NCBI GenBank assembly: GCA_965226245.1
Contig: CBDDCL010000015.1
Coordinates: 1,839,412-1,903,411 of the forward strand
Reading direction: 5' to 3'
Source of the DNA: Bryobacterales bacterium
Lineage (GTDB): Bacteria; Acidobacteriota; Terriglobia; Bryobacterales; UBA6623
DNA: 64,000 bases
In this document: one piece after another, positions 1 to 64,000 of the stretch
Position numbering within the stretch: the first letter of the stretch is position 1
Layout: each line of letters starts with the position of its first letter
The notes under the pieces: model-generated
Database searches by the model: none
What the model saw: the letters and a program-made list of their open reading frames with translations, nothing else
What the model was told of the DNA's origin: nothing
Program-made: the position numbers and the translations under genes

Positions 1-2020
1 ACTCGAATTCCTCGCCGTTCCAGGTGAAGATCATTGGACACGAACCCGACAGGCGCGGTTTCTCTTCGTACTCGTGCGCTTGATTGACCGCCTGCCGGGA
101 TTCGTTTTGGATCAGCCCGTTGGGCCAGGTGATCCGCACCGTGTCGATGCTCGTTGCTCCGCCCAGCCCAAACGACAGCGGGACGCCCTGATACACCTGC
201 TTGCGGTAGACGCGCCCCGCTTTGACCTCGACCCGCGCGCCCTCGGTCAAGATGTTGTTCTTGACGCCTTTGAGCGCGATGCCGGCGTAGCTGTTCCCCC
301 CGGAGGTCTTGTTCAGGAGCAGGCTGAGTTTCCCGGAAGCGTCCAGCGCGGCGACGTCGGCCTTGCCGTCGGAGTTGAAGTCGGCCGCCGCCGCGAATGC
401 CAGGCCGCCGGGCAGCCCCAGCGCTTCCGTCCGCTCAAATGCGAAGCGCCCGCGGTTGGCCATCACGCCTTGCGGCGTAACGGCGTCCACCCAGCCGCGG
501 TTTTGGAAATCCGCCCAGGCCAGCGCCGCCGGCAAGACAGCCCCTGCTTTCAGGACGCCCTCGTTGTTTCGCAGGAGCTGGGTTTCTTTTTGCGGCCCGC
601 TGCCGCGCGTCAGCGCCACGTCCAGGAAGCCGTCATGGTCGGCGTCCACAACCTCGAGACGAACCGCGCCTTCGCCCGGCACAATCCCCGGAATCCTGGA
701 CGCCCGAAACTGGCCTACTTTGCGGTCCTCGTAGAGGATCACCTTGTCTCGGTAAGCGACGACAATATTGAAACTGTTGTTCTCCCAAAGCTCCAGTGAC
801 ACGGCCGCCAGCCCCTCCGAGCCCTTCTCAAACGGGAATGACGCGGTTACGTCGGAAAAGCTGCCGTCGCCGTTGTTGCGAATCAGGGCCTGGTCTTGCC
901 CGCTGAGCAGCAGGTCGAGGTCGTAGTCGTGGTCATAGTCGACCCATAAGCAAGTGTTGAAGTCTCCCACGGCGACGGTGTGCTCATTACCCAGCAACCT
1001 GCGTCCCTCGGCATCGCCCGAACGCGCCCCGCCCTCGAACTTCAAATCCAGCACTTGAACACCGCCCGCTTGAACCAGGCAAAGGTCGGCCGTCCCGTCG
1101 TTGTTGTGGTCGCCCGGCGCCACATGGCGAATCTCCGCGCCCGCCCCGCCTGCTGCCGCATCGTTCGGGAGCGAATACACAATGCGGTTCTTAGACCACG
1201 CGACGAGATGCGGAGGACCGGCATCAGCCCCGAAGTTCACCAGCGCCAGCCCCAGCGGTTCTTCCCCCAAGTCGATGCCAGTCGCCTCGGCTTCAAACTC
1301 GACTCTCGCCGCTTCATCGGCCGCCGGTCCCGCCGCCACCGGGTCGTGCAGTTCGGAATAGAAGCTCCAATTGATGTCTTCTCCCGCCGCCGAGCCTTCG
1401 GTCAGCTCTTTGATTTCGCGGAAACGATCGAGGTGCGCGCGCGCGCGATCCATGTCGACGCGCCGCAGCGTGTTGTAGAGCTGAAAACGCGGCGCGGCAA
1501 GGCTGGGATCGAGTTCAGCGGTCAGTTCGAACTCGGTGATCGCTCTCTCGATATTATCCTGGAGCTTGTAGAGCACACCAAGGTTGTAATGCGTCTTGGG
1601 CTCGTCCGGGACGAGTCTCGCCATCTGTTCGAGTTCACGGACGGCACGCTCCACTTCGTTGCGTTTCTTAAATTCGATCCCGAGATTGAAGTAGGTGTGG
1701 GGCAGTGAGGGATCGATCACCTGCGCCTTTTCGACTTCAGCGATCCCCTCTTCCGCCTGACCCGCGCGCAAAAGCGACAACCCGTAGTTGAGATGTTCCT
1801 GAGCCGAGCCCGGGTTCAGCTCCAGCGCTTCGCGCAGCACGTCAACCGCCTGTGTCTGCGTGCCGGGGTTTTCATACATCGCCTTGCCCAGGTTGCGCAG
1901 CTCCTGCAACCGCTGGGCCGTCTCGGGGTCCATCTGAAGCGCCGATGGCTGTGTGGTAAATACAACAATGCCGGCGATCAACGCCAGCGATAGGAAAGCT
2001 GCGACGAATCCTTTGCTCAT
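1..2020 (-). CDS. Secreted ASPIC/UnbV-family protein (signal peptide, TPR repeats, FG-GAP/VCBS-like repeats, UnbV_ASPIC C-terminal region); 3' end lies beyond the window
   Basis: Own minus-strand translation from ATG at 2020-2018: MSKGFVAAFLSLALIAGIVVF..., TPR-like HYNLGVLYKLQDNIERAI, DFNSDGKADVAALD, ...SIDTVRITWPNGLIQNE...SCPMIFTWNGEEFE. The frame is open to position 1, so it is absent from the ORF track. The + strand ORFs 74-799 and 980-1708 are its antisense shadows. Confidence 0.8.
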   Translation of the reverse strand, partial: MSKGFVAAFLSLALIAGIVVFTTQPSALQMDPETAQRLQELRNLGKAMYENPGTQTQAVDVLREALELNPGSAQEHLNYGLSLLRAGQAEEGIAEVEKAQVIDPSLPHTYFNLGIEFKKRNEVERAVRELEQMARLVPDEPKTHYNLGVLYKLQDNIERAITEFELTAELDPSLAAPRFQLYNTLRRVDMDRARAHLDRFREIKELTEGSAAGEDINWSFYSELHDPVAAGPAADEAARVEFEAEATGIDLGEEPLGLALVNFGADAGPPHLVAWSKNRIVYSLPNDAAAGGAGAEIRHVAPGDHNNDGTADLCLVQAGGVQVLDLKFEGGARSGDAEGRRLLGNEHTVAVGDFNTCLWVDYDHDYDLDLLLSGQDQALIRNNGDGSFSDVTASFPFEKGSEGLAAVSLELWENNSFNIVVAYRDKVILYEDRKVGQFRASRIPGIVPGEGAVRLEVVDADHDGFLDVALTRGSGPQKETQLLRNNEGVLKAGAVLPAALAWADFQNRGWVDAVTPQGVMANRGRFAFERTEALGLPGGLAFAAAADFNSDGKADVAALDASGKLSLLLNKTSGGNSYAGIALKGVKNNILTEGARVEVKAGRVYRKQVYQGVPLSFGLGGATSIDTVRITWPNGLIQNESRQAVNQAHEYEEKPRLSGSCPMIFTWNGEEFE

Positions 2021-2055
2021 GTTTGTGTAGGAGAATCCATCGTACCGGATTTTAG

Positions 2056-2177
2056 AAGACGTTGATCTGTTGAGCCGTTGAGCCGTTGAGCCGCGTTTCT
2101 CGTTTAAGCTGTTCTGGAGAACGTTGAAACACGGCTCAACGGCTCAACAGCTCAACAGCTCAACAGCTCAACGTCTT
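2056..2177. repeat. Imperfect inverted repeat built from tandem 8-bp units: left arm 2056-2093 with 3 units, right arm 2132-2177 with 5 units, 38-nt spacer
   Basis: Read directly: aagacgttgatctgttgagccgttgagccgttgagccg ... cggctcaacggctcaacagctcaacagctcaacagctcaacgtctt. Lies in the divergent intergenic region between the 1-2020(-) and 2262(+) genes. Confidence 0.85.
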
Positions 2178-2210
2178 ATCATTTAAGCTATTCTGGAGAA
2201 CGCTGAAACA
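2103..2210. promoter_or_regulatory. Duplicated 29-bp box TTTAAGCTrTTCTGGAGAACGyTGAAACA (2103-2131 and 2182-2210) with near-palindromic TTCTGGAGAA core; candidate operator pair
   Basis: Two near-identical copies read directly, one in the loop of the 8-mer inverted repeat and one just after its right arm, 52 bp upstream of the DJ-1/PfpI start. Confidence 0.35.
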
Positions 2211-2261
2211 GCCCAATACCGCAGCCGTTGGGTACAAATACCACCAAAGGGAGGTCAAAAA

Positions 2262-2858
2262 ATGTCCAAGGTCTTGATTCCGGTCGGAGACGCCATCGAA
2301 GCCGTCGATACCCTATACCCGTTTTTCCGGGTCCAAGAAGATGGTTTCGAAGCTGTCGTCGCCGGACCCGAAGCACGCGTCTACAACATGGTGATGCACG
2401 AAGTCCCGCCCGGATGGGATCTTACGCGAGAAGGGCCGAGCTATCACATTGAAGCGACGATCGCGTTCCGCGACGTCAATCCGGAAGACTATGACGGGCT
2501 ATTCGTGTCGGGCGGGCGGGCCCCCGAATATTTGCGTTACAACCAAGATCTGCTGCGCATCGTGCGGCATTTCTTTGACGAGGAAAAGCCCGTTGCCTGT
2601 GTTTGCCACGGTGTCGAGATTGTCGCGGCAGCCGATGTCATTCGCGGAAAGAAAATGGCCACCGTACCCAAATGCCAGTTGGACGTCGAGTTTTCCGGCG
2701 GAACCTTCGTCGATGAGGGTTGCGTGATGGCGGGGAACATGGTCAGCAGCCGCACCTGGCACGACCATCATCTCTACATGCCCACGTTCATGCGGATGCT
2801 CAACAACTATCGAGCCGCCAAAGAGACAGCGGCGATACCGTCGAGCGTCGCGACCTAG
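2262..2858 (+). CDS. DJ-1/PfpI family protein (class I glutamine amidotransferase-like)
   Basis: 198-aa ORF preceded by the SD-like sequence aagggagg. Nucleophile elbow PVACVCHGVEIV and the overall DJ-1/PfpI pattern (GLFVSGGRAPEYL). Confidence 0.9.
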   Translation: MSKVLIPVGDAIEAVDTLYPFFRVQEDGFEAVVAGPEARVYNMVMHEVPPGWDLTREGPSYHIEATIAFRDVNPEDYDGLFVSGGRAPEYLRYNQDLLRIVRHFFDEEKPVACVCHGVEIVAAADVIRGKKMATVPKCQLDVEFSGGTFVDEGCVMAGNMVSSRTWHDHHLYMPTFMRMLNNYRAAKETAAIPSSVAT

Positions 2859-2859
2859 A

Positions 2860-2880
2860 CTAGCAGCCCGTGGTGCAAGT
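2860..2880. repeat. 21-nt copy (CTAGCAGCCCGTGGTGCAAGT) of the left arm of the 37777-37932 hairpin
   Basis: Identical 21-mer at 2860-2880 and 37777-37797. Here it starts 2 nt after the DJ-1 stop codon. Confidence 0.7.
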
Positions 2881-2922
2881 GGGTTCGGTGAAAAGTGAGG
2901 ACTGTCAGAGTTGCTCGGTGAG

Positions 2923-3020
2923 AGCCTTGAGCCGCGAAGCGGCGCCGGATCGTAGCCCATGGGTGGAGCGAAGCGGAACCCTGGGTCCAAAACCCCTCGA
3001 GGCGAAAGCCCCGCAAGGGG
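2923..3020. repeat. R-family repeat copy R1 (about 100 bp, chain of five short hairpins; BIME/REP-like)
   Basis: agccttgagccgcgaagcggcgccggatcgtagcccatgggtggagcgaagcggaaccctgggtcc.aaacccctcgagg..aagccccgcaagggg is nearly identical to 11621-11720 and 42004-42099. Confidence 0.8.
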
Positions 3021-3377
3021 CGCAGGAAAACAAGCGCATGATTCTGACAACCGATCCGCCATGTGCCCAAAGAAATCCCGCAAGCGTGCGCGGCGGGCGG
3101 CGTCTGACCCGCCTCCCAACCGGCGAACGGAAAGGCTGGCCACTCGAAAGTGTCAGGGCAGAGCTGTCCCACGACCGCGTCCACGCTCGCGACTGTAAGG
3201 ACTGCGAGGGTGATCTCGACAGCGCGCAGCGAGAGCGGCTAGCGTACATCGCGACCCGCTGCCCAGTGCGCAAGACACTGGCGGCAGGGCCTCATATTAC
3301 AGATGAGGTTATTTAAATAAACGACTTCATTTACCGGTCGTAGCTATGGCAATCGGGTGACCGCTTGCTTACGCGCG

Positions 3378-3411
3378 CGGCTCAACGGATCACCGGCTCA
3401 ACAGCTCAACG
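3378..3411. repeat. Third array of the 8-bp unit (CGGCTCAA CGGATCAC CGGCTCAA CAGCTCAA)
   Basis: Read directly. It overlaps the stop codon of the 3406-4545(-) gene. Confidence 0.7.
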
Positions 3412-4545
3412 TATGAGCCCTTCTCCGAGCCGCACTAAATCCTCGTCGTCGTTGAAAAAGTGAGGGGAGACTCGCAGGTTGCCTTTCCGCGCCGCCACGG
3501 CGATGCGCCGATCGCGCAGCCGAACCGCCAGCGCCGAGACGTCAACGCCAGGGAACTGCGCCGTCACAATCGGTGAATCGTAGTGAGGATGCTCATCGCT
3601 TGCCAGCCGTCCTCCGCGGGAGCGAAGGACCTCCCGCGTTGTCTCCGCGAGTTGCTGGACACGCCTCTCAATCGCCGCCGGGCCGATCGAATGAATTAGA
3701 TCCAGGACCGCTCCCATGGCGAAGATGCCGCTGAAGTTCTGTATCCCGCCTTCGTACTTGATCGCGCTCGGCGGCAGCTCCGGGACGCCGTGATGCAACT
3801 GGTCGACATCACGCCAGTTCTTGTGACTGCGCCAGCTATAGAGGCTCGGCTTTAGCCACTCCCTTACCCGCGGAGCGACATAAGCGAACCCGATTCCGGT
3901 TGGCGAAAGCATCCACTTGTAGGCGTGCACGACCAGGAAATCGATCGCCGCTGCCTGAACGTCAATCTGCAGCGCCCCGACGCTTTGCGTTCCATCCACG
4001 TAAAAAAGGACGTCTCTCTTTCGCAGCTCGAGGCCGATTGCTTCGATTGGCGGACGAAGCCCAGTGGAGTAGTTCACGGTACTCATCAAGACCAGCCGCG
4101 TTCGTGGCGCCAGCGTCTCGAAAAAACGATCCAGCGAAAAGCGGCCACCCGACAGTTCAAGCTCCGTCAGTGAAACGCCGCCGCTCCCGAGCACTTTGGG
4201 GTAGTAAAGATTGTTGGGAAATTCGTGAGTGAGGGTGACAATTTCATCGCCCGATTTCCAGTCGATTCCGCCGATGAGCCACCCGAGCGCCGCTCCGGCG
4301 TTTGGAATGAATGCAATGTCATCGGCCCCGGCCCCTACAAGTTTCGCGGCTCCCGCCCGCACGACATCCGCTTGGGTATACCAGTCGAGAAAGCCGAGCG
4401 AAGCTGTCTCATCACGGTTCCGGAGGTGCGCCGCCGCCGCTTCCGCCGCGCACAACGGGACCGGCCCAAACGTCGCCGTATTGAGGTAGACCCAATCCTT
4501 CAGGACCGGAAACTGCTCCCGCAGCCGTTGCCATTCGGTAGACAT
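3406..4545 (-). CDS. Aminotransferase class V-fold PLP-dependent enzyme (cysteine desulfurase/epimerase-like)
   Basis: 379-aa ORF with PLP-lysine context VVHAYKWMLSPTGIGFAYV and N-terminal YLNTATFGP typical of class V aminotransferases. Confidence 0.85.
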   Translation of the reverse strand: MSTEWQRLREQFPVLKDWVYLNTATFGPVPLCAAEAAAAHLRNRDETASLGFLDWYTQADVVRAGAAKLVGAGADDIAFIPNAGAALGWLIGGIDWKSGDEIVTLTHEFPNNLYYPKVLGSGGVSLTELELSGGRFSLDRFFETLAPRTRLVLMSTVNYSTGLRPPIEAIGLELRKRDVLFYVDGTQSVGALQIDVQAAAIDFLVVHAYKWMLSPTGIGFAYVAPRVREWLKPSLYSWRSHKNWRDVDQLHHGVPELPPSAIKYEGGIQNFSGIFAMGAVLDLIHSIGPAAIERRVQQLAETTREVLRSRGGRLASDEHPHYDSPIVTAQFPGVDVSALAVRLRDRRIAVAARKGNLRVSPHFFNDDEDLVRLGEGLIR

Positions 4546-4570
4546 TGTCTTAGGCGCTTACCGCCTCCAC

Positions 4571-4590
4571 ATCGACAAAAAATTGTCGAT
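4571..4590. promoter_or_regulatory. Perfect palindrome ATCGACAA-AAAA-TTGTCGAT 26 bp upstream of the aminotransferase start; candidate operator
   Basis: Read directly. Position relative to the start codon at 4545. Confidence 0.3.
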
Positions 4591-5056
4591 GTTGCTGCAA
4601 GTCATTTGTTTTCAACTGCCCCGAAGGGGCCACTTTTTCGGAGCGCAGTCTCCGAAAAAGCCTGGATTCTAGCCCGCCGATCTTGAGGGTTTTGTTCGCG
4701 GAAACGGTCGCATGACGAAGCGGACGAGGCGCTGTCCGGAAGAAGGGAAGGACTAATCAACACCCACCGGGGGCGCAAGCCCTGCGGCTAATTAACGCCA
4801 AGGGCCAATATTAGCACCAGCACAGCGCGAACGTCCCACGAACCAAATCTCAAATACCTTTGGGTAGCCTTAGCTTATCGATGCCGCAACCAGACACGGC
4901 GCCGGGAGCTAGCCCAGGGTTAGCCCGAGGGTTAGCCCCAATTCTCTTCACTTACTGACTTTCGCAAATTACGGTGATACGTTCCGCGCTCGATGGGTAG
5001 GGGCACAGCGTGCTGTGCCCATCTGCAAGCGTCACTATATTTTGCGAAACTTGGTA

Positions 5057-5190
5057 GAGCCGTTGAGCCACGTTCACGTGGCTTGGTCTCCTTTAGGCCG
5101 GTCCTTTTAGGGCCGGTTGAACAGCCCTCGCGAAGTTGCTCCTCAGCCCGTTTCAACGGGCTTTCATTCCGCCCCCTGATCACGACCGTC
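5057..5190. repeat. Left arm of a long (~134 bp) inverted repeat pair
   Basis: gagccgttgagccacgttcacgtggcttggtctcctttaggccggtcc...cagcccgtttcaacgggctttcattccgcc...gatcacgaccgtc. Its reverse complement recurs at 5888-6018 with only a few mismatches or indels. Confidence 0.85.
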
Positions 5191-5667
5191 CCCCGGCAAC
5201 TGCCTAGGGCGCGTCGCCCCGAGGTGGCGCGCGCCTCCTGGCGGGCAGCGTCGGCCTCCGGGCCGGCGTCGCCCCGGCACAGTCCCGTCAGCCGGGGCGC
5301 CTAGCGTGGAGGCGTCCCCCGTGAAAGTGATGGAACCGGCCATCGCTTCCCCAAAAACGGGTCACGTTATTGCAAGACTTTTATTCCCTTTCAAGTCATA
5401 CGTTTAAAGAAATCCACTCCTAATTCCCCGCCGACCACCTGCTGATCTGAATATGTGAGACCGCTCCGCGACTTTCTAGGACCGTTGAGCCCCGCGCCTC
5501 CCGCGCGTGGTCCGGGGAAGTCGTTTCCCGTGGCCTCCAATCCGTATTCGCGATGCCAGAACGTCCAGAGATCCTGGCTGGAACAACAAAAACACACGAT
5601 TCAGGACCCAAAAGGGTCAAATCACCAGGGAGTCTGCCATGGGCCGCCGCGACCCTTTGGAGTCAAG

Positions 5668-5824
5668 CCACTGAAAACAAAAACACTATCCGTCGACACC
5701 AACTACGAGAAGCAAAAAACGCCGACAAGTCCAGTATATGTGCCATTCTCTGCCATTCTCTGCCATTTCATGGAGAAACTTTATAAAATCTTATGCCCCA
5801 ACCGACAACCTCTTTCGTTTCAAC
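5668..5824. repeat. AT-rich conserved module, copy A (CCACTGAAAACAAAAACACTAT ... TGCCATTCTC x3 ... GAAACTTTATAAAA ... CAACCTCTTTCGTTTC)
   Basis: Homologous to 32657-32804 and 60738-60892. On the minus strand it has TTGTCG (5808-5803), a 17-nt spacer and TATAAA (5785-5780). Decamers at 5741-5770. Confidence 0.8.
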
Positions 5825-5887
5825 AACTCTATTTAGACTCTCGCGGTTGCGGGCAGTGCCGGCGCGCCCTTTCGCAGTTGCCGCGAG

Positions 5888-6018
5888 ACGGTCGTGATCA
5901 GGGCGGAATGAAAGCCCGTTGAAACGGGCTGAGGAACAACTTCGGGGGGCTGTTCAACCGGCCCTAAAAGGACCGGCCTAAAAGGAGACCAAGCCACGTG
6001 AACGTGGCTCAACGGCTC
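5888..6018. repeat. Right arm of the long inverted repeat pair
   Basis: gacggtcgtgatcagggcggaatgaaagcccgttgaaacgggctg...gagaccaagccacgtgaacgtggctcaacggctc is the reverse complement of 5057-5190. Confidence 0.85.
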
Positions 6019-6330
6019 CTAGCGGGACTCGTCCTTCCGAAGAGCATCGAGGCCACCCGTTTTCAGGGTGTCATCGTCGCCTACGGATTTGTGGCCGGCC
6101 TCGAAGTCACCTTCAATATCTATGAGTTCTTCGCCGCCCAGAAGCAATTGCGTGGTTCAATGGCAGCGGACCCGAAGGACCTGGAGTGGGGACTGCGGCA
6201 AGTTCGCGCGGGGCGAATCAAGCCGGCTGTCGGCCGTACGCTGCCGCTACGGCAGGCGGCCGAAGCGCATCGGCTGATAGCGTCAAACCAAATTGCCGGC
6301 AACATTGTGTTGCTGCCGTGGGAGAACTGA
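6019..6330 (+). pseudogene. C-terminal fragment of a zinc-type alcohol dehydrogenase/quinone oxidoreductase (MDR family); 5' part missing
   Basis: Only about 100 aa remain: ...GVIVAYGFVAGLEVTFNIYEFF...RAGRIKPAVGRTLPLRQAAEAHRLIASNQIAGNIVLLP, the typical MDR C-terminus. The upstream sequence is the inverted-repeat element, not the Rossmann or catalytic domain. Confidence 0.55.
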
Positions 6331-6430
6331 TGAGAGCCCAGAATCGCTGGGCGGGATCACCGGAGGGCTGTCTGTCTGGTTCAAGAGCAGGCGGGCAGGC
6401 TCTTCGAAATAGAAGTCCAGGAGGTAAACC

Positions 6431-6535
6431 ATGAAAAGCTTTATCAAGTTCAACCTGGGGCTGATGAGATCGCCCCTTCAAGTGCGGCTCTGGCTCGTGC
6501 TGTTGCGTCACCGAATCTCGTTACACCTTTTCTAA
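6431..6535 (+). CDS. Small ORF (34 aa, MKSFIKFNLGLMRSPLQVRLWLVLLRHRISLHLF) with a strong SD; possibly an N-terminal gene fragment
   Basis: aggagg sits 6 nt upstream of the ATG at 6431. Below the ORF-track size cutoff. No family recognised. Confidence 0.3.
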   Translation: MKSFIKFNLGLMRSPLQVRLWLVLLRHRISLHLF

Positions 6536-6703
6536 TTGTCTGTTCGGGAACCCAGCAGCCGTTGCCGATACCCCAGTTGGTTTCGGATCTACGTCAAACC
6601 GCAAGTAACCGGCTCGTATGTTTGTCAGAATGGTTGTCGGCGGCTCGCTTAGGTCGTCTGTCTCCTGGATAGCATTCTCGCCCGCCGTTCTGGGACCATC
6701 AAT

Positions 6704-8866
6704 TTGCAATCTCGACCCAAATCCAACGGAGAGATCCTCACGGGCAGCCCCCACCCATTGGGCGCGACGTGGGACTGTGGCGGGGGCGCCAGCGGCACGA
6801 ACTTCGCGATTTTCTCCCAGCATGCGACCGCTATCGAGCTGTGCCTGTTCGACTCGCCGGACGCCGAGAGTGAAAGTCAGCGCATCGCTTTGCCGCGGCG
6901 GACCAACCTTGTCTGGCATGGATATGTGCCGGGGGTGGAGCCGGGGCAGCTCTATGGCTATCGCGTTCATGGGCCTTACCAGCCGGAGCAAGGTCATCGA
7001 TTCAATCCGAACAAGGTTCTGCTTGATCCCCATGCCAAGGCGATCGGGCGCGGAATCGAGTGGCGTGACGAACTCTATGGATGCCGCCAGGGAGATCCCG
7101 CCGGGGACGCATCTTTCGATGAGCGGGACAGCGCGGCGTGGGCGGCTTTGGGCGCTGTGATCGAAGGGGCGTTCGATTGGGAAGATGACCGGTCTCCCGC
7201 AACTCCCTGGGACGAGACGATTCTCTATGAAGCACACGTGAAGGGGTTCACGAAGCTGCATCCCGGCGTGCCCCCGGAGTTGCGGGGGACTTACGCCGGA
7301 CTCTGCTCCGATGCGGCAATTCAGCACTTGCTGCATCTCGGGATCAGCGCGGTCCAACTGATGCCGGTCCATTTTCACATCGACGAACGAGCCTTGGCGG
7401 AACGCGGGCTGAGCAATTATTGGGGCTACAACACGCTTGTGTATTTCGCGCCCGAAACACGCTATGCAGCCGATCGCAGCCCGGAAGGCGCGGTGCGCGA
7501 GTTCAAGCAAATGGTCCGCAAGCTGCATGCCGCCGGCCTCGAAGTCATCCTGGATGTCGTCTACAACCACAGCGCGGAAGGCGACGAGTTGGGCCCGACC
7601 TTATCGCTGCGGGGCATCGACAACGCGGTTTACTACCGCTTGACTCCCGGCAACCTCAGGGCTTATCTGGATTTCAGCGGCTGCGGCAACACGCTCAACA
7701 CGGCGCATCCCCGGGTAGTCCGGCTCGTTACCGACAGTCTGCGCTACTGGGTCACGGAGATGCACGTCGATGGATTTCGGTTCGACCTGGCAAGCGCTCT
7801 TGCCCGCACGGACGATGGCGTGGATATGAAGAGCGCGCTTTTGACAGCGGTCAGCCAGGACCCCGTGTTATCGCCGGTCAAGCTAATCGCCGAGCCCTGG
7901 GATCTAGGCCAGGGGGGCTACCAGGTCGGGCAGTTTCCCGCGGGTTGGTCGGAGCTGAACGGACGATTTCGAGACGACGTTCGGCGCTATTGGCGCGGTG
8001 ATGACGCCATGCCGGCGGCCATGGCCACGCGGCTTGCCGGAAGCAGCGACTTATACGCGCATAGCGGGCGCGAGCCCTCGGCTTCGGTCAACTTTGTCAC
8101 CTCGCACGACGGTTTTACGCTGGATGATCTCGTCAGCTATAGCGAGAAACACAATGAAGCGAATGGTGAAAACAATCGTGACGGGGAAAGCCAAAATCAC
8201 AGTTGGAACTGCGGCCTGGAGGGCCCAAGTGATGACCCCGGCGCAGGGGTCCTGAGAGCGAGGCAAAAGCGCAACTTAGTAGCAACGTTGTTGTTTTCCC
8301 AGGGTGTGCCGTTTATCTCGGCGGGTGACGAGCTGGGCCGCACGCAGCAGGGAAACAACAATGCCTACTGCCAGGACAATGAGCTGAGCTGGCTGAAGTG
8401 GGAGTTGACTCCCGAGCAAGCGGATTTTTTAGAGTTCGTGCGCCGCGCAATTGCGCTTCGGAGGAGTCAGCCGGCGCTGCGAAGGCGAGAATTCTTCAAT
8501 GGCCAAGCGACCTCTGGAAAAGAAGAAAAGGACCTGGCTTGGTATCATCCAGACGGCCGGGAGCTGGAGGGCGATGCCTGGCAGCAGACGTCTTTGGCCT
8601 GTTTCGGAGCCCTGCTGCGCGGCGAACCATCCGAGCAAGGCGATGAGCGAGGCGAAGTGAAAACCGGAGACACGCTTTTCTTGATGCTCAACGCTGGCGG
8701 CGAGGAAGTTCCATTCGTGCTGCCGAGCAACGAAGCAAGCGGCCGCTGGGAGCGCTTGCTCGATACAGCTCAAAGTGAAGGGGGCCAAGAAATTGCGCAA
8801 ACCTCGAAAGCCTATACACTCCAGGGACGCGGCGTTGCGCTATTGCGGCGCATACCCGCGAAGTGA
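6704..8866 (+). CDS. glgX: Glycogen debranching enzyme GlgX (GH13)
   Basis: 720-aa ORF with PHPLGATWD...GTNFAIFS N-terminus, GH13 motifs DVVYNHSAEG, GFRFDLASAL, AEPWD, FVTSHDGFTL. The start codon is uncertain (non-ATG in the track). Confidence 0.9.
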   Translation: MQSRPKSNGEILTGSPHPLGATWDCGGGASGTNFAIFSQHATAIELCLFDSPDAESESQRIALPRRTNLVWHGYVPGVEPGQLYGYRVHGPYQPEQGHRFNPNKVLLDPHAKAIGRGIEWRDELYGCRQGDPAGDASFDERDSAAWAALGAVIEGAFDWEDDRSPATPWDETILYEAHVKGFTKLHPGVPPELRGTYAGLCSDAAIQHLLHLGISAVQLMPVHFHIDERALAERGLSNYWGYNTLVYFAPETRYAADRSPEGAVREFKQMVRKLHAAGLEVILDVVYNHSAEGDELGPTLSLRGIDNAVYYRLTPGNLRAYLDFSGCGNTLNTAHPRVVRLVTDSLRYWVTEMHVDGFRFDLASALARTDDGVDMKSALLTAVSQDPVLSPVKLIAEPWDLGQGGYQVGQFPAGWSELNGRFRDDVRRYWRGDDAMPAAMATRLAGSSDLYAHSGREPSASVNFVTSHDGFTLDDLVSYSEKHNEANGENNRDGESQNHSWNCGLEGPSDDPGAGVLRARQKRNLVATLLFSQGVPFISAGDELGRTQQGNNNAYCQDNELSWLKWELTPEQADFLEFVRRAIALRRSQPALRRREFFNGQATSGKEEKDLAWYHPDGRELEGDAWQQTSLACFGALLRGEPSEQGDERGEVKTGDTLFLMLNAGGEEVPFVLPSNEASGRWERLLDTAQSEGGQEIAQTSKAYTLQGRGVALLRRIPAK

Positions 8867-8884
8867 CTCTTCCGCATTCTTCAC

Positions 8885-11113
8885 GTGAGCGATCCAGGCC
8901 AATCAGAAACAGACTCTCTGCACAAACTCGCCCGGCTGTATCGGGTACTCGTCCGATATCGAGATGGCTTTCGTGTCGTGCGCGAACCCTCTCCCGAAGC
9001 GCTGCTTGGGGTTCTGAAGGAACTGGGTGCTCCGCTGCATTCAGTCAAGGACGCTCCGGCGGCCATCGCTGGGCGGCGAGAAGAGCTTTGGTCGCGGGTG
9101 CTTGAGCCGGTTGTCGTTCTTTGGCGGGGGCGCCCCGCCGAGTGCAGGCTGCGTATTCCGGAAAGCGCCGCCGCCGGCACGGTTGGCTGCGAGCTGCGAT
9201 TGGAAGACGGCGCCGAACAGCGTTGGGCGGACGCATTGGCGGAACTCCGCACGCAGCGCCGCCTGCTCGTGAACGGCCGCAGGTATGTATCGAAGGTCTT
9301 GCCGCTCCCGGCCGCGATACCCATCGGCTACCACCGGCTGCGGGTTGAGATCGGGAGCCAAGTTCACGAAGCGTCCGTGATCTGCGCGCCCACCGCGGCA
9401 CACCCGTTCGATTGCTCGAAGGGGCGATTGTGGGGGCTTTTTCTGCCGCTCTATGCTCTTCGTACGGAGCAAAGCTGGGGAGCGGGAGATTTCAGCGACC
9501 TGGGGCATCTGCTCGCCTGGACGCGAGAGCTTGGCGGCAGCGCCGTAGGCGCCCTGCCGCTGCTAGCCTGCTATTTGGACGAGCCTTTCGATCCAAGCCC
9601 CTATGCGCCGGTCAGCCGGCTTTTCTGGAACGAGTTTTACGTTGATCCGCGCGGCCTGCCCGAATTTGAGCGTTGTCCCGCGGCAAGAGCCTTGGCCTCG
9701 TCCGATGCTTTTCGAGGGGAGATGGAGGGCCAGCGGCAACAGAGTTCGGTCGACTATCGGAGTCAGATGCGGCTCAAGAGGCGCCTGCTGGAGGAACTTG
9801 CGAAGACTGTGACGGCCGCGCATTCGGGTCGCCGCGAAGCGTTCCGGCGCTACGTGGAGGAGCGTCCCGGGCTGGACTCCTACGCTCGATTCCGGGCCAC
9901 GGTGGAAAGGCGAAAGGAGCTTTGGCCGCAATGGCCCCGGTCATTTCGCGATCAAGGCCTCCCGGAGGACGCATTCGATAAGGGCGCGCGAGACTACCAT
10001 CTCTACTGCCAGTGGATTGCGGAAGAGCAACTGGCGTCGCTCGCCCGCCAAGCCCGAGCCAAAGGACCGGGCCTCTATCTCGACCTGCCGCTAGGGGTTC
10101 ACTCCGGCGGCTTCGACGTGTGGCGGCAGCCGCAGGCGTTCGCGCTCGGGGTCACTGGCGGCGCTCCCCCCGACCGGTTCTTTACGTCCGGACAAGACTG
10201 GGGATTTGCTCCACAGCACCCGGAAAACATTCGCGGGCAGGGTTATCGGCACTTCATTGCCTGCCTGCGCCATCATCTTCGCCACGCCGGCGTCTTGCGG
10301 ATCGATCACGTGATGGGGCTCCACCGTCTCTACTGGATTCCGAAAGGGATGGATGCGAGGCAGGGTGTGTATGTCCAATACAGACCGGAGGAGTTCTACG
10401 CCATTCTTGCGGTCGAGTCGCGCCGCCACGAGACGGTGATTGTTGGAGAAGACTTGGGTACGGCGCCGAAATACGTTCGGGCCAGGATGACCGAGCATGG
10501 ACTGAAGCGAATGTATGTTGCTCAGTTCCGCTTCCGGCCCGATGCGAAAGAGCCGCTCGGCGCCGTCCCACGAAACTCGGTCGCGGGATTGAATACCCAC
10601 GACATGAGGCCTTTCGCGGGCTTCTGGCAAGAGTTCGATATCGACGATCAACTCGAGTTGGGCCTGCTGAACGAAAAGGACGCGCGGCAAGACCGGCTCC
10701 GCCGCCGCGACGTAAAACGAGCCTTGCTGGAACACTCTAAGGAGAAGCAGGCGGGCTCCGGGCAGTGTGGCGGCGCTCAGCCCGCGAGCGGGGAAAATGA
10801 GGGCAATCGCGGTTCAGGCGAGGATGAGGATGTCCGGCGTGTCGTCGCCGCCTGCCTGTCGGAGCTGGCAGCGAGCGAAGCTGAATTTCTGATGGTCAAC
10901 CTCGAAGACCTGTGGGAGGAAACTCTTGCCCAGAATACACCGGGAACTGTCAACGAGCGGAACTGGCGCCGCAAATCACGCTACAGCTTGGAAGATATTC
11001 GCCAAACACCACGGATCGTCGAACTGCTGTGTACGGTCAACCGTCTTCGAAAGGCTCAGTTGGAGACAGACAACGACTCCGGGAACGCAGACGAGCCGGC
11101 TCGAAGTAGTTGA
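8885..11113 (+). CDS. malQ: 4-alpha-glucanotransferase (amylomaltase, GH77) with N-terminal extension
   Basis: 742-aa ORF with SPYAPVSRLFWNEFYVD, LRIDHVMGLHRLYWIP, VGEDLGT, NTHDM motifs typical of MalQ. Immediately downstream of glgX. Confidence 0.9.
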   Translation: MSDPGQSETDSLHKLARLYRVLVRYRDGFRVVREPSPEALLGVLKELGAPLHSVKDAPAAIAGRREELWSRVLEPVVVLWRGRPAECRLRIPESAAAGTVGCELRLEDGAEQRWADALAELRTQRRLLVNGRRYVSKVLPLPAAIPIGYHRLRVEIGSQVHEASVICAPTAAHPFDCSKGRLWGLFLPLYALRTEQSWGAGDFSDLGHLLAWTRELGGSAVGALPLLACYLDEPFDPSPYAPVSRLFWNEFYVDPRGLPEFERCPAARALASSDAFRGEMEGQRQQSSVDYRSQMRLKRRLLEELAKTVTAAHSGRREAFRRYVEERPGLDSYARFRATVERRKELWPQWPRSFRDQGLPEDAFDKGARDYHLYCQWIAEEQLASLARQARAKGPGLYLDLPLGVHSGGFDVWRQPQAFALGVTGGAPPDRFFTSGQDWGFAPQHPENIRGQGYRHFIACLRHHLRHAGVLRIDHVMGLHRLYWIPKGMDARQGVYVQYRPEEFYAILAVESRRHETVIVGEDLGTAPKYVRARMTEHGLKRMYVAQFRFRPDAKEPLGAVPRNSVAGLNTHDMRPFAGFWQEFDIDDQLELGLLNEKDARQDRLRRRDVKRALLEHSKEKQAGSGQCGGAQPASGENEGNRGSGEDEDVRRVVAACLSELAASEAEFLMVNLEDLWEETLAQNTPGTVNERNWRRKSRYSLEDIRQTPRIVELLCTVNRLRKAQLETDNDSGNADEPARSS

Positions 11114-11119
11114 GAATCG

Positions 11120-11353
11120 CTAAGCCAAGAGGTCAATCGCGTGCTGGTTGATTTCGTCGGCCGTTTTCACCACTTCAAGGGAAGCTTGCACCGCCGTCCG
11201 GGCAGCTAGCAGCTTTACGGCCTCCGTACTGAGATCAAGCTGGTCGACCGAGCCCGCCTCGGGTTGGCTGGCCCGGCGGATGCCTTCGGCTGCTTGGTCA
11301 AATTGCTTGAGAGCCTGTGTGATGCCTGCGAGGGCGGAAGACGAGATGCTCAT
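11120..11353 (-). CDS. Small (77 aa) protein with flagellar-rod-like N- and C-terminal heptad segments; function unknown
   Basis: SD ggaggag upstream of the ATG. The C-terminus VDQLDLSTEAVKLLAARTAVQASLEVVKTADEINQHAIDLL resembles the Flg_bbr_C motif (Vd..E.v.li.a.r.yeAN.kvi.tadem). Amino-acid composition is normal. Confidence 0.5.
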   Translation of the reverse strand: MSISSSALAGITQALKQFDQAAEGIRRASQPEAGSVDQLDLSTEAVKLLAARTAVQASLEVVKTADEINQHAIDLLA

Positions 11354-11620
11354 GTAGATCTCCTCCCTCCTTTTCGGCTCCCATCATGGAAAGTTGAGAG
11401 TATTGTTGGCTACAAACCCCTCTTCAAAGCAATTGCCCTGCCAAACCTCGGGGGCTTACTTCATATCGTTGTATCGCAAGCGTCTAGCTCTCTCTTCGGG
11501 CGAAGCTCTTCCTCTCGGGTCGCCTGCGATACAACACTAAGATATTATATCATTAGCTATCCGTGGACAAGCGCTATGTAGTTCGTTTCGTGGCACTCAG
11601 CCCCAATGCTGTTCACCTAA

Positions 11621-11720
11621 AGCCTTTTGAGCCGCGAAGCGGCGCCGGATCGTAGCCCATGGGTGGAGCGAAGCGGAACCCTGGGTCCGAAACCCCTCGA
11701 GGGAGAAGCCCCGCAAGGGG
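11621..11720. repeat. R-family repeat copy R2
   Basis: Near-identical to R1 and R3. ISa copy 1 is inserted 9 bp after its last hairpin (CCCCGCAAGGGG). Confidence 0.8.
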
Positions 11721-12658
11721 TGCATACCACCTGAATTATGCACTGCGGGTACACCTGAGGAGGGCTGTGCCGCGAGGGACCATTGGGCGACCCCCGAAAA
11801 CATGGGGTAATAAGGTAGGCTGGCAAAGATTTCAGCTTCGCCAGCCAACCCCAAGGAGGTCACCCAAATGGTTACCAAGCGAAAACAGCATAGCTCCAAA
11901 AACCCCGCCAAACAAGGCCGCGGCGCGACGGCTCCGCAGCCCAATAAAATCGGGGCTTCCACGCCCTATCACTTCCGCGGCAAGAATCTGACTCCCTACG
12001 GCGGCCTGCTGCCGGTCGCCACCCTGCTCGAAAAACTCGGCTTCCAAGAGCTGCTGGAACAAACCCTCAGCGTCAAACGAATCACCCGTGTGATGAGCCT
12101 CTACCAGTTTGTGCTGGCCCTCGTGCTGGCCCTCGTGCTGGGCCTCTATGTCGGCTTTGCACGGCTCAACCAACTCCGCTTCATCGCGCGCGACCCCATC
12201 CTGACCGGCATCTTGCAAGTGACGCGGCTGCCGCCGCAATCCACGCTGTGGCGCTTTCTGGCCTCGCTGCATCTCAACGTGGCGCGGCAGATCCTGTCGA
12301 TGCAGCGCCAACTGCGCGAACGAGCCTGGGCGGCGGCCAACGTGCGGTTGACCACGGTGACGCTGGACACCGACACCACCGTGCACACCCTCTACGGCCA
12401 GCAGATGGGCGGGCGCAAGAGCTACAACCCCAAGAACAAGGGCAAGCGCAGCTACCAGCCGATACTGACCTTCCTGGCCGAGACGCGCGAATACCTGATG
12501 GGCGGGTTGCACAATGGCGACCGGCCCACGGGCAAAGAGATCGCGGCGCACCTCGAAAGTGCTTTCCAGGCTTTGCCGGCCAGTGTGAAGCGGATCTTGG
12601 CGCGGGCCGATTCCGGCTTTTATTGCTGGGAAGCGGTGGCAGCCTACGAACAAGCGCA

Positions 12659-13685
12659 ATGGGGTATTTAGTTGACTCCAGTAGCCACAATATGTTGTGG
12701 TTGGGGGCATGAAGGAGGACTACCCCCGAAACCTCGTCGAGTTGGAAGCTCGATTCTCGACCGAGGAGGCGTGCCGGGAGTACCTGCTGAAGCTGCGCTG
12801 GCCGGAGGGGTTCGTGTGCCCGCGCTGTGGGATCCAGTCCTCATGGGCCAGCAAACGCAATCTGCTGCTCTGCGCCGACTGCGGTTACCAGGCCTCGGTG
12901 ACGGCGGGCACGATTTTCCAGGACACCCGCAAGCCCTTGACGTTGTGGTTCCGGGCGGCTTGGTGGGTGACAACGCAAAAAGGCGGGGCCAGCGCGCTGG
13001 AGTTGCAGCGGGTCTTGGGTTTGGGTAGCTATGTAACCGCCTGGACCTGGCTGCACAAGTTCCGCCGCGCCATGGTGCGCCCCGGTCGCAATCGGCTGGT
13101 CGGCCGGGTGGAGGTGGACGAAACGTATGTGGGCGGAGTCGAAGAGGGCGTCCGAGGTCGCGAAATGGTTGGCAAAGCGTTAGTTGCGGTTGCTGCCGAG
13201 GAGGATGGGCGCGGTATGGGTCGCATCCGGCTCCGTCGGATCGCGGATGCCTCAGCGGCGAGCTTGGAAGCCTTTGTCGAAGAAGCTATCCAACCTGGCA
13301 GCCTCGTGCACACCGACGGCTGGGAAGGCTATGCGGGATTGGAGAACAAAGGATACCGCCATGAAGTCACCGTGCTGCGCGGGAAGCGGCAATCGGCGAG
13401 TAAGCTGCTGCCGAGAGTCCATCGTGTCGCCTCTCTGCTAAAGCGCTGGCTGTTGGGGACCCACCAGGGGGCTGTCAGTCACGAGTATTTGGACTACTAC
13501 CTGGACGAGTTCACGTTCCGCTTCAACCGGCGGACCTCACGGTCGCGCGGCAAACTTTTCTATCGCCTCCTCCAGCAGGCGGTCGCCGCCGACCCTGCTC
13601 CCTATAAGACAATGGTCGAGGCCACCAGGGCCGGCACCCCCACCCCCAAGATGTAGTGGCTACTGGAGTCAACTAAATACCCCAT
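12659..13685 (+). mobile_element. ISb copy 1 (IS1595/ISXO2-like, 1027 bp) nested in ISa
   Basis: Inverted ends atggggtatttagttgactccagtagccac / gtggctactggagtcaactaaataccccat. The 8-bp duplication CAAGCGCA is at 12651-12658 and 13686-13693. The uninterrupted target gaacaagcgcattgtcag is seen in the other ISa copies. Confidence 0.92.
12709..13656 (+). CDS. IS1595-family (ISXO2-like) DDE transposase with N-terminal zinc ribbon
   Basis: MKEDYPRNL..., CPRCG...CADCG zinc ribbon, VEVDETYVGG and LVHTDGWEGY acidic motifs. ATG at 12709 (the track starts at GTG 12697). Confidence 0.9.
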   Translation: MKEDYPRNLVELEARFSTEEACREYLLKLRWPEGFVCPRCGIQSSWASKRNLLLCADCGYQASVTAGTIFQDTRKPLTLWFRAAWWVTTQKGGASALELQRVLGLGSYVTAWTWLHKFRRAMVRPGRNRLVGRVEVDETYVGGVEEGVRGREMVGKALVAVAAEEDGRGMGRIRLRRIADASAASLEAFVEEAIQPGSLVHTDGWEGYAGLENKGYRHEVTVLRGKRQSASKLLPRVHRVASLLKRWLLGTHQGAVSHEYLDYYLDEFTFRFNRRTSRSRGKLFYRLLQQAVAADPAPYKTMVEATRAGTPTPKM

Positions 13686-15040
13686 CAAGCGCATTGTCAG
13701 TTCGTCATCGTGGCGCGCAAGACTAGGCGACTGGTCGAGCAGTTGCAGCAAGCGGAATGGAAGCCCTCGCCCCACAGCGACGCTGCGGCGGAGTGCGAAT
13801 TCCTCTACCAGCCGCAAGGCTGGGGCAGGGCCTGCCGCTTTGTCGCGCTGCGTTATGAAAAGGAGCCGGAAACCGACGAGGTCGAGCAATATCAGTTGTT
13901 TGCAACCAGCGCTTACACCTACCGCGTGTTCGTCACCAACCTCACCGAGCCGATCGCGGCGGTGGCGTGGTTTTACAACCAGCGGGCTGGGGCGGAGAAC
14001 CTCATCAAAGAAGCCAACAACGACGCCGGGCTGGCGGCCCATCCTTCGCGCCGCTTTGACATGAACCGCAATCACTTTCAGTTGGTCATGCTGGCCTACA
14101 ACCTCAACTGCTGGCTGCTGCTGTTCCAGCGCGAAGCCGACGCCACCCCGGAGAAGCTGCGCCACACCACCCTGGCGACGGCGCGGCTGCGCTTTCTGTT
14201 CGTGGCGGCCAAGATCTGGCGGCATGCCGGCAGAACGGGCATCAGCTACAGCGATCAGTACCAGGAGCAGGGCCTGTTCGAGCGGCTGATGCGGCGGCTG
14301 CGGGCGATGGCGCCGCCGGGATCGAGCTGCGCGCCGGTGGTGGAGGGTGCGCTGCGTTGAGGGGCGCTGCGCATAGAATTTTATGCACGGGCCGCAAGCT
14401 ACTGGGAACATGCCGTTTGCGAGCCCGCTTTTGCCCGCCCGGAATTGGGAGGCGGCTCAAACCGGGAAGGAAACAGCAGAAAAGACGACTTGCTAAATCA
14501 CTGAGTTGACACGACTGCCGCTACCGCCACAACTCCATCGGCGATGGCTACGCCGAACCTGTGCATAATTCAGGTACCATAGTCCTGCTGGCGGTCGCGG
14601 AACTCTTCGTGCCAGTTTTGGACGACGCAACGGAAAATACTTTCACCTCGCCTGCGCTTCAAGATTCCAAGCGCTAGATGAGAACGCCGCCACGGAGCGG
14701 AGCTACTTTCGAGTTCTGCCCCTGATAAACTCGATTGATGACGAAACCGTACTCGGAACGCGGGATCCGGCAACTGCGGTGGTCACACTTACAGTTCTAG
14801 TACTAACGGATCATACCAAATAAGTACAAATTGTCTATGGACAAAACGCCTTAGTCGCGGCCATTATACCCTAGAACGCTCTTTTTGAGACTATGCCGCC
14901 CGTAGGGGCGGGCGTCAGCGAAGAGTCCGAGGGATTGGACCCGCGGCGCAGGAGCACGAAAAAAACGGGCAAGGAAGCAAAACTTCGGCGAAGCCGTGTG
15001 GCTGCGGGCGCGACGGTCTGGCTGGCTGGGAGATCGTGGT

Positions 15041-15068
15041 CCGCGAGGCTCATCGAGCAGCCTCGCGG
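15041..15068 (+). promoter_or_regulatory. Perfect 10-bp stem hairpin (CCGCGAGGCT-catcgagc-AGCCTCGCGG) 25 nt upstream of the GT2 start codon
   Basis: Read directly. It lies in the 5' leader of the nfrB-like gene. Function unknown. Confidence 0.4.
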
Positions 15069-15126
15069 ATGCGCAACCGACATCGGGAATTAAATGGATA
15101 CACCATTCCTTGTTTACTCTCTTACA

Positions 15127-16924
15127 CCTGAATTATGCACAGGTTCGGCGTAGCCATCGCCGATGGAGTTGTGGCGGTAGCGGCAGTCGTGTCAACTCAG
15201 TGATTTAGCAAGTCGTCTTTTCTGCTGTTTCCTTCCCGGTTTGAGCCGCCTCCCAATTCCGGGCGGGCAAAAGCGGGCTCGCAAACGGCATGTTCCCAGT
15301 AGCTTGCGGCCCGTGCATAAAATTCTATGCGCAGCGCCCCTCAACGCAGCGCACCCTCCACCACCGGCGCGCAGCTCGATCCCGGCGGCGCCATCGCCCG
15401 CAGCCGCCGCATCAGCCGCTCGAACAGGCCCTGCTCCTGGTACTGATCGCTGTAGCTGATGCCCGTTCTGCCGGCATGCCGCCAGATCTTGGCCGCCACG
15501 AACAGAAAGCGCAGCCGCGCCGTCGCCAGGGTGGTGTGGCGCAGCTTCTCCGGGGTGGCGTCGGCTTCGCGCTGGAACAGCAGCAGCCAGCAGTTGAGGT
15601 TGTAGGCCAGCATGACCAACTGAAAGTGATTGCGGTTCATGTCAAAGCGGCGCGAAGGATGGGCCGCCAGCCCGGCGTCGTTGTTGGCTTCTTTGATGAG
15701 GTTCTCCGCCCCAGCCCGCTGGTTGTAAAACCACGCCACCGCCGCGATCGGCTCGGTGAGGTTGGTGACGAACACGCGGTAGGTGTAAGCGCTGGTTGCA
15801 AACAACTGATATTGCTCGACTTCGTCGGTTTCCGGCTCCTTTTCATAACGCAGCGCGACAAAGCGGCAGGCCCTGCCCCAGCCTTGCGGCTGGTAGAGGA
15901 ATTCGCACTCCGCCGCAGCGTCGCTGTGGGGCGAGGGCTTCCATTCCGCTTGCTGCAACTGCTCGACCAGTCGCCTGGTCTTGCGCGCCACGATGACGAA
16001 CTGACAATGCGCTTGTTCGTAGGCTGCCACCGCTTCCCAGCAATAAAAGCCGGAATCGGCCCGCGCCAAGATCCGCTTCACACTGGCCGGCAAAGCCTGG
16101 AAAGCACTTTCGAGGTGCGCCGCGATCTCTTTGCCCGTGGGCCGGTCGCCATTGTGCAACCCGCCCATCAGGTATTCGCGCGTCTCGGCCAGGAAGGTCA
16201 GTATCGGCTGGTAGCTGCGCTTGCCCTTGTTCTTGGGGTTGTAGCTCTTGCGCCCGCCCATCTGCTGGCCGTAGAGGGTGTGCACGGTGGTGTCGGTGTC
16301 CAGCGTCACCGTGGTCAACCGCACGTTGGCCGCCGCCCAGGCTCGTTCGCGCAGTTGGCGCTGCATCGACAGGATCTGCCGCGCCACGTTGAGATGCAGC
16401 GAGGCCAGAAAGCGCCACAGCGTGGATTGCGGCGGCAGCCGCGTCACTTGCAAGATGCCGGTCAGGATGGGGTCGCGCGCGATGAAGCGGAGTTGGTTGA
16501 GCCGCGCAAAGCCGACATAGAAGCCCAGCACGAGGGCCAGCACAAACTGGTAGAGGCTCATCACACGGGTGATTCGTTTGACGCTGAGGGTTTGTTCCAG
16601 CAGCTCTTGGAAGCCGAGTTTTTCGAGCAGGGTGGCGACCGGCAGCAGGCCGCCGTAGGGAGTCAGATTCTTGCCGCGGAAGTGATAGGGCGTGGAAGCC
16701 CCGATTTTATTGGGCTGCGGAGCCGTCGCGCCGCGGCCTTGTTTGGCGGGGTTTTTGGAGCTATGCTGTTTTCGCTTGGTAACCATTTGGGTGACCTCCT
16801 TGGGGTTGGCTGGCGAAGCTGAAATCTTTGCCAGCCTACCTTATTACCCCATGTTTTCGGGGGTCGCCCAATGGTCCCTCGCGGCACAGCCCTCCTCAGG
16901 TGTACCCGCAGTGCATAATTCAGG
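15127..16924 (-). mobile_element. ISa copy 2 (1798 bp), intact
   Basis: Terminal CCTGAATTATGCAC inverted repeats. The 5-bp duplication TTACA is at 15122-15126 and 16925-16929. Inserted after codon 11 of the GT2 gene. Confidence 0.92.
15341..16786 (-). CDS. ISa transposase (IS1380-family-like DDE, 481 aa)
   Basis: VTLDTDTTVHTLYGQQ, ARADSGFYCWE and FYNQRAGAENLIKEANND (Y-x2-R-x3-E-x3-K) motifs. SD aaggagg before the ATG. Confidence 0.9.
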   Translation of the reverse strand: MVTKRKQHSSKNPAKQGRGATAPQPNKIGASTPYHFRGKNLTPYGGLLPVATLLEKLGFQELLEQTLSVKRITRVMSLYQFVLALVLGFYVGFARLNQLRFIARDPILTGILQVTRLPPQSTLWRFLASLHLNVARQILSMQRQLRERAWAAANVRLTTVTLDTDTTVHTLYGQQMGGRKSYNPKNKGKRSYQPILTFLAETREYLMGGLHNGDRPTGKEIAAHLESAFQALPASVKRILARADSGFYCWEAVAAYEQAHCQFVIVARKTRRLVEQLQQAEWKPSPHSDAAAECEFLYQPQGWGRACRFVALRYEKEPETDEVEQYQLFATSAYTYRVFVTNLTEPIAAVAWFYNQRAGAENLIKEANNDAGLAAHPSRRFDMNRNHFQLVMLAYNLNCWLLLFQREADATPEKLRHTTLATARLRFLFVAAKIWRHAGRTGISYSDQYQEQGLFERLMRRLRAMAPPGSSCAPVVEGALR

Positions 16925-17435
16925 TTACACTAGTCAAGTTCTTGCTAGTCGTAGTTAGTGTCGGTTTTTTTGCGCTCGGCGTCGACGATCTCTTGGTTGA
17001 CATCTGCTACGCAGTCCGGCGTTTGTATCGCCGGCTCTTCGTGGAGCGGCGATACAAATCACTCAGCGAAAGTGATCTCCTCGAAAAGAGCGAACAGCCT
17101 GTTGCCATTATGATTCCTACCTGGCAGGAGTCTGGCGTCATCCGGCAGATGCTAGAGAATACGCTGCGGACGGTAACTTACTCAGACTTTGAGATCTTCG
17201 TTGGCACGTACCAAAACGACGAAGAGACAGCAGCCGCGGTAGAGAAGGCCCGCGAGCAATCGCACCGCGTTCACCGAATTGTCTGTCCCAAGGACGGGCC
17301 AACCAGCAAAGCCGACTGCCTCAACTGGATCTATCAGGGGATCCGGTCCTTTGAGGCTCGCAACAGCGTCAAGTTCGCATTCTATGTCATGCATGACTCG
17401 GAGGATATCGTTCACCCGCTCTCGCTAAAGTTGTT

Positions 17436-18472
17436 GATGGGTATTCACTTGACTCAGGTATTTTGAAATGGCCCCTACATGTTGTGGTTGTCCGTAGCGC
17501 GTGTTGCGGTGCCTCCGACCAGCGACTTGTAGGGCGCCGGTTGGACGGCGACGGCCTGCTGAACCAGGCGGTAGAAGAGCTTGCCTCGGCTTCTGGACTT
17601 GCGGCGGTTGAAGCGGAAGGTGAATTCGTCGAGGTAGTAGTCGAGATGCTCGTGGCTGACGGCTCCTTGATGCGTACCCAGTATCCAACGCTTCAGTAAC
17701 GACACCACGCGATGCACGCGGGGGAGCAGTTGAGAGGCTCGTGCCGGTTGCCCGTCCAGGTAGCTCACCTCGTGGCGATAGCCGTCGCTTTCGAGTGGCT
17801 CGTATCCCAGCCAGCCGTCCGTGTGGACCACGCTGCCGGGTTCGACCGACTCGCCGACGAAGGCCATCAAGCTGTCCCCAGAGGCGTTCGGAATCGTGCG
17901 CATCCGAACTCGTCCGATGCCGGCGCCATCTTCCTCGGCCGCTACTACAATCAGCGCTTTCGCGTCGGTTTGGCGGCCCCGCACGCCCTCCTCCAGGGCT
18001 CCTAAGTAAGTCTCGTCAACCTCAACGCGCCCGCTGAGGCGATCACGTCCGGGCCGCACCATAGCGCGCCGAAGCTTGTGCAACCAAGTCCAGGCCGTCT
18101 TGTAGCTGCCCAGGCCCAACACCCGCTGCAATCCCAATGCACTCGCCCCGTTCTTCTGGCTGGTGAGCCACCACATTGCTCGAAACCAACTCTGGAGCGG
18201 CTTGCGGGTGTCTTGAAAGATTGTGCCTGCTGTCGCCGAAGCTTGATGCCCGCAGCTTGCACACTGCAGCAGCACCGTGCGCACCGCCCAGGTTTTGTCA
18301 TGCCCGCATCGCGGACAACGAAAACCCTCCGGCCAGCGGAGTTGACACAGATACTCCCGACAGGCCTGCTCGCTAGCGAAACGCGCCTCGAACTCGGCCA
18401 AATTCCGGGGATAATCTTCCATCGCCCAAGATCCTACATCTTGGGGTCACCTGAGTCAAGTAAATACCCATC
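17436..18472 (-). mobile_element. ISb2 (diverged IS1595/ISXO2-like relative of ISb, 1037 bp)
   Basis: Ends gatgggtattcacttgactcaggt / acctgagtcaagtaaatacccatc. The 8-bp duplication AAGTTGTT is at 17428-17435 and 18473-18480. Confidence 0.88.
17475..18422 (-). CDS. IS1595-family (ISXO2-like) transposase, 315 aa
   Basis: MEDYPRNLAEFEARF..., CPRCG...CASCG, VEVDETYLGA, VVHTDGWLGY. Clearly homologous to, but distinct from, the ISb protein. Confidence 0.9.
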   Translation of the reverse strand: MEDYPRNLAEFEARFASEQACREYLCQLRWPEGFRCPRCGHDKTWAVRTVLLQCASCGHQASATAGTIFQDTRKPLQSWFRAMWWLTSQKNGASALGLQRVLGLGSYKTAWTWLHKLRRAMVRPGRDRLSGRVEVDETYLGALEEGVRGRQTDAKALIVVAAEEDGAGIGRVRMRTIPNASGDSLMAFVGESVEPGSVVHTDGWLGYEPLESDGYRHEVSYLDGQPARASQLLPRVHRVVSLLKRWILGTHQGAVSHEHLDYYLDEFTFRFNRRKSRSRGKLFYRLVQQAVAVQPAPYKSLVGGTATRATDNHNM

Positions 18473-18596
18473 AAGTTGTTTAACTACCTCATGCCCAGAA
18501 TGGGGATGGTACAACTCCCGGTACTTCCTCTGCAGACTCGGCTGCGGGACTTCACGAGTGGTCACTATATCGACGAGTTTTGTGAGTTTCATTCCA

Positions 18597-20396
18597 CCTG
18601 AATTATGCACAGGTTCGGCGTAGCCATCGCCGATGGAGTTGTGGCGGTAGCGGCAGTCGTGTCAACTCAGTGATTTAGCAAGTCGTCTTTTCCGCGGTTT
18701 CCCTCCCGGTTTGAGCCGCCTCCCAATCCGGGCGGGCAAAAGCGGGCTCGCAAACGGCATGTTCCCAGTAGCTTGCAGCAAGTGCATAAAATTTTATGCA
18801 TGGAGCACCTCTCAACGCAGCGCACCCTCCACCACCGGCGCGCAGCTCGATCCCGGCGGCGCCATCGCCCGCAGCCGCCGCATCAGCCGCTCGAACAGGC
18901 CCTGCTCCTGGTACTGATCGCTGTAGCTGATGCCCGTTCTGCCGGCGTGCCGCCAGATCTTGGCCGCCACGAACAGAAAGCGCAGCCGCGCCGTCGCCAG
19001 GGTGGTGTGCCGCAGCTTCTCCGGGGTGGCGTCGGCTTCACGCTGGAACAGCAGCAGCCAGCAGTTGAGGTTGTAGGCCAGCATGACCAACTGAAAGTGA
19101 TTGCGGTTGGTGTCAAAGCGGCGCGAAGGATGGGCCGCCAGCCCGGCATCGTTGTTGGCCTCCTTGATCAGGTTTTCCGCCCCGGCCCGCTGATTGTAAA
19201 ACCACACCACCGCCGCGATCGGCTCGGCCAGGTTGGTCACAAACACGCGGTAGGTGTAAGCGCTGGTTGCAAACAACTGATATTGCTCGACCTCCTCGGT
19301 TTCCGGCTCCTTTTCATAACGCAGCGCGACAAAGCGGCAAGCCCTGCCCCAGCCTTGCGGCTGGCAGAGGAATTCGCACTCCGCCGCAGCGTCGCTGTGG
19401 GGCGAGGGCTTCCATTCCGCTTGCTGCAACTGCTCGACCAGTCGCCTGGTCTTGCGCGCCACGATGACGAACTGACAATGCGCTTGTTCGTAGGCTGCCA
19501 CCGCTTCCCAGCAATAAAAGCCGGAATCGGCCCGCGCCAAGATCCGCTTCACACTGGCCGGCAAAGCCTGGAAAGCACTTTCGAGGTGCGCCGCGATCTC
19601 TTTGCCCGTGGGCCGGTCGCCATTGTGCAACCCGCCCATCAGGTATTCGCGCGTCTCGGCCAGGAAGGTCAGTATCGGCTGGTAGCTGCGCTTGCCCTTG
19701 TTCTTGGGGTTGTAGCTCTTGCGCCCGCCCATCTGCTGGCCGTAGAGGGTGTGCACGGTGGTGTCGGTGTCCAGCGTCACCGTGGTCAACCGCACGTTGG
19801 CCGCCGCCCAGGCTCGTTCGCGCAGTTGGCGCTGCATCGACAGGATCTGCCGCGCCACGTTGAGATGCAGCGAGGCCAGAAAGCGCCACAGCGTGGATTG
19901 CGGCGGCAGCCGCGTCACTTGCAAGATGCCGGTCAGGATGGGGTCGCGCGCGATGAAGCGGAGTTGGTTGAGCCGCGCAAAGCCGACATAGAGGCCCAGC
20001 ACGAGGGCCAGCACAAACTGGTAGAGGCTCATCACACGGGTGATTCGTTTGACGCTGAGGGTTTGTTCCAGCAGCTCTTGGAAGCCGAGTTTTTCGAGCA
20101 GGGTGGCGACCGGCAGCAGGCCGCCGTAGGGAGTCAGATTCTTGCCGCGGAAGTGATAGGGCGTGGAAGCCCCGATTTTATTGGGCTGCGGAGCCGTCGC
20201 GCCGCGGCCTTGTTTGGCGGGGTTTTTGGAGCTATGCTGTTTTCGCTTGGTAACCATTTGGGTGACCTCCTTGGGGTTGGCTGGCGAAGCTGAAATCTTT
20301 GCCAGCCTACCTTATTACCCCATGTTTTCGGGGGTCGCCCAATGGTCCCTCGCAGCTCAGCCCTCCTCAGGTGCACCCCGCAGTGCATAATTCAGG
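18597..20396 (-). mobile_element. ISa copy 3 (1800-bp sequence variant), intact
   Basis: Same terminal repeats. The 5-bp duplication TTCCA is at 18592-18596 and 20397-20401. It differs from the 1798-bp variant mainly in the transposase 3' third and both subterminal regions. Confidence 0.92.
18812..20257 (-). CDS. ISa transposase (variant allele, 481 aa)
   Basis: Full-length ORF with a few substitutions relative to the other copies (e.g. FLCQPQ, PETEEVEQ, NLAEPIAAVVW, RFDTNRN). Confidence 0.9.
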   Translation of the reverse strand: MVTKRKQHSSKNPAKQGRGATAPQPNKIGASTPYHFRGKNLTPYGGLLPVATLLEKLGFQELLEQTLSVKRITRVMSLYQFVLALVLGLYVGFARLNQLRFIARDPILTGILQVTRLPPQSTLWRFLASLHLNVARQILSMQRQLRERAWAAANVRLTTVTLDTDTTVHTLYGQQMGGRKSYNPKNKGKRSYQPILTFLAETREYLMGGLHNGDRPTGKEIAAHLESAFQALPASVKRILARADSGFYCWEAVAAYEQAHCQFVIVARKTRRLVEQLQQAEWKPSPHSDAAAECEFLCQPQGWGRACRFVALRYEKEPETEEVEQYQLFATSAYTYRVFVTNLAEPIAAVVWFYNQRAGAENLIKEANNDAGLAAHPSRRFDTNRNHFQLVMLAYNLNCWLLLFQREADATPEKLRHTTLATARLRFLFVAAKIWRHAGRTGISYSDQYQEQGLFERLMRRLRAMAPPGSSCAPVVEGALR

Positions 20397-21210
20397 TTCC
20401 AAGAACCTCGTGGTGCGCGAGTTTCTCAGTCACACCATGCCCTGTGCGGGTGTTGGGTGCGCTTTTAGCCGTGAGGTGTTTGAGACATTCGTCGAGGCGG
20501 ATCCAGACAATTTGTTCAACGTCGAGTCGTTGACAGAGGACTATGAGTTTGGACTGCGCCTCCGGGACTATAGCTGGAAAGCGATCTTTGTGAATAAGGC
20601 CCTGAAACGAACCGTTGTCGAAACAGATCCAAATTCCGGCGAAGAACGGCGGTCGAAGGTCTCCGATTACGTCGCTACAAGGGAGTTGTTCCCTAACAAA
20701 CTTTCCGCGGCGGTCCGTCAAAAATCCCGCTGGGTGATTGGCATTGCCCTGCAAGGCTGGCGGAATTTGGGTTGGAGAGGTACGTGGGCCGCGCGCTATG
20801 CGTTTCTGCAGGACAGGAAGTGTCTATTAGGAAATCACCTGAACATGGCGGGATACGCTCCGCTGGGCTGTCTGCTGTTGCTGTGGATCCCAACCGTAGT
20901 CGATCCCGGGCGGTACAGTTTTCCCGTCCTGGTCACGACTGGCTCCTGGCTATGGTATATCCTCTGGGTCGATCTAGTATTTCTGCTGAATCGGCTTGTT
21001 CACCGCTCGTTTTTCGTCTGGCGGATCTACGGCTGGAAGCAGGGCCTGTGCTCCATTCCAAGGGCCATCTGGGGCAATGTAATTAACTTTCTTGCGGTCG
21101 TTCGGGCTGTATATCTCTACGGGCGCTATCTACTCACCAGAAAACCCATCGGTTGGGACAAGACCGGACATGTTTTCCCGTCCGCACTGACCTTTAGCAA
21201 AACTTACGGG

Positions 21211-21369
21211 CGTTTGGGCGATTTGTTACTCGAACAGCGGTCCATCACAGTAGACCACCTGCTGGCTGCCTTACAGGTACAGCGGCAACGTCGGCTGCCT
21301 TTGGGATTGATTCTAAAAGATCTTAGGTACGTCGAGGAGCGCCATCTGCAGCGCGCACTCACCCGCCAA
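21211..21369 (+). other. Tandem MshEN-type c-di-GMP-binding motifs in the GT2 C-terminal domain
   Basis: RLGDLLLEQRSITVDHLLAALQVQ followed by LPLGLILKDLRYVEERHLQRALTRQ, compared with the published MshEN consensus RLGxx(L/V/I)(L/V/I)xxG(L/V/I/F)(L/V/I)xxxxLxxxLxxQ. The first-motif Gly is replaced by Arg. Confidence 0.6.
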
Positions 21370-23612
21370 ATTGAAAGTGCAACCCCATTGCCTCCGCCAA
21401 AGCGGCTCGTTTCGGATCTTTTGCGGAAACTGCCTCGCGATATGGCTTCCTCTTGCTCCGCGATTCCGGTAGACGAAGATCAGGAAGGGCGGGTCGTCAT
21501 CGCCACGAGCGAGATCTTGAGCCGGGAAAAAATCGAGGCTCTTCAAGCCCGCTTTGACAAGCCCATAAGGATTCAGCTGGCAGAGCGCAAAGAAGTGGGA
21601 TTGCTGATCGAGCGGGCCTACGGCTCGTGAAGTGAAACGTCAGCTCGGGAGATGCCGGTCAGCTAAATAACAACTCTTGGTAACGACTCGCCCAAACCGA
21701 ACTTTGGAAGGCATGACTTGTATGCAACGACCCAGCTATAAACCGCCTTCGATCCTTATTCTGACCGTAGCGTTGTTGGGGGCGTGTCAACTATGGGCGC
21801 CCCGGGCTGGAGCAGCCCCGGACCCCAACGTCGCCAAGACCGCCGAGCGTGGCTGGATCTCGAGAGAATACCATCGTATACGTAACCACCTTGTTCTCAG
21901 CGAGACCCATCGGCTCGTGGCGTCGCCATGGTGCGCGGTGAACTCGAAAATGCCCGCCACAAGCTGGAAACTCACCTCCGTGACCAGCCTCGAGATATAC
22001 CGGCAAGGCGCCAATACCTTACCGTGCTTGACCGTTTGGGGCTTCACCCGAAAGTCATACAAGAAGCGACGCTTCTCATCGACCAAGACCCCGAGTTTCG
22101 CGATGCCAGGCTCTACCGCGCGGGGGCCTACCAAGCGGTCGGTAGGATCCGAGAAGCGGTGTCCGACTTTCAAGCAGTGGGCATTGACCAAGCAAACGAG
22201 CAGGCAGACCGGATCTACGCGCTGAATATGGCCGCGGACCTGGCCCTCGGTCAGCAACTTTACAGCGAGGCGCTGGATTCGCTAGCGCATCTGGCAGCAT
22301 TCTCGCAAACTTATGCTGTCTACTTTCGCAGGGGTTTGGCGCTGGAGGGGGCGGGCCGGGTGTCCTCGGCGACGGAGGCTTACAAGCTCGCTCTCGAGCG
22401 GGCGAGCACGGATGAGGAGCGGCTCGGCGCCCTCCGTGGGCTAGGTGGGACGGCCCGAAAAAGCGGGGATTCGGGCGCGGCGTACAAGGTGTTTTCCAAA
22501 GCCCACCAACTAAGGTCCGACGATGTGTTCGTGCTGCGCAGCTTGGCTGAGATCACTCGTTCGCAGAAGCAATTTCGGGAAACTGCAGGGTGGGCCCGGC
22601 AGGTTCTTGCCATTACCCAGGACCCAAGTGATAGAGAGTTCCTTGCAAGTGTCCTTTACCAGAGCAAGGACTACTCAGGAGCAGCCAGAGAGTATTCAAT
22701 CCTGAAGGCGGATGTTGATCCGCCGCGGAGAGTGCGAGCTTACCGCGCTCTGGCGAATATTGCTGGCCGGCAGGGTAATTTCTCTTCCGAAAAACGCCAT
22801 CTGATGTCAGCGCTGAGTCTAGACTCCCGGAATGCTGAGGTGCTCCGGGCGCTGGCCCACAACAGCTCTAAACAAAGAGACTACGAGGCTAGCGTCAATT
22901 GGATAAAAAAGGCGAGGGCCGCCCAGCCCAAGTTGGAAGACCACATCCTTCTAGCCAACGGGTTGATCGAGCTTGGCCGGTTTCAGGACGCCGTTAAACA
23001 GTGGACCATCGTGCTTTCCGGGCTAAAGGTTCCCCGGAACAGACATCCAATCTTGGTGTCGTTGGGTCACACCCACACTCTGGCGGGTGATCAGGCCTCC
23101 GCTACAGCAGCTTTTCGTGAAGCTGCTCGCATTCGTCCGGACGTGCTCACCCTAACAGCCCTCGCACACTCTCTGGAAGCAGCACAGTCTTTGAGTGAAG
23201 CGATTGAGATTTGGGAAGCTGTGCTCGAGCAAAGTCCATCCCCGGAAACGCACTACAGATTAGGAGTACTCTTCGCCCAAGCCGGCGAAGATCTCCAGGC
23301 TCTCAACCATTTATCCAAGGCGGCACAGAACGGTCTATCAATAGAGCTGAAGGCTTCGGCATATAAGCAACTGGGTTACCTCTACCAGAAATCCGGCCAG
23401 CTGAGGCAAGCTCTTTCGGCCTTCGAAAAGGCGGTTACTCGGGACGAGAAAGATTCCGTGCTCTACCTGGCGCTGGGCAACTTATCCATGCAGATGCATG
23501 AGTACGGGAAAGCGATCCACTACTTTCAGCTCGGCCTCGCAATCGAGCACACACCAGAGCTTATTCGAGGGCTAACTGTGGCTGAGGTTCAGGCGTCAGG
23601 CGAACTGTTGCA

Positions 23613-25410
23613 CCTGAATTATGCACTGCGGGTACACCTGAGGAGGGCTGTGCCGCGAGGGACCATTGGGCGACCCCCGAAAACATGGGGTAATAAGGTA
23701 GGCTGGCAAAGATTTCAGCTTCGCCAGCCAACCCCAAGGAGGTCACCCAAATGGTTACCAAGCGAAAACAGCATAGCTCCAAAAACCCCGCCAAACAAGG
23801 CCGCGGCGCGACGGCTCCGCAGCCCAATAAAATCGGGGCTTCCACGCCCTATCACTTCCGCGGCAAGAATCTGACTCCCTACGGCGGCCTGCTGCCGGTC
23901 GCCACCCTGCTCGAAAAACTCGGCTTCCAAGAGCTGCTGGAACAAACCCTCAGCGTCAAACGAATCACCCGTGTGATGAGCCTCTACCAGTTTGTGCTGG
24001 CCCTCGTGCTGGGCCTCTATGTCGGCTTTGCGCGGCTCAACCAACTCCGCTTCATCGCGCGCGACCCCATCCTGACCGGCATCTTGCAAGTGACGCGGCT
24101 GCCGCCGCAATCCACGCTGTGGCGCTTTCTGGCCTCGCTGCATCTCAACGTGGCGCGGCAGATCCTGTCGATGCAGCGCCAACTGCGCGAACGAGCCTGG
24201 GCGGCGGCCAACGTGCGGTTGACCACGGTGACGCTGGACACCGACACCACCGTGCACACCCTCTACGGCCAGCAGATGGGCGGGCGCAAGAGCTACAACC
24301 CCAAGAACAAGGGCAAGCGCAGCTACCAGCCGATACTGACCTTCCTGGCCGAGACGCGCGAATACCTGATGGGCGGGTTGCACAATGGCGACCGGCCCAC
24401 GGGCAAAGAGATCGCGGCGCACCTCGAAAGTGCTTTCCAGGCTTTGCCGGCCAGTGTGAAGCGGATCTTGGCGCGGGCCGATTCCGGCTTTTATTGCTGG
24501 GAAGCGGTGGCAGCCTACGAACAAGCGCATTGTCAGTTCGTCATCGTGGCGCGCAAGACCAGGCGACTGGTCGAGCAGTTGCAGCAAGCGGAATGGAAGC
24601 CCTCGCCCCACAGCGACGCTGCGGCGGAGTGCGAATTCCTCTACCAGCCGCAAGGCTGGGGCAGGGCCTGCCGCTTTGTCGCGCTGCGTTATGAAAAGGA
24701 GCCGGAAACCGACGAAGTCGAGCAATATCAGTTGTTTGCAACCAGCGCTTACACCTACCGCGTGTTCGTCACCAACCTCACCGAGCCGATCGCGGCGGTG
24801 GCGTGGTTTTACAACCAGCGGGCTGGGGCGGAGAACCTCATCAAAGAAGCCAACAACGACGCCGGGCTGGCGGCCCATCCTTCGCGCCGCTTTGACATGA
24901 ACCGCAATCACTTTCAGTTGGTCATGCTGGCCTACAACCTCAACTGCTGGCTGCTGCTGTTCCAGCGCGAAGCCGACGCCACCCCGGAGAAGCTGCGCCA
25001 CACCACCCTGGCGACGGCGCGGCTGCGCTTTCTGTTCGTGGCGGCCAAGATCTGGCGGCATGCCGGCAGAACGGGCATCAGCTACAGCGATCAGTACCAG
25101 GAGCAGGGCCTGTTCGAGCGGCTGATGCGGCGGCTGCGGGCGATGGCGCCGCCGGGATCGAGCTGCGCGCCGGTGGTGGAGGGTGCGCTGCGTTGAGGGG
25201 CGCTGCGCATAGAATTTTATGCACGGGCCGCAAGCTACTGGGAACATGCCGTTTGCGAGCCCGCTTTTGCCCGCCCGGAATTGGGAGGCGGCTCAAACCG
25301 GGAAGGAAACAGCAGAAAAGACGACTTGCTAAATCACTGAGTTGACACGACTGCCGCTACCGCCACAACTCCATCGGCGATGGCTACGCCGAACCTGTGC
25401 ATAATTCAGG
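23613..25410 (+). mobile_element. ISa copy 4 (1798 bp), intact
   Basis: Terminal repeats as above. The 5-bp duplication TTGCA is at 23608-23612 and 25411-25415. Confidence 0.92.
23751..25196 (+). CDS. ISa transposase (481 aa)
   Basis: Differs from the 15341-16786 copy by a single residue (GLYVG here versus GFYVG there); the 34112-35557 protein as listed is identical. Confidence 0.9.
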   Translation: MVTKRKQHSSKNPAKQGRGATAPQPNKIGASTPYHFRGKNLTPYGGLLPVATLLEKLGFQELLEQTLSVKRITRVMSLYQFVLALVLGLYVGFARLNQLRFIARDPILTGILQVTRLPPQSTLWRFLASLHLNVARQILSMQRQLRERAWAAANVRLTTVTLDTDTTVHTLYGQQMGGRKSYNPKNKGKRSYQPILTFLAETREYLMGGLHNGDRPTGKEIAAHLESAFQALPASVKRILARADSGFYCWEAVAAYEQAHCQFVIVARKTRRLVEQLQQAEWKPSPHSDAAAECEFLYQPQGWGRACRFVALRYEKEPETDEVEQYQLFATSAYTYRVFVTNLTEPIAAVAWFYNQRAGAENLIKEANNDAGLAAHPSRRFDMNRNHFQLVMLAYNLNCWLLLFQREADATPEKLRHTTLATARLRFLFVAAKIWRHAGRTGISYSDQYQEQGLFERLMRRLRAMAPPGSSCAPVVEGALR

Positions 25411-27679
25411 TTGCAAGACGCAGATTCGCATACGAAACCGGCACTACTCAAGCAGGCAGCCGAGCGATTTCTGGCTGCATATGAAGAGTCCGATGACGCT
25501 GATCTCCTAGCGCAGACCGCTCAAGCCTACTACCTCGCTGGAGACTGGCCGGAAGCGAGCAAGACTTACGAGCGACTGATGGCGCTGCCTGGCTTAGCCC
25601 AAAATACTCTGGGACTGGCTTTGGAGAACTTGGGGTTCATTGCGCTCCGTGAAGGCCGATCAGACCAGGCGGTTGATTTTCTGAGCCAGGCGATCAAACA
25701 GGGAGGTGCCGGTTCCCGCTTGAGGCAGAACTTAGGGCTTGCTCTCTATTCTGAGCGACGTTGGCGCGAAGCCCTGGAGCAGTTTCATGCCGCCTCCGAG
25801 GAGAAGAAGGACTCCCAGGTGCTGATTTACGTGGCGCGGTGTTACAAGGAATTGAATAAGCCTGGCCTAGCCATTAAGTTCTTCAGAGAGGCACTTGCCA
25901 TTGGGAAAAGTATGCAGCCTTCCGAGCGACGCGAAGTCCTCAGCGAGCTGGGCTACCTCTACGCCGGTCAGCCAGACTACGCCGAGGCGGCGTCGGCTTG
26001 GCGTCAGGTCCTTGTCCTCAAAGAAGAACCGGCAGTCCGCATTCGGCTGGCTCGGGTGGAGCGGCTGGCTTCGGAGATCGAGAACGCGCAGACAACACTG
26101 GAGACGATCGAGGTTGGGTCCCTGCCTTCGGAGCTTATTGCTGAATACTTCGAGGAACGCGCGGAGCTAGCCTACGCCGGAGGTCAAACCGCCCAAGCGG
26201 TGGAGCACTTGGAATCATCGGCCTCCCTAGCTCCCGAACCTGGACGCTTGCTCCGGCTGGGACTTCTATACGACGAAATCGACGAGATTGACAGGTCGAT
26301 CGAGGTCCTCGAGAACGCTCGACAACTCGACCCTCAAAGCACTCGTATCGCTGAAGCTCTAGGTTATGCCTACGCCCGGCGGGATGAACTGGACCGGGCT
26401 ACCGAAGTCTTCGAAGAGGTCGCCGATCGGGATCCGCACAACTCCAATGTGACTCGGGATCTGGCCTACCTCCTCATGAAACATGGCAGAAACGAGCAGG
26501 CCCGAACTTGGTTCCGCCACTCAATTGATTATCAGCCGCAGCCCCCTGAAGCAACTCGGGATCTGCATCCCGACGAAATCGAGGAGAACTTCCGCGTCAG
26601 GAAAGAGATCTCAAAACTGGGCAATCGCGTCGACCTGATTCCCTATTTTTCGTACTCTTCGGCTGATCGCAGTCAGCCGGCGGCTTTCGCCGCAGTGGGC
26701 GGGACGGCGATCCCGTCCCAAGGCGGTGTCGAACTGGCTTACACCCCGCGGCGCTTTGGTCTGCGCAACGACCGCGTCTTCCAAGTCTTCGGACGCGTGC
26801 TAGGGAACCTCCAACCGGCTTCTCTCAGTATGGACAACGAGAGTTACCAGGGAGGAATCGGCGCCCGCTACAAGCCGCTTCCGACACAGAATTTGTACTT
26901 CTCCGGAGAGCGGCTGTTTAAGATCGGCTCGAATTCCTTCAACACTTGGTTCCTGCGCAGTCATTATTCTTGGGCGAGCGAGTACGGGGTGAAGCCGCTG
27001 CGAAAAGCCTGGAACCACACCATGTTCTACGGCGACATCGGCTACTTGACCTCTCCTGATCTGTTCACGATGTACGGAGAAGCACGACAGGGCGTCACTT
27101 TTCGTTTCGGCGATGGCTTCCTCGTGACACCTCACGCGCTGGTGGCTGGCCGGAACTACAATCCGAACAGAAATGTCAGCTCGTATCTTGAAGGCGGTGC
27201 TGGTGTCGCATTCAAAGTGTTGTACAACGACAGTCTCTACGACGTACATCGTTCCGGATTCGAGGTGGCGGTACAATACCGCTGGGGAATCATATCCGCG
27301 CTGGCGCCGCTCTTGAATCAGCCGAGGTTCGGCGGGCTCGTGATCAGTACAATGCTTCAGTTTTGAGGGAAACTTTTGGTGTCGACGATTTACTCTCGCA
27401 GTAGAATTCTACTAGTGGCAGCTTTGGCCCTTGTCGCCGCCGGAAGGTCGCGTGAACTTCCGCCATCCGTTCTAATTCAAGGAACCTTTTTGCAGTTGTG
27501 GGACGATCATGCCCAATGGAGCGATTCCCAGTGGGACAAGCTGTTTGGATACTTCGAAGAGTTGCAAATGAGGACCCTGGTGGTCCAGTGGACGGTCTAC
27601 GACTCGACGGCGTTCTATGAATCGGATCAGTTCGAGGCAGTCGGAACGCTGCCAGTTGAGGGAATCCTGAAAAGAGCCG

Positions 27680-28706
27680 ATGGGGTATTTAGTTGACTCC
27701 AGTAGCCACTACATCTTGGGGGTGGGGGTGCCGGCCCTGGTGGCCTCGACCATTGTCTTATAGGGAGCAGGGTCGGCGGCGACCGCCTGCTGGAGGAGGC
27801 GATAGAAAAGTTTGCCGCGCGACCGTGAGGTCCGCCGGTTGAAGCGGAACGTGAACTCGTCCAGGTAGTAGTCCAAATACTCGTGACTGACAGCCCCCTG
27901 GTGGGTCCCCAACAGCCAGCGCTTTAGCAGAGAGGCGACACGATGGACTCTCGGCAGCAGCTTACTCGCCGATTGCCGCTTCCCGCGCAGCACGGTGACT
28001 TCATGGCGGTATCCTTTGTTCTCCAATCCCGCATAGCCTTCCCAGCCGTCGGTGTGCACGAGGCTGCCAGGTTGGATAGCTTCTTCGACAAAGGCTTCCA
28101 AGCTCGCCGCTGAGGCATCCGCGATCCGACGGAGCCGGATGCGACCCATACCGCGCCCATCCTCCTCGGCAGCAACCGCAACTAACGCTTTGCCAACCAT
28201 TTCGCGACCTCGGACGCCCTCTTCGACTCCGCCCACATACGTTTCGTCCACCTCCACCCGGCCGACCAGCCGATTGCGACCGGGGCGCACCATGGCGCGG
28301 CGGAACTTGTGCAGCCAGGTCCAGGCGGTTACATAGCTACCCAAACCCAAGACCCGCTGCAACTCCAGCGCGCTGGCCCCGCCTTTTTGCGTTGTCACCC
28401 ACCAAGCCGCCCGGAACCACAACGTCAAGGGCTTGCGGGTGTCCTGGAAAATCGTGCCCGCCGTCACCGAGGCCTGGTAACCGCAGTCGGCGCAGAGCAG
28501 CAGATTGCGTTTGCTGGCCCATGAGGACTGGATCCCACAGCGCGGGCACACGAACCCCTCCGGCCAGCGCAGCTTCAGCAGGTACTCCCGGCACGCCTCC
28601 TCGGTCGAGAATCGAGCTTCCAACTCGACGAGGTTTCGGGGGTAGTCCTCCTTCATGCCCCCAACCACAACATATTGTGGCTACTGGAGTCAACTAAATA
28701 CCCCAT
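27680..28706 (-). mobile_element. ISb copy 2 (1027 bp); identical encoded transposase, so apparently identical to copy 1
   Basis: Same ends as copy 1. AAGAGCCG is at 27672-27679 and 28708-28715, with one extra T (28707) between the IS end and the right copy. Confidence 0.9.
27709..28656 (-). CDS. IS1595-family (ISXO2-like) transposase
   Basis: The protein is identical to the 12709-13656 copy. Confidence 0.9.
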   Translation of the reverse strand: MKEDYPRNLVELEARFSTEEACREYLLKLRWPEGFVCPRCGIQSSWASKRNLLLCADCGYQASVTAGTIFQDTRKPLTLWFRAAWWVTTQKGGASALELQRVLGLGSYVTAWTWLHKFRRAMVRPGRNRLVGRVEVDETYVGGVEEGVRGREMVGKALVAVAAEEDGRGMGRIRLRRIADASAASLEAFVEEAIQPGSLVHTDGWEGYAGLENKGYRHEVTVLRGKRQSASKLLPRVHRVASLLKRWLLGTHQGAVSHEYLDYYLDEFTFRFNRRTSRSRGKLFYRLLQQAVAADPAPYKTMVEATRAGTPTPKM

Positions 28707-29649
28707 TAAGAGCCGAACAGGCCGGGATAAAAGTGTGGCTGGGTCTTGCTAACGACAGTTCTTACTGGAATCGGATCGGCGCTGACCGCTCGTTTCTGGA
28801 AACTTACCTGCGTAACCTTCGCAATCGATCCGCACTCGTCGCGGCCGAGCTCCTCCCAATCGCAGCCCGCTATGACTCTTTCGCAGGCTGGTACATCCCT
28901 ACCGAGATCGATGACGTTAACTGGCGAACGCGTGAAGCCGCAGGGTCGCTGAACCGCTTTGTTTCCGGTCTAAGTAGGGATTTGAGGCGCATTACACCCG
29001 ATGCCGGGATTGCGATCTCCGGGTTTTCGAACGCTTATCTGGACCCGAGAGGTTTCGAGCGATTCTGGACTAAACTGATGACGGAGGCCAAGCTGGACAT
29101 CGTGCTATTCCAAGACGGCGTCGGCGCGGGGAAACTCCTTCCGCGGGAGCTTGGTTTCTACATTCAAGCGATCCAGCGTTCCTCAAAGCAGTCGGGCTGC
29201 CGGCTGGTCGTTGTTCTGGAACTTTTTGAACAGATCCCAGGCGATTCCGGATTCGATGCCCGACCGGCCCCTTTCGAGAGGATCATTGATCAACTCAACC
29301 AAGTCAGACAGACCGGCGTCACTGAGATATTCGCCTTCAGCGTTCCAGAATACTTGACACCGCTGGGTGGTCCGGAAGCTGAAAAGAACTATCGGGATTA
29401 CCGCCGCCTACTGTCTCCACGGGGCCCCAGGGAGTAGTATCTCCCTCCGATACTATTTTGCGGGTTTCGCGCTGCGTTTCCGGCCAGAACACCCAAGCTG
29501 GGAGGCGGCTTCGAGCCTGCTGTTTCGGGTCACGAACCGGGTATCGTTGACCTTCAATTATTTACGAAGAAATTACAGTCTGCTGACCCGCGACGGTTGG
29601 TATCAAGGGGCTTATGTCGGACTTCAGATCGAACCATAAAAGGGGTACC

Positions 29650-30743
29650 ATGCACTTTCTCATTACGGGCGGCGCGGGTTTTATCGGCTCTCATCTCGCG
29701 GAAAGGCTCATGCGGGAGCATGGGACGGTTACCTCCTCGACAATTTGAGCACGGGTTCGCTGGCCAACCTCGAACAACTCTTTGATCAGCCCGGTTTTGA
29801 GTTTGTGGAAGGCAATATTCTCGACGAGAGGCTGGTTCACCGTCTGGTGGAGCGCTGCGACGTGGTCGTCCACCTGGCGGCCGTGGTGGGCGTGCGTTAC
29901 GTGCTTACGCACCCTCTTGAAACCCTTCAAGCCAACGTGAGCGGCACGGCGAACGTTCTTGAAGCGGCACGGCGATCTCGAACGAAAGTGCTCATTGCGA
30001 GCAGTTCCGAAGTATACGGCAAGAACGAATCCAAACTGCTCTGTGAAACCGCCGACTCGGTGCTGGGCCCCTCATCGATGGGTCGCTGGGCGTATGCCAC
30101 CACAAAGAAGATGGATGAGTTCATGGCTATCGCGTACGCCTCCCATTACGGTGTTCCGGCGGTGATTACCCGATTTTTCAACGTTGCCGGCCCCCGGCAG
30201 AACGGCCGCTACGGTATGGTACTGCCCTGTTTCGTGCGGGCGGCGCTCGCGGGAACCCCGATTCGTGTTTTTGGGGACGGCAGACAAACCCGCAATTTCA
30301 GCTTTATCAGCGACGTCATCGATGCCCTCTGCGGGCTGCTGGAATGTAAAGAAGCGGAAGGCGAAATCTTTAACATTGGTGGAACGGAAGAGATCTCGAT
30401 ACGGAAACTCGCCGAGCTAGTAAAGGCCACGGCGGGATCGCGGAGCCCGATCATCACGGTCCCCTATCACCAAGCCTATCCCGAAACGGGATTTGAAGAC
30501 ATGCGACGCAGAGTACCTTGCCTTTGTAAGATCCGGCAACTGACCGGCTGGCAGTCCGTTACGCCAGTGCAGCAGATGATCCGCGAAACGCTCGCCTGGG
30601 AGCTGAGAACGACGCTGCTGCAATGCGAGCGGGAAGGAAGCCGCCAGGATGACGGGGCAGACGACAGATATCGCCCGGCGTTGGGCCGTACCCAACCACC
30701 ACGGCAGATTTCCGGCCCCGGCTTGACACACCCCTTACAATGA
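29650..30743 (+). pseudogene. NAD-dependent epimerase/dehydratase (UDP-sugar epimerase/decarboxylase-like) with a frameshift after about 25 codons
   Basis: ATG 29650 gives MHFLITGGAGFIGSHLAERLMREHG..., then stops at 29746-29748. The expected continuation (Y)LLDNLSTGSLANLEQL... is in frame 3 (ORF 29745-30743). The C-terminal tail is encoded by repeat D1. Confidence 0.7.
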
Positions 30744-31040
30744 AATCAGACTCCCGTCAGGGGGAGGCTGCGGTCGGCGTGATGGGAGCAAGCAGCGTCC
30801 TCTCAATAGAAGAAGGCAAGGGCGGGTAGCCGAACTCGTCTTTTTTTGATTGCGGCGCGAACGTCTGCGCTTGCCGCAAAATGATTCGCCGGTTCGTCCG
30901 GCTTGCGGCGCCGGACACCGCTCTCCACGCCGGCGTTTCCCAATTCGAGTGAAGGAGAAGTGTGTCCGGACAGCCCAAAGCGCGAATTTTCTGAAATCCG
31001 CTCAATCCTGCTCACTCTGCATCCAATTGGCGGACCACCG
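30708..31040. repeat. D-family repeat copy D1 (inverted relative to D2)
   Basis: tttccggccccggcttgacacaccccttacaatga...gcgaattttctgaaatccgctcaatcctgctcactctgcatccaattgg is the reverse complement of 53786-54053, with a variable centre. Confidence 0.75.
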
Positions 31041-31236
31041 CCCGAAATCTTGTATCGGACGGCTCGAAGAGACCTCCGTCTTTTGCTGCCCCGGGCTCTG
31101 GCGCTCCAGCAGGCCGATCGCGACGGCCCCGAGCATGGCGTCTGGGCGCGGACCGCGCATCCCGGTAGCGAAACGGCGGGGCGCGCCAGAACCGCCATAT
31201 GGACGACGCCATGGGACCGATGAAACCGCCGAATCA

Positions 31237-32313
31237 ATGAGCCGACTCGAGATAAGGCACGGAGATGCGATTCGATCCGCGGCGGCGTTGGTTTCGATCT
31301 TTCTGATGGCCGCCGTTTTGCCCAGCGCCGGCGCCGCGATCCACAAGGTCATCTTCGACACTGACTTCCTGATGCCTCCGCAGGACGACGGAAGCGCGCT
31401 CGTGCTGGCGCTGAATTCGCCCGGCGAGATTGAAGTTGTTGGCGTCACGATCGTCGCGGGCAATCACAACCTCGAAACAGAAGCCGCGCACGCGCTTCGC
31501 CTGCTGGAGCTCATGGGTCGCGAAGACATTCCGGTTTACGCTGGAGCCGCCAAGCCCCTGCAGCACAAAAAGAGCGACTACGCGGTCATCGGATGGGGTA
31601 AGTGGTGGCTGGCCGATCCGCCCGAGGAACCCACCGGCGGCTTCGCCAAGAGGAAGAAGCTAGAGGACGCCGGTGCGGTGGATTACATCGTCAACACGGT
31701 AATCGAGAACCCGGGCAAAATCACCATCTTGGCGGTGGGGCCGCTGACCAACATCGCCCTGGCCATTCGCCAGGAGCCCCGCTTCGCCGCCAGCGTGAAG
31801 CGGATGGTCATCATGGGCGGCGCGATCGCGAGTCTCCCCGACGGCGCGGGCAATCAAACGCCGAACGCCGAATTCAACTTCTGGGTGGACCCCGAAGCCG
31901 CCAAGATCGTGCTGCGCTCGGGGATTCCGATCACGCTCTCGCCGCTGAACGTGGCGCGCCAGGCTCGCTTTACTCGCCAGTGGCACGAAAAACTCTTGAC
32001 CGTGGACACTCCGGTGACGCGTCTCATCAAGAAACGGCTAGCTGAGCGCGACCGGCCCATGAGCTTTCCCCGCATGATGTGGGACCAGCTTGCAACGGCG
32101 ACGCTGATCGATCCGGCGCTGTTCAAAACGAAAGAGCTCTACGTAGACGTGGATACCAACCGCGGCATCAACTACGGTGTTTCCGTGGGCGGCGAACAGA
32201 TCTGGCCCGGCGCGGAGGGCGCCCAGAAGATTCAAGTCGAGTACGACGTCGATGCCGAGCGCTTCAATCAGATCTACGTCGAACGCATGACCCGGACCAG
32301 GAGGGCCAACTAG
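31237..32313 (+). CDS. Nucleoside hydrolase (inosine-uridine preferring, IUNH family), secreted
   Basis: MSRLEIRHG...signal-like LMAAVLPSAGAA, VIFDTDFLMPPQDDGSALVLAL, VVGVTIVAGN. Start chosen at ATG 31237 (the track ORF starts upstream in repeat sequence). Confidence 0.85.
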   Translation: MSRLEIRHGDAIRSAAALVSIFLMAAVLPSAGAAIHKVIFDTDFLMPPQDDGSALVLALNSPGEIEVVGVTIVAGNHNLETEAAHALRLLELMGREDIPVYAGAAKPLQHKKSDYAVIGWGKWWLADPPEEPTGGFAKRKKLEDAGAVDYIVNTVIENPGKITILAVGPLTNIALAIRQEPRFAASVKRMVIMGGAIASLPDGAGNQTPNAEFNFWVDPEAAKIVLRSGIPITLSPLNVARQARFTRQWHEKLLTVDTPVTRLIKKRLAERDRPMSFPRMMWDQLATATLIDPALFKTKELYVDVDTNRGINYGVSVGGEQIWPGAEGAQKIQVEYDVDAERFNQIYVERMTRTRRAN

Positions 32314-32656
32314 GACGGCCCTCGAGGCCGCGGTCGCCGTGAACCTCGTCAACCCGCGCAGGCGTAAGCATCCGCCACCGCCCACGCGCCAAGCAACAGT
32401 AGAGGAACGAGTAGAGCAACAGTAGAGGAAACGCAAGGAGAGAGGAGCCAAGGAATGATTCAAGGGCCAAACGATGTGGCGCAAGTGGCGCGCGCCTCCT
32501 GGCGGGCAGCGTCGGCCTCCGGGCCGGCGTCCGTCGCGGACACCCCAAGCACATCGTCCGGCCCGCGCAAGACACGAAAACGTCACGAATCCGCACGGAC
32601 AACGGCGTCTTTTACGCGGAATCTGCAATCGGGCCGCCGACCCCTCCCAATCCAAA

Positions 32657-32804
32657 CCACTGAAAACAAAAACACTATTCGTTTTCGTCGAAGAGAAGGC
32701 GCCAAAATCAGGGCAGTTTTACCCGAGACCCTGAAAAAATCTGTAAAAAACTGCAATTTTGTAAAGAAAATTTATACCCCAATCGGCAACCTCTATCGTT
32801 TCAG
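32657..32804. repeat. AT-rich conserved module, copy B (degenerate: lacks the TGCCATTYTC decamers and has a 10-nt deletion in the promoter spacer)
   Basis: CCACTGAAAACAAAAACACTATTCG...TTTGTAAAGAAAATTTATACCCCAATCGGCAACCTCTATCGTTTC. A 47-nt block upstream (32485-32531) is identical to 5224-5270. Confidence 0.75.
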
Positions 32805-32894
32805 CCGTTCGCTGGCCACCCAGTACGGAGTGTAGCGCGGCCCGGCTTCAAGACTGTGCTACCCTTTCCCCAACTCTCGAAAGGAGACGCCAAG

Positions 32895-33971
32895 ATGGAG
32901 AAATGGAGACGGCTGGCTCTGCTGGGGCCTCTACTTCTGTTGAGCTGCGGGGGTGGATCAACTCCCAACGCCGATAACGCAGGCGCCGAAGGCGCTCCGG
33001 CTGACGGGCTGAAATCCGAAACCCACGTCTTCGAGGAGATCGGTCCCGGCATCTACTTCGCCACCGGGACCGGCAAAGTCAACGTCGGCAGCAACGCCAT
33101 GGTTGTCGTGAATGAGGACGACGTAGTTCTGGTCGATTCCCACATCACTCCCGACGCGGCTCGTGAGCTGATCGCCTCCGTGGCGGCCGTCACCGACAAG
33201 CCGATTCGCTACCTGGTCAACAGCCACTTCCACTTCGACCACGCCCACGGCAACCAGGAATTCCCCGAAAACGTCGAGATCATCGGGCACGAGTATACCC
33301 GGGAGCGTCTGCTGGGCGACGTGCTGAGTGAGCCGACCTTCACCGTCATCGGCGGCCCGGAATACCAGGAGTCCGTGGTGGCGTCACTCGAGGACAAACT
33401 CGAAGGCGCCGATGCCGAAACCCGCGAATCCCTCGAAGCGCAGATCACCACGCTCAAGCGCCACATCACGGGACTTCGCGAGGTGGAGCCGACGCCGCCA
33501 AACACCACCCTGGTACGCAAGATGACGCTCCATCGCGGGGCGCGCGAAATCCAAATCCATCACCTCGGACGCGGCCATACCGGCGGGGATGTGGTGGTGC
33601 TGCTGCCCGCCGAAAAGATCGTCTTTACGGGTGATCTTTTCTACATGGGAGCCCCTTACTTGGGCGATGGTTACGCCAATGAGTTCCCTCAGACTTTGGA
33701 AAAACTGAAGCAGCTCGATTTCGACATCGCCGTGCCCGGCCACGGTCCGCTGATCCGCGACCGTTCGAGAATCGACTACAACCAGGAGTACTTGCGAAAG
33801 TACTGGTCGCAGGTGAAAGCCTCTCACGATCAAGGGCTATCGCTGGAAGAGGCGCTCGCAAAGCTGGACTTGTCGGGCTACGAGCAGTTCGCGGCTTTTC
33901 AGTTTGGCAGGCCTGAAGTGCGCGAACTCGAGGTTCGGCGGATGTATCACTTGCTGGGCGGCGGCGAGTAA
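32895..33971 (+). CDS. MBL-fold metallo-hydrolase, lipoprotein signal
   Basis: SD aaggag. MEKWRRLALLGPLLLLSCGGG lipobox. HFHFDHAHGN metal-binding motif. The stop TAA is part of the ISa target duplication. Confidence 0.85.
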   Translation: MEKWRRLALLGPLLLLSCGGGSTPNADNAGAEGAPADGLKSETHVFEEIGPGIYFATGTGKVNVGSNAMVVVNEDDVVLVDSHITPDAARELIASVAAVTDKPIRYLVNSHFHFDHAHGNQEFPENVEIIGHEYTRERLLGDVLSEPTFTVIGGPEYQESVVASLEDKLEGADAETRESLEAQITTLKRHITGLREVEPTPPNTTLVRKMTLHRGAREIQIHHLGRGHTGGDVVVLLPAEKIVFTGDLFYMGAPYLGDGYANEFPQTLEKLKQLDFDIAVPGHGPLIRDRSRIDYNQEYLRKYWSQVKASHDQGLSLEEALAKLDLSGYEQFAAFQFGRPEVRELEVRRMYHLLGGGE

Positions 33972-33973
33972 CA

Positions 33974-35771
33974 CCTGAATTATGCACTGCGGGTACACCT
34001 GAGGAGGGCTGTGCCGCGAGGGACCATTGGGCGACCCCCGAAAACATGGGGTAATAAGGTAGGCTGGCAAAGATTTCAGCTTCGCCAGCCAACCCCAAGG
34101 AGGTCACCCAAATGGTTACCAAGCGAAAACAGCATAGCTCCAAAAACCCCGCCAAACAAGGCCGCGGCGCGACGGCTCCGCAGCCCAATAAAATCGGGGC
34201 TTCCACGCCCTATCACTTCCGCGGCAAGAATCTGACTCCCTACGGCGGCCTGCTGCCGGTCGCCACCCTGCTCGAAAAACTCGGCTTCCAAGAGCTGCTG
34301 GAACAAACCCTCAGCGTCAAACGAATCACCCGTGTGATGAGCCTCTACCAGTTTGTGCTGGCCCTCGTGCTGGGCCTCTATGTCGGCTTTGCACGGCTCA
34401 ACCAACTCCGCTTCATCGCGCGCGACCCCATCCTGACCGGCATCTTGCAAGTGACGCGGCTGCCGCCGCAATCCACGCTGTGGCGCTTTCTGGCCTCGCT
34501 GCATCTCAACGTGGCGCGGCAGATCCTGTCGATGCAGCGCCAACTGCGCGAACGAGCCTGGGCGGCGGCCAACGTGCGGTTGACCACGGTGACGCTGGAC
34601 ACCGACACCACCGTGCACACCCTCTACGGCCAGCAGATGGGCGGGCGCAAGAGCTACAACCCCAAGAACAAGGGCAAGCGCAGCTACCAGCCGATACTGA
34701 CCTTCCTGGCCGAGACGCGCGAATACCTGATGGGCGGGTTGCACAATGGCGACCGGCCCACGGGCAAAGAGATCGCGGCGCACCTCGAAAGTGCTTTCCA
34801 GGCTTTGCCGGCCAGTGTGAAGCGGATCTTGGCGCGGGCCGATTCCGGCTTTTATTGCTGGGAAGCGGTGGCAGCCTACGAACAAGCGCATTGTCAGTTC
34901 GTCATCGTGGCGCGCAAGACTAGGCGACTGGTCGAGCAGTTGCAGCAAGCGGAATGGAAGCCCTCGCCCCACAGCGACGCTGCGGCGGAGTGCGAATTCC
35001 TCTACCAGCCGCAAGGCTGGGGCAGGGCCTGCCGCTTTGTCGCGCTGCGTTATGAAAAGGAGCCGGAAACCGACGAGGTCGAGCAATATCAGTTGTTTGC
35101 AACCAGCGCTTACACCTACCGCGTGTTCGTCACCAACCTCACCGAGCCGATCGCGGCGGTGGCGTGGTTTTACAACCAGCGGGCTGGGGCGGAGAACCTC
35201 ATCAAAGAAGCCAACAACGACGCCGGGCTGGCGGCCCATCCTTCGCGCCGCTTTGACATGAACCGCAATCACTTTCAGTTGGTCATGCTGGCCTACAACC
35301 TCAACTGCTGGCTGCTGCTGTTCCAGCGCGAAGCCGACGCCACCCCGGAGAAGCTGCGCCACACCACCCTGGCGACGGCGCGGCTGCGCTTTCTGTTCGT
35401 GGCGGCCAAGATCTGGCGGCATGCCGGCAGAACGGGCATCAGCTACAGCGATCAGTACCAGGAGCAGGGCCTGTTCGAGCGGCTGATGCGGCGGCTGCGG
35501 GCGATGGCGCCGCCGGGATCGAGCTGCGCGCCGGTGGTGGAGGGTGCGCTGCGTTGAGGGGCGCTGCGCATAGAATTTTATGCACGGGCCGCAAGCTACT
35601 GGGAACATGCCGTTTGCGAGCCCGCTTTTGCCCGCCCGGAATTGGGAGGCGGCTCAAACCGGGAAGGAAACAGCAGAAAAGACGACTTGCTAAATCACTG
35701 AGTTGACACGACTGCCGCTACCGCCACAACTCCATCGGCGATGGCTACGCCGAACCTGTGCATAATTCAGG
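33974..35771 (+). mobile_element. ISa copy 5 (1798 bp), intact
   Basis: The 5-bp duplication TAACA is at 33969-33973 and 35772-35776. Inserted exactly at the stop codon of the MBL gene, so it is not gene-disrupting. Confidence 0.92.
34112..35557 (+). CDS. ISa transposase (481 aa)
   Basis: Full-length ORF. Confidence 0.9.
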   Translation: MVTKRKQHSSKNPAKQGRGATAPQPNKIGASTPYHFRGKNLTPYGGLLPVATLLEKLGFQELLEQTLSVKRITRVMSLYQFVLALVLGLYVGFARLNQLRFIARDPILTGILQVTRLPPQSTLWRFLASLHLNVARQILSMQRQLRERAWAAANVRLTTVTLDTDTTVHTLYGQQMGGRKSYNPKNKGKRSYQPILTFLAETREYLMGGLHNGDRPTGKEIAAHLESAFQALPASVKRILARADSGFYCWEAVAAYEQAHCQFVIVARKTRRLVEQLQQAEWKPSPHSDAAAECEFLYQPQGWGRACRFVALRYEKEPETDEVEQYQLFATSAYTYRVFVTNLTEPIAAVAWFYNQRAGAENLIKEANNDAGLAAHPSRRFDMNRNHFQLVMLAYNLNCWLLLFQREADATPEKLRHTTLATARLRFLFVAAKIWRHAGRTGISYSDQYQEQGLFERLMRRLRAMAPPGSSCAPVVEGALR

Positions 35772-35792
35772 TAACAGCAGGCGGATCTCCAG

Positions 35793-36332
35793 CTATCGGA
35801 GCGCTAAGTCAGTAACGGGGACCCGCCGAATTCTGCTGTTCTCTAGTTTGGCCTGCCAATACTCACCCCGGTCGGCGGCTGACGGGTCGAAAACATGCCA
35901 CAGTTGAGTCGGCTCGGATCCAAAATTCTCTTGAAAGTAGTCCCAAATCCGCCGGGCGCTTCTCCGTTCCAGCCGCAGGACGTATCGACCATGCCGTGCC
36001 AAGAGCCCCGCCTTGTATCGGCCCTCCCGGTCCCTGTCGGTTTCATACGGCAAGCCAACAATGTGCGCGTGGTCTGGTTGATCGGGTTCGACACTCAGCC
36101 CAAGATCACGTATGAACCCGACATGAAGACTCAGAACGGCTTGGCAAGGATCAAAACGCTCGGCACACTGCGAAGGTGTGCATTCAATGCTCACGGACAA
36201 CCCTTTTCCATCCGTGCCGGGTCGCCGCAGAAACGCTCCGGCAGTCACCCGGCCGTCATCTATATGAATGAGGCTCGACCGCGTAACAGCTCGATAGACG
36301 ATCGAACTACAACTGAGCTTTGGAAGGGACAC
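35793..36332 (-). CDS. Hypothetical protein (179 aa), downstream member of a two-gene cassette; candidate toxin/effector
   Basis: ORF with normal composition: SSIVYRAVTRSSLIHIDDGRVTAGAFLRRPGTDGKGLSVSIE...PDHAHIVGLP. No family recognised with confidence. 37 bp downstream of the 36370-36777 ORF. Confidence 0.6.
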   Translation of the reverse strand: MSLPKLSCSSIVYRAVTRSSLIHIDDGRVTAGAFLRRPGTDGKGLSVSIECTPSQCAERFDPCQAVLSLHVGFIRDLGLSVEPDQPDHAHIVGLPYETDRDREGRYKAGLLARHGRYVLRLERRSARRIWDYFQENFGSEPTQLWHVFDPSAADRGEYWQAKLENSRIRRVPVTDLALR

Positions 36333-36369
36333 ACAACCAACCCCGAGAGGACACTTTCGTCACTTTAGG

Positions 36370-36777
36370 TCAAGTTGCCAGCCAGCTCAGCCGCCTGGCC
36401 AACGCTCGACCGGAGGCACCCTCATCAAGGTCATACTCGCTACCCGCTTCGTGGTAGATGTAGGGAGAGGAATCAGGACTGGCAGGACAGACTAATTCCA
36501 CTTCGCGATCTCCTCTGAACCAGGTGATCCGCACTCCACCTTGCGAATCTGTCGACACAGAACCCCTCGGCACAGGACTTAGCGCGCTTGCCTCCTGGAC
36601 CAGTCTCGTCGCCAGATCGAAGGCGTGATCGGTCGGCTTCAAGACTCCAAATTCGTCGCTGTCTTCTTGTCTTAGGAGTGCTCGGAGACGCGCCAGAACG
36701 ACGGCGCCAGACTTTTCTGCTTCTGTCTGCGCCGTTGCTTGGGTAATGGTCTGTCCTTGGTCAGCCAAATCCGCCAC
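36370..36777 (-). CDS. Hypothetical protein (135 aa), upstream member of the two-gene cassette; candidate antitoxin/partner
   Basis: MADLADQGQTI...PVPRGSVSTDSQGGVRITWFRGDREVELVCPASPDSSPYIYHEAG... No family recognised. Confidence 0.6.
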   Translation of the reverse strand: MADLADQGQTITQATAQTEAEKSGAVVLARLRALLRQEDSDEFGVLKPTDHAFDLATRLVQEASALSPVPRGSVSTDSQGGVRITWFRGDREVELVCPASPDSSPYIYHEAGSEYDLDEGASGRALARRLSWLAT

Positions 36778-36994
36778 CTTACCTGCACTCCCATTCTACA
36801 CCGATTCCGATCTGCTCACCCTTTTTTCAAGGTCTTTGGCTTCGTGTGTGCAGGTTATTTAGTGTCAGCAGGAAAACTTTTCTGCGTGAAGCGCGTGCTG
36901 GGTACGTCACGATAGAACATGGCAATAAGGGAGTATCGCAGGCCAGAACTAATGCCGACTCCCAGGCCGCACGGTTCGCGATCCAGCTTTCATT

Positions 36995-37531
36995 GTGACA
37001 ATTCCGCCCGCCCGTGCTACCCTCGAACTAGTGGCAACCCAGACGCAGGTTTCGGTTGAGGAATATCTGCGAACGAGCTTCGACGGAGCGGACTGCGAGT
37101 TCGTTGACGGCAAGATCGTGGAGCGGAATGTGGGCGGAAATCAGCACAGCACGGCTCAAGGGCGGTTGATCGAGTTTTTCTATGACCTGCGGAAATCCCA
37201 TCCCTTGTACGCCAGACCCGAGCTGCGCTTCAAGCTGGCCGAGGGACAGTTTCGCGTGGCGGATGTCGCTGTATTTGAAGGTGAACCGCCGATCGACGAG
37301 GCGCCCTCCAATGCGCCGCTCATCGTGATCGAAATCGTCTCCCGTGATGACCGCTACACGGAGACTGTTCAGAAGCTGGATGAGTACCGCCGATGGGGGG
37401 TCCAACACATCTGGCTCGTGGACCCGTATCTGCGAAAGATTTACAGCTACGGTGATTCAGGGCTGAGGGAAGTCACCGAGTTCTTGTTATCGCAATTCGA
37501 CTTCCGGCTAACCCCCGGCGACATCGTTTGA
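36995..37531 (+). CDS. Uma2-family (DUF820) putative restriction endonuclease
   Basis: VSVEEYLRT...CEFVDGKIVE...GGNQHSTAQGRLI...FRVADVAVF...PLIVIEIVSRDD...KLDEYRRWGVQHIWLVDP is the typical Uma2 PD-(D/E)XK pattern. GTG start. Confidence 0.85.
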   Translation: MTIPPARATLELVATQTQVSVEEYLRTSFDGADCEFVDGKIVERNVGGNQHSTAQGRLIEFFYDLRKSHPLYARPELRFKLAEGQFRVADVAVFEGEPPIDEAPSNAPLIVIEIVSRDDRYTETVQKLDEYRRWGVQHIWLVDPYLRKIYSYGDSGLREVTEFLLSQFDFRLTPGDIV

Positions 37532-37776
37532 CGGATCACCGGCTCCCGGCTCCGCTTAGTTTTTGGTCATTTTTGGCGCAGGGAGCTGCGCTTTCAGCGA
37601 CCGCAGCCAGGCGCGGAGCCGGTCTCGAAGCTCTTGAGTCCGTCGACGTCGCGGTGGGACTCGTTTCATCGTGCGGATCTCCGTAAAGTGGCAGGATAGC
37701 AATGAATCGCGGCACCGCGGAATGGGGTACTGCCGTTCGTGACATTGATCCAAACGAAAATTGTCAGCGCGGCGCG

Positions 37777-37932
37777 CTAGCAGCCCGTGGTGCAAGTCCG
37801 AGGACACGAAAAAAGGGGACAGCCAGCCGATTCTCGCGTCGCAGTATTGTTGGGAACAATGGGGTTCCACGAGCGAGAATCAGTGGCAGTCCCCCATTTT
37901 CGCCCGCGAACACTTCTGCCACGGGCTGCTAG
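37777..37932. repeat. 156-nt rod-like imperfect hairpin with a perfect 14-bp closing stem (CTAGCAGCCCGTGG / CCACGGGCTGCTAG); candidate structured RNA, terminator or MITE
   Basis: Closing stem at 37777-37790 and 37919-37932. Internal complementary pairs GGGGAC/GTCCCC, ATTCTCGC/GCGAGAAT and ATTGTT-ggg-AACAAT at the apex. Lies 9 nt downstream of the stop of the 37942-38943(-) gene. Confidence 0.7.
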
Positions 37933-37941
37933 ACCATGCAG

Positions 37942-38943
37942 CTAAAACCAGCGGGCCTTGTTCACCACGTTTCGCAGCGACTCGTCCCAGGCGAAGCGGC
38001 GAACGTTATCCAGTAGCACGCCCAGGTGCCGCTCGGCGATCCGCGGAGAATGGCCGGCTACATGTGGGGTGATGATGACGTTTTCCATGCCCCACAGAGG
38101 ATGATCGTCGGGCAGCGGTTCCTCTTCGAAAACATCGAGCCCCGCTCCGGCAATCTCGCCCTCTTGCAGTGCCGCTGTCAGATCAGCGAGATCAACGATC
38201 ACGCCCCGGCCGATGTTGATCAAGTATGCCGTCTTCTTCATTTCCTCGAACTGGGGTTTGCGAAAGAGCTTGGCGGTCTCCGGCGTGTGGGGCGCGGCAA
38301 TCACGACGAAGTCGCTCACGAACAGAAGATCGGGGAGCCGCGCCGGGCGCCACACAGCCTCGACGCCTTCCGGCGGCTGCTTTTCGACGGGATCAACAGC
38401 GAGCACCCGCATGCCGAACGCCACGCCGCGCTTCGCTACCTCGGCCCCGATATTGCCCATGCCCACCACGCCCAGCGTCTGGTCCGACAGATGCATGTGC
38501 GCGCGGTCGATGTCATTGACAGTCGCGGGACCGCTCGCGAAGGCAGGCCGCTCCGACTCCCCGCCCACCGGCTCCCAACGGCGCCCGGCCTGGTTGCGGA
38601 TGTAGCGGTGAAAGTTACGCGCGAAACACAGGATGTAGCCAAACACATGGTCGGCGATGATGTCGGAGAAAAGTCCCCGCATGTTCGTCAACTGGCAAGA
38701 ATGCGCGATGAGTTCCGGGAACACGTAATGCTCGAGGCTGGCCGTCATCGACTGCACCCAGCGAAGCTGCGTCGCCGCGGCCAGCAAGGCGGGGGTCATC
38801 TTGCCGGCGAAAGCATCCGCATCGGCAACTTCGGCGAGCGCTTGCGCTTCGTCGGCGGCATTGACGACGCTCATGCGTCCCGCGGCGGACTGGATCTTTT
38901 CTAGACGGGCGGGATCAACAGGCGGGTGAATGACGAGTTTCAT
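37942..38943 (-). CDS. D-isomer-specific 2-hydroxyacid dehydrogenase (NAD-binding)
   Basis: 333-aa ORF with GVVGMGNIGAEVAKRGVAFGMRVLA Rossmann motif, INIGRG, and the DV...EP...HPL...NVIITPHVAG catalytic region. Confidence 0.9.
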   Translation of the reverse strand: MKLVIHPPVDPARLEKIQSAAGRMSVVNAADEAQALAEVADADAFAGKMTPALLAAATQLRWVQSMTASLEHYVFPELIAHSCQLTNMRGLFSDIIADHVFGYILCFARNFHRYIRNQAGRRWEPVGGESERPAFASGPATVNDIDRAHMHLSDQTLGVVGMGNIGAEVAKRGVAFGMRVLAVDPVEKQPPEGVEAVWRPARLPDLLFVSDFVVIAAPHTPETAKLFRKPQFEEMKKTAYLINIGRGVIVDLADLTAALQEGEIAGAGLDVFEEEPLPDDHPLWGMENVIITPHVAGHSPRIAERHLGVLLDNVRRFAWDESLRNVVNKARWF

Positions 38944-39039
38944 GGAACCTCCAAACGGACGCGGCCAGATCTTCTACCTTTCTTGGGTGCGCGTACAGTA
39001 CCACACTCCGCGCGCAAGACTCGAGAAACAGTCCGTTCG

Positions 39040-39183
39040 GTTGTCACGATCCAGCCGCTGAAGCTGGGGCCTCCGGTTCTGAACCCTGTAGAGGTGCGAG
39101 TATCCGGCGAAGATGCCGGCGTGCTGTTCCGTCTCGCCGGCGACGTAAAGGCGAAACTCGCCGAGATGCCCGGCGCCACTGGC
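39040..39183 (+). pseudogene. Relic of an RND (AcrB/CzcA-type) efflux transporter gene (about 48 codons)
   Basis: VVTIQPLKLGPPVLNPVEVRVSGEDAGVLFRLAGDVKAKLAEMPGATG resembles the periplasmic-domain segment ...PVEVRLSGDD...L..LA..V...L...PGv.dv of RND pumps. No start, and flanking sequence is non-coding. Confidence 0.4.
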
Positions 39184-39274
39184 CCGCCTTCAGCGAGTTT
39201 CTCGGAGCGCGCGGCAGCAGCGGATGGTTCGGGCCGGGGCATGGCTTCACTTCAATCGTCCGGGTCCTGATGGA

Positions 39275-41908
<2,634 letters not shown>

Positions 41909-42003
41909 AGCAGTCCAAGTCTAGGGTAGCGAAGATAGATGCCGGGAACAAGCCTTCCCGCGAACTATCCTATCCTAGCACCAATGCTGTTCACTTACTG
42001 TAG

Positions 42004-42099
42004 AGCCTTTTGAGCCGCGAAGCGGCGCCGGATCGTAGCCCAAGGGTGGAGCGAAGCGGAACCCTGGGTCCGAAACCCCTCGAGGGAGAAGCCCCGCAA
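42004..42099. repeat. R-family repeat copy R3
   Basis: Near-identical to R1 and R2 up to GCCCCGCAAG. It shares the upstream ccaatgctgttcac motif with R2. Confidence 0.8.
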
Positions 42100-42224
42100 G
42101 CCGGAGCCCCGACCGTGAGGGAGGGGTTAGCCGCTTCGACGCGCGGAATCCAGCGGCGCTCACTCGTCCGCGATAGATACTAGCCCGGCGATTCTGAGGA
42201 TCTTGTTCGCAGAAATGGCGGCAC

Positions 42225-42336
42225 GAACAGAGCCGCGCCCGCAAGGGTGCGGTCGAGTCTGGCAGTGACCGCATTCCGGTGGTGGCCTGACGCACTGACT
42301 ACCCTCGACCGCACCCTTGCGGGCGCGGCTCTGTTC
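42225..42336. repeat. Perfect 33-bp inverted repeat (arms 42225-42257 and 42304-42336, 46-nt spacer); each arm contains its own GCAA-loop hairpin
   Basis: gaacagagccgcgcccgcaagggtgcggtcgag ... ctcgaccgcacccttgcgggcgcggctctgttc, read directly. Confidence 0.85.
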
Positions 42337-42489
42337 CCCACGAACGAAATTTCAAATATCTTTGGATAGGGTTTTGTCCCGTCTTTGTCGGGTGTCGCCC
42401 TTTTCCGGGCTCGTTTTTCGGACGGGTCTTTGGCGTGCTTCGGCCGTCAGGCGGTAGCCAAAAGACCAGTTGCCGAGCTCCCACCTCAC

Positions 42490-42553
42490 GACGGCCGCCA
42501 AGCCGCTACGAAACGCAGCCGCACTCGCAAAGTGAATCTGTGCATCATTCAGG
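42490..42553. repeat. Diverged solo ISa-like right end (relic)
   Basis: gaatctgtgcatcattcagg versus the ISa end gaacctgtgcataattcagg (2 mismatches). There is weaker similarity about 40 nt further in. It is followed by TTGCA. No matching left end was found. Confidence 0.45.
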
Positions 42554-42586
42554 TTGCACAATTCCCGGGCAGGTAAAAGACACCGA

Positions 42587-43309
42587 TTAAATACTCTTCA
42601 GCAGTTGGCTGGCCTCGGTGTAACGCGGGAATCTTCGTTCCTCGGCCTTGAATTGTTTGGTATGTACGCAACGCCGCAGCGAGCGATACTCCGCGGGATA
42701 TTTTAGGTGCAGCATCTCGTGGTAGAGAATGTAGTCAACCAAGAAGTGGGGAATTGCAGCGGAATCGAACAGCTTGCTGATCACGATTAAGTTGTGGGCC
42801 GGGTCATAGTACCCCAGCGATCGGCGTGAGGCCCGGGGGCTCCAGCTAAGAACCGGCCGTGCGAGCTGTCCGTCAAAAAATCGCCGATTCAGACCGTCGA
42901 AGAGTTCGTCCAAATCGTAAAAACTACCTTTGGGGGATCGTTGCGGCTTCCTCCCGCGAGCCTGCCGGACTAACAAGGCCTTGCACCTCACGTCGGCTCG
43001 GTTCACGTAATCCCGGTAGCTGCGGTCATGCTTTGCAGGCACCGGCTTGCGGTACAGCTTGCAGAGCAGGATGTAACTCAGCGCCTCAAGGACCGATGGC
43101 GGCCCTTTTTCCAATAGGTCCGACAGTTTGACGGTGATGTGGGCGCGTTCAGCGTCTATTGAGATCTTGCTGTCGAGGTTGGCGTAGGGGTGGAAGCCGA
43201 TTGAGAACCGGGGCAGGCGGGTCCGCGGTTTGAGTTCGCGGAAGACCCTCTCATATACGCTATCGAGGGCCTCGAACAGCAACATCTGAGTCATGATGTT
43301 CTGTTTCAA
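42587..43309 (-). CDS. SprT-like / DUF45-like zinc metallopeptidase domain protein
   Basis: 240-aa ORF with the HEMLH zinc motif in ...DYILYHEMLHLKYPAEYRSLRRCVHTKQFKAEERRFP... Confidence 0.7.
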   Translation of the reverse strand: MKQNIMTQMLLFEALDSVYERVFRELKPRTRLPRFSIGFHPYANLDSKISIDAERAHITVKLSDLLEKGPPSVLEALSYILLCKLYRKPVPAKHDRSYRDYVNRADVRCKALLVRQARGRKPQRSPKGSFYDLDELFDGLNRRFFDGQLARPVLSWSPRASRRSLGYYDPAHNLIVISKLFDSAAIPHFLVDYILYHEMLHLKYPAEYRSLRRCVHTKQFKAEERRFPRYTEASQLLKSI

Positions 43310-43321
43310 TGTAGCATTGTA

Positions 43322-45066
43322 CCTGAATTATGCACAGGTTCGGCGTAGCCATCGCCGATGGAGTTGTGGCGGTAGCGGCAGTCGTGTCAACTCAGTGATT
43401 TAGCAAGTCGTCTTTTCCGCGGTTTCCCTCCCGGTTTGAGCCGCCTCCCAATCCGGGCGGGCAAAAGCGGGCTCGCAAACGGCATGTTCCCAGTAGCTTG
43501 CAGCAAGTGCATAAAATTTTATGCATGGAGCACCTCTCAACGCAGCGCACCCTCCACCACCGGCGCGCAGCTCGATCCCGGCGGCGCCATCGCCCGCAGC
43601 CGCCGCATCAGCCGCTCGAACAGGCCCTGCTCCTGGTACTGATCGCTGTAGCTGATGCCCGTTCTGCCGGCGTGCCGCCAGATCTTGGCCGCCACGAACA
43701 GAAAGCGCAGCCGCGCCGTCGCCAGGGTGGTGTGCCGCAGCTTCTCCGGGGTGGCGTCGGCTTCACGCTGGAACAGCAGCAGCCAGCAGTTGAGGTTGTA
43801 GGCCAGCATGACCAACTGAAAGTGATTGCGGTTGGTGTCAAAGCGGCGCGAAGGATGGGCCGCCAGCCCGGCATCGTTGTTGGCCTCCTTGATCAGGTTT
43901 TCCGCCCCGGCCCGCTGATCGACCTCCTCGGTTAAGCGCTGGTTGCAAACAACTGATATTGCTCCTCGGTTTCCGGCTCCTTTTCATAACGCAGCGCGAC
44001 AAAGCGGCAGGCCCTGCCCCAGCCTTGCGGCTGGCAGAGGAATTCGCACTCCGCCGCAGCGTCGCTGTGGGGCGAGGGCTTCCATTCCGCTTGCTGCAAC
44101 TGCTCGACCAGTCGCCTGGTCTTGCGCGCCACGATGACGAACTGACAATGCGCTTGTTCGTAGGCTGCCACCGCTTCCCAGCAATAAAAGCCGGAATCGG
44201 CCCGCGCCAAGATCCGCTTCACACTGGCCGGCAAAGCCTGGAAAGCACTTTCGAGGTGCGCCGCGATCTCTTTGCCCGTGGGCCGGTCGCCATTGTGCAA
44301 CCCGCCCATCAGGTATTCGCGCGTCTCGGCCAGGAAGGTCAGTATCGGCTGGTAGCTGCGCTTGCCCTTGTTCTTGGGGTTGTAGCTCTTGCGCCCGCCC
44401 ATCTGCTGGCCGTAGAGGGTGTGCACGGTGGTGTCGGTGTCCAGCGTCACCGTGGTCAACCGCACGTTGGCCGCCGCCCAGGCTCGTTCGCGCAGTTGGC
44501 GCTGCATCGACAGGATCTGCCGCGCCACGTTGAGATGCAGCGAGGCCAGAAAGCGCCACAGCGTGGATTGCGGCGGCAGCCGCGTCACTTGCAAGATGCC
44601 GGTCAGGATGGGGTCGCGCGCGATGAAGCGGAGTTGGTTGAGCCGCGCAAAGCCGACATAGAGGCCCAGCACGAGGGCCAGCACAAACTGGTAGAGGCTC
44701 ATCACACGGGTGATTCGTTTGACGCTGAGGGTTTGTTCCAGCAGCTCTTGGAAGCCGAGTTTTTCGAGCAGGGTGGCGACCGGCAGCAGGCCGCCGTAGG
44801 GAGTCAGATTCTTGCCGCGGAAGTGATAGGGCGTGGAAGCCCCGATTTTATTGGGCTGCGGAGCCGTCGCGCCGCGGCCTTGTTTGGCGGGGTTTTTGGA
44901 GCTATGCTGTTTTCGCTTGGTAACCATTTGGGTGACCTCCTTGGGGTTGGCTGGCGAAGCTGAAATCTTTGCCAGCCTACCTTATTACCCCATGTTTTCG
45001 GGGGTCCCCCAATGGTCCCTCGCAGCTCAGCCCTCCTCAGGTGCACCCCGCAGTGCATAATTCAGG
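43322..45066 (-). mobile_element. ISa copy 6 (1800-bp-variant lineage), degenerate: internal rearrangement and non-matching flanks
   Basis: Both terminal repeats are present. Flanking pentamers are TTGTA (43317-43321) and TTGAT (45067-71), not a clean duplication. Relative to copy 3, 62 bp are replaced by a 13-bp copy of cgacctcctcggt and 6 bp are lost (43915-43970). Length 1745. Confidence 0.85.
43537..44927 (-). pseudogene. ISa transposase broken by the internal rearrangement (N-part 43932-44927, C-part 43537-43815)
   Basis: The N-part ends ...ETEEQYQLFATSA*. The C-part resumes at MVMLAYNLNCW... Confidence 0.85.
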
Positions 45067-45329
45067 TTGATATCGAGGAACTCGTCAAGCGAAAGGTCGA
45101 CAGCGGGGCATACCGCTCGGCCAGCGACGTCGTCCGTGATGCCTTGGAGCTTCTCGAAAAGCGGGACGTAAGAAAGCTAGATGCGCTCCGACAGGACATT
45201 CAGCATGCCGTCGATCAAGTCGAACGCGGTGAGTTCACGGAATACGAGACAGACCGGTTGAACGAACTGTTCGAGAAGGTTGCGACGGAGGGAAAGAAGA
45301 GGCTTAACTCAACGCCGAAACCTGGTTAA
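45012..45329 (+). CDS. parD: ParD-family antitoxin lacking its native N-terminus (about 14 aa, the RHH strand); the ORF is re-initiated from an ATG inside the ISa end
   Basis: ATG 45012 lies within ISa. 18 IS-encoded residues (MVPRSSALLRCTPQCIIQ) are fused in frame to ...DIEELVKRKVDSGAYRSASDVVRDALELLEKRD..., the ParD core. The stop overlaps the parE start (TAATG). Confidence 0.6.
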   Translation: MVPRSSALLRCTPQCIIQVDIEELVKRKVDSGAYRSASDVVRDALELLEKRDVRKLDALRQDIQHAVDQVERGEFTEYETDRLNELFEKVATEGKKRLNSTPKPG

Positions 45330-45619
45330 TGGCCAAACTCAGCGTATCCAAGGACGCCGAATCCGACCTCATCGAAATCTGGTATTACATCGCTCGAGAC
45401 AGCCTCTTCAGTGCTGGCTGTCTCAATAAGCTGCTTTACGAAAAGTTCCACACGCTGGCTGCCAATCCGGGTATCGGCAGATCACGCCCGCAACTCGGTC
45501 CGCAGGTTCGCAGCTTTCCGATTGGCCGCTACGTGATCTACCATCGCCCTATTGGATCTCTATGCGTCATTCTGCGGGTTATCCACGGTGCTCGGGACGT
45601 CGCGGACCTTGCGCTTTGA
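45329..45619 (+). CDS. parE: ParE/RelE-family toxin
   Basis: 96-aa ORF: ...DLIEIWYYIARDS...ANPGIGRSRPQLGPQVRSFPIGRYVIYHRP...ILRVIHGARD, typical ParE. Confidence 0.8.
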   Translation: MAKLSVSKDAESDLIEIWYYIARDSLFSAGCLNKLLYEKFHTLAANPGIGRSRPQLGPQVRSFPIGRYVIYHRPIGSLCVILRVIHGARDVADLAL

Positions 45620-45878
45620 ATAGCGGCGGCATTGGTGTGAACTTTGAGCTCACCCGCGATGGATCGCTCACCCAGTTCGCCCTGAAATCGTTCTCAACCA
45701 CTTCTACCGGCCGGGCTTCTCCGCCCGGTAGCGGAACAGGATCGTGTTGGCCAACTCCAGATCCTCGGTCCAGATGAACTGCACGCCCTCGAAATCATAA
45801 TCGTGGTAGACGCGGTTGGGGCGAACTTCTTCCTTTGTAAACTCGCCGTAGCGCGGGCGATTCGGTCCGTCTCGCGGC

Positions 45879-47528
45879 CTACGGCGTGAACCGTTGGGCG
45901 ATGGGGAAGCGGCGGCCGACACCGAAGGCTTTGGAAGTCACGCGCAAGCCCGGCGCGGCTTGCTTGCGTTTGTATTCATTGCGGTCTACCTTTTGTGTAA
46001 TATTGCGGACCAGCTCTTCCGGCAACCTTAAATCCCGGGCGATTGCGGCGGGGTCTTGATACTCCTCGACGTAGGCTTTCAGGATCGGGTCAAGCACTTC
46101 GTATTCGGGCAGCGAGTCGGTGTCTTTTTGGCCGGGCCGCAGCTCAGCCGATGGCGGTTTCGTGAAAACGCTTTCAGGGATGGCATCGGGATGCCGCCGG
46201 TTGCCCACCCGGCCGAGCTGGTAGACGAGCGTCTTGGGAACGTCACTTATCACCGCGAGCCCCCCGCACATGTCGCCGTAAAGAGTGCAATAGCCGACGG
46301 CCAGCTCGCTCTTATTCCCGGTCGTCAGCACCAATGATCCGAACTTGTTGGAGAGCGCCATGAGCGCGTCGCCGCGCAGGCGGGCTTGCAGGTTTTCCTC
46401 GGTAACGTCGCGGTTCATTCCTTCAAAAATGGGAGCCAGAGTTCGATCGAACGCTGCGAATATTTCGTTGATGCTCACGATCTCGAACTGGATTCCCAAT
46501 TTCCCGGCCAAGTGCCGGGCGTCCGTGACGCTGCCCTCGGAGGAAAAAGGTCCGGGCATGGCGACGCCGATCATATTCTCAGCGCCAATGGCGTCGGCGC
46601 CGATCAAGGCAGTCACCGAGGAGTCGATTCCGCCGCTGAGCCCGACGATGACCTTGCCGAAGCCGCATTTGCGGACATAATCTCGCGTGCCAACCACGAG
46701 GCCTTCGTAGACGACCTCGCATTCGTCTTGCATTTGCTCGTGCCGGTCGCCCTGTCCTGTCGCGGTGTCGTAGAAGATCAGGTCGGGCTCAAAGGTCTTG
46801 GCTTGCGCGCAAACGCAGCCGTCGGCAGCGATGACGAAACTCGATCCGTCGAAGACGAGCTGGTCGTTGCCGCCAACCTGGTTCACCATCGCGATCGGAA
46901 CTTGAAGGCGGCGTGCGATCGCCCGAAGCATCTCGAGGCGCACCTTGCGCTTGCCCATGTGATAAGGCGAGGAGGCGATGTTGATCAGGATGTCCATGCC
47001 TTGGGAGGCCAGTTCCTCCACCGGGTCGCGCTGGTAGAGTTCGCGGTCCCAGAACTGTTTATCGTTCCAAACGTCCTCGCAGATGGTGATCGCCAGGCGC
47101 GAGCCGCGGGCTTCGTGGACGGACTGGTTTTTCGCCGGCTCAAAGTAGCGCCACTCGTCGAAGACGTCGTAGGTCGGCAGCAGCATCTTTCGCTGCCGGA
47201 AGGTGACGTTTCCTTGGGACAAATAAGCGGCGCAGTTAGCAGCTCTCTGCGGTCCTTTGCGGTCGGCGTGCCCCGCGTAGCCACAAATGACGTCGATGCC
47301 GAGTGTCGACGTCTCGGCCGCCAGCCGCCGCAATTCGGACTCGCTTCGCTCGCGGTAGGCGCGGACCTCGACCAGGTCTTGTGGAGGGTAGCCGCCGAGC
47401 GAGAGTTCCGGGAAGGCGATCAGCGAGGCGCCGGCTTGGGCGGCGCGCCGGGCGGCGCTGGCCATGAGGTCCACATTGCCCGAGAAATCGCCTACGGTGG
47501 GATTGATCTGACCGAGGGCGAGCTTCAT
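45879..47528 (-). CDS. nadE: Glutamine-dependent NAD+ synthetase
   Basis: 549-aa ORF with an N-terminal CN-hydrolase domain (AFPELSLGGYPPQD...ICEDVW) and a C-terminal synthetase domain (VGLSGGIDSSV). Confidence 0.9.
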   Translation of the reverse strand: MKLALGQINPTVGDFSGNVDLMASAARRAAQAGASLIAFPELSLGGYPPQDLVEVRAYRERSESELRRLAAETSTLGIDVICGYAGHADRKGPQRAANCAAYLSQGNVTFRQRKMLLPTYDVFDEWRYFEPAKNQSVHEARGSRLAITICEDVWNDKQFWDRELYQRDPVEELASQGMDILINIASSPYHMGKRKVRLEMLRAIARRLQVPIAMVNQVGGNDQLVFDGSSFVIAADGCVCAQAKTFEPDLIFYDTATGQGDRHEQMQDECEVVYEGLVVGTRDYVRKCGFGKVIVGLSGGIDSSVTALIGADAIGAENMIGVAMPGPFSSEGSVTDARHLAGKLGIQFEIVSINEIFAAFDRTLAPIFEGMNRDVTEENLQARLRGDALMALSNKFGSLVLTTGNKSELAVGYCTLYGDMCGGLAVISDVPKTLVYQLGRVGNRRHPDAIPESVFTKPPSAELRPGQKDTDSLPEYEVLDPILKAYVEEYQDPAAIARDLRLPEELVRNITQKVDRNEYKRKQAAPGLRVTSKAFGVGRRFPIAQRFTP

Positions 47529-47537
47529 CGTGCTGTA

Positions 47538-48191
47538 TCAGGGGGACGCTTTGGGAGCGGCTGTTTCCGGCGCCGGCCCTTCCCGCGAGGGGTGTTTCTG
47601 GGCAACGAGGGCCGCGGTTCCCCGGCCCTCCCACTCTTCTTCGTAGCGTAACACGCGAAATCCCGCGAAGACCCGCAGCAACTCGTTGTGCTCGAGCATG
47701 TGCACGCGATGGCGCGGGCGGCCGGGATAGCGGAGCTGGTCGGCCGAGTAGGTCTTGTAGACGACCAGCCCGCCGGGACGAAGGCAGTGCCGCAGGGCAT
47801 CGAACAGTGGCCGGTGGAGATAGAAGAAGACAGTGACCAGGTGGTAAGCCTCGTTGCCTAAATCTATTTGTTCCGCCTCTAAGTCCTTCTCGATGCAGCG
47901 GATGGGCACGTCTTCGGCTACGGCAAGTTCACTAACGCGTACGAGTGCCTGGGAGGAAAAATCCGCCGCCGTCACCGCAAAACCCGCCTTGGCCAAATAG
48001 ACCGCGTGACGGCCGGCTCCACAGGCCACGTCAAGAGCTGGCAGGCCGGCCGGGGAAGCGCCTTGCGAATCGCTCTCCCAGCCCGGCAACAAAGGCCAAT
48101 AGTTGCTGGAGGTCAGCAGAAATGGGTCGGGAGTTGAGCTAACGTGGTCACCGCGACGGAAGCGGTCGTCCCACTTCGCGGAAGAAGGCAT
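47538..48191 (-). CDS. Class I SAM-dependent methyltransferase
   Basis: ALDVACGAGRHAVYLAKAGFAVTAADFS motif I. Start chosen at ATG 48191 (MPSSAKWDDRF), downstream of the erpA stop. Confidence 0.8.
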   Translation of the reverse strand: MPSSAKWDDRFRRGDHVSSTPDPFLLTSSNYWPLLPGWESDSQGASPAGLPALDVACGAGRHAVYLAKAGFAVTAADFSSQALVRVSELAVAEDVPIRCIEKDLEAEQIDLGNEAYHLVTVFFYLHRPLFDALRHCLRPGGLVVYKTYSADQLRYPGRPRHRVHMLEHNELLRVFAGFRVLRYEEEWEGRGTAALVAQKHPSREGPAPETAAPKASP

Positions 48192-48271
48192 GCGGGTTGG
48201 AACGGCGCGGACAGGCCGGCCGCGCCGCGTGAATTCTGATTTGCCCGGTCGCCCGCGCCCGCCGGGGGCGG

Positions 48272-48598
48272 TTAGGCGCTGAACGAGCTGCCGCAGCCGC
48301 AAGTGGACTTCACGTCCGGGTTGTCGAACTTGAATCCGGCTCCCTCCATCGTCTCGACGTAGTCAATTCTGACTTCGTTGAGATAGAGCAAGCTAGCCTG
48401 GTCGACAAGCACTTTGAGGCCGCCGTCAAACTCGTAGGACTTATCCAGCGGCATCTGGCCGCTCTCAAAGGCCATCGAGTACTGGAAGCCCGAACAGCCT
48501 CCGCCCACAACAGAGACGCGAAGCGCTTCAGGCTTCGGGTCCTGCTGCGCCATGATTTCGTTGACTTTGCTGATCGCTTCCTCAGTCATCTGCATCAT
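48272..48598 (-). CDS. erpA: Iron-sulfur cluster insertion protein ErpA/IscA (HesB family)
   Basis: 108-aa ORF with LRVSVVGGGCSGFQY and the C-terminal CGCGSSF cysteine motif. Confidence 0.85.
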   Translation of the reverse strand: MMQMTEEAISKVNEIMAQQDPKPEALRVSVVGGGCSGFQYSMAFESGQMPLDKSYEFDGGLKVLVDQASLLYLNEVRIDYVETMEGAGFKFDNPDVKSTCGCGSSFSA

Positions 48599-48827
48599 TG
48601 TTCTAGTTCTCCTAACTGCCTTTGTCTCACTTTACCACACAGTTGATTATACCTGTGAGGCGGCTGGAGGTTCCACCCCGGGATTCGACATGTTCGCGCG
48701 GCAGAGGCGTTGATCGGGATGAGTGACCCGTCTTGCGTTCTGGGCTCTGGAAACCACTCTCATTCAGCTCGCGCAACATAGGGGACGAGATGCCACGCCA
48801 GCCTCTGGGGGAAGGGCCTACGGCCGT

Positions 48828-49028
48828 TTTCGGAGACGGTTCGGATTGGCGGTTCTGCTCGTTTTCGCGGCGGGGCCAGTAAGTGCTTCAGTGTTGGTCG
48901 TGCGGATCTTTCAAATGGAAAGGGGCCGTCCGTCTCCGCTGGGCAAGGTGACCGTCATCGCCCGTGCGCCGGATACCAAGGAGATTCTCGCGACTGCGAG
49001 GACCGATGATAGGGAAGGCCGGATTTCC
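48828..49028 (+). pseudogene. N-terminal relic of a CarboxypepD_reg-like/TonB-dependent-receptor-type gene
   Basis: RRRFGLAVLLVFAAGPVSASVLVVRIFQMERGRPSPLGKVTVIARAPDTKEILATARTDDREGRIS is a signal peptide plus the first beta-sandwich strands. There is no in-frame ATG, and the ORF terminates after about 100 codons. Confidence 0.35.
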
Positions 49029-49531
49029 GCTTGTCGAGGCAAAGTGACGTTTTCGCGACCGCTTCGGAGGCTTTCGGAGCACTATGTACGTTAACGCTCG
49101 ACTTGGGGCCGCTCTGCGCTGATTTTGAGGGGCAGTAATAAGTCATTTTGTTTCAGTGATTTGAGTCTACTCATTGCAGTATTCTACAGGAAATTTCATG
49201 ATATAGAGATTTTTGGCCTGGCACGGCGCAGTTGGCCTTCTCGCCGTTTTTGCGTGATGACTTGTTGTTCGATCGATTTATCCCCCTATCAGCATAGCGG
49301 ATCAATTGCGGTTGTCAATCTCTGAGCGGGTAAACTTGTTGAAAACACAGGGCATACTCTTCTTGGAGCTGTTTACTGGTCCATGGCGTTTGGCCAGAAC
49401 GGGATGCGAGGTTGCAGTCTTGAGGTTTGGTTGGGGTGGCGCGTATAGCCGAAGGACAACTGCTGCACCCTGTGAGCCGGGCGGTGCGAGTCGAGCGAGT
49501 GCCTCAAAGCACCAGCCGTGTACCGGTGGTT

Positions 49532-49873
49532 CTACGACAGCGCTGCTTCGCCTCTCTCCTCGTTGCGGATGCGAATAGCTTCCTCAAGGGGATAAATAAA
49601 GATTTTGCCGTCGCCGATCTTTCCGGTACGGGCTGCCTCGACTAGGGTTGTAACGGTTTCGTTAAGCCGAGAATCTGGGATCACAATCTCCACTTTCACC
49701 TTGGGCAGCAGGTCGACCTCGTATTCCTGGCCACGGTAAACCTCTTTGTGTCCTTTCTGTCGTCCGTGACCGCGCACGTCGAAGACGGTCATGCCTCCCA
49801 CGCCCATCGTCTCAAGTGCCTCTCTGACATCCTGCAACTTGTGGGGCTGGATGATGGCTTCAATCCTTTTCAT
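49532..49873 (-). CDS. glnB: Nitrogen regulatory protein P-II
   Basis: 113-aa ORF: MKRIEAIIQPHKLQDVREAL...GMTVFDVRGHGRQKG...YRGQEY (T-loop)...TGKIGDGKIF. Confidence 0.9.
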   Translation of the reverse strand: MKRIEAIIQPHKLQDVREALETMGVGGMTVFDVRGHGRQKGHKEVYRGQEYEVDLLPKVKVEIVIPDSRLNETVTTLVEAARTGKIGDGKIFIYPLEEAIRIRNEERGEAALS

Positions 49874-50023
49874 GGCCTACACTCCGTTGCCATTAGGCTC
49901 CCTACCTATAGGCCTCTTCTCATACAGAACAGATCCGGTACCCTTCGGGTTGCCCCAGCTACATGCGAAACACCCCTGGAATGCCCCAAGCCAATGGTGC
50001 GGGTCAGCGGGCGAGGGCATGGT

Positions 50024-50188
50024 ACCCGCCGCGCGCGTAAATTCGTAGTGACTGACCACGGTGGGTTGGGGCAACTTCACTTGGATTCTTCGCCACTTGC
50101 CTTCCGTGCCTTCGCTAAAGGGATAGTAGCCGATCATATACTGGTGGTGCCGTGTCTCGCCGACCTTGGCAACCGCCTCTTTCAACTT
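50024..50188 (-). pseudogene. Possible C-terminal relic of a TIGR03436-type (acidobacterial VWFA-related) protein
   Basis: ...HHQYMIGYYPFSEGTEGKWRRIQVKLPQPTVV... resembles the sYlLgYyp...dGkfrkI.Vkv.rpgl C-terminal signature. The enclosing ORF 49877-50266 overlaps the end of the 803-aa gene. Confidence 0.3.
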
Positions 50189-50213
50189 TTTCTGACGCCC
50201 CACGCCCCGCCCG

Positions 50214-52625
50214 TCACCGCTGAGCTGGGCCGCGATTTGCCGCTTGGGTGGTTTCTTTGACGACAAGTTTTACGCTGGCCGGGGGCAGGTTGTAGGGGGT
50301 GGTTTCTTCGTCGGAGAGTTTGGAGGAGGCCAGAATCTCAACCTCGTACTCTCCGGCGGGCGTTGTCGGGGCCGCCTGGCAACGGATCACGTAGGCAGTT
50401 CGTTCGGTTCCGACCTGAGCCTCCTCGCAACGGACTCCAAGGGGAAGATTCTCGGCCTTGACCGTCACGGGCTGAGTAAACTCCGCGTCGCGACGAACCG
50501 AGCCGGCCCATTCGCCGGAGCCGCCTTGGGAAAGAGTCAGTTCGTTCGCGGGAGGCTCCAGGGAATAGCCATCGACGACATTGATCTCAATCGGCTGGGA
50601 ATAGATCGTCCGCGTGCGCCCCCCGGAACGAATCGCCGCCGTGAGACTCAACTGAGTCCATAGACCAGGCGGCGTGCGCTCGTGAGCGACTATCGCGAAT
50701 TCGCCCCCCTTCGGCCTGCTGTTCTCCTCGTTCACGCGGAGCACAACTGGATCCTCGATGGCCGGCACGACAATCGGTTTCGCCAGGCGCACGCCGCCGC
50801 TCCGGGCCGTGAACTCCCACCGCACCAGGCGGCGCTTGCCTCCCAGCACCAAGCGAAACTTCCTGGCAGTCAGAATCTCCAGCACCGCTGGCTCTTCGGG
50901 CGTGATCATCGCGGGCAGCTCGTAGCCCAGCCAGTCAGCGCGAATCGCCTCTTGCCTCGTTCCCGACACGGTCACCATCAGGCCGGGCCCTTTTGCGCGG
51001 CGTTCGATCACTTTCCCGTCTTCAAGAACGGCTCGTCCGGCGACGCTAAGCTCGAGCACGCTGACCTCCGCGCCGGGTTTGGGCGTCAGAGTGATGGTTG
51101 CGGTTTCGAAGCGGCGCCGTATATTCGTTCTGCCCAGACCCAAGTTTGCTGGGATGTGGCCGCCCTGCACGATAATGTCGTCCGGCGCATTCGGCACGGA
51201 AAGGTCAATGCTTCCGTCGTAGCCGCGCCGTTCAGCGGTCACTGTCACCACGGCGGACCCACGCAACGGAATATTGACGAACGGCGTATCGAGGGTCAGC
51301 AGAAAATCAGGAGGTTGCTTTCGTGCGATCAACCGGTAGCTGAACGAAGGACCCCCGCGCTGCAGCAAGTCCTCGACCGAAACCGTCAGCTTGCGAACTC
51401 CCGGCGGAACCTCCAGGTTGATAAAGGGGTGGCTGCTGGTCTGTCCCGTGGTACTGATCACGTAGGGATTCGGGTCGCCCTGATAGGTCCCGGCCTTCGC
51501 GATGACTTCGTTGTTATCGCCGGCTATGGTGAGAACGCCGTAGAGATCGGAACTATCCAGCTCCGCTGATTGCAGCTCGAAGGCCCACTTTTGCCCTGCT
51601 TCCACGTTCAAGCGATAGCGGTCAACCTCTCCTCGATTCGCCAATCGCCCGTTGACAACCGTACCTTCGGGAAGATCCTTCGGATCCGGCCCGGGCGGCT
51701 CAATCACTTCCGGCTCGTCGCCCACGACAAATGGCAAAGAAGCAGGACTATCCGGGACGGAGACGAGTGTTTCTCCGGCCGCGCTCGGAACGTGGTCCAG
51801 GGTGATCTTCGAACGCCGGGGTTTTGGCAAGTTGCCGCCGAAGAACTCGGCTTCCACTGCTTCTCCTCTTCGCCAGCCAAGAGGGAAAACCCCATCGGCG
51901 TAAGTGTATTCCGCGATCGTCAGCCGGTAGAAGTCAGCCTTCTGCTGACTGAAGCGCTGATCATGGACCACGACAAAATAATCCCCGTCCGCCGCAAACC
52001 CGGCTTCGACTCGGGCATCGCGGCCCAGCCCCGGGGCATCGTCGCTCCGCGCCAGCCTCTTGCCCGCGCCATCCGAGACTTCGATGAATGGGTCGATCGC
52101 TGAACCAGAGCGCTCGGCGTCCACTTCGAAAACCAGCCTCTGCCCCTTGGTGGCGTGAAAGCTGTAATAGTCGCGGTCCGGACCCGTGAGCCGGCCCTGC
52201 ACCGTAACAGGCAATGAAACTCGCTGGGCCTGCCTCGGGGAGTCGTTGGAGAATTCCTCGGCAAGAGTTTCGGATTCCAGCTCTTCAATCTCGGGGAAAG
52301 GTCCCACGCCGAAAAACAGCACGTTCGAAAGACCGTCTGTTGTTTGGACACGGACGGGATAGCGGCCGAAGGGCGCATCGGCGGCGATCTCGATGAGATA
52401 AGAAAGCTCCCCGTCGGCGGATTTCTGCCGGGACAGCGGCGTGATTTCAGCCGGAATGGCGGTGACGAGACGCGGGTTGGAGTCGAGGCTGACTCCTTTG
52501 AGAATGAGCCGGGCGGCGGCGCCTCGCTGCCCGCCACTGGGGCGAATCTCTTCCAGAACAGGCTGCGCCGGCGTGCGGATTCCCGCGGCGATAAGCAGCA
52601 CGAATAAGAAGAATGTCCGTGGCAT
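50214..52625 (-). CDS. Large secreted protein with pre-peptidase C-terminal (PPC)-like domains
   Basis: Signal peptide MPRTFFLFVLLIAAGIRTPAQP. NDSPRQAQRVSLPVTVQGRLTGPDRDYYSFHATKGQRLVFEVDAERSGSAIDPFIEV is PPC-like, and a second similar unit is GTVVNGRLANRGEVDRYRLNVEAGQKWAFEL. Confidence 0.75.
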   Translation of the reverse strand: MPRTFFLFVLLIAAGIRTPAQPVLEEIRPSGGQRGAAARLILKGVSLDSNPRLVTAIPAEITPLSRQKSADGELSYLIEIAADAPFGRYPVRVQTTDGLSNVLFFGVGPFPEIEELESETLAEEFSNDSPRQAQRVSLPVTVQGRLTGPDRDYYSFHATKGQRLVFEVDAERSGSAIDPFIEVSDGAGKRLARSDDAPGLGRDARVEAGFAADGDYFVVVHDQRFSQQKADFYRLTIAEYTYADGVFPLGWRRGEAVEAEFFGGNLPKPRRSKITLDHVPSAAGETLVSVPDSPASLPFVVGDEPEVIEPPGPDPKDLPEGTVVNGRLANRGEVDRYRLNVEAGQKWAFELQSAELDSSDLYGVLTIAGDNNEVIAKAGTYQGDPNPYVISTTGQTSSHPFINLEVPPGVRKLTVSVEDLLQRGGPSFSYRLIARKQPPDFLLTLDTPFVNIPLRGSAVVTVTAERRGYDGSIDLSVPNAPDDIIVQGGHIPANLGLGRTNIRRRFETATITLTPKPGAEVSVLELSVAGRAVLEDGKVIERRAKGPGLMVTVSGTRQEAIRADWLGYELPAMITPEEPAVLEILTARKFRLVLGGKRRLVRWEFTARSGGVRLAKPIVVPAIEDPVVLRVNEENSRPKGGEFAIVAHERTPPGLWTQLSLTAAIRSGGRTRTIYSQPIEINVVDGYSLEPPANELTLSQGGSGEWAGSVRRDAEFTQPVTVKAENLPLGVRCEEAQVGTERTAYVIRCQAAPTTPAGEYEVEILASSKLSDEETTPYNLPPASVKLVVKETTQAANRGPAQR

Positions 52626-52845
52626 CTTATGAGCGTTTCGCTGGTCTGGTCCTAGTTTACACAGTTCAAGAACTGTCTGTGCGGCAGCCGGTCTCGCGGA
52701 CCATCGCGCGAGCTAGCAGCAGGGACGACGGTCCCCTGACGCCGGGTTCCAACACTTGCGGCGCACTTCGTGTGTTTCCCCGAGCCCAACCGCCGGCTCG
52801 TCGCCTCGGGCTTCGATACCTCATTTATCGTACCCTGGTAGTAGG

Positions 52846-53745
52846 ATGTCATCCGGCCCCTTCACGCCTGGAACGTACCGTCCTCCGGCCGTTCAGCCAG
52901 CCCCGATCGAGCCCTCCTGGAACGGCGGTTACCGTTTGGGGCCTCCGCCTCGGGTGGTGCGCAAGCCCCGGATCTGGCTGCACATCCTGCTGTTTGTATT
53001 GACGGTGTGGACGACCTCTTTATTCGGTGCGGTCTATTCGGTGTGCCTGATGTCCATCCTGACCGCTCACGAATTTGGTCATTATTTCGCGGCTCGCTAC
53101 CATCGGGTTCAGGCGAGCTTGCCGTATTTTATTCCACTGCCGGTCGGTTTTTTTGGAACACTCGGGGCCGTGATACGAATGTCCCCATACATTCCAAACC
53201 GCCGGGCGATGTTCGACATCGCCGCGGCCGGTCCAATCGCGGGACTCGTCATCGCTCTGCCGGTAGCCTTCATCGGAGTCGCAACGTCCGAATACGGCAC
53301 TCCTGACATGGAGGGGTCCTTGATACTGGGCGACCCACTGATGTTTAAAGTGATGGAGTGGATTATTTCCGGAGGGCGGCCTGAAGGCGCCGATCTCTAT
53401 CTCAACGAAATGGCCTATGCGGGATGGGTTGGACTATTCGTGACGGCGCTGAATCTCTTGCCGATTGGTCAACTCGACGGCGGGCATATTAGTTACGCGG
53501 TCTTCGCGGCCAAGAGCCGCTTCCTGGCCGCAACGGCCTTCGCGGGGCTCGTGTACATCAGTATCTTCATGAGCCCAGCCTACATTCTGTTCGTCGTTTT
53601 ACTATTGAGCTTTGGAATCAAGCACCCGCCAACAATGAACGACTTCATGCCGCTCAATCGCCCGAGACGCGTTGTTGGTGCGGTCCTCCTATTGGTTTTT
53701 ATTCTCTGTTTCACTCCGGTCCCATTCGACAAGTTCCGGTTCTAG
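52846..53745 (+). CDS. Site-2 protease family (M50) membrane metalloprotease
   Basis: HEFGHYFAARY zinc motif and LNLLPIGQLDGGH. Start chosen at ATG 52846 (MSSGPF...). Confidence 0.85.
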   Translation: MSSGPFTPGTYRPPAVQPAPIEPSWNGGYRLGPPPRVVRKPRIWLHILLFVLTVWTTSLFGAVYSVCLMSILTAHEFGHYFAARYHRVQASLPYFIPLPVGFFGTLGAVIRMSPYIPNRRAMFDIAAAGPIAGLVIALPVAFIGVATSEYGTPDMEGSLILGDPLMFKVMEWIISGGRPEGADLYLNEMAYAGWVGLFVTALNLLPIGQLDGGHISYAVFAAKSRFLAATAFAGLVYISIFMSPAYILFVVLLLSFGIKHPPTMNDFMPLNRPRRVVGAVLLLVFILCFTPVPFDKFRF

Positions 53746-53785
53746 AGCCGTTCGCGAATCATGCCGCAACTTGATCGGGTCCGTC

Positions 53786-54053
53786 AAATTGGATGCTGAG
53801 TGAGCAGATTTGAGCGGATTTCAGAAAATTCGCACTTTTTGGCCGTCCGGGCACACTTCTCCTTCACTTGAATTGCGGAAACGCCGGTGTGGCGCGTGGT
53901 GTCTAGCGCCGCGGGCCGGAGGAACCGACGAATCATCTTGCAAGAAGACCGGGTTCGGCGACCTGCTCTTGCCTTCTAAACGGTCGTGTTGGTCCAGTGC
54001 ATTCCTGCCGGCCGCTGATCTCATTGTAAGGGGTGTGTCAAGTCGGGCCGGAA
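53786..54053. repeat. D-family repeat copy D2
   Basis: aattggatgctgagtgagcagatttgagcggatttcagaaaattcgc...ctcattgtaaggggtgtgtcaagtcgggccggaaag. See D1. Confidence 0.75.
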
Positions 54054-54217
54054 AGTCTCTGGGTTGGTGCGGGATTTGGATGAGAAAGGCGCTGCAAGCA
54101 CAGTGTCTGTTCGACCTTTGGGTCTTCGGTAAGCAGTACAGGCGTCGACATGAGTGTCGACGCGGCAAGCTAAGAGCTTGCGCCACGTGGCGCGGTTGTA
54201 GTCGTCGGCGGTACGCG

Positions 54218-54979
54218 TCAGGCTCGCTGCAACTCGCTCCACAGCGCCTGGTAGTAGCGCAGGAAGCGGTCCGGCTCTTTGCTCTCCTGGCCGACTTCGC
54301 AAAGCGTGTAGCGGTCGTATCCGGATTTCTTGAGCAGATGGAAGAACTCGCGGTAGGGGTAACCGCTCACCAGCTCAGTGATATGGCAGTTCTTGATGTA
54401 GGGCCCGAGAAGGTCGAAGCTATTTTTGACTGAACCGTTGACGACATCGGTCGCATTCGAGTTCCAGCAGACGCCGACCGAGGGGTGTCCGCAAACTTCC
54501 ATGATCGTGCTCATGTTCGGGGGCAAGCGCGTGCCTCGTCCGTGGGCTTCGACCCAGATTTCGACCCCCTTACGCTCGCCCAACTCGCCGCACTCGCGAA
54601 GCGACTCGCCGATCCGTTGCAGCGTCACCCGCTCGGGAACACCCTCGGGAAAGCCGTTCGGCCGCACCTTAATGCCCCAACAGCCAAGATCGTGGGCCAG
54701 GTCGATGAAGCGCCCGGCTTCTTCGATGTTATCCCTGCGCACCTTCGGGTCAGCGGATTGAAACTCGCAGGTCGTACCCAAACTCAGCAGCCGGACTTTG
54801 CTGCGGTTGAAACGATCCCGGACTCTCTCACGCTCCTGCGCGGTGAGCGAGGGCTCGACACCGTGTTTGTGGGTCGTACGCAACTCGACGGCCTCGAACC
54901 GCGCCGCTTCGAGCCTTGCGATCATGGTTTCGATATCCCAGCTTCGTCCGATGTTGTAGCTGACAAGTCCGAGTCTCAT
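54218..54979 (-). CDS. Sugar phosphate isomerase/epimerase (xylose isomerase-like TIM barrel)
   Basis: MRLGLVSYNIG...FEAVELRTTHKHGVE...IKVRPNGFP...WVEAHG... pattern. Start at ATG 54979. Confidence 0.85.
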   Translation of the reverse strand: MRLGLVSYNIGRSWDIETMIARLEAARFEAVELRTTHKHGVEPSLTAQERERVRDRFNRSKVRLLSLGTTCEFQSADPKVRRDNIEEAGRFIDLAHDLGCWGIKVRPNGFPEGVPERVTLQRIGESLRECGELGERKGVEIWVEAHGRGTRLPPNMSTIMEVCGHPSVGVCWNSNATDVVNGSVKNSFDLLGPYIKNCHITELVSGYPYREFFHLLKKSGYDRYTLCEVGQESKEPDRFLRYYQALWSELQRA

Positions 54980-55424
54980 TGAGGCTGCCCCCCGCGATAT
55001 GTTACCACCTTCAGGCATTGAGCCATCGACTTTCCTCCTTGAAATCCATGTTTTCCTCAGCTCTATTGCTTGTTCTCAATTGCCGCCCTTGAGATTCATT
55101 GGTCTTCCGGGTTCTTAGTGGCTGCTGTGGGGTTGCACGATCGGGGCCTTTGTCAGCCGGCCTCGCCCTGCGCTTAAGCCGCTCGTCTGGCAGCATCCCG
55201 GAGAGACGAGGCAGGAGATGAAATGAGGAGGCTCGCCGGGGAAGTGAGTTAAGCTTCCGGCGAAGGGCTTCGCCGGCGCCGCTTCAAAAGCGGGCTTTCG
55301 AGCTGCTGGGCCTGTAGCCAGAAAAGAATCTCACCGGCCACCTTTCCGCCGCAGAATCAACGCCTTACTGTCGTGATTCCCGTGGAACTTCGGTTTAGTT
55401 GGGCGTACCAGATCCCGCGATCCG

Positions 55425-56429
55425 TCAGTCCATGCTTAGCATACCGGCGATGTTCCGCTTCGGCACGTACCCGACCGGAATCTTCTCGACCACCTTCATC
55501 GTCTTGTTGTCCACCACGACCGTTTCATCCGCCCCGGCGACGGCTACATAAAGACTCTTGCCGTCCGGCGTGATGGTGAGCCAATCCGGGTGAGGGCCGA
55601 CATCCACCACCTTCAGCAGCTTGTAATCCGGCAGCGAGTAGGCAACCACACAGTGGTAGTACTTGCTGGTGGCCCACAGCATCTTCCCGTCCGGCGTAAT
55701 GGCCAACCCGTGTGACGGCGACCCCTGCAAGACCTGCGTTTCCTTCTCGTGACCTGGCGGGTCTGGAAGCGTGATTCGCTGGGTCTCCTTGCGCGCCCCA
55801 AAATCGACCACCGCGAACCCGTGGAAATTGGAGAGCTGGACGATGATATCTTTCGTCGACCCGTCCGGATTCGTGGTGAAAGCCATCGGCCGGATGCCGG
55901 CGCTCAGCGTCAGCGTCCAGGCAACGGTATCGGTGGAAGTGTCGATGACGCTGATGGTCCGCGCCGGAATCGACCCGGCGACCGCATGCTTGCCGTCCGG
56001 CGTCACATAGACGTTGTGGATTCGGCCTTGGACGGGAATGCTCTTTACGTTCCTCAGCGACGCGGTATCGATGACATCCACGGCGCCCGGGGCCTCCGCA
56101 ATCCCGACGTAGACTTTCGCGCCGTCCTTCGCCACAGCGACGTTGTTGGGGCGGCCGCTCAACGGAATCCGCTTGAAGACCTCGAGGGTCTTCGCGGCCA
56201 CCACGTCCAGCGTCGTCAGCGATTCATTGGTGACGTAAATGCGGCTTCCGTCGGGAGCGATCGTGATGCCGTGCGGCACCTCGATATCCTCGATCACCCC
56301 AACCACTTTGTTGGTTGCGGGGTCGATCACATGAATGTTGTCGCCGGCGGCGTTCGTCTGGAGAACGCGGACGACGCCCGCGGCCAGCGACGTTGCCGCC
56401 ACAAGTGTTGCGATCATCGTACGTATCAT
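55425..56429 (-). CDS. YVTN-family (YncE-like) beta-propeller repeat protein, secreted
   Basis: Repeated ...G.PHGIAITPDG..lYVtne motifs (RIYVTNESLTTLDVV, KVYVGIAEAPGAVDVID, SLYVAVAGADETVVVD). The start ATG 56429 overlaps the upstream stop (ATGA). Confidence 0.8.
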   Translation of the reverse strand: MIRTMIATLVAATSLAAGVVRVLQTNAAGDNIHVIDPATNKVVGVIEDIEVPHGITIAPDGSRIYVTNESLTTLDVVAAKTLEVFKRIPLSGRPNNVAVAKDGAKVYVGIAEAPGAVDVIDTASLRNVKSIPVQGRIHNVYVTPDGKHAVAGSIPARTISVIDTSTDTVAWTLTLSAGIRPMAFTTNPDGSTKDIIVQLSNFHGFAVVDFGARKETQRITLPDPPGHEKETQVLQGSPSHGLAITPDGKMLWATSKYYHCVVAYSLPDYKLLKVVDVGPHPDWLTITPDGKSLYVAVAGADETVVVDNKTMKVVEKIPVGYVPKRNIAGMLSMD

Positions 56430-56872
56430 CGGGAACCTCCATGGGCCTGGCCGCGCACCCAGGCGGCCAGCGTTTGCCATTCTGGATCGCTCTGTGATTT
56501 CCAGTGTTTGCCGCCCGCATGGAAGCGGTCGCCACCCGCGGCCTCCGCCAGCGGATGCAGCAGCAGAGGGCTCTTCATTGGATCCCCCGGCACGACGAAC
56601 AGCTTCCAGGCTTCAAAGTTCTGGCGCGACTGTTCGTCGTCCCAGTTGGCGGCTCCTGGCGTGAGCTCTTGCAAGGGCGGACTGCGATGCCTGTGACAAG
56701 TCACGCAGCGCGCGTGCCCCGGGCGCTTGTTGAGGAAGATGGGCTGCACTCTTTCCTTGAAAAAGGAGTAGTCCAGGGAGGGCGCGGCAGGCGGCGAAGA
56801 GGCAGGTTGTTGAGCAAACAACGCCACGCTTGCCAGCAGGAAAAGGCTGGCCCGGTTGAGGAAACAGAACAC
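56426..56872 (-). CDS. Secreted c-type cytochrome domain protein
   Basis: Signal peptide MFCFLNRASLFLLASVALFAQQ and the haem-binding motif CVTCH. Confidence 0.7.
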   Translation of the reverse strand: MFCFLNRASLFLLASVALFAQQPASSPPAAPSLDYSFFKERVQPIFLNKRPGHARCVTCHRHRSPPLQELTPGAANWDDEQSRQNFEAWKLFVVPGDPMKSPLLLHPLAEAAGGDRFHAGGKHWKSQSDPEWQTLAAWVRGQAHGGSR

Positions 56873-56927
56873 GGCATACCCTCCTTTGAGAGACCATTGT
56901 ATACCCTCAAGGGCTGCACCATCCGCA

Positions 56928-57017
56928 CTAGGCTACAAACCACACCATGAATACGATCATCGCAATGCCGGCGAACGGGATGAATACTGCAATTACTTCT
57001 GGTCCGATTGGTCCCAT
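56928..57017 (-). CDS. Small hydrophobic peptide (29 aa, MGPIGPEVIAVFIPFAGIAMIVFMVWFVA), single predicted TM helix
   Basis: Own translation. A strong SD aaggagg sits 7 nt upstream of ATG 57017. It heads the cytochrome c / beta-propeller gene pair. Below the ORF-track cutoff. Confidence 0.4.
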   Translation of the reverse strand: MGPIGPEVIAVFIPFAGIAMIVFMVWFVA

Positions 57018-57177
57018 ACAAGTCCTCCTTGCGCTTACTGTGAACCAGTGCAGGGGTTGCTCGGCTGGCCCCGGCTCGATCCATCAGAACGCGATCTCAA
57101 TTCCATAACGATTCAGCGGCCCGGCGGGTTAACAGCTTGTACGAAAGAAAACCAAAACAATCCGGCAAACAACCATC

Positions 57178-57753
57178 TCAACGGTCGCCGGACGGCCCTT
57201 GGTAGCGGAAGCAGTCCGTCGTATGATCGTTGACCATCCCGACCGCTTGCATGAAGGCATAGCAGATCGTCGATCCCACAAAGTTGAACCCGCGTTTCTT
57301 GAGGTCCTTGCTCAGGGCATCCGACTCTTTACTGGTGGCGGGAACCTGTTGCAAGCTTTTCCAAGCATTGCGGATTGGCTTGCCGCCGACGAACTCCCAC
57401 AGATAGGCGTCCAGCGAACCAAACTCCTTCTGAACAGCCATCGCCGCTTTGGCGTTCCGAATCGCGGATGCGATCTTGAGGCGGTTACGGACGATCCCGC
57501 TGTTCCGCAGCAGGCTGCCGGCCTTTGCCGGGCGAAAGCGCGCCACCTTCGCCATCTCGAAGCCCGCGAAGGCTGCGCGGTAGGCTGGGCGCTTTTTGAG
57601 GATGGTTACCCAGCTTAGCCCGGCCTGGGCCCCTTCGAGAATCAGGAACTCAAACAGTTTCCGGTCATCATGAAGCGGCACGCCCCATTCGTTGTCGTGA
57701 TAATCGATCTCGATTGGGGTCTTGGCCCAACTGCAACGGGTTTGCTCTGGCAT
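57178..57753 (-). CDS. tag: DNA-3-methyladenine glycosylase I
   Basis: CSWA...YHDNEWGVPLHDDRKLFEFLILEGAQAGLSWVTILKKR... is classic Tag. Start chosen at ATG 57753. Confidence 0.85.
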   Translation of the reverse strand: MPEQTRCSWAKTPIEIDYHDNEWGVPLHDDRKLFEFLILEGAQAGLSWVTILKKRPAYRAAFAGFEMAKVARFRPAKAGSLLRNSGIVRNRLKIASAIRNAKAAMAVQKEFGSLDAYLWEFVGGKPIRNAWKSLQQVPATSKESDALSKDLKKRGFNFVGSTICYAFMQAVGMVNDHTTDCFRYQGPSGDR

Positions 57754-58047
57754 GTCGAATGTCTCGATTGTGCAAAGTTTCTTGCCATTCCCGAACTGCA
57801 CTACACCTGTTGGGAATTCTCGCGTAACTGGCCTTGACTCCCGAGTTTCCTAGCTGGCTCCTGAACGGGATATCGATCTCGAATTAAGCCACGCCTGTAT
57901 GATTTCATTGACGAGATTCTGGGCCTCGTCTAGCGACATTGGATCAGGGGGTGCCGGTTCCTTGTCGCGTCCGTGGCGCGCATCTGCACCCAGTACTTTG
58001 TAGGAGTTGGCTGTGCGCCTGAAGAGCCGAATTTGAGATTCGGGAGC

Positions 58048-58638
58048 TCATTTCCGCTTTACTAGCTTATGCAGACCGCCGCAGTCACGCTCCACAATCT
58101 CGAGCATGATGTATAAATTCCGCCATGTATGAGCCAACTTGCCGTATAGCGTTAGAGCCTCCCGAATATTGTCACTCTCGTCGGACAGGTCCACCCACAG
58201 ACCGATATCCTCGTGAGGCGACGAGCGGGGAAGCCCCACGGAAAGCCGGCCAAATCGAGTAACGACCTGGGTCCCGTGACAGAGCAAAATCGGTTCGAGC
58301 CTGCCGTCATCATGCAAGCGTACCGGCCCGTGCACGGACACTGGTTCGAAACCTTCAAAATGCAACAAAGCAGCGCCATTGATGACCTCTAGGAACTCTG
58401 CACCGGCGCGATCGACGTCCGACGGATGTTCGTGGGCATTGAGCTTGTCCGACTTGAGATAGAAGGCATTGGCTATCCGGACAATTGACCAGTCGACCAC
58501 GGAAACCTTGACTAGTTCGTTGAGGAATTCCTCAGGCCCCTTAAGTTTGACAAGCCACTCGCTCATGAATCTCGTGCTATTTGACAGTCTGCCGGCGAGT
58601 AGCAGTGCACCCGCGTGATCGCGGATGTAATCTCGCAT
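58048..58638 (-). CDS. Hypothetical protein in a locally AT-richer segment (start uncertain; alternative ATG at 58566)
   Basis: 196-aa ORF with ordinary composition (…MSEWLVKLKGPEEFLNELVKVSVVDWSIVRIANAFYLKSDKLN…). No family recognised. Confidence 0.5.
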   Translation of the reverse strand: MRDYIRDHAGALLLAGRLSNSTRFMSEWLVKLKGPEEFLNELVKVSVVDWSIVRIANAFYLKSDKLNAHEHPSDVDRAGAEFLEVINGAALLHFEGFEPVSVHGPVRLHDDGRLEPILLCHGTQVVTRFGRLSVGLPRSSPHEDIGLWVDLSDESDNIREALTLYGKLAHTWRNLYIMLEIVERDCGGLHKLVKRK

Positions 58639-58675
58639 GGATCAACGCGAATTGGACCGCGCCAAGTGCCGATTT

Positions 58676-59575
58676 CTACCGGGATCTCTTGATTTCGGCC
58701 AGGCGCTTCTTCTTGTAAGCGTCGTATTCTTCTTGCAGCTCCGGGCTCAACGGACCGCCGTAAAGGTCGCTGGCCTTGTGCTTGCCGGTGAGGAATTTGT
58801 TTTTCGTCCAATCGTCTTTGATGTGGATGAGGTCGGCCCGGTCAAGCACTTTTTCGACCAGGTGCGGAGGAATGAAGATGACGCCGGTCCGGTCGCCCAA
58901 AACAACGTCGCCCGGCAGCACGGCCGCGTGGCCAACGTGTACGGGGATGTTGATTCCCACCACAACCACTCCGGTCACCGCTGAAGGATGCGGTTTTCGA
59001 AAGTAGATCTGCGTCGGCAAATCGTGGGTTCCCTGCAAGTCGCGTATGGTTCCGTCGACAACCGCGCCCTTCCCGGTGGCTCCGTAGATCGCTGCTGCCA
59101 GATTGTCACCGCCGAAGTTGTGTCCCGGGGCCGCACCCATCAGGTCAACGACCGGAACGTCACCCTTCTGCAAGATGTCGATGACTTTCTGGGTTGGCCG
59201 GTTCGACATGCCCTTGGCCTTGGCATCGGCGTCAATAAACTCCTTGAGGTCGGGGCGCAGCGGCAAGTATTGCGCCGTGACGGCGCGCCCGACGAGCGTT
59301 TTTCCGGGCTTGAGGATCTGGAAATCGCCCGCGAACTGGCGCATGTAACCCTCGCCGCGCAGGACTCCCCAGGCTTCTTCGATCGACAGCTTCGCCACGC
59401 GCTCCAGCAGCGCGTCGGGGACTTTCGGACGCCCGTCCGGAAAACGCTCGTAGGGGTTGAGCTTGGTCAGCTCGATCATCTCGTCCCGGCTCAGCGAAAG
59501 AATCTGACCCGGGGCGGGGGTTATCAGCGCGCAGGCTAGACAGATGGCGAAGGGGATAGTTAGCAGCGATCTCAT
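58676..59575 (-). CDS. RraA-family protein (RraA / 4-hydroxy-4-methyl-2-oxoglutarate aldolase-like) with signal peptide
   Basis: MRSLLTIPFAICLACALITPAPG...GDVPVVDLMG...FGGDNLAAAIYGATGKGAVVDGTIRD...PGDVVLGDRTGVIFIP. Start at ATG 59575. Confidence 0.8.
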   Translation of the reverse strand: MRSLLTIPFAICLACALITPAPGQILSLSRDEMIELTKLNPYERFPDGRPKVPDALLERVAKLSIEEAWGVLRGEGYMRQFAGDFQILKPGKTLVGRAVTAQYLPLRPDLKEFIDADAKAKGMSNRPTQKVIDILQKGDVPVVDLMGAAPGHNFGGDNLAAAIYGATGKGAVVDGTIRDLQGTHDLPTQIYFRKPHPSAVTGVVVVGINIPVHVGHAAVLPGDVVLGDRTGVIFIPPHLVEKVLDRADLIHIKDDWTKNKFLTGKHKASDLYGGPLSPELQEEYDAYKKKRLAEIKRSR

Positions 59576-59678
59576 GGCTGGACTCCGATACGATGGGTGG
59601 GGTGGACAGCGATCATCATAGGCCTTTGTACCGGCGCTTTCAACCGGATCGGGCAGGCCTACTTTCCGCCGCGGGGGT

Positions 59679-60446
59679 TTGCTGGTGAGGCCGGACCGGC
59701 TTACCGGCATCAACGCGGTTTCAGAAGCGCTGCGTTCCGGCCGCCATTTGGAGCGCGTGCTCGTGGTTCGCGGCGGGAAAAACCCGCGCTTGCAGGCGAT
59801 TATCGACGCCTGCCGGCAGGCGGGAGTGCCGGTGCGCTTCGAACCCCGCGGCGCGCTCGACCGTTTCGTCGGCGGCAAGAACCACCAAGGCGTCGCGGCG
59901 ATCAGCTCGGCGGCGACCTATGCGAGGCTGAACGAAGTCCTTGAGAAACTTGAAAAACCGGGACTGATCGTTGTGCTCGACGGAGTGGAAGATCCCCACA
60001 ACTTGGGGGCCATCCTTCGCTCGGCCCATGCCGCCGGAGCCGACGCCGTAGTCGTCCCCGAACGGCGGTCCGCCCCGCTGAGTGAAGCGGTTGCCAAAGC
60101 CTCGGCGGGCGCAATCGAGCATCTGCCCGTTTGCCGCGTCAAGAACTTGAGCCGAGCCTTGACACAGCTCAAGGACGCCGGCTTCTGGGTCTATGGTCTT
60201 GACGAGAGGGCCAAGCAGCTTTACGGCCGGGGCGATTACAGGCAGCATACGGCCCTGGTCCTGGGAGGGGAAGGGAAGGGGCTGCATCGGCTGACCGCCG
60301 AGCGCTGTGACGCCCTAGTAAGGATACCCGTCGCCGGCCGCATTGCCTCGCTGAACGTTTCCGTCGCCGCCGGGGTTGTGCTTTTTGAGGCGGTGCGGCA
60401 AAGGCAGGAAGAGCGCGGCGCCGGCAAGGGGAGAACCAAGTCTTAA
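59679..60446 (+). CDS. rlmB: 23S rRNA (guanosine-2'-O)-methyltransferase RlmB (SpoU/TrmH family)
   Basis: GINAVSEALRSGR...HQGVAA...LDGVEDPHNLGAILRSA...IPVAGRIASLNVSVAAG. Non-ATG start. Confidence 0.85.
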   Translation: MLVRPDRLTGINAVSEALRSGRHLERVLVVRGGKNPRLQAIIDACRQAGVPVRFEPRGALDRFVGGKNHQGVAAISSAATYARLNEVLEKLEKPGLIVVLDGVEDPHNLGAILRSAHAAGADAVVVPERRSAPLSEAVAKASAGAIEHLPVCRVKNLSRALTQLKDAGFWVYGLDERAKQLYGRGDYRQHTALVLGGEGKGLHRLTAERCDALVRIPVAGRIASLNVSVAAGVVLFEAVRQRQEERGAGKGRTKS

Positions 60447-60737
60447 ACCGGCCCTAACTGCTACAATGAGAACGGTGGAAACAAGCTAAGGTGGCGGCAA
60501 GCGATGTGGCGACAAGCGATGTGGCGCACGTCTCCAGACGTGCCGTGTCGCCATTCCTGGCGACATGTCTTAGTGGCATGGTCTTACTGGGATAGTCTTG
60601 CGTGGCAGTGGCCGTCCACCCGAATGTGCCGCCAATCCGCCCGCCTTGGCGAGCGACAAGAATACCTCAAATCCGCAAGAAAACCTGTCGCTTTGCCAGG
60701 GATCCTGCCACGGTCCCGCCGTCGGCTGTAATCCGAG

Positions 60738-60892
60738 TCACTGAAAACAAAAACATTATCGGTTGACACCATGACGAGGCGTCGAAAATAGCCCAGATCC
60801 TGCCATTTTGTGCCATTCTCTGCCATTTCCGCACATTTTGTAAAGAAACTTTATAAAAACTTACACCTCACGCTGCAACCTCTTTGTTTCCA
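60738..60892. repeat. AT-rich conserved module, copy C
   Basis: TCACTGAAAACAAAAACATTATCGGTTGACACC...TGCCATTTTG TGCCATTCTC TGCCATTTCC (60801-60830)...GAAACTTTATAAAAAC...CAACCTCTTTGTTTC. On the minus strand: TTGCAG (60878-60873), a 17-nt spacer, TATAAA (60855-60850). Confidence 0.8.
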
Positions 60893-61113
60893 TCACTTCG
60901 CCAGGCCGTTGCCACTGACATCCTGGCCTGCCGCTTTGACGCCAACGCCGTGGCGGGCAGAGATGCCTGTCCAATTCATCTTGAGAATGTAGAAACTCTA
61001 GGCCTTTGCCGCGTTAACGCCGCGGTTGTTGAATCCTTGCCAAGCACTGCAGAAAACTTCAGGTGGCCGGACAGAGGCGTGGACGGAAGTCCACCGCTTG
61101 GGGCAGACGCCTC

Positions 61114-61857
61114 CTACTCGTCCAGGCGCAGCAGCCAGCGCAGTGAGTTGCGGATAAGCCGCTGTGTCATTCGATGGCCGAGCCGTTCCGGCGTGTGTCC
61201 CGGCGAGAGGTAGACGAAGCGGCCCTTGCCTGGCTCGCGCCACCAACCGGCCGGCGCGGCTTTATTGTCGCGTGCGATGTTTCGCAGCAGCAGATGCTGG
61301 CGGTCCAAGTAGTATTTGCTGGTGTGCTGCTCGTCGAAGATCTCGTAGTCTTCGACGCCTTGGGTGATCGGGTGTTTCTTGTCCTCGACCCGCACCGTGA
61401 AAGTCGCCGGCGGCGGGTGGCCGCCGTAGTCTCCTCCGAACAGCTTGTAATAGAGCCCGCCGGGCGGATAAATCCCGTGCGAGTTGTGCATGGCCAGGAA
61501 AGCGCCGCCGTTGTGGACGAAGTCCCAGACCGCTTGCTGCTGGCCCTCGGTCATCCATTTGACGTGAGGCTGGTCGAAGCCGCTGGGCCAGATCATGCCG
61601 TCTTTGTAGATGACCAGTAAGTCGAAAGCTTTCAATGCCTCGGCGGTCAGCGCCTTGTCGTTCTCGATGAAGACAACCGGGATGTTTTCGCGCAAGAAAG
61701 CCGGCGCCATGCCGTCGCGGATATGGACCGGGCTGTGGTAGCGGTCGCCAATCAGGGCCAGCGCACGCGGCCGGGCAGCGGATTGATAAACAGCAGACGT
61801 GTTCTGGGCGGGCAGAACGGCGGCCGCGAGAAGAAACAACGATGCCAGGCGACGCAT
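61114..61857 (-). CDS. ThuA-domain (trehalose utilisation-like) protein, secreted
   Basis: MRRLASLFLLAAAVLPAQ...ALIGDRYHSP...FDLLVIYKDG...GGAFLAMHNS...HPITQGVEDYEIFDEQH. Start at ATG 61857. Confidence 0.85.
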   Translation of the reverse strand: MRRLASLFLLAAAVLPAQNTSAVYQSAARPRALALIGDRYHSPVHIRDGMAPAFLRENIPVVFIENDKALTAEALKAFDLLVIYKDGMIWPSGFDQPHVKWMTEGQQQAVWDFVHNGGAFLAMHNSHGIYPPGGLYYKLFGGDYGGHPPPATFTVRVEDKKHPITQGVEDYEIFDEQHTSKYYLDRQHLLLRNIARDNKAAPAGWWREPGKGRFVYLSPGHTPERLGHRMTQRLIRNSLRWLLRLDE

Positions 61858-62003
61858 ATATTGCTCCTCGGTCGATGAACCTCCGAGATTGTAGCAGAGG
61901 CGGATGCGCAAGAATGATGTCGCCAGGAATGGCGACACGGCACGCAAGAATGCGCGCGCCACGTCGGGAGCCGCGGCCGTGGCGGGCAAAGCGGGTTCCG
62001 GGC

Positions 62004-63485
62004 TTACACTTCCATGGCGGCTTTGACGTCGGGCGCAAGCTGCTCTTCGCTGCGTTCTCCGGCGAACCACGAAACACCGACGAAGACCGCGATGGACACA
62101 AGCAACGAAAAACAACCGACCGCCATTCCGTGGGGCAATACGTAAATGCCATGCCGCGCGGATAGCTCCAGGGCGAAGTTCAGCACAATGCTGATTCCAA
62201 TGGAGAGAACACACGCCGAGGCGGTAGCGCGTTTCCAATTCAGCCCGATCGCGACACTGGGTACGATCGCCGCGGCGAAAGTCCCCCAACCGAATGTGCC
62301 CAGCAGCGCGATGAGGTTCTCCATGTATAGGGCGAACAGCGCCGAAGCCACCAGCAGCACCGCAGTAGCCACACGGGTCCACAAGAGCTGGTTGGCAATC
62401 GGCCGCCCGCGCCAAGCGATCGGAATATCGCGTACCATCGCCGCCGCCCCGATGTTGAGAAAGCTGTCGGAGGTGGACATGATCGCCGCCAGCAACCCGG
62501 CGAATACCATGCCGGCAAGCAGCTCCGGAGTGTAATTGAGAAGAAAAACCGGAGCGGCAAGGTCAGGCGAGTCCAGCGGCCCTTGAATGCCGCCGGCCAC
62601 CAGAGCGCGCATCGAGAACCCGACGCTCATCCAAAGCAAGCTCAGCACCGCGTAACAGCAGCCCGCCAGCAGGGCTCCCCACCTCAACTCGCGAATGTCA
62701 CGCAACATGAGAAACTTCGTGATCGCGTGTGGCTGCCCCACGGCTCCGATGACAAACAGCATGTACCAGCTCAGCGCCGTCATCGCGCCGCGCGTTCCCC
62801 AGGGCCCGATGAACTCAGGATCCATCTCCCAAAGAGTCGTGCTGATCTGGGACATGCCCCCGCCCGCCTCGAGCGAGTAATAGAGAACCGCCAGCGCGGA
62901 GACCATCATCAGTAGTCCCTGAAACAGGTCCGTGTAGACACTGGCCAGGATTCCTCCGGCAACGCTGTAGAAGGCCAGCACGCTCAGGCCGATCATCAAC
63001 GCCAGCGGGAGCGTCACTCCGAACACGGCGACCAGCACCATTCCGATCGCCAGCACCTGGGTCCCCAAGTACCCCAGCACGCCCAGCAGAATCGCGATCG
63101 CCATCATCAGCCGCGGCCAGCGTCCTCCATAGCGCGCTTCGACCGCGTCGGGAAGTGTCAGTATTTCTCGGACCTCGGAGAGCAATCGCAGCCGCTTTCC
63201 CACCAAGATCCAAGAGAGAGCGAAGCCAAAGGTCGACGGGAAGGTCATCCAAAGCGAGCTGGAGCCCGACTCGAACACCAGGCCCGGCCCCCCGACAAAC
63301 CCGAAACCGCTCATGATGCTGGACATGGCGGCGATGACGACGACGAAGGGGCCGAGCGTCCTGCCGGCGACGAGATAATCGGCGATGGTGTGCGTTCTCT
63401 TCATCGCCCAAACGCCGACCAGCAAACAGGCGGCGAGATACACCAGCACACAGGCTATGATCGTCGGGGATTGCGAGACAGGCAT
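62004..63485 (-). CDS. Sodium:solute symporter (SSS/SLC5) family transporter
   Basis: Multi-TM protein with YLVAGRTLGPFVV...SGFGFVGGPGLVF. The start ATG 63485 overlaps the upstream stop (TAATG). Confidence 0.85.
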   Translation of the reverse strand: MPVSQSPTIIACVLVYLAACLLVGVWAMKRTHTIADYLVAGRTLGPFVVVIAAMSSIMSGFGFVGGPGLVFESGSSSLWMTFPSTFGFALSWILVGKRLRLLSEVREILTLPDAVEARYGGRWPRLMMAIAILLGVLGYLGTQVLAIGMVLVAVFGVTLPLALMIGLSVLAFYSVAGGILASVYTDLFQGLLMMVSALAVLYYSLEAGGGMSQISTTLWEMDPEFIGPWGTRGAMTALSWYMLFVIGAVGQPHAITKFLMLRDIRELRWGALLAGCCYAVLSLLWMSVGFSMRALVAGGIQGPLDSPDLAAPVFLLNYTPELLAGMVFAGLLAAIMSTSDSFLNIGAAAMVRDIPIAWRGRPIANQLLWTRVATAVLLVASALFALYMENLIALLGTFGWGTFAAAIVPSVAIGLNWKRATASACVLSIGISIVLNFALELSARHGIYVLPHGMAVGCFSLLVSIAVFVGVSWFAGERSEEQLAPDVKAAMEV

Positions 63486-63907
63486 TAGCGGCCGGGCTCC
63501 GAACGTCCAAACTTGCGGAGAAACGCGCGCAGTTTTTCCTCGGGCAAAATGGACCGCTGAAACACCAGCCCGTAGAGCAAACCGGCCATGACGCCGACCG
63601 GCCAAATCCCGAACACGAGAACGGCCGTGGCGGCGGGGAAGCCCAGAATGAGCCGCGGTTCGCCGCTAGGGTTATCGAGCCCCGCAAGCAGCAGCAACAG
63701 AGCCGAGTAAACAAGGAAGATGCCAATGATGGCGGCCAGAATTGGCGGGCGGCGGTATTCAGGCCCGAAACCGATGGCCATCGCGAGAGCCATCATCAGC
63801 CATGTCAAGATTCCGAACAGAAGCCATTGATTGAGGAACGCGAGGGCGATGGCGGCCAACCCAACCAGTCCAAAGACGCCGACGACAGCCTTACTCTCGC
63901 TTTTCAT
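63485..63907 (-). CDS. Small integral membrane protein translationally coupled to the symporter (possible accessory subunit)
   Basis: 140-aa ORF with four hydrophobic segments. Its stop overlaps the symporter start by 1 nt. Confidence 0.65.
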   Translation of the reverse strand: MKSESKAVVGVFGLVGLAAIALAFLNQWLLFGILTWLMMALAMAIGFGPEYRRPPILAAIIGIFLVYSALLLLLAGLDNPSGEPRLILGFPAATAVLVFGIWPVGVMAGLLYGLVFQRSILPEEKLRAFLRKFGRSEPGR

Positions 63908-63920
63908 AGGCGCGATCGGC

Positions 63921-64000
63921 TCAGCTTGCTTCCCAGACGAATGCGTTGAACTTTCGAATGGTGCGGAAGCCGGCCCGTTCGTATAAGTTGATGGCTCCCT
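63921..64000 (-). CDS. C-terminal end of a GNAT-family N-acetyltransferase (5' part beyond window)
   Basis: Own translation ...AINLYERAGFRTIRKFNAFVWEAS*, with the characteristic NxxAIxLYExxGF motif. Confidence 0.5.
   Translation of the reverse strand, partial: GAINLYERAGFRTIRKFNAFVWEAS

Follow-up and report, generated by a model that had tools for sequence, protein, structure and literature searches.

The 962-bp unit at 5057-6018, in which two inverted arms enclose non-coding DNA beside a broken gene, is probably a mosaic of non-autonomous, non-coding repeats that is specific to this locus, rather than a single foldback transposon. The best-supported reading of the inverted repeat is that it is an accident of two insertions in opposite orientations. 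The arms belong to a dispersed repeat family that was evidently once mobile. The result is a corrective one. The long inverted repeat next to a broken gene would have come from two unrelated insertions, into dead DNA, of a repeat that is common; it does not represent a new class of mobile element, and the gene was not killed by the unit.

The 64-kb stretch of DNA that we have analyzed (hereafter the window) is part of a metagenome-assembled contig of 7.19 Mb (ENA ERZ28763718). The named homologues of the aminotransferase that flanks the unit come from Bryobacterales and Acidobacteria MAGs. Alignment by BLAST shows that 5057-5216 and 6018-5860 are reverse complements, with 92.6% identity over 162 columns (E = 1.8e-60), and in a repeat search of the window the inverted repeat is split by three small indels. 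The inverted repeats of ~134 bp put forward in the original prediction are thus real, and are in fact longer, each arm extending over ~160 nt (5057-5216 and 5860-6018 by BLAST). Within the 64-kb window the arm sequence is present in these two copies only. The same arrangement is found in an orthologous locus, L003 (ERZ25068966), which comes from an independent assembly of another sample, indicating that the structure is not an assembly artefact.

The left arm (5057-5216, plus strand) is a copy of a dispersed three-hairpin repeat, with its core at 5063-5173 and its hairpins at 5066-5083, 5098-5116 and 5145-5162. The right arm (5860-6018, minus strand) is a second, shorter and inverted copy, with its core at 6012-5902 and hairpins at 5992-6009, 5958-5976 and 5913-5930. 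Each arm had been described as a string of hairpins. This was borne out, with the addition of a third hairpin per arm; centroid folds made in the orientation of the arm contain all three, with z = -2.3 and -4.7 relative to shuffled sequences. Like the solo copies found at other loci, the left arm has a leader and a GC-hairpin tail, and the right arm has neither. The leader (4908-4954, plus strand) consists of a (C/T)TAGCCC tandem motif followed by CCCCAATTCTCTTCACTTA; in the comparison of the arms it amounts to ~30 nt that are common to the solo copies of L005 and L038. The right arm shares 94.4% identity with the L005 solo copy and 92.6% with the left arm; for the orthologous arms of the window and of L003 the values are 95.6% and 97.5%. 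On these sequence comparisons the two arms are separate, non-sister copies. Both carry the lineage-specific GAACAGCC variant and a CCGTTG prefix.

The core of the repeat is a sharply bounded segment of ~112 nt containing three stem-loops, followed in most copies by ~45 nt and a GC-rich hairpin. Hairpin 1 is AGCCACG-TTCA-CGTGGCT, hairpin 2 is CCGGTCC-TTTTA-GGGCCGG and hairpin 3 is AGCCCGT-TTCA-ACGGGCT. In an alignment of 23 copies, the three helices have 96.7% of their cells paired, an apparent conservation that is inflated by the selection of the DNA-pattern copies for intact hairpins X and Y. Compensatory double changes are present in 3 pairs, a level that was reached by 0 of 500 column shuffles. 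In helix 1, for example, CCACG/CGTGG is changed to CCCCG/CGGGG or CCGCG/CGCGG. In helix 2, CCGGTCC/GGGCCGG is changed to CCAGCC/GGCTGG, and this occurs in a copy that lies outside the pattern selection. Of the 23 copies, 20 have a U.G wobble in helix 2; as such wobbles pair on one strand only, the fold is strand-specific. Hairpins X and Y are identical across two phyla, an identity imposed by the search pattern, and the linkers and hairpin 1 vary. In Phycisphaerae MAGs the hairpins occur in foldback arrays of ~290 nt with the order X…Y…Y'…X'.

Hairpin 3 is followed by TTTC(A/G)T, and in this respect resembles an intrinsic terminator. Placement as a terminator was nevertheless rejected as a general pattern, since the orientation of the arms relative to the upstream genes is mixed. 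Approximately 4 of 10 gene-called copies lie downstream of a co-oriented gene. We found no conserved promoter upstream of the core. A search of Rfam 15 gave nothing beyond chance at E ≤ 1 over 4400-6500, no match anywhere in the window, and no match to the arm in 15 further loci.

The arms are not unique to this locus. Our first scans of sequence collections, made with CTTTTAGGGCCGGTTGAACAGC, gave no matches. This block includes a GAACAGC that is specific to the window and L003, and the negative scans are therefore uninformative. A search of a protein collection using the ORFs of the arms returned 12 spurious R/P-rich "proteins" lying across arm-like DNA on other contigs. Solo arms were found at unrelated intergenic sites in L005, L007 (which has two), L008, L009, L010, L011 and L012. 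A DNA pattern based on the two hairpins common to the whole family located 15 loci in GTDB species-representative genomes and a further 43 in JGI metagenomes. The GTDB-genome loci lie in several MAGs labelled Bryobacterales, one long-read MAG having six copies, and also in MAGs labelled Phycisphaerae/Planctomycetota, the taxon labels being those of the deposited MAGs. A profile search over the fetched loci gave 77 core matches at 68 loci, 65 of them full-length and nearly all solo. Among these 68 loci, the window and its orthologue L003 are the only ones with a full-length inverted pair around several hundred base pairs; wherever else a locus has more than one copy, the copies form direct pairs or tight partial foldbacks. 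The proposal that the 962 bp constitute a mobile unit or a foldback element does not fit this distribution, in which the arm-interior-arm arrangement is not recurrent. The family appears to be undescribed, and its motif strings did not occur in the literature searched.

The interior was predicted to lack a credible ORF and to contain module A and other dispersed pieces, and Pfam searches, gene calls and further copies in the window all agree with this. ORFs of 155 and 103 aa in the interior have no Pfam match, no gene is called in the interior in the source assembly, and the 155-aa ORF is cut in L003 by the insertion of an IS630-type element at the equivalent of window ~5480. A GC-rich hairpin module (5217-5290, plus strand) forms the tail of the left arm, a position that it also takes in most solo copies; its segment 5224-5270 has a 100% match, over 47 nt, at 32485-32531. 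Next comes a non-coding spacer (5291-5589) with a CTAG at 5476-5479. The IS630-type element of L003 lies at the TA of the corresponding CTAG. Module A (5590-5835, plus strand) is AT-richer (46% GC) and non-coding, with the form CACTGAAAACAAAAACACTAT ... AAACTTTATAAAA ... CAACCTCTTTCGTTTC. Additional copies of it are found in the window at 32590-32838 and 60672-60927, and in L007, L010, L013, L024 and L025. A promoter scan gave one weak promoter-like site in the module, at 5760-5789. We considered whether 5480-5835 might be another complete M unit, having a GC hairpin of its own, and rejected this because its 5′ part aligns unconvincingly.

Both halves of the unit occur independently of it. In L003, L010, L013, L024 and L025 an arm is followed, at a distance of 370-630 nt, by module A in the same orientation. 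In one distant Bryobacterales MAG, to which three of these copies belong, the composite has defined ends and lacks a TIR and a conserved ORF. In L007, module A is again followed by an arm in inverted orientation, with an unrelated sequence at the junction. Because each half recurs elsewhere, the window unit reads as a recurrent composite to which an extra inverted solo arm has been added. The idea that the arm-to-module-A composite is one TIR-bounded element was rejected, as the single TIR motifs are scattered and form no consistent pairs. Such single motifs are located near composites on the left in L010 and L013, and on the right at window 60987-60999.

The sequence that abuts the right arm is the 3′ remnant of a zinc-type MDR/quinone oxidoreductase gene (6019-6330, plus strand), a pseudogene relic of 103 codons plus a stop codon. 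It was predicted that the right arm runs directly into ~100 C-terminal codons of such a gene, and this is correct. The segment makes up the C-terminal third of the oxidoreductase and corresponds to positions 40-134 of the 134 in the Pfam profile ADH_zinc_N_2, and by tblastn the homology to longer MDR proteins starts at 6019, the first base beyond the right arm. Three orthologous loci in relatives (L003, L004 and L071) were recovered through their flanking genes. In L003, the flanks of which are ~93% identical, the whole unit is present and collinear with that of the window, from which it has diverged by ~5-7%. Its MDR remnant is frameshifted, and it has in addition a 1.2-kb IS630-type element (DDE_3) with a TA duplication. 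L004 (~91%) lacks both 4554-4868 and ~4908-6018. Its homology to the left flank of the window stops at ~4907, and the sequence upstream of the aminotransferase joins the MDR remnant directly (…GTHVVIDNLGGGVLPK…). The remnant of L004 starts 8 codons further 5′ than that of the window, is already 5′-truncated, and is cut by an IS256-type element. In L071 (aminotransferase 84% identical) synteny is kept on the DJ-1/TPR side, and on the other side there is an SSF transporter gene, the synteny breaking exactly at this point; the locus has no MDR remnant, arm or module A.

Evidently the oxidoreductase gene was 5′-truncated before the block arrived, since in L004 it is truncated where the block is missing. 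The lack of an MDR gene at this position in L071 further indicates that the break lies at an older synteny breakpoint. Arrival of the block, or a later deletion, took only ~20 nt (8 codons) more of the target. The suggestion that the element destroyed the oxidoreductase gene is therefore not demonstrated. Comparison of the relatives does identify the block as an insertion relative to L004. Neither the window nor L003, L004 or L071 contains any remnant of the missing N-terminal part of the MDR protein, and a protein search for the MDR sequence returned C-terminal fragments only. No intermediate state with a single arm is present in L003, L004 or L071. Set against a mosaic origin is the observation that between relatives the block, with an arm at either end, differs only as a whole, as a single composite insertion would also give.

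The unit lies in a nest of small insertions. R1 (4554-4868), which is outside the 962-bp unit, is a 315-bp non-coding insertion between 5-bp CTTAG direct repeats at 4549-4553 and 4869-4873. It is present in L003 and missing from L004 and L071, where the sequence …CTTAGCTTATCGAT… is uninterrupted; further copies of its 3′ part are found at 42337-42369 and in L005. A segment (4955-5054) lying between the leader and the left arm has imperfect TIRs CTGACTTTCGCAAA... and ...TTTGCGAAACTTGG, and is flanked by TA at 4953-4954 and 5055-5056. Its absence from L003, where the empty site is cttcactTAgagccg, identifies it as a 100-bp MITE with a TA duplication. There are clean empty sites for this MITE, for the IS630-type element and for R1. 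Over these orthologous loci, a region of ~1.5 kb has collected R1, the TA-MITE, the IS630-type element (in L003) and the IS256-type element (in L004), and the locus is a tolerated dumping ground for small insertions. The window as a whole is IS-rich. It contains a 1.8-kb DDE element in ~6 copies, several short dispersed modules, and an IS1595-like element in two near-identical copies (one of them nested in a copy of the 1.8-kb element) together with a diverged relative. We looked among these for a parent IS of the arms, and rejected both, as the termini of the 1.8-kb IS (ACCTGAATTATGCAC) and of the IS1595-like element (GATGGGGTATTTAGTTGAC) do not match.

Some members of the family are bounded by terminal repeats. 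In the best-preserved metagenome copies the core lies within an element of ~290-520 bp having 15-nt TIRs, CTGGAGTTTCTACAT… and …ATGTAGAAACTCCAG. These TIR-bounded copies, of 290-517 bp, are found in L031/L033, L036, L039, L046/L067 and L054/L057, and a long form of the arm (~290 nt) occurs in L038. The arms of the window and the composites of the soil lineage have no clean pairs of TIRs. Several soil-lineage copies have a single CTGGAGTTTCTACAT motif next to them, and there is another at window 60987-60999; the homology between the window leader and the canonical TIR is weak. No target duplication was found around the block by comparison with L004, around the arms, or flanking the TIR-bounded copies; such duplications are present at the neighboring 100-bp MITE (TA) and R1 (CTTAG).

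No autonomous partner was identified, the flanking ORFs being unrelated and the termini of the window IS elements mismatched. There is one exception among the flanking ORFs, as an IS630-type element adjoins the arm copy in L024. This neighbor echoes the TA-targeted insertions at and inside the window unit. The Y1 transposase domain PF01797 is absent from the Pfam matches of all genes in L001-L012, and from the 10 small ORFs next to arms in L015-L027. The presence of an IS110-type gene at ~320 nt from the arm of L008 prompted the idea of an IS110/IS1111 bridge RNA. This was dropped because the adjacency is not repeated (the L005 arm has no IS110 element, and L006 carries it 2 kb away), and because the core comprises three simple hairpins rather than the loop-bearing domains of a bridge RNA. 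Nor do the observations point to an invertible DNA switch (inverton): there is no recombinase gene next to the unit, and no inversion of the interior between the window and L003, which are collinear.

These data are consistent with the following course of events. A transposase acting in trans would have spread the repeat family. The left arm, its GC-hairpin tail and module A would be a composite of the kind that recurs at other loci, and the right arm a separate, shorter copy placed in the opposite orientation next to the 3′ end of module A. The block (~4908-6018) would have arisen after the split from the L004 lineage and before that from L003. Its site would have been dispensable DNA at the junction of an old rearrangement, with the upstream region of the aminotransferase on one side and an already 5′-truncated MDR pseudogene on the other, and the ~20 nt (8 codons) would have been lost there. 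The comparisons show directly the existence of the family, its mostly solo copies, the conservation of the hairpins by compensatory change, the distribution of the block among the relatives and the earlier truncation of the gene; the mechanism of transposition, the number of insertion steps and any activity of the hairpins as terminator or insulator are inferred.

The inverted arms might alternatively be the ends of a composite or foldback-type element, the block having moved as one piece in the common ancestor of the window and L003. The arms and the interior are missing together from L004 and the arms end the extra DNA, the family does include true TIR-bounded elements, and its Phycisphaerae versions are foldback arrays. 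However, the paired arrangement is found in none of ~60 other loci, the lack of a leader on the right arm makes the outer ends non-equivalent, and there is ~20 nt of target missing in place of a target duplication. The arms are, moreover, non-sister copies, and each half of the block recurs independently elsewhere. We consider a move in one piece to be unlikely. An origin in place, by local inverted duplication or as the recombination-generated palindrome suggested originally, would account for the GAACAGCC variant and CCGTTG prefix that both arms share. Yet the right arm is nearer to the L005 solo copy (94.4%) than to its partner, the inner and outer extents of the arms differ, and the L004 locus holds no possible source sequence; such an origin is highly improbable. 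Long-read assembly is known to fail at long inverted repeats, and a chimeric or foldback read error could in principle create a structure of this kind. That the same structure is present in the independent L003 assembly, ~5-7% diverged and with an IS630 insertion of its own, reduces the likelihood of an artefact almost to nothing.

A different kind of explanation is that the core is a functional, strand-specific RNA or DNA module, acting as a mobile terminator, an insulator or the RNA partner of a recombinase; in that case the two inward-facing copies would protect the interior from read-through. The compensatory changes in helices 1 and 2, the conserved one-strand U.G wobble and the T-tract after hairpin 3 are all in keeping with this, as is the identity of hairpins X and Y in MAGs of two phyla where the linkers and hairpin 1 are variable, and the core is not covered by any Rfam family. 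Against it, the orientation to neighboring genes is mixed (~4 of 10 downstream of a co-oriented gene), there is no conserved upstream promoter, the core resembles selfish DNA in being multi-copy, mosaic and, at some sites, bounded by TIRs, and the cross-phylum identity of X and Y is imposed by the search pattern. We regard this explanation as doubtful. There is a slim chance that the core is maintained by selection as a strand-specific module shared by Acidobacteriota and Planctomycetota, serving as a terminator or insulator, or as a recognition or guide structure in transposition. If the core were functional, this could explain its repeated, geometry-specific association with module A.

Under the preferred reading, that of a mosaic built from separate insertions, the family belongs with the hairpin-rich, non-autonomous intergenic repeats. 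Bacterial MITEs are non-autonomous derivatives of IS elements, examples being Correia/NEMIS and the enterobacterial intergenic units RU-1/ERIC and RU-2 (PMC2759123, PMC5896051). The arm family resembles these in being small, non-coding, multi-copy, intergenic and structure-rich, in the 15-nt TIRs of its best-preserved copies (~290-520 bp), and in its insertion polymorphism, the block being present in the window and L003 and absent from L004. Unlike MITEs it has no evident target duplication and no parent IS was found; the arms of the window are partial copies without a TIR pair of their own, and the conserved part of the family is the internal three-hairpin core and not the termini. The 962-bp unit as a whole also exceeds the usual size of a MITE (under ~600 bp).

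REP sequences are imperfect palindromes of 20-40 nt tagged with GTAG or CGTC at one end (PMC3733652), and TIRtrons with long multi-palindromic inverted repeats have been described in Acidobacteria (PMC3733652, PMC2817692). As in REP and BIME, the hairpin modules occur singly, in dimers and in clusters, with varying order and orientation relative to other motifs, and the mosaics of the family combine arms, GC hairpins, module A, TIR motifs and further modules. The hairpins are likewise kept by compensatory change, IS insertions are found in or next to them, and roles as terminators or in mRNA stability are plausible. In contrast to REP and BIME, the 23 aligned copies have no GTAG or CGTC tag in common, the 18-19-nt hairpins being flanked by GTTG/TTGG, TTTAGG/TTGA and CCTC/TTCA, and the unit is ~112-290 nt in length rather than the 20-40 nt of a REP. 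Assignment as a REPtron or TIRtron was rejected, as a Y1 (RAYT/TIRYT) gene was found neither between nor next to the copies examined. With foldback elements the unit shares its ~160-bp, internally structured inverted arms around non-coding DNA; it differs from them in that the paired layout is non-recurrent, the arms are not sisters, the ends are non-equivalent and there is no target duplication.

These apparently undescribed repeats and their companion modules populate the intergenic DNA of IS-rich Bryobacterales, and are also found in Phycisphaerae. Such repeats shape rearrangement, attract further IS insertions and create spurious ORFs in metagenome annotation, and a profile of the family would help to mask spurious "proteins" like the 12 that we recovered.

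The left arm of the unit (5057-5216, + strand), a copy of the dispersed three-hairpin repeat, is abutted exactly at its edge by a TA-flanked MITE of 100 bp (4955-5054). The site is empty in L003, the ~93% relative that carries the orthologous unit. The same junction between MITE end and arm is spanned by an 815-nt ENA contig from which a spurious protein (P0082) had been read, and the downstream sequence there differs from that of the window. The junction is thus present at a second locus, suggesting either targeted insertion or co-mobilization. An element of the IS630 type (HTH + DDE_3) directly adjoins the arm at locus L024 (5959-7040), and another lies within the unit of L003 (8285-9506). 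In L003 the insertion went into a TA that has a GTTGAGCC(A/C)CG motif downstream, and in the window the MITE beside the left arm occupies a TA placed in the same way. The 5′ border of the arm may be a favored TA target.

The arm's X and Y hairpins are also found in a different phylum, in six loci of Phycisphaerae/Planctomycetota MAGs (L014, L016, L017, L018, L020 and L023), with a sequence identical to that of the arm, although this identity across phyla was imposed by the use of X + Y as the search pattern. Here they sit within foldback arrays of ~290 nt composed of many GC-rich stem-loops, with two copies per MAG that are 77-81% identical. At locus L054 (2732-3248; the same as L057), a 517-bp element bounded by the family TIRs is flanked on both sides by a copy of hairpin 1 (AGCCACGTTTACGTGGC), the arrangement being either a target duplication of unusual length or the result of insertion into a tandem. 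Locus L027, from a Bryobacterales MAG with six arm copies, contains a match to the Rfam Acido-Lenti-1 RNA at 336-390 (40.2 bits against a gathering score of 37), which fits the acidobacterial label of that MAG.

A dispersed module of ~100-125 nt occurs in the window at 2921-3024, 11599-11724 and 41977-42100, with 93-95% identity. In other genomes it adjoins the arm copies underlying the spurious proteins P0081, P0082 and P0083, and it is found upstream of the solo arms L007b and L008. It is a further piece of the same mosaic repertoire as the arms. A sequence that fits the right-end TIR motif well (GAATGTAGAAACTCT) is seen at 60987-60999, ~100 nt past an arm-less M unit (GC hairpin + module A, 60500-60927), the sole such motif near any module-A copy within the window. 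Palindromic stretches of ~110-160 nt, with 70-79% self-complementarity, lie at 2056-2177, 37777-37932 and 42225-42336.

Directly upstream of the aminotransferase start is a non-coding insertion of 315 bp (4554-4868), bracketed by a CTTAG duplication (4549-4553 and 4869-4873). L004 and L071, relatives that lack the unit, also lack this insertion. The ~70 nt at its 3′ end are found again at 42337-42369 and in two places in L005, a locus with a solo arm copy.

The window also contains a 1.8-kb IS that encodes a DDE_Tnp_1_4 transposase and is present in about six copies (11725-14580, 15126-16925, 18596-20397, 23612-25411, 33973-35772 and 43321-45067), 95-99.9% identical, with termini ACCTGAATTATGCAC and 3-bp duplications (TAC/TGC). 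The copy at 11725-14580 is split by an IS1595-like element of 1,029 bp (12658-13686), with TIRs of ~30 bp and a duplication of 6-8 bp. An identical copy lies at 27679-28707, and a diverged relative (69% identity) at 17511-18469. An inverted pair of 164 nt (86%) is formed by 30709-31036 and 53778-54054, spaced by 23 kb.

Follow-up and report, generated by a model that had tools for sequence, protein, structure and literature searches.

The window, the whole 64,000-nt stretch of DNA analyzed here, carries three copies of an AT-rich repeat, all in the plus orientation: A at 5668 to 5824, B at 32657 to 32804, and C at 60738 to 60892. A preliminary description of this DNA had reported these co-oriented modules, and both coordinates and sequences check out. 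The 21-mer CACTGAAAACAAAAACAYTAT has three matches in the window, all on the plus strand (5669, 32658, and 60739), against a chance expectation of 0 by shuffles, even with three mismatches permitted; the right-end motif lies at 5805, 32786, and 60875. Both shared ends occur in all three copies, with two corrections to their earlier wording: the left-end position given as a pyrimidine is not one in B, which reads GAAAATTTATA, and the right end has a 1-nt deletion in C. With GC contents of 0.43 (A), 0.39 (B), and 0.41 (C) versus 0.60 for the window, the modules are AT-rich islands in a GC-rich genome, as had been described. Module A comprises the 21-mer, three TGCCA decamers, TTTATAAA, and CAACCTCTTTCGTTTC; module B has degenerate CTGNAA decamers that keep the 10-nt register, and its distance from TTTATA to CAACCTCT is 10 nt shorter; module C has three decamers plus a degenerate one. 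A supposed partial inverted occurrence at 49144 to 49165 is not callable as a copy, being only a gapped 17/19 match that nhmmer did not report, with a local-alignment score of 24 to 27 (mean of 19 and maximum of 26 to 30 in shuffles).

Homology extends upstream of the module in all copies, as noted before, and complete cores of ~250 to 275 nt were delimited on the plus strand at 5561 to 5836 (A; nhmmer E = 7e-73), 32551 to 32817 (B; E = 6e-71), and 60635 to 60908 (C; E = 9e-78). The upstream CTGCCAYGG block previously given for all copies reads CTGCAATCGG in B. In A, the core extends the module by the blocks ACAAAAACACACGAT.. and CTGCCATGGGCCGCCG, which lie on the upstream side of the 21-mer. 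Matches to the core HMM are limited to A, B, C, one metagenomic homologue (L014; 74% identity to core B over 296 nt), and orthologues of C at three loci (L026, L027, and L037). Pairwise, the copies are 65 to 78% identical over the 150-nt module and 67 to 77% over the 250-nt core, with 80.6% identity between A and B over a 67-nt stretch, and the genes flanking the different copies are mutually unrelated. No reading frame is common to A, B, C, L014, and L037 in six-frame translation, in agreement with the earlier statement that no conserved open reading frame (ORF) is evident; 9- to 12-nt indels shift the frames, and no small conserved ORF or type I toxin (LDR/SIB-like) was found in these five sequences. 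The three AT-rich copies are thus confirmed as genuine parts of a larger non-coding intergenic element of ~400 to 650 nt in an uncultured acidobacterium.

Part of this larger element is a GC-rich block lying 125 to 400 nt upstream of the core. The preliminary description had taken a 47-nt sequence shared by A and B (5224 to 5270 and 32485 to 32531) as extended homology; the two stretches are indeed 100% identical, but they belong to a distinct REP-like unit, a double hairpin found on its own as well. The block opens with a GTGGCGC head, two GC hairpins come next, and five copies are present in the window. Those on the plus strand accompany A (5219 to 5271; head, hairpin 1, and hairpin 2, identical to the block of B), B (32480 to 32535; preceded by GATGTGGCGC), and C (60516 to 60570; preceded by a duplicated GATGTGGCG unit, with 0/57 variable columns among three orthologues). 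Two solitary copies without a core lie on the minus strand, one at 61912 to 61968 between the stop codon of the SSF transporter gene and the start codon of ThuA and a more diverged one at 54143 to 54190, ~30 nt past the AP_endonuc_2 stop, with compensatory changes in both stems. Covariation in the block is clear: its two stems comprise 8 and 9 pairs, pairing holds in 94.8% of cells, compared with 20 to 46% when partners are slid, double changes occur at 6 pairs, and the observed values were reached in 0/500 shuffles. The presence of 10 G.U cells and no A.C cells favors folding on the plus strand. All eight aligned copies carry the invariant tag GTGG(CGC), which lies 1 nt away from the foot of the stem, and four of the six interpretable copies lie 30 to 170 nt after the stop codon of a co-oriented gene. 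REPs typically number tens to hundreds per genome, with a cognate RAYT (Y1 transposase). In relatives, one or two blocks per 20 kb were found at L026 and L028 and none at L030 to L037; no Y1_Tnp (RAYT) protein was found among the window proteins scanned. Since the hairpin blocks of A and B are 100% identical and their cores only 67%, the histories of block and core are discordant.

The remaining parts of the element differ from copy to copy. The left segment of B (32400 to 32479, plus strand) is purine-rich and C-poor (AGTAGAGGAAACGCAAGGAGAGAGGAGCCAAGGAA..) and is homologous to positions 130 to 165 of L014 and to 60470 to 60515 of C, whose own left segment (60447 to 60515, plus strand) begins directly after the SpoU stop and contains the extended -10-like TGcTACAAT and GGTGGAAACAAGCTAAGG. 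A has a segment of ~290 nt of its own between hairpin block and core (5272 to 5560, plus strand), where L014 carries a different insertion, a long palindrome. To the right of C lies a variable, near-neutral tail (60893 to 61002, plus strand) with palindrome indels among orthologues. Single-sequence folds pair GGGCC..ACGATGTG with CACATCGT..GGCCC in B and TGGCGGCA with TGCCGCCA in C, as a long-range stem around the hairpin block; this stem has an uncompensated mismatch in L026 and is not claimed.

The core itself is ~250 nt long, A+C-rich and G-poor on the plus strand, with 39 to 46% GC versus 60% for the genome, a Bryobacterales-like acidobacterial MAG. Its blocks follow one order: CTGCCAYSGG.CCGCCG, the invariant CACTGAAAACAAAAACA, two to four TGCCA decamers, GTAAAGAAAYTTTATA, and CAACCTCTWTCGTTTC. 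The strongest constraint within the core falls on the 21-mer. The 21-mer and TTTATA are 113/115/113/123 nt apart, and TTTATA and CAACCTCT 26/16/26/17 nt; indels between the core blocks are ~10 nt, and the TGCCA register relative to the 21-mer is held within ±1 nt despite 11- to 12-nt indels in the divergent middle. This evidence for phasing comes from four or five related sequences and is partly accounted for by decamer slippage. TTTATAAA is a palindrome, and its invariant bases fit a minus-strand TATAAA slightly better. The three tandem decamers of the preliminary description stand as TGCCA repeats in A and C, but their number is 2, 3, or 4 among orthologues and paralogues. TGCCA-N5-TGCCA occurs four times in the window (0.15 expected), in A and C only; outside the elements, ~150 kb of clade DNA yielded none but one within a coding region, and there is consequently no sign of a TGCCA regulon. 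The label of iterons does not hold in the plasmid sense, because no Rep gene is present near any copy.

Selection was measured for copy C, the sole copy with orthologues, across three orthologous loci. Its conserved blocks have 15/341 variable columns, compared with 33/148 at SpoU fourfold sites (P = 7e-9) and 12/80 in its own spacer and tail (P = 0.0015). The 21-mer is invariant among the three orthologues (0/21 columns) and the left segment nearly so (2/54), and the constraint is comparable to that on codon positions 1 and 2. Purifying selection acts on copy C, making a regulatory or RNA role reasonable.

All three sites vary among relatives. Relatives of ~90% identity lack A and B at the orthologous sites, and both copies stand at rearrangement junctions; C is absent in a relative with 87% SpoU identity. 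At the B locus of the 91%-identical L030, 6.8 kb separate the nucleoside hydrolase stop from the MBL gene; the window has the segment carrying B (32320 to 32845, plus strand) in their place. Near C, the deletion of a sulfatase in the window begins at ~61003, at the edge of the variable tail and ~70 nt past the conserved part. A is bracketed by a 160-nt inverted duplication, with a left arm at 5057 to 5216 (minus strand), itself a copy of another dispersed three-hairpin repeat ("rep3"), and a right arm at 5860 to 6018 (plus strand) that is 92.6% complementary to it. The window as a whole is very rich in IS elements. None of the three comparisons provided a clean empty site defining element ends or a target-site duplication (TSD); all are rearrangements and not simple insertions. 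The family is gained and lost between close relatives.

Searches beyond the window returned few homologues. An exact 20-mer scan of 185,579 species genomes, among whose representatives the source lineage is not included, gave 11 matches, all chance occurrences in AT-rich genomes, and a metagenome scan (17-mer, gap, and CAACCTCT) returned L014 as the one true homologue along with two chance matches. Another contig, from which ~190 kb (L016 to L025) was obtained through a multicopy IS1595 transposase, lacks every small repeat of the clade, and it is therefore probably from another organism and uninformative. The possibility raised earlier that the copies are fragments of a known IS or prophage end was checked: neither the window nor ~500 kb of fetched loci contains an IS similar to the element, and blastn against phages and plasmids gave no match. 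A single match to viral contigs is a chance one in coding DNA. Taken together, it is well supported that the family consists of low-copy, mosaic, non-coding intergenic elements limited to a Bryobacterales-like acidobacterial lineage.

The preliminary description had placed a conserved sigma70-like promoter on the minus strand. The hexamers that it named are both present (TTGTCG-17-TATAAA in A and TTGCAG-17-TATAAA in C), the L026 orthologue has TTGCGG-17-TATAAA, and the minus-strand TATAAA is invariant across all copies. The 17-nt spacing, however, is confined to A and to C with its orthologues. In B and L014, only 7 to 8 nt separate TTGYCG from TATAAA, the best -35 at 17 to 18 nt matches 3/6 positions, and a consensus promoter scanner left the minus-strand promoter uncalled in every copy. 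A minus-strand sigma70 promoter is not conserved across the family. Copy B had been considered probably dead on account of its spacer and missing decamers. The spacer is 10 nt shorter and the decamers are degenerate, but L014 has the same short spacer with four intact decamers, which places B with L014 in a second subfamily; B is not obviously dead.

A promoter-like arrangement on the plus strand appears at least as good a candidate as the minus-strand one. Its -35-like/-10-like pair keeps its position in all five sequences at 15- to 16-nt spacing: CTGCCA-16-TATAAA in A, CTGCAA-16-TATACC in B, CGCACA-16-TATAAA in C, GTGCCA-15-TATACT in L014, and CTGACA-16-TATAAA in L026. The hexamers are weak (3 to 5/6 at -35 and 4 to 5/6 at -10, with only L026 reaching 10/12), the -10 of B is without the key final T, the spacer of L014 is only 15 nt, and the scanner calls the plus-strand site in A only. 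The 10-nt indel is located downstream of this -10 element. A gene on the same strand lies downstream of B (MBL, 92 nt away), of the C orthologues (sulfatase), of L014, and of A; copy C in the window has no plus-strand gene downstream because the sulfatase is deleted, and no plus-strand gene precedes A. The MBL gene appears to have a conserved 49-nt upstream region of its own, kept in relatives that lack the element, and B is thus not needed as an MBL promoter. As a general extended -10 motif, TGCTACAAT is not enriched (5 found versus 6.3 expected), and candidate sites for sigma54 (TGGCAC-N5-TTGC), ECF-type sigma factors, IHF, DnaA, and parS half-sites have the wrong spacing by eye.

Neither strand of the core has a conserved RNA fold. 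Consensus folding energies are -3.0 kcal/mol (plus) and -11.0 kcal/mol (minus), with negligible covariation terms (-0.38 on the minus strand). Single-sequence z-scores are -0.3, -0.1, -2.4, and +0.7 on the minus strand and -1.3 to +0.9 on the plus strand, where the core folds at -14 to -24 kcal/mol per ~147 nt. No terminator conserved across the copies was found. The suggested comparison with Rfam matched no family: its covariance models gave no match at the gathering score in the 64 kb, and hits to B and C at E ≤ 10 were only noise. Of the earlier proposal of an sRNA gene family or promoter cassette, what stands is a real non-coding repeat family with copy C under selection, while the ~130-nt minus-strand RNA is left without conserved fold or covariation. 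Overall, the earlier interpretation is partly supported.

Comparison with known repeats separates the two main parts of the element. REPs have been described with GTGG and GTRG as variant forms of the GTAG tag and with stems of 6 to 9 bp (PMC3733652). The 47- to 55-nt block resembles such GTAG-tagged repeats in having a GTGG head 1 base from the foot of a 7- to 8-bp GC stem, in being extragenic and present in both orientations, usually just after a co-oriented gene, and in keeping its stems by compensatory changes. It differs in that two unlike hairpins in direct order make up one unit, in the longer head GTGGCGC, and in that no inverted REPIN doublet was seen here. This comparison applies to the GC block and not to the AT-rich core.

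BIME/RIP-type elements of enterobacteria and regulatory MITEs such as Correia and ERIC are known to bind nucleoid proteins and carry promoter or terminator activity. Like them, the present element is a mosaic between genes, with different histories for block and core. PMC2817692 describes BIMEs as composite intergenic repeats of palindromic units and other conserved motifs. In BIMEs, REPs alternate in orientation at regular spacing, whereas no such arrangement and no inverted partner occurs within A, B, or C. Correia and ERIC elements have terminal inverted repeats (TIRs), TSDs, and high copy number; neither TIRs nor TSDs were found here, and the paralogues are few and old (65 to 78% identity). 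The candidate TIR of a MITE (ACTGAAAACAAA / TTTCGTTTCAGT) matches at 11/16 positions by eye, homology continues leftward past it for >100 nt, and no TSD accompanies it. Matus-Garcia et al. 2012 (PMC3488235) defined putative mobile promoters as stretches of >50 nt with ≥80% identity that lie no more than ~150 nt ahead of the start codons of non-homologous genes. The copies share with them homologous non-coding DNA beside non-homologous genes, both inside a single genome and among relatives, that is not an IS, a riboswitch, or a known RNA, but only B is <150 nt from a start codon (92 nt), most identities fall below 80%, conservation spans a unit of 250 to 450 nt, and the promoter is a predicted one only. 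Multicopy sRNA or protein-sponge RNA families, such as CrcZ/CrcY and LhrC1-5, also have several diverged intergenic copies, with repeated short A-rich or CU-rich motifs and otherwise poor structure as in the core; here, in contrast, no promoter, terminator, or fold is common to the copies, and motif number varies between orthologues.

Our best guess at the function of the element, made with low confidence, is that of a regulatory cassette. We tentatively picture a portable unit placed between co-directional genes, in which an upstream 3'-end hairpin module would be joined to a core with phased protein-binding sites and a rightward promoter. Like REPs, the hairpin block may work on the transcript of the gene upstream, either stabilizing its 3' end or terminating it. 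The AT-rich core would work as DNA, binding protein at helically phased positions and providing a weak promoter of the activator type ((C/G)TGCCA-like, 15 to 16 nt, TATAMW) predicted to fire rightward on the plus strand into the downstream gene, and the invariant 21-mer and the decamers would be candidate binding sites for a putative factor. Copies might be spread and lost through recombination or some form of mobilization, which could leave deletions and inversions at their edges.

Other readings account for parts of the same evidence. The core may instead act as a plus-strand RNA that is transcribed along with the upstream gene or directly behind it and that serves as a rut-like Rho-loading terminator, a 3'-UTR-derived sRNA, or a protein sponge contacted at CU-rich (CCUCUUUC, UUCUCU) and A-rich (AACAAAAA) motifs. 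Consistent with this are a C/G ratio of 1.56 to 2.07 in all four diverged copies, the rank of 78-nt windows of A and C (second and fourth for C>G in the whole window), weak folding on that strand, and the position of the core, always downstream of hairpins that fold on the plus strand and, in B and C, behind a plus-strand gene. The extended -10-like TGcTACAAT in the conserved left segment of C would fit as well, but it is missing in B and L014. Because, moreover, the 17- to 21-mer is invariant whereas rut sites are normally not sequence-conserved, spacing-preserving ~10-nt indels have no obvious meaning for unstructured RNA, the divergent middle of B has no C>G skew (by eye), and no terminator is common to the copies, we consider this reading unlikely. 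A minus-strand sRNA of ~130 nt, running from the TTGnnn-17-TATAAA promoter through the decamers to a U-rich tract, is the reading of the preliminary description. The 17-nt-spaced hexamers of A, C, and L026, the invariant TATAAA, and the conserved right block, which would fall at a promoter-upstream position, speak in its favor. It is nevertheless distinctly improbable given the 7- to 8-nt spacing in B and L014 with no -35 above 3/6, the silent scanner, the weak consensus fold and covariation term, a UUUUUGUUUUC tract that no hairpin precedes in any copy (by eye), and homology and selection that reach far past the proposed RNA.

If the family is a non-autonomous mobile element, a transposase or recombinase encoded elsewhere would bind its conserved internal blocks, for which the candidates are the left-hand GATGTGGCG repeats, the right-hand inverted GAGAATGGCA repeats, the GAAAC-type inverted motifs, and the 21-mer; the adjacent deletions and inversions would be by-products. 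Such an element would suit the variable presence at all three sites among ~90%-identical relatives, the position of B exactly where 6.8 kb is missing, the sulfatase deletion that starts at the edge of the tail of C, the inverted duplication around A, the inverted ATGTGGCGCAC sequences between which the L014 copy lies, and the IS richness of the window. We still judge it unlikely. No TIRs or TSDs are definable, homology passes a candidate TIR (CACTGAAAAC / GTTTCAGTG) leftward by >100 nt, all three "empty sites" depart from a clean insertion, paralogue identity of 65 to 78% speaks against a recent burst, IS similarity is absent from the window and the ~500 kb of fetched loci, and purifying selection across the whole of copy C is unexpected for a parasitic MITE. 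The tandem 10-nt repeats adjoining an AT-rich stretch could call to mind a plasmid- or phage-type origin of replication or a partition site, whose iterons would be the decamers, and low copy number would suit both this and a decaying, functionless neutral repeat. Either is extremely improbable: no Rep, Par, or integrase gene is near any copy, the three chromosomal copies lie between housekeeping genes, phage and plasmid searches gave no match, decamer number varies from 2 to 4 with B degenerate, and the selection test on copy C contradicts neutral decay.

Acidobacteria are abundant and mostly uncultured, and to our knowledge almost nothing is known of their non-coding regulatory DNA and RNA. 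The present family unites strong selection (copy C), gain and loss among ~90%-identical relatives, and copies that sit at the junctions of deletions and inversions. Should it prove to be a mosaic repeat and no more, its interest would be local, though it would still be a useful marker of genome plasticity in the clade. As a portable regulatory cassette, it would provide a concrete case of promoter and terminator "reuse" rewiring neighboring genes in an environmental lineage, with the 21-mer as a handle to fish out the binding factor. As a long shot, the core may be an undescribed kind of portable nucleoprotein site, a helically phased array maintained by selection (21-mer, TGCCA decamers, TTTATAAA, and CAACCTCT block) and bound by a candidate acidobacterial factor, which would travel between intergenic sites with the REP-like unit and reshape its neighborhood by adjacent deletions and inversions, in effect a mobile "terminator-promoter/insulator" or a recombination landing pad.

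The three co-oriented AT-rich copies A (5668-5824), B (32657-32804), and C (60738-60892), all on the plus strand, agree in sequence with the preliminary description. With good confidence, they belong to a lineage-restricted, low-copy, noncoding mosaic element that joins a REP-like double hairpin to an AT-rich core and is larger than the region originally flagged. The 21-mer CACTGAAAACAAAAACAYTAT common to the copies has three matches in the window, all on the plus strand (shuffles expect 0), and no fourth match at up to 3 mismatches. The right-end motif was found in 3/3 copies, the 47-nt block common to A and B is identical, and the AT-rich islands were borne out (39 to 43% GC in the modules versus 60% for the window). 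As described, the copies have no reading frame in common, and a coding sequence was rejected. Pairwise identity of the copies is 65 to 78% over 150 nt and 67 to 77% over the wider 250-nt core. TGCCA-N5-TGCCA has four matches in the window versus 0.15 expected, confined to A and C. The partial inverted copy reported at 49144 did not hold up: it matches at 17/19 positions, with a gap, its score falls within the range of shuffled controls, and nhmmer does not report it.

The core was defined by aligning A, B, and C with L014, the sole true homologue found in public metagenomes. The conserved part spans about 250 nt. The homology noted upstream of the copies does continue, with the hairpin unit lying farther upstream still. 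From left to right, the core comprises GCAAGACACGAAAAC..CACGAATCCGCA, CTGCCAYSGG.CCGCCG, an invariant 17- to 21-mer, a divergent middle that splits the family into two subfamilies (A+C and B+L014), two to four TGCCA decamers, TTTTGTAAAGAAAYTTTATA, and CCCAAYCGRCAACCTCTWTCGTTTCAG. Spacing measures 113/115/113/123 nt between the 21-mer and TTTATA and 26/16/26/17 nt between TTTATA and CAACCTCT. Counted from the 21-mer, the TGCCA register holds to ±1 nt despite divergent intervening sequence with 11- to 12-nt indels. Because indels of this kind approximate one helical turn, they suggest that proteins sit on the same face of the helix, although the sample is small and slippage explains part of the pattern; family comparisons rest on five independent sequences.

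Upstream of the core by 125 to 400 nt, in the same orientation, lies a GC-rich unit in which two hairpins follow a GTGGCGC head. It also occurs without a core at 61912-61968 (minus strand), at 54143-54190 (minus strand), and in L028, a relative's locus, and L014 carries one inverted, downstream of its core. In an eight-sequence alignment with slid-partner and shuffle controls, 94.8% of cells in the two stems were paired, versus 20 to 46% with partners slid; six pairs had changed on both sides, and no shuffle reached the observed values. The 10 G.U cells and 0 A.C cells indicate that the unit folds on the plus strand. GTGG variants of the GTAG-type REP tag have been documented (PMC3733652), and the hallmark of this type, a GTGG tag adjoining a 6- to 9-bp stem, is present here; judged from its tag and stems, the block joins the REP kind as a new member. 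A and B have identical blocks while their cores are only 67% identical, with core A closer to C and L014 and core B closer to L014; the hairpin block and the core must therefore differ in history. Between block and core, A and L014 have one insertion each of about 200 to 300 nt, not the same one, and the element's spacer and tail act as hot spots for insertion. An ~190-nt near-perfect palindrome sits at L014 250-440, between GATGTGGCGC repeats and the core, and a different palindrome (25-bp stem) lies inside the tail of C in L037. Exact TGCTACAAT, an extended -10-like sequence, occurs only twice in the window, each time adjoining a hairpin block: at 60459-60467 (plus strand), 50 nt upstream of C's block, and at 61888-61896 (minus strand), 20 nt downstream of a solitary block, with 36 nt separating it from the start codon of ThuA.

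Selection was tested for copy C only, using three orthologues and, as reference, fourfold sites in the neighboring gene, SpoU. The conserved blocks have 15/341 variable columns (4.4%), including 0/57 in the hairpin block, 0/21 in the 21-mer, and 2/54 in the left segment. This is lower than at SpoU fourfold sites (33/148, 22%; P = 7e-9) and in the element's own spacer and tail (12/80, 15%; P = 0.0015); the latter two did not differ significantly. We infer that C is functional where it is located, because its conserved blocks change at the rate of SpoU first and second codon positions. We thus hold with good confidence that C is maintained by selection; the element is real and, as measured for C, selected, in a poorly studied phylum.

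We are equally confident that gain, loss, and an association with local rearrangements characterize the family overall. The core HMM matched A, B, C, L014, and the orthologues of C and nothing else. Three related lineages (L026/L027 and L037; SpoU identity, 93 to 94%) have C between SpoU and a sulfatase gene, and L028 (87%) lacks it. The 1.5-kb sulfatase, carried between SpoU and ThuA by L026 (11360-12875), L037, and L028, is deleted in the window except for its last ~15 nt, cctttgccgcgtta, and the left breakpoint falls at the edge of C's variable tail (~61003). B is absent from relatives with hydrolase identities of 91%, 89%, and 79%; its 526-nt segment (32320-32845) occupies the exact place of 6.8 kb of other genes in L030, a locus of the 91%-identical relative, and the long form is ancestral because L032 and L033, from other relatives, also carry ~6 kb there. 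The missing L030 stretch (7580-14361, between nucleoside hydrolase and MBL) holds an IS3, several genes, and an AbgT-type transporter. Two inverted 160-nt copies of another dispersed repeat flank A. This copy of the element is absent from relatives at 93% and 84% identity, and its site measures 1.4 kb versus 80 nt in L034. None of these site comparisons shows a clean insertion, so element ends and target duplication are not definable from them.

The surrounding genes are unrelated housekeeping genes (aminotransferase and ADH fragment at A, nucleoside hydrolase and MBL-fold hydrolase at B, SpoU/RlmB and ThuA at C), and named homologues of three flanking proteins come from Bryobacterales/Acidobacteriota MAGs. 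A same-strand gene follows the core in A, B, L014, and the orthologues of C, and the hairpin unit usually lies downstream of a co-oriented gene. No rep, par, integrase, or Y1-transposase gene was found near the copies. An iteron origin was rejected, since a Rep gene is lacking and the number of decamers varies. The window has no tRNA genes and no Rfam matches, which discounts a known RNA family, and no similarity to an IS, phage, or plasmid was found that would make the copies fragments of one. The core was also rejected as a structured RNA (consensus folds of -3.0 and -11.0 kcal/mol, both with negligible covariation, and single-copy z-scores near zero).

The proposed sRNA of ~130 nt, read through the decamers from a minus-strand sigma70-like promoter, is very doubtful. 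The quoted hexamers exist in A and C, and the 17-nt spacing recurs in the orthologues of C; in B and L014, however, TTGYCG lies only 7 to 8 nt from TATAAA, with no acceptable -35 at 17 to 18 nt. Nor is B probably dead, as had been supposed: L014 has the same short form with four perfect decamers, which makes this form a living subfamily. TTTATAAA is palindromic and therefore also readable on the plus strand, where the last decamer of every copy gives a -35-like hexamer 15 to 16 nt upstream of TATAMW (CTGCCA-16-TATAAA in A, CTGCAA-16-TATACC in B, CGCACA-16-TATAAA in C, GTGCCA-15-TATACT in L014, and CTGACA-16-TATAAA, 10/12, in L026). Read this way, the 10-nt indel would fall downstream of the -10, where a change in length would be harmless. 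A consensus promoter scanner returned one plus-strand site (A), one unrelated minus-strand site (C), and nothing more; neither arrangement is strong.

Tentatively, the element may be a portable regulatory cassette, in which the hairpins would act on the transcript of the upstream gene and the core would be a phased protein-binding region carrying a weak rightward promoter. A plus-strand role at the RNA level, as a rut-like terminator, 3'-UTR sRNA, or sponge, seems unlikely, though the core's plus strand is A+C-rich and G-poor in 4/4 diverged copies (C/G, 1.56 to 2.07), ranks among the most C>G-skewed windows of the 64 kb, and folds poorly, as a Rho-loading site or unstructured RNA would look. 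A nonautonomous mobile element is rather improbable given that recognizable MITE-type TIRs and a TSD were not found, and a MITE was rejected on the same grounds. The composite of hairpins and constrained AT-rich core matches no described family; its general class, dispersed intergenic mosaic or regulatory repeats, is known.

Otherwise the window is ordinary chromosome into which two IS families have inserted heavily. The load is very high from 11.7 to 45 kb: a 1.8-kb IS occurs about six times, as copies or fragments (e.g., 15126-16925, 23612-25411, 33973-35772, 18804-20378, and 43962-45048), and IS1595 three times (12697-13656, 17475-18422, and 27709-28668). The DDE_Tnp_1_4 transposase of the 1.8-kb IS is not the longest ORF but a 481-aa one on the other strand. 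IS copies split a GT2/MshEN glycosyltransferase gene (16828-17466/20299-21630) and cut the MBL gene, which ends at 33972. Exact protein matches assign the region to ENA ERZ28763718 ctg125699 (L012), a 7.19-Mb metagenome contig. Relative to 10.4 to 12.4 kb of the window, this contig is ~1 kb longer, an IS-sized difference that indicates strain-level IS polymorphism and makes the window's source a near-identical strain. In the 909-kb ERZ25766727 ctg361760 (L016-L025), an IS1595 transposase that matches the window's exactly is present in >10 copies, and the small repeat families of the clade are all lacking; since the same IS is listed in 137 collection blocks, it appears common to several organisms.

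Several small repeat families together make patchworks of the intergenic regions in this clade. The repeat bracketing A exactly, as a 92.6%-complementary inverted pair (5057-5216, minus strand; 5860-6018, plus strand), is about 100 to 160 nt long with three hairpins (AGCCCG-TTGAAA-CGGGCT ... GAGCCRCGTGAACGYGGCTC); outside the window it is single copy and intergenic (L026 12940-13035; L030 2507-2601). A third small hairpin repeat, GCGYGGAC-N4-GTCCRCGCCTSTGTCCG, occupies intergenic sites that differ between relatives (window 61064-61100, minus strand; L026 11360-11392; L028 about 11681-11715 and 17375-17400). A family of 100-nt direct repeats (TTGAGCCGCGAAGCGGCGCCGGATCGTAGCCCATGGGTGGAGCGAAGCGGAACCCTGGG...; 89 to 98% identical) occurs at 2918-3017, 11618-11717, and 42001-42100 and also in L028, and tandem 8-nt repeats (CGGCTCAA/CAGCTCAA) lie 1.2 kb apart at 2124-2190 and 3378-3428. 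Directly upstream of the aminotransferase start, 4554-4868 is an ~315-nt insertion relative to L034, with CTTAG at both sides, a perfect 8-bp hairpin (CATCGACA..TGTCGATG), and a TTGAAAACAAATGACTT motif similar to one at 49144.

Follow-up and report, generated by a model that had tools for sequence, protein, structure and literature searches.

A probable Nfr-type exopolysaccharide locus in an uncultured Bryobacterales bacterium, multiply inactivated by insertion sequences

We analysed a 64-kb stretch of DNA (the window) from the ~7.1 Mb genome of an uncultured member of the Bryobacterales (Acidobacteriota), which contains an operon related to E. coli nfrB-nfrA-ybcH. The genes are interrupted by five insertion sequences (IS1 to IS5), and removing these in silico, each with one copy of its target-site duplication (TSD), yields open frames for the synthase, NfrA-like and DUF4434 genes, subject to one exception described below. 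All coordinates given in an initial sequence-only reading of the locus were correct on re-check. The features, in window positions, are as follows.

11730-14574, minus strand: upstream IS1380-family copy, TSD TACCA, overlooked in the sequence-only reading
12659-13685: IS1595-family copy nested in the upstream IS1380-family copy, TSD CAAGCGCA
14838-14867, plus strand: sigma-70-like promoter match TGGACA-18-CATTAT, a candidate native operon promoter (weak consensus match only)
15094-15126, plus strand: GT2 synthase fragment 1, codons 1-11 (reconstruction, profile matches)
15127-16924, minus strand: IS1, IS1380-family, 1798 bp, TSD TTACA (15122-15126 / 16925-16929), transposase at 15341-16786 (minus), inserted at synthase codon 11
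16930-17435, plus strand: GT2 synthase fragment 2, with the DxD motif region (D167) (reconstruction, residue alignment)
17436-18472, minus strand: IS2, IS1595-family, TSD AAGTTGTT, 315-aa transposase at 17475-18422 (minus)
18481-18596, plus strand: GT2 synthase fragment 3 (reconstruction)
18597-20396, minus strand: IS3, IS1380-family variant, TSD TTCCA, transposase at 18812-20257 (minus)
20402-21630, plus strand: GT2 synthase fragment 4, with TED and QxxRW motifs, transmembrane region and MshEN (motifs, profiles)
21722-21924, plus strand: NfrA-like N-terminus, 68 codons, with signal peptide and possible lipobox (LLGAC)
21925-21935, plus strand: 11-bp insertion GCCATGGTGCG, causing a frameshift in nfrA and confined to the window lineage
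21936-23612, plus strand: NfrA-like TPR region, first part (profile matches)
23613-25410, plus strand: IS4, IS1380-family, TSD TTGCA, transposase at 23751-25196 (plus)
25416-27366, plus strand: NfrA-like remaining TPR repeats and NfrA_C beta-barrel, C-terminal Phe (profiles)
27376-27679, plus strand: YbcH-like DUF4434 fragment 1, TTG start, hydrophobic N-terminal segment (profile)
27680-28707, minus strand: IS5, IS1595-family, TSD AAGAGCCG, 319-aa transposase at 27709-28668 (minus)
28716-29437, plus strand: YbcH-like DUF4434 fragment 2 (profile)
29650-30743, plus strand: SDR NAD-dependent sugar epimerase/dehydratase, co-oriented with the operon

Joining the four synthase fragments (15094-15126 + 16930-17435 + 18481-18596 + 20402-21630) gave 1884 nt encoding 627 aa with 0 internal stops, and the DUF4434 join (27376-27679 + 28716-29437) was open over 341 aa. 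The claim that IS excision restores all frames holds for these two genes but fails for nfrA, where the 11-bp insertion, missed previously, is also present. It shifts the frame after residue 68, so that the signal-peptide ORF (from 21722) is cut off from an ORF starting at 21928. From that ATG, the join of sequence up to 23612 with 25416-27366 is open, as proposed, and ends in ...MLQF; the full-length 1276-aa protein requires removal of the 11-bp insertion besides IS4. Taken with its two flanking bases, this insertion matches an internal segment of IS1595 over 13 nt. The locus had been described as multiply inactivated, and it indeed carries five ISs and two small indels, the second being a -1 frameshift near 29733 that makes the downstream SDR gene a pseudogene in every haplotype.

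Searches of the reconstructed proteins for GT2, MshEN, TPR, NfrA_C and DUF4434 were all positive. The synthase matched Pfam Glyco_tranf_2_3 (E 1e-38) and MshEN (E 7e-10), exceeded the cut-off of the NCBIfam c-di-GMP motif domain, had an NfrB-type glycosyltransferase as its top named NCBIfam match, and was 36% identical to E. coli K-12 NfrB over 610 aa (BLASTP, E 9e-127). As in E. coli NfrB, it has DxD, TED and QxxRW motifs and a C-terminal MshEN with both 24-residue c-di-GMP-binding motifs, which lie in tandem in fragment 4 (L490/G491, L538). It also keeps 6/6 E. coli NfrB residues (D169/D267/W330 and L490/G491/L537) at which mutation abolishes function (PMC8669469). At 627 aa as against 745, it is without the C-terminal ~130 residues of E. 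coli NfrB; such short forms (~630 aa) are frequent in other genomes. The second protein has TPR repeats, NfrA_C (66 bits vs cut-off 25) and a terminal Phe, as E. coli NfrA does; its top named NCBIfam match was the NfrA 'phage receptor' and it is 22% identical to E. coli K-12 NfrA (E 6e-18), although longer (1276 vs 990 aa) and possibly a lipoprotein. Weak similarity to BcsC TPRs was also seen. The third, which like E. coli YbcH combines DUF4434 (Pfam E 1e-53) with a hydrophobic N-terminus, had YbcH-type DUF4434 as its top named NCBIfam match and is 31% identical to E. coli K-12 YbcH (E 5.5e-22). Because none of the three reaches the strict equivalog cut-offs that NCBI sets for the E. coli proteins (563 vs 1170 for NfrB, 98 vs 1223 for NfrA, 118 vs 344 for YbcH), they are, as judged from sequence, family members and not orthologue-level equivalents of NfrB, NfrA and YbcH. 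At that level, the proposed likeness to nfrB-nfrA-ybcH is borne out by family matches, BLASTP and gene order alike.

In E. coli K-12, NfrB-NfrA-YbcH is the N4 glycan receptor / Nfr exopolysaccharide system (Junkermeier & Hengge 2021, PMC8669469; Sellner et al. 2021, PMC8669472), with the same three families in the same order as in the window. By homology to these proteins we infer c-di-GMP binding, a polymer and its export: in the intact form, a processive inner-membrane GT2 would polymerise a sugar nucleotide once c-di-GMP binds the C-terminal MshEN, a membrane-anchored periplasmic YbcH-like DUF4434 protein would assist, and the NfrA-like TPR and beta-barrel outer-membrane protein would export the product. 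The pairing of a c-di-GMP-activated inner-membrane GT2 with a TPR/beta-barrel exporter recalls cellulose BcsA/BcsC, PNAG PgaC/PgaA and alginate Alg8/AlgK-AlgE. Unlike in those systems, the Nfr sensor is MshEN instead of PilZ or an inter-subunit site, and only the Nfr type has the NfrA_C barrel and the DUF4434 partner.

The inserted elements belong to two families, whose transposases score above NCBIfam equivalog cut-offs (249 vs 180 bits for IS1380, 203-205 vs 75 for IS1595). The three IS1380 copies in the operon have a 14-bp inverted repeat (CCTGAATTATGCAC) and 5-bp TSDs, with a possible TWNCA target preference of this element type (n=5), and the two IS1595 copies have terminal inverted repeats and 8-bp TSDs. 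IS3 is 98% identical to IS1, and IS4 is 100% identical to IS1 over 1800 nt in inverted orientation. Such repeats can confuse assemblers, so we considered whether IS copies had been misplaced by the long-read assembler, or unrelated fragments joined in frame by chance. This is highly improbable and effectively refuted, as every insert comes with a TSD of its own, four independent assemblies share the insertions in nested subsets, naturally occurring alleles with empty sites align collinearly with the reconstruction, and each joined protein matches one family over its whole length. In addition, short-read Logan contigs of run ERR14231557 have ends that coincide precisely with the termini of IS4 and IS5, backing the IS4 junction (L094) and both IS5 junctions (L084 and L094).

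Four long-read haplotypes were compared: the window, L001 (ERZ21829562), L083 and ctg125699. For the relatives, a search for the uninterrupted allele was only partly successful. The near-identical L001 contig has precise empty sites, with a single TSD copy each, for IS2, IS3, IS4 and IS5, and the IS2 and IS3 sites are also empty in L083, but IS1 occupies the same site in 4/4 haplotypes and is for this reason considered the oldest lesion. No intact operon allele was found in a 15-billion-protein collection or in JGI metagenome scans. Only the window and ctg125699 have IS2 and IS3, and the 188-aa and 415-aa fragments each occur on 2 contigs; the stretch left unsequenced between the two ctg125699 loci measures 4007 bp, the same as the window distance. 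These two haplotypes also have in common the upstream IS nest (11730-14574), ~520 bp upstream of the operon, which is missing from L001; the fetched L083 locus begins at window position 15080, with the nest site outside its coverage. Among these long-read haplotypes, IS4, IS5 and the 11-bp insertion are private to the window. L083 has its own IS1595 copy in nfrA (window position 26138), L001 its own 108-bp stop-bearing insertion in the synthase, and the ctg125699 SDR gene is also split by an IS1380 copy. Since flanking DNA differs by only ~0.1% between haplotypes, the later insertions are taken to be recent.

We consider it likely that the locus is the remains of an Nfr-type synthase-dependent exopolysaccharide system that was knocked out once and then degraded stepwise. 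First, an IS1380-family element would have entered synthase codon 11 and the SDR gene gained its -1 frameshift, both seen in all haplotypes. Second, IS2, IS3 and the upstream nest would have been gained in an ancestor shared by the window and ctg125699. Third, the window lineage alone would have acquired IS4, IS5 and the nfrA frameshift, with the L083 and L001 lineages gaining their own lesions. After the first knockout, the operon may have been a selectively neutral landing pad amid ongoing IS1380/IS1595 expansion, which would explain the pile-up of ISs there while adjacent housekeeping genes are intact. Consistent with this, 13.7% of the window's sequence outside ISs has received 5/8 of the insertions that hit host DNA (binomial P = 0.002), although for insertions since the split from an L001-like haplotype (4/5 clustered, P = 0.054) the enrichment is only marginal.

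Alternatively, the loss may have been selected repeatedly: IS1 would not have inactivated the operon, as translation restarting at a GTG within the IS terminus could give a 626-aa synthase, and lineages would then have inactivated the system independently because the glycan was costly or a phage receptor. N4-type phages use the Nfr surface glycan as their receptor in E. coli. Such a 626-aa hybrid ORF, open across the IS1 junction, was called in L083, and three lineages have different second-site lesions in the 6.85-kb operon (IS2/IS3, the IS1595 copy at 26138 and the 108-bp insertion) despite so little background divergence. However, the gene-facing IS1 end has no plus-strand promoter-like site, no purine-rich ribosome-binding site precedes the GTG, and the IS1 transposase is directed away from the gene, unlike the promoter-out arrangement of ISEcp1. 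The adjoining epimerase, frameshifted in all haplotypes, suggests early dispensability of the locus. From neutral decay following a single knockout one would expect the same lesion pattern as from selected loss. A parallel in favour of selected loss comes from E. coli B strains, in which nfrB/dgcJ likewise carry IS elements, deletions or stops (PMC8669472); in contrast, here five ISs of two families and two small indels lie in one operon, and the haplotypes form a nested series in a soil metagenome population, not a laboratory strain. Overall, we regard repeated selected loss as unlikely.

The synthase is encoded in at least 588 species genomes, and among 80 inspected related loci (L002-L081) the order GT2, NfrA_C, DUF4434 is kept in at least 28, across many phyla. 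The suggestion that the system was undescribed in such a lineage stands for the searchable literature but not for sequence databases, in which it is common in Acidobacteriota, with apparently intact cassettes in Bryobacteraceae (L011) and other Acidobacteriota (L004, L035). A WecB-type UDP-GlcNAc 2-epimerase flanks the synthase at 59/80 loci, usually directly upstream. Compared with wecB-nfrB-nfrA-DUF4434 cassettes of Pseudomonas, Nitrosomonas, Geobacter, Desulfovibrio, Verrucomicrobiota and Acidobacteriota, the window has the same synthase architecture and downstream NfrA_C and DUF4434 genes but an SDR epimerase instead of wecB. No WecB homologue was found in the 64-kb window, leaving a ManNAc-based glycan, as initially proposed, without local support. 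The SDR gene has no counterpart at any of the 80 loci and is possibly a lineage-specific accessory. The locus further differs from E. coli Nfr in its acidobacterial host, in the inactivation of every known copy, and in that a non-systematic look noticed no dedicated GGDEF gene in the window.

The missing wecB could also indicate a horizontally acquired island, never integrated into host physiology and now being purged. The operon genes have 54-58% GC (neighbours 61-63%), their closest non-self homologues are only ~50% identical, and at the place where the operon would sit, a sister genome (ctg125696, with 90% nucleotide identity across isoamylase-MalQ) carries genes unrelated to it (Hpt, response-regulator GGDEF). 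The GC gap is modest, however, and absence from one sister genome could equally reflect deletion. We give this origin a small chance; it is in any case compatible with stepwise decay after a single knockout, not opposed to it.

The Nfr system is disabled in every sampled genome, and IS1 alone may already abolish expression. As the operon type is already known and widespread, this is no new system, and the locus is of interest as a neat case of gene decay.

Repeat finding together with junction reading placed five insertion sequences, of two groups, in the operon region 15094-29437, numbered here IS1 to IS5 along the operon. These, the other copies in the window and the gene downstream of the operon are as follows (TSD, target-site duplication):

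11730-14574: upstream nest (sixth and seventh IS copies), an IS1380-type copy with an IS1595-type copy nested inside, about 520 bp upstream of the operon
15127-16924: IS1, IS1380 type, TSD TTACA
17436-18472: IS2, IS1595 type, TSD AAGTTGTT
18597-20396: IS3, IS1380 type, TSD TTCCA
23613-25410: IS4, IS1380 type, TSD TTGCA
27680-28707: IS5, IS1595 type, TSD AAGAGCCG
29650-30743: SDR NAD-dependent sugar epimerase/dehydratase, downstream of and co-oriented with the operon, -1 frameshift near 29733
33974 and 43322 (starts): two further IS1380-type copies

The IS1380 family is defined by a DDE transposase of IS1380 type, terminal inverted repeats, a 4-5 bp TSD and a length of about 1.7-1.8 kb. The three operon copies of this group (1798-1800 bp) end in a 14-bp terminal inverted repeat, CCTGAATTATGCAC; the 1798-bp element encodes a 481-aa DDE transposase matching PF13701 and NF033539 (249-251 bits against a cut-off of 180), and a 5-bp TSD flanks five of the six copies. 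IS1, IS4 and the copy at 33974 are mutually 100% identical. For the IS1595 family (a transposase with Zn-ribbon and DDE_Tnp_IS1595 domains, a length of about 1 kb and an 8-bp TSD), the copies, about 1.03 kb each in the operon and 1027-1037 bp overall, match PF12760, PF12762 and NF033547 (203-205 bits, cut-off 75) and have 8-bp TSDs.

Excising each element plus one TSD copy, as the sequence-only reading had proposed, reproduced three open frames. The GT2 synthase becomes a 1884-nt frame encoding 627 aa, a natural short architecture, as homologs of about 630 aa are common, and the DUF4434 protein becomes one of 341 aa. Removing the insertion sequences is sufficient for these two genes but not for nfrA, from which an 11-bp insertion (GCCATGGTGCG, 21925-21935), present in the window and in none of the other haplotypes, must be removed as well. 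With only the IS copies excised, the NfrA-like frame is open from 21928 to 27366 and ends in ...MLQF, and the 11 bp cut the signal peptide (ATG at 21722, MQRPSYKPPSILILTVALLGAC...) off from the remaining protein. Once 21722-21924, 21936-23612 and 25416-27366 are joined, the protein has 1276 aa and differs by one substitution from that of L001, a nearly identical contig described below. After excision the synthase, outer-membrane exporter and DUF4434 genes are adjacent and co-oriented, with gaps of 91 nt (synthase to ATG 21722) and 9 nt (nfrA to the DUF4434 gene).

Searches with the reconstructed proteins matched every predicted family (GT2 and MshEN, TPR and NfrA_C, DUF4434). An NfrB-type synthase is a processive GT2 with DxD, TED and QxxRW motifs and a C-terminal MshEN module of two tandem 24-residue c-di-GMP-binding motifs. 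In Pfam, the reconstructed synthase matched Glyco_tranf_2_3 (E 9.5e-39) and MshEN (39 bits against a cut-off of 23), and it passed the c-di-GMP_motif domain model NF053729 at residues 489-541 (40.8 bits against 38). Its D167 (in DSED), T263-E264-D265 and Q325-x-x-R328-W329 align with D169, TED265-267 and QxxRW326-330 of E. coli NfrB (EcNfrB), and L490, G491 and L538 align with EcNfrB L490, G491 and L537. Mutating EcNfrB D169, D267, W330, L490, G491 or L537 abolishes function (PMC8669469), and all six of these mutationally validated residues are conserved. BLASTP against E. coli K-12 NfrB gave 36% identity over 610 aa (E 9e-127). The NCBIfam NfrB model NF008411 scored below its cut-off (563 against 1170 bits) while the related model NF012033 (PRK15489) was passed (597 against 537 bits), so the protein is a family member and not an E. 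coli-level equivalog. Together, domains and aligned residues support an NfrB-type synthase that is predicted to be activated by c-di-GMP.

The partner proteins behave similarly. The NfrA-like protein carries TPR repeats (many TPR families match in Pfam), a C-terminal NfrA_C beta-barrel (66 bits against a cut-off of 25), a terminal aromatic residue and a signal peptide, the last seen only after removal of the 11 bp or in L001. It matches E. coli K-12 NfrA by BLASTP (E 6e-18), and the "phage receptor" model NF007302 aligned to residues 765-1252 with a score of 98 against an equivalog cut-off of 1223. The DUF4434 protein covers positions 1-279 of the 283 in PF14488 (E 1.3e-53), has an N-terminal hydrophobic anchor segment (ILLVAALALVAAG), is 31% identical to E. 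coli K-12 YbcH (E 5.5e-22) and reaches 118 bits with NF007404, under the equivalog cut-off of 344. The proposed likeness to the E. coli Nfr system thus holds for family, gene order and key residues, but not at the level of equivalog scores.

The order GT2, NfrA_C, DUF4434, the same as E. coli nfrB-nfrA-ybcH, recurs in at least 28 of the 80 related synthase loci that we fetched from other genomes, and both partner genes occur in 32 of the 80. Loci with partners belong to Acidobacteriota, Bryobacteraceae, Desulfobacterota, Nitrosomonas, Geobacter, Methylobacter, Verrucomicrobiota, Omnitrophota and Rokuibacteriota. For the synthase family, databases list more than 5000 relatives, many of them labelled "adsorption protein B/NfrB", and the family is found in at least 588 species-level genomes. 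A published survey found homologs mostly in gamma- and betaproteobacteria and left out disrupted operons (PMC8669469), and no paper in the searchable literature combines NfrB with Acidobacteria. The extension to this lineage is therefore new to the literature, as the sequence-only reading had supposed, but not to the databases, where Acidobacteria and Bryobacteraceae MAGs already carry the NfrB label.

The Nfr system is supplied with UDP-ManNAc by WecB/NfrC, either operon-linked or encoded elsewhere (PMC8669469). In agreement with Junkermeier & Hengge (PMC8669469), a WecB homolog lies in the flank of 59/80 related loci, usually immediately upstream of the synthase, whereas tblastn with E. coli WecB found none in the 64-kb window. 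The window's SDR epimerase has a counterpart in 0/80 of these loci, and all haplotypes share its -1 frameshift, as does a short-read contig (L084). Another contig encodes a 398-aa relative that lacks the frameshift (P0170).

The GC content of the operon genes (GT2 54.0%, DUF4434 55.5%, nfrA 57.5%) and of the epimerase (58.4%) is lower than that of the flanking genes (60.6-62.7%); the window as a whole has 60% GC, and all named relatives of its NAD synthase are Bryobacterales, Solibacterales or Bryobacteraceae. An exact look-up of the 487-aa nucleoside hydrolase ORF found no record. The nearest non-self synthase homologs are only about 50% identical (48% for the closest among the 80 fetched loci). 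A sister genome from the same sample (ctg125696 of ERZ28763718, 7.23 Mb) is 90% identical over isoamylase-MalQ and lacks the locus altogether, so it offers no ancestral allele. Its similarity to the window stops at about 11413, and Hpt and response-regulator GGDEF genes (L090 14411-17000) take the place of the window's IS nest and nfr operon. Composition, absence from the sister genome and distant homologs together hint at horizontal acquisition.

Empty sites that independently prove the excisions came from near-identical contigs. A synthase search returned one 99%-identical protein, on L001 (ERZ21829562:ctg257534l, 973 kb), which aligns collinearly with the window (99.8-100% identity) and lacks IS2, IS3, IS4, IS5 and the upstream nest, with a single TSD copy at each site. 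A second contig (ctg85801, L083/L088) has IS1, an otherwise intact 626-aa synthase and an IS1595 copy at another nfrA site (window 26138-26145). A third (ctg125699, L085 and L087, 7.19 Mb) has the nest, IS1, IS2 and IS3 with intact NfrA (1276 aa) and DUF4434 (303 aa) proteins, and its own IS1380 copy splits the downstream epimerase; the unsequenced gap between its two loci is 4007 bp, exactly the spacing in the window. Two contigs are on record for the 188-aa synthase fragment and likewise two for the 415-aa one. Logan short-read contigs (run ERR14231557) span window 25383-27705, ending at the IS4 and IS5 termini, and a further contig of that run begins inside the right end of IS5. IS1 is common to all four haplotypes; the protein cluster (from 15 billion sequences; members of 487, 626, 415, 188 and 57 aa) holds no IS1-free synthase allele, and the reconstructed IS1 empty site had no match in two exact-match scans of JGI metagenomes.

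The four haplotypes are about 0.1% apart, yet the number of IS copies in the operon ranges from one to five. Their shared and private lesions are nested, which fixes the order of events: IS1 and the epimerase frameshift are the oldest, followed by the nest, IS2 and IS3 and finally by IS4, IS5 and the 11 bp, while L001 and L083 each acquired separate private lesions. IS1, at synthase codon 11, would have been the inactivating event, after which the dead operon would have collected further copies neutrally while the IS1380 and IS1595 elements were actively expanding. The IS1 transposase is directed away from the synthase gene, and no outward promoter was found in the IS1 end facing it. Alternatively, the shared IS1 may have left a working, N-terminally altered synthase, and at least three lineages of a wild soil acidobacterial population would then have lost the c-di-GMP-gated surface glycan independently under phage or cost pressure, with knockouts by IS1595, by IS1380 or by templated insertion. 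E. coli B strains offer a precedent for an IS-disrupted nfrB (PMC8669472), but we consider such adaptive loss improbable here. Insertions cluster in the operon relative to a uniform null (five of eight in 13.7% of the non-IS DNA, P = 0.002), marginally so for those gained since an L001-like state (P = 0.054), and purifying selection on neighboring genes would give the same clustering. An Rfam scan of the entire window, including the upstream region for a c-di-GMP riboswitch, gave no matches.

Two small insertions match IS1595-internal DNA. First, the 11 bp in nfrA plus two flanking bases form a 13-nt exact match (CGCCATGGTGCGC) to the IS1595 interior (13068-13080 and 28284-28296); the chance expectation for an exact 11-mer match anywhere in the window is about 0.03, and the insertion may be templated "filler" DNA. 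Second, a 108-bp insertion at L001 11456-11563 (near window 21204) splits its synthase into 487 + 138 aa and combines 71 bp from the IS1595 interior (window 13414-13491, reverse strand), again inserted without IS ends, with a 37-bp direct target duplication, although this may be an assembly error. As a side hypothesis, the 11-bp and 71-bp copies could reflect templated-insertion repair using IS DNA as filler.

There were further observations on the mobile elements. A transposase look-up, aimed at the IS copy number across the genome, yielded a single place. The clean IS1380 TSDs (TACCA, 11725-11729; TTACA, 15122-15126; TTCCA, 18592-18596; TTGCA, 23608-23612; TAACA, 33969-33973) suggest a TWNCA target preference. 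The variant copy at 43322-45066 is shorter (1745 bp) with unmatched flanks (TTGTA versus TTGAT), which suggests internal deletion and/or recombination between IS1380 copies. The ctg125699 contig departs from the window exactly there and carries a gene for an rve-type integrase in its place. An ORF of 506-510 aa lies antisense to each IS1380 transposase (15290-16822 and 18773-20293, + strand; 23715-25247 and 34076-35608, - strand). The 510-aa + strand ORF of IS1 was rejected as the transposase, as it has no Pfam match and the real transposase is the opposite-strand 481-aa ORF; these antisense ORFs are probably a high-GC artefact and could misdirect annotation. An intergenic repeat family of about 100 nt (2918-3017, 11618-11717 and 42001-42100; 89-98% identity) has no Rfam match; its copy at 11618, 12 bp away from the IS1380 insertion at 11730, has no significant fold (z = 0.01).

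Overall, the data bear out what the sequence-only reading observed and, with the corrections given above, support its interpretation. The locus is a pseudogenised member of a known, widespread system; its decay series across the population is neat but unsurprising, and it reveals no new mechanism. Gene callers break the operon into "proteins" of 188, 415, 648, 595, 68 and 234 aa, making it an instructive case for annotating pseudogenes and IS copies in long-read MAGs and a warning that being reconstructable does not make an operon functional. The haplotypes record, as a clean natural time series, how two IS families dismantle an operon, and the related loci show that Nfr-type cassettes under c-di-GMP/MshEN control reach far past the Proteobacteria surveyed in the literature, into Acidobacteriota, Verrucomicrobiota, Omnitrophota and other phyla.

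Follow-up and report, generated by a model that had tools for sequence, protein, structure and literature searches.

Five insertion sequences (ISs) interrupt an operon of nfrB-nfrA-ybcH type in this acidobacterial DNA, and the comparison of four haplotypes makes it clear that the copy at codon 11 of nfrB is the ancestral insertion. We attribute the cluster to neutral insertion build-up in a dead, dispensable operon of an IS-loaded, Bryobacterales-like genome, aided by regional activity of one element, ISa, and put the probability of this reading at about 0.6. The elements were placed by self-BLAST and by exact searches for element ends in the window, that is, the whole 64-kb stretch of DNA analysed. 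Each of the five has its own perfect target duplication, and excision of all five, with one duplication copy each, brings back three open reading frames (ORFs) and leaves 6,852 bp of native sequence; the number of independent insertions and this length are exactly those given in a preliminary description of the window.

The ancestral insertion, ISa copy A1 (15127-16924, − strand, 1798 bp; transposase 15341-16786, −), has the terminal repeat CCTGAATTATGCAC and the target duplication TTACA. Further into nfrB lie ISb2 (17436-18472, −, 1037 bp; transposase 17475-18422, −), with the 8-bp duplication AAGTTGTT, and A2 (18597-20396, −, 1800 bp), an ISa copy of a diverged subtype with the duplication TTCCA. 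A3 (23613-25410, +, 1798 bp; duplication TTGCA) splits the nfrA-like gene and an ISb copy (27680-28707, −, 1028 bp; 8-bp duplication AAGAGCCG) the ybcH-like gene. The span of 15127-28706 reported earlier is correct as to the elements placed in it, but the last ISb is 1 bp longer at one end and runs to 28707.

The three further ISa sites and the nested ISb reported earlier for the rest of the window were also found. A0 (11730-14574, +; duplication TACCA) lies between malQ and nfrB, 515 bp 5′ of nfrB, and holds a private 12-bp tandem duplication (about 12111-12146) and the nested ISb (12659-13685, +, 1027 bp; 8-bp duplication CAAGCGCA). A4 (33974-35771, +; duplication TAACA) follows directly after the stop codon of a metallo-beta-lactamase-fold gene, and A5 (43322-45066, −, 1745 bp) lies between SprT-like and parDE genes, without a target duplication and with about 50 bp missing internally by deletion. 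That all IS copies are near-identical holds only in part. The two ISb copies of the window are 100% identical, but A2 and A5 form an ISa subtype 2.2% diverged from A0, A1, A3 and A4, and the identity between ISb2 and ISb is no more than about 70%. At 5057-6018 there is also an older element of 962 bp, whose terminal inverted repeats measure 160 bp. The roughly 100-bp dispersed repeat adjoining A0 gave no fold signal (z = 0.03), and a 510-aa ORF antisense to the ISa transposase, without a family match, was treated as a high-GC shadow ORF.

The ISa transposase matched NCBIfam NF033539 with 249 bits (cut-off 180), which places it in the IS1380 family, and Pfam PF13701 with E = 1e-54. IS1380 elements, in the ISfinder description, have one ORF, a length of about 1.7 kb, short terminal inverted repeats and target duplications of 4-5 bp, and ISa fits this with 1798-1800 bp, one 481-aa ORF, its perfect 14-bp terminal repeat and 5-bp duplications (13 distinct sites). 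The duplications read TNNNA at all 13 distinct sites and TNNCA on one strand at 12 of them, and the TNNCA pattern proposed earlier holds at the sites in the locus. The ISb and ISb2 transposases belong to the IS1595 family (NF033547, 205 and 202 bits, cut-off 75), both with PF12760 (N-terminal zinc ribbon) and PF12762 (ISXO2-like DDE). Members of that family are described in ISfinder as about 1 kb long with 8-bp target duplications; ISb measures 1027 or 1028 bp, one end varying by 1 bp, ISb2 1037 bp, and 8-bp duplications were seen at the majority of the 21 ISb sites and at 12 of the 14 ISb2 sites.

In the window as found, nfrB lies in four pieces, all on the + strand. Codons 1-11 (MDTPFLVYSLT, 15094-15126) are severed by A1 from fragment 2 (16930-17435), which has the N-terminal part of the GT2 domain with the DxD motif HDSED, the 116-bp fragment 3 (18481-18596) and fragment 4 (20402-21630), with TED, QxxRW, transmembrane segments and a C-terminal MshEN domain of the c-di-GMP-binding type. 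Excision restores a 627-aa NfrB with HDSED, TED, QKSRW and an RLG-containing MshEN motif, and with matches to PF13641, PF13632 and PF05157; at position 10 of the 24-residue MshEN motif there is R, not G. The reconstructed proteins keep every catalytic motif, and the intact motifs of the restored NfrB indicate that there has been too little time for point decay.

The nfrA-like gene consists of a 5′ part (21722-23612, +), with a signal peptide and TPR repeats and with a private 11-bp frame-shifting insertion at 21925-21935, and a 3′ part (25416-27366, +) with TPR repeats and the NfrA_C outer-membrane domain. TPR repeats and PF13283 were found in the window fragments and in an intact 1276-aa sister allele, and the NfrA N-terminus, MQRPSYKPPSILILTVALLGAC, is signal-peptide-like. 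The third gene, ybcH-like (27490-27679 and 28716-29437, both +), matches PF14488 (DUF4434) with E = 3e-50. Together with the restored ORFs, these domains bear out the earlier proposal of an Nfr-like surface-glycan operon: the locus is an nfrB-nfrA-ybcH-type operon, for exopolysaccharide synthesis and secretion as predicted from its genes, with probable c-di-GMP control. Directly 3′ of it is a UDP-glucuronate-decarboxylase-like SDR pseudogene (29650-30743, +), in which a 1-nt frameshift at about 29722-29725 parts the Rossmann N-terminus from the remainder; once the frameshift is repaired, this SDR/epimerase gene aligns without gaps. A candidate native sigma-70-like promoter, a consensus match only, lies about 230 bp 5′ of the nfrB start (14838-14867, +). 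No riboswitch was found in the nfrB leader of 1.1 kb, and neither Rfam nor tRNA scans gave a match anywhere in the window. No intact operon allele was found in any close relative, and the next NfrB match is 51% identical; sister species with 91-92% identical NadE do exist.

We compared the window with three sister haplotypes from independent long-read metagenome assemblies, giving four haplotypes that differ from one another by only 1-3 single-nucleotide polymorphisms (SNPs) across 9.4 kb; the hits are recent, as had been supposed. A1 is common to all four, and is therefore ancestral. The SDR gene frameshift is likewise common to all four, as are A4 and A5, both intergenic and outside the locus, and all other lesions within the locus are lineage-specific and nested. 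Only the window and a 7.19-Mb sister contig carry ISb2, A2 and A0 with the ISb nested in it; the other two sisters have an empty site where A0 lies. The window haplotype alone has A3, the ISb at 27680 and the nfrA 11-bp frameshift; the last of these is absent from all three sisters, two of which encode an intact 1276-aa NfrA. Insertions peculiar to the 7.19-Mb contig are an ISb at 11545-11552 and, at window position 30217, an ISa in the epimerase (UDP-glucuronate-decarboxylase-like) gene. The third haplotype has an ISb within nfrA at 26138-26145, and in the fourth nfrB contains an insertion of 108 bp that derives from ISb and includes a stop codon. Every haplotype has a second independent lesion in nfrB or nfrA, and no lineage-specific insertion was found in the approximately 38 kb of flanking sequence compared. 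The independence, order and recency of the events are shown directly by this series.

A0 lies so close to nfrB that, once it is counted, 6.65 kb of native DNA contain six of the window's eight top-level insertions. In a scan statistic for the window alone, a 6.85-kb span anywhere with at least five of eight insertions has P = 0.05, and one with at least six P = 0.005. By an arithmetic estimate the IS density at the locus is about 8-fold above the regional density; an enrichment of this size is expected if only about one-tenth to one-quarter of the DNA tolerates insertion. Outside this region, other ISa copies occur in nests of three to five ISs among hsdR, acrB-like and methylase gene fragments, and a scan for the ISa end in a collection of genome contigs, among which this species is not represented, returned only a 75-bp fragment (Bryobacterales MAG) and a 90%-identical relative (Ca. 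Acidiferrales MAG). The ISb2 transposase was found in 137 blocks of the collection searched for it. One ISb2-rich contig of 909 kb, from which ISa and ISb are absent, was left out as a density control and may be from another organism.

We propose that ISa would have inactivated the operon once, at nfrB codon 11, splitting the promoter and start codon from the gene, and that the frameshift in the downstream sugar-nucleotide enzyme gene would date from roughly the same period. After these lesions the entire stretch of about 9 kb would have been selectively neutral. With frequent transposition, and because new insertions would persist mostly where they are harmless, the dead operon may have served as a sink in which every sublineage gathered small indels and copies of ISa, ISb and ISb2 independently of the others, and the regional concentration of ISa copies may have added to the local supply. 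We infer that the first hit abolished function and that the later hits were neutral; selection for glycan or receptor loss in early hits is possible. Neutral accumulation after a first knockout, already among the explanations offered in the preliminary description, is now the best supported of them, A1 being shared and first, the later hits nested and lineage-specific and the catalytic motifs intact. Several observations weigh against it. If the other intergenic DNA of the window, about 8-10 kb, were all equally neutral, the locus would receive every one of the 10 lineage-specific events with a probability of about 0.002; either neutrality does not extend to the greater part of the intergenic DNA, or insertion into the locus is favoured as well. 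Second lesions are present in all four haplotypes despite almost no SNP divergence, a pattern that selection for complete inactivation would predict too. Given the hybrid ORF 3′ of A1 (see below), A1 alone may not have abolished function, and the operon was not found intact in any close relative.

That the cluster was created by the assembler, through misplaced or collapsed IS copies, is highly improbable. Assemblers can err where, as here, near-identical IS sequence makes up 22% of a window, but each of the five insertions is flanked by an exact target duplication, and the reading frames return when they are removed. A0, A1, ISb2 and A2 recur at identical sites in the independent 7.19-Mb contig, A1 is reproduced in three assemblies and is present in all four, the sister contigs show empty sites for all other insertions, and a separate Logan contig (L018) starts within the end of the ISb that adjoins the DUF4434 gene. 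A true insertion hot spot, in which the clustering would reflect insertion rate rather than tolerance, is a more serious competitor, although we regard it as unlikely; the locus or its neighbourhood could be a preferred physical target through its lower GC content, the TNNCA motif, local ISa hopping or attraction to IS-holding DNA. As had been judged by eye, the locus is less GC-rich, and is in fact the lowest-GC 6.85-kb stretch of the native window (56.2% versus 59.9%). The TNNNA and TNNCA preferences of ISa are real, the surroundings of the locus, about 155 kb in all, contain about eight ISa copies, compared with none in the 175 kb that were sampled within the first 535 kb of a sister genome, three of the five or six copies of the A2/A5 subtype lie within 142 kb, and five of six ISa copies sampled elsewhere adjoin other IS copies; the strain on the neutral model noted above points the same way. 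However, TNNCA was rejected as the cause because it is only 1.24-fold denser in the locus, and motif weighting leaves the scan probabilities unchanged. The earlier suggestion of target preference is thus borne out as a bias and as a broader regional concentration of ISa, but is too weak in the form of motif density. Three unrelated elements with differing target rules (5-bp TNNCA against 8-bp duplications) have all struck the locus, and ISb, with at least nine copies in those first 535 kb, is evenly spread at about one per 50 kb, yet has five independent events in the locus region across haplotypes, two of which have no nearby ISb to hop from. Donors are also not assignable to neighbours, since both transposase variants, that of A2/A5 and that of A3/A4, recur at distant sites and on a plasmid-like contig; A5 can therefore not be singled out as the donor of A2, and local hopping between individual copies is only a possibility.

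It appears unlikely that, after a leaky or deregulating first insertion, positive selection repeatedly favoured the loss of the polymer or of NfrA, the outer-membrane protein. By analogy with E. coli, whose homologous system makes a glycan and an outer-membrane protein required by phage N4 and impairs motility when active (PMC8669469, PMC8669472), possible drivers would be escape from a receptor-using phage or the shedding of a costly or motility-impairing exopolysaccharide. This reading draws on the independent second lesion in nfrB or nfrA in each haplotype and on the hybrid ORF that persists 3′ of A1, called as a 626-aa gene in one haplotype; as this frame replaces just the first 11 codons, a null effect of A1 alone is not proven. 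On the other hand, the end of A1 that faces nfrB showed no promoter-like site directed outward, and selection cannot explain the hits that kept coming after nfrB held A1, ISb2 and A2; hits in the upstream spacer, inside an IS, in ybcH (auxiliary in E. coli) and in the frameshifted gene would add no loss of function either. The 1-3 SNPs are too few for dN/dS. There is only a small chance, in our estimate, that selection or directed insertion repeatedly targets the Nfr-type locus in acidobacterial populations in the wild; on this reading the ancestral ISa would have left a leaky or deregulated system, which each sublineage would then have been driven independently to destroy (nfrB, nfrA, ybcH), for example under pressure from a phage with the glycan or NfrA as its receptor.

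That a dead accessory operon takes several IS hits in an IS-rich genome is to be expected and is unsurprising in kind. The value of the locus lies in its resolution: four near-identical natural haplotypes record the decay step by step, with the first lesion identified. Transposition outruns point mutation here, and three unrelated elements keep hitting one stretch of 9 kb and leave the neighbouring 38 kb untouched, which makes a natural data set for weighing tolerance against target choice in IS distributions. The locus is also a record of an Nfr-type exopolysaccharide system in Acidobacteriota, probably c-di-GMP-controlled as judged from its domains. If the later hits were selected, they would be a sign that phages drive receptor loss in an uncultured lineage from soil; recurrent selection, if true, would mean parallel receptor loss by transposition in nature and would carry the N4/Nfr receptor paradigm far past Proteobacteria.

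The closest known system is the nfrBA-ybcH exopolysaccharide operon of E. coli (Junkermeier and Hengge 2021, PMC8669469; Sellner et al. 2021, PMC8669472). Gene order is the same. NfrB combines GT2 and MshEN in both, with 36% identity over 610 residues, an N-terminus that aligns too, and DxD, TED, QxxRW and RLG all retained; NfrA has a signal peptide, TPR repeats and NfrA_C in both; and E. coli YbcH is of the same DUF4434 family as the third gene here (E = 1.5e-69). The acidobacterial NfrA is longer (1276 versus 990 aa), whereas NfrB lacks the C-terminal DUF4388 extension of E. coli and most database homologues (627 versus about 750 aa). No WecB-like gene was found adjacent to the locus, and because the sugar-nucleotide neighbour is UDP-glucuronate-decarboxylase-like (UXS-like) and not WecB-like as in E. 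coli, the polymer may differ from that of E. coli. Unlike its E. coli counterpart, the operon is broken in every known haplotype, and its Nfr function is predicted from the genes.

Inactivation of surface polysaccharide loci by ISs is known for IS256 in staphylococcal ica, IS1301 in meningococcal siaA and ISs in Komagataeibacter cellulose synthase genes. As in those cases, an exopolysaccharide synthase operon is knocked out here, but they are single, often reversible insertions that act as phase switches, whereas this locus has taken multiple irreversible hits from three elements; no evidence of excision was found at it, with the possible exception of the ISb-derived scar in one sister haplotype. 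IS expansion with pseudogene build-up is familiar from recently restricted or bottlenecked bacteria such as Shigella, Bordetella pertussis, Yersinia pestis and Burkholderia mallei, and the present genome resembles these in its many copies of a few near-identical ISs, interrupted accessory genes, IS-bounded rearrangements and IS nests inside dead genes. It differs in being a free-living-type 7.19-Mb soil or sediment acidobacterial genome, obtained from metagenomes and with no host restriction known, and in that its decay has been caught as a nested haplotype series at one locus.

From self-comparison of the window and exact searches for element ends, it is clear that the window holds three mobile elements, and IS sequence makes up 13.9 kb (22%) of it. 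ISa (1798–1800 bp, perfect 14-bp terminal repeats CCTGAATTATGCAC) encodes one transposase of 481 aa, assigned to the IS1380 family at 249 bits against an NCBI cut-off of 180, while ISb (1027/1028 bp) and ISb2 (1037 bp), only ~70% identical to each other, each encode one IS1595-family transposase with a zinc ribbon and an ISXO2-type DDE domain. Five copies interrupt the nfr-type operon: the ISa copies A1 (15127–16924, target duplication TTACA), A2 (18597–20396, TTCCA) and A3 (23613–25410, TTGCA), ISb2 (17436–18472, AAGTTGTT) and an ISb in ybcH (27680–28707, AAGAGCCG). Since each has its own perfect duplication, they represent five separate transposition events, as the preliminary description had claimed; it had also correctly counted three further ISa sites and one nested ISb elsewhere in the window, namely A0 (11730–14574, with ISb nested at 12659–13685), A4 (33974–35771) and A5 (43322–45066), the last without a target duplication and with an internal deletion of ~50 bp. 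In the sister genome, the SprT and parDE sides of A5 each adjoin a separate ISa, ~117 kb apart (compared loci L045, ~3.033 Mb, and L046, ~3.150 Mb), so that the A5 arrangement looks like a deletion produced by ISa–ISa recombination, or else the sister genome carries an IS-bounded insertion. An ORF of 506–510 aa runs antisense to the entire ISa transposase gene (15290–16822 on the plus strand, also 18773–20293 and 23715–25247); no Pfam match was found for it, and it is probably a shadow ORF of a GC-rich gene.

Other repeats are also present. A 962-bp element at 5057–6018 is bounded by terminal inverted repeats of 160 bp (93% identical), contains an ORF of 155 aa for which no family match was found, and adjoins a truncated zinc-dehydrogenase gene (5998–6330, C-terminal part only). 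It occurs in all haplotypes, and related repeat ends lie elsewhere in the sister genome (L025). The element, which the preliminary description did not count, is probably old, mobile and non-autonomous. A dispersed repeat of ~100 bp, always intergenic and 94–96% identical (2921–3024, 11599–11724 and 41977–42100), gave no Rfam match and no fold signal; it recurs at many sister-genome loci, and A0 is inserted at the 3′ edge of one copy. Two intergenic regions 23 kb apart share an inverted repeat pair of 164 bp, 86% identical (30876–31036 and 53778–53941).

When each element and one duplication copy are excised, three contiguous reading frames that together span exactly 6,852 bp are regained, the same length as that originally proposed for the native locus. 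The restored first gene encodes a GT2 glycosyltransferase of 627 aa, carrying MshEN as its C-terminal domain. The protein is 36% identical to E. coli NfrB across 610 residues and retains DxD, TED and QxxRW as well as the RLG with which the c-di-GMP-binding motif begins. The second encodes a signal peptide, many TPR repeats and an NfrA_C domain, and the third a DUF4434 protein, of the family shared with E. coli YbcH. The gene order is also that of the E. coli nfrBA-ybcH operon, which makes and exports a c-di-GMP-activated exopolysaccharide that together with NfrA serves as the phage N4 receptor (PMC8669469; PMC8669472). Domains, motifs and gene order thus agree, and the identification as an Nfr-like operon is right. 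At a distance of 300 bp downstream comes a fourth gene, which is UDP-glucuronate-decarboxylase-like (the epimerase gene) and has been broken in two by a 1-nt frameshift near 29722–29725; its repaired translation aligns without gaps to solved UXS structures from residue 3 on. Within the native window no other 6.85-kb stretch has a GC content as low as that of the nfr locus (56.2% versus 59.9%), which is consistent with an accessory, horizontally acquired operon; for the housekeeping protein NadE, the closest named relatives are Bryobacterales and other Acidobacteriota MAGs (70–72% identity).

Using exact-protein look-ups, we have found the sister region in three other long-read metagenome contigs, S1 (ERZ21829562), S2 (ERZ28669063) and S3 (ERZ28763718, 7.19 Mb), whose native sequence after IS excision differs from the window by only 1–3 SNPs in 9.4 kb. 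A1, A4, A5 and the epimerase frameshift occur in every one of the four haplotypes. Of the locus insertions, S1 has A1 only, plus a 108-bp insertion that brings a stop into nfrB; S2 has A1 and an ISb in nfrA at window 26138–26145; and S3 has A0 with its nested ISb, ISb2 and A2 in common with the window. S3 lacks A3, the ISb at 27680 and an 11-bp insertion of the window, and hence still has uninterrupted nfrA (1276 aa) and ybcH (303 aa) genes; private to it are an ISb at window 11545–11552 and, at window 30217, an ISa within the epimerase pseudogene. Only the window haplotype carries A3, the ISb in ybcH, the 11-bp non-tandem insertion GCCATGGTGCG that frameshifts nfrA (21925–21935), and a tandem duplication in the A0 transposase gene, where a 12-bp repeat goes from two to three copies (12111–12146). 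This pattern of sharing gives the order of insertion: A1 came first, then A0, ISb into A0, ISb2 and A2, and then A3 and the ISb at 27680, with independent hits in other lineages along the way.

The 108-bp insertion of S1 (L014 11455–11563, corresponding to window 21167/21168) has a 37-bp direct target duplication flanking a 71–78-bp piece that matches an internal ISb segment (window 27874–27951) rather than an IS end, and has the look of a scar left by templated repair or template switching. Outside the nfr locus, S1 also carries a lineage-specific point lesion, its inosine-uridine nucleoside hydrolase gene being split into 278 and 79 aa (L016 11493–12565, window ~31240–32313), whereas S2, S3 and the window have this gene whole (358 aa).

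The insertions are real and not assembly artefacts: empty sites are known for all except A1, occupied sites recur in independent assemblies, and a Logan contig 100% identical to window 28681–31136 starts within the ISb end.

The clustering was checked in several ways. The probability of finding at least five of the eight insertions in any 6.85-kb span of the window is 0.05, and that of at least six of eight, with A0 counted, is 0.005. The four haplotypes together have ~10 lineage-specific IS-related events in the 9.3 kb that run from the malQ–nfrB spacer to the epimerase gene, and none in the ~38 kb of flanking sequence open to comparison. For all ten to fall in the locus, P is ~9 × 10−8 under uniform placement, 0.002 if neutral DNA comprises the locus and 8 kb of other intergenic sequence, and 0.14 if neutral DNA outside the locus amounts to only 2 kb.

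Could the locus be a preferred target, as had been proposed from its lower GC content and the TNNCA duplications? Both observations hold. ISa duplications read TNNNA at 13 of 13 distinct sites and TNNCA on one strand at 12 of them, whatever the IS orientation (the chance, given TNNNA and base composition, is ~0.002 by our own arithmetic). However, motif sites number 21.5 per kb in the locus and 17.3 elsewhere, a bias of only 1.24-fold, and motif weighting left the scan probabilities unaltered; motif density therefore cannot explain the clustering.

In S3, the first 535 kb contain at least nine ISb copies with identical transposase (~1 per 50 kb), and the 175 kb sampled around them contains no ISa. 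For the two frequent ISa transposase variants, copies in S3 are listed only from 3.0 Mb on; ~8 of them lie inside a 155-kb region around the nfr locus, while the rest are scattered to 6.4 Mb. The locus, at one insertion per 1.4 kb, is thus far above the genome average, and the genome-wide IS density does not equal its own. The nfr locus is nevertheless not unique as an IS nest, since other ISa copies also lie in nests of 3–5 IS among fragments of hsdR, AcrB-like pump and methylase genes. At L041 (1476–8943, sister genome), four ISb and one ISa are nested in 7.5 kb; three of these ISb form a tandem array with repeated 255-bp spacers and common flanks, an arrangement suggestive of recombinational amplification and not of separate insertions. 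Restriction-modification genes are struck repeatedly (L047 at ~4.59 Mb of the sister genome, L028, L036), ISa splitting a type I hsdM and ISb an N6/N4 methylase gene, with hsdR fragments within an IS nest, and it seems that IS in this genome commonly accumulate in accessory defence genes. Two circular RepA_C-bearing contigs, one with an ISa of the A2/A5 subtype and duplication TAACA (L051, ERZ21829562:ctg251262c, 75.7 kb) and one with ISb (L022, ERZ25074053:ctg443165, 39 kb), are plasmid-like and could carry the elements between strains.

Of the possible explanations, a neutral sink is the simplest that accounts for every lesion. A promoter-like site at 14838–14867 is cut off from the nfrB body by A1, together with the first 11 codons, which would have left the operon dead; with the downstream enzyme gene frameshifted too, later insertions would be cost-free, and the regional concentration of ISa probably adds to their supply. 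IS events outnumber SNPs at the locus, so transposition is frequent in this genome. By our own arithmetic the locus is ~8-fold enriched over the regional IS density, the size expected if ~1/10 to 1/4 of the DNA tolerates insertion. Repeated selection for glycan loss, also proposed initially, would fit the independent second lesion in nfrB or nfrA in every haplotype and the hybrid 626-aa frame that persists downstream of A1, and early hits may have been favoured. In pure form, however, selection cannot explain several hits, namely those made once nfrB already had three insertions, those in the spacer or within another IS, and those in a gene that had been disrupted before. The A1 end facing nfrB showed no promoter-like site directed outward, which is weak evidence against residual expression.

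Genomes in which IS have expanded and pseudogenes have been hit several times are well known, as are exopolysaccharide loci knocked out by IS. What is new is this individual case from an uncultured acidobacterium, its series of nested haplotypes, which is unusually clean, and an Nfr-type system beyond the groups surveyed for such systems (PMC8669469).
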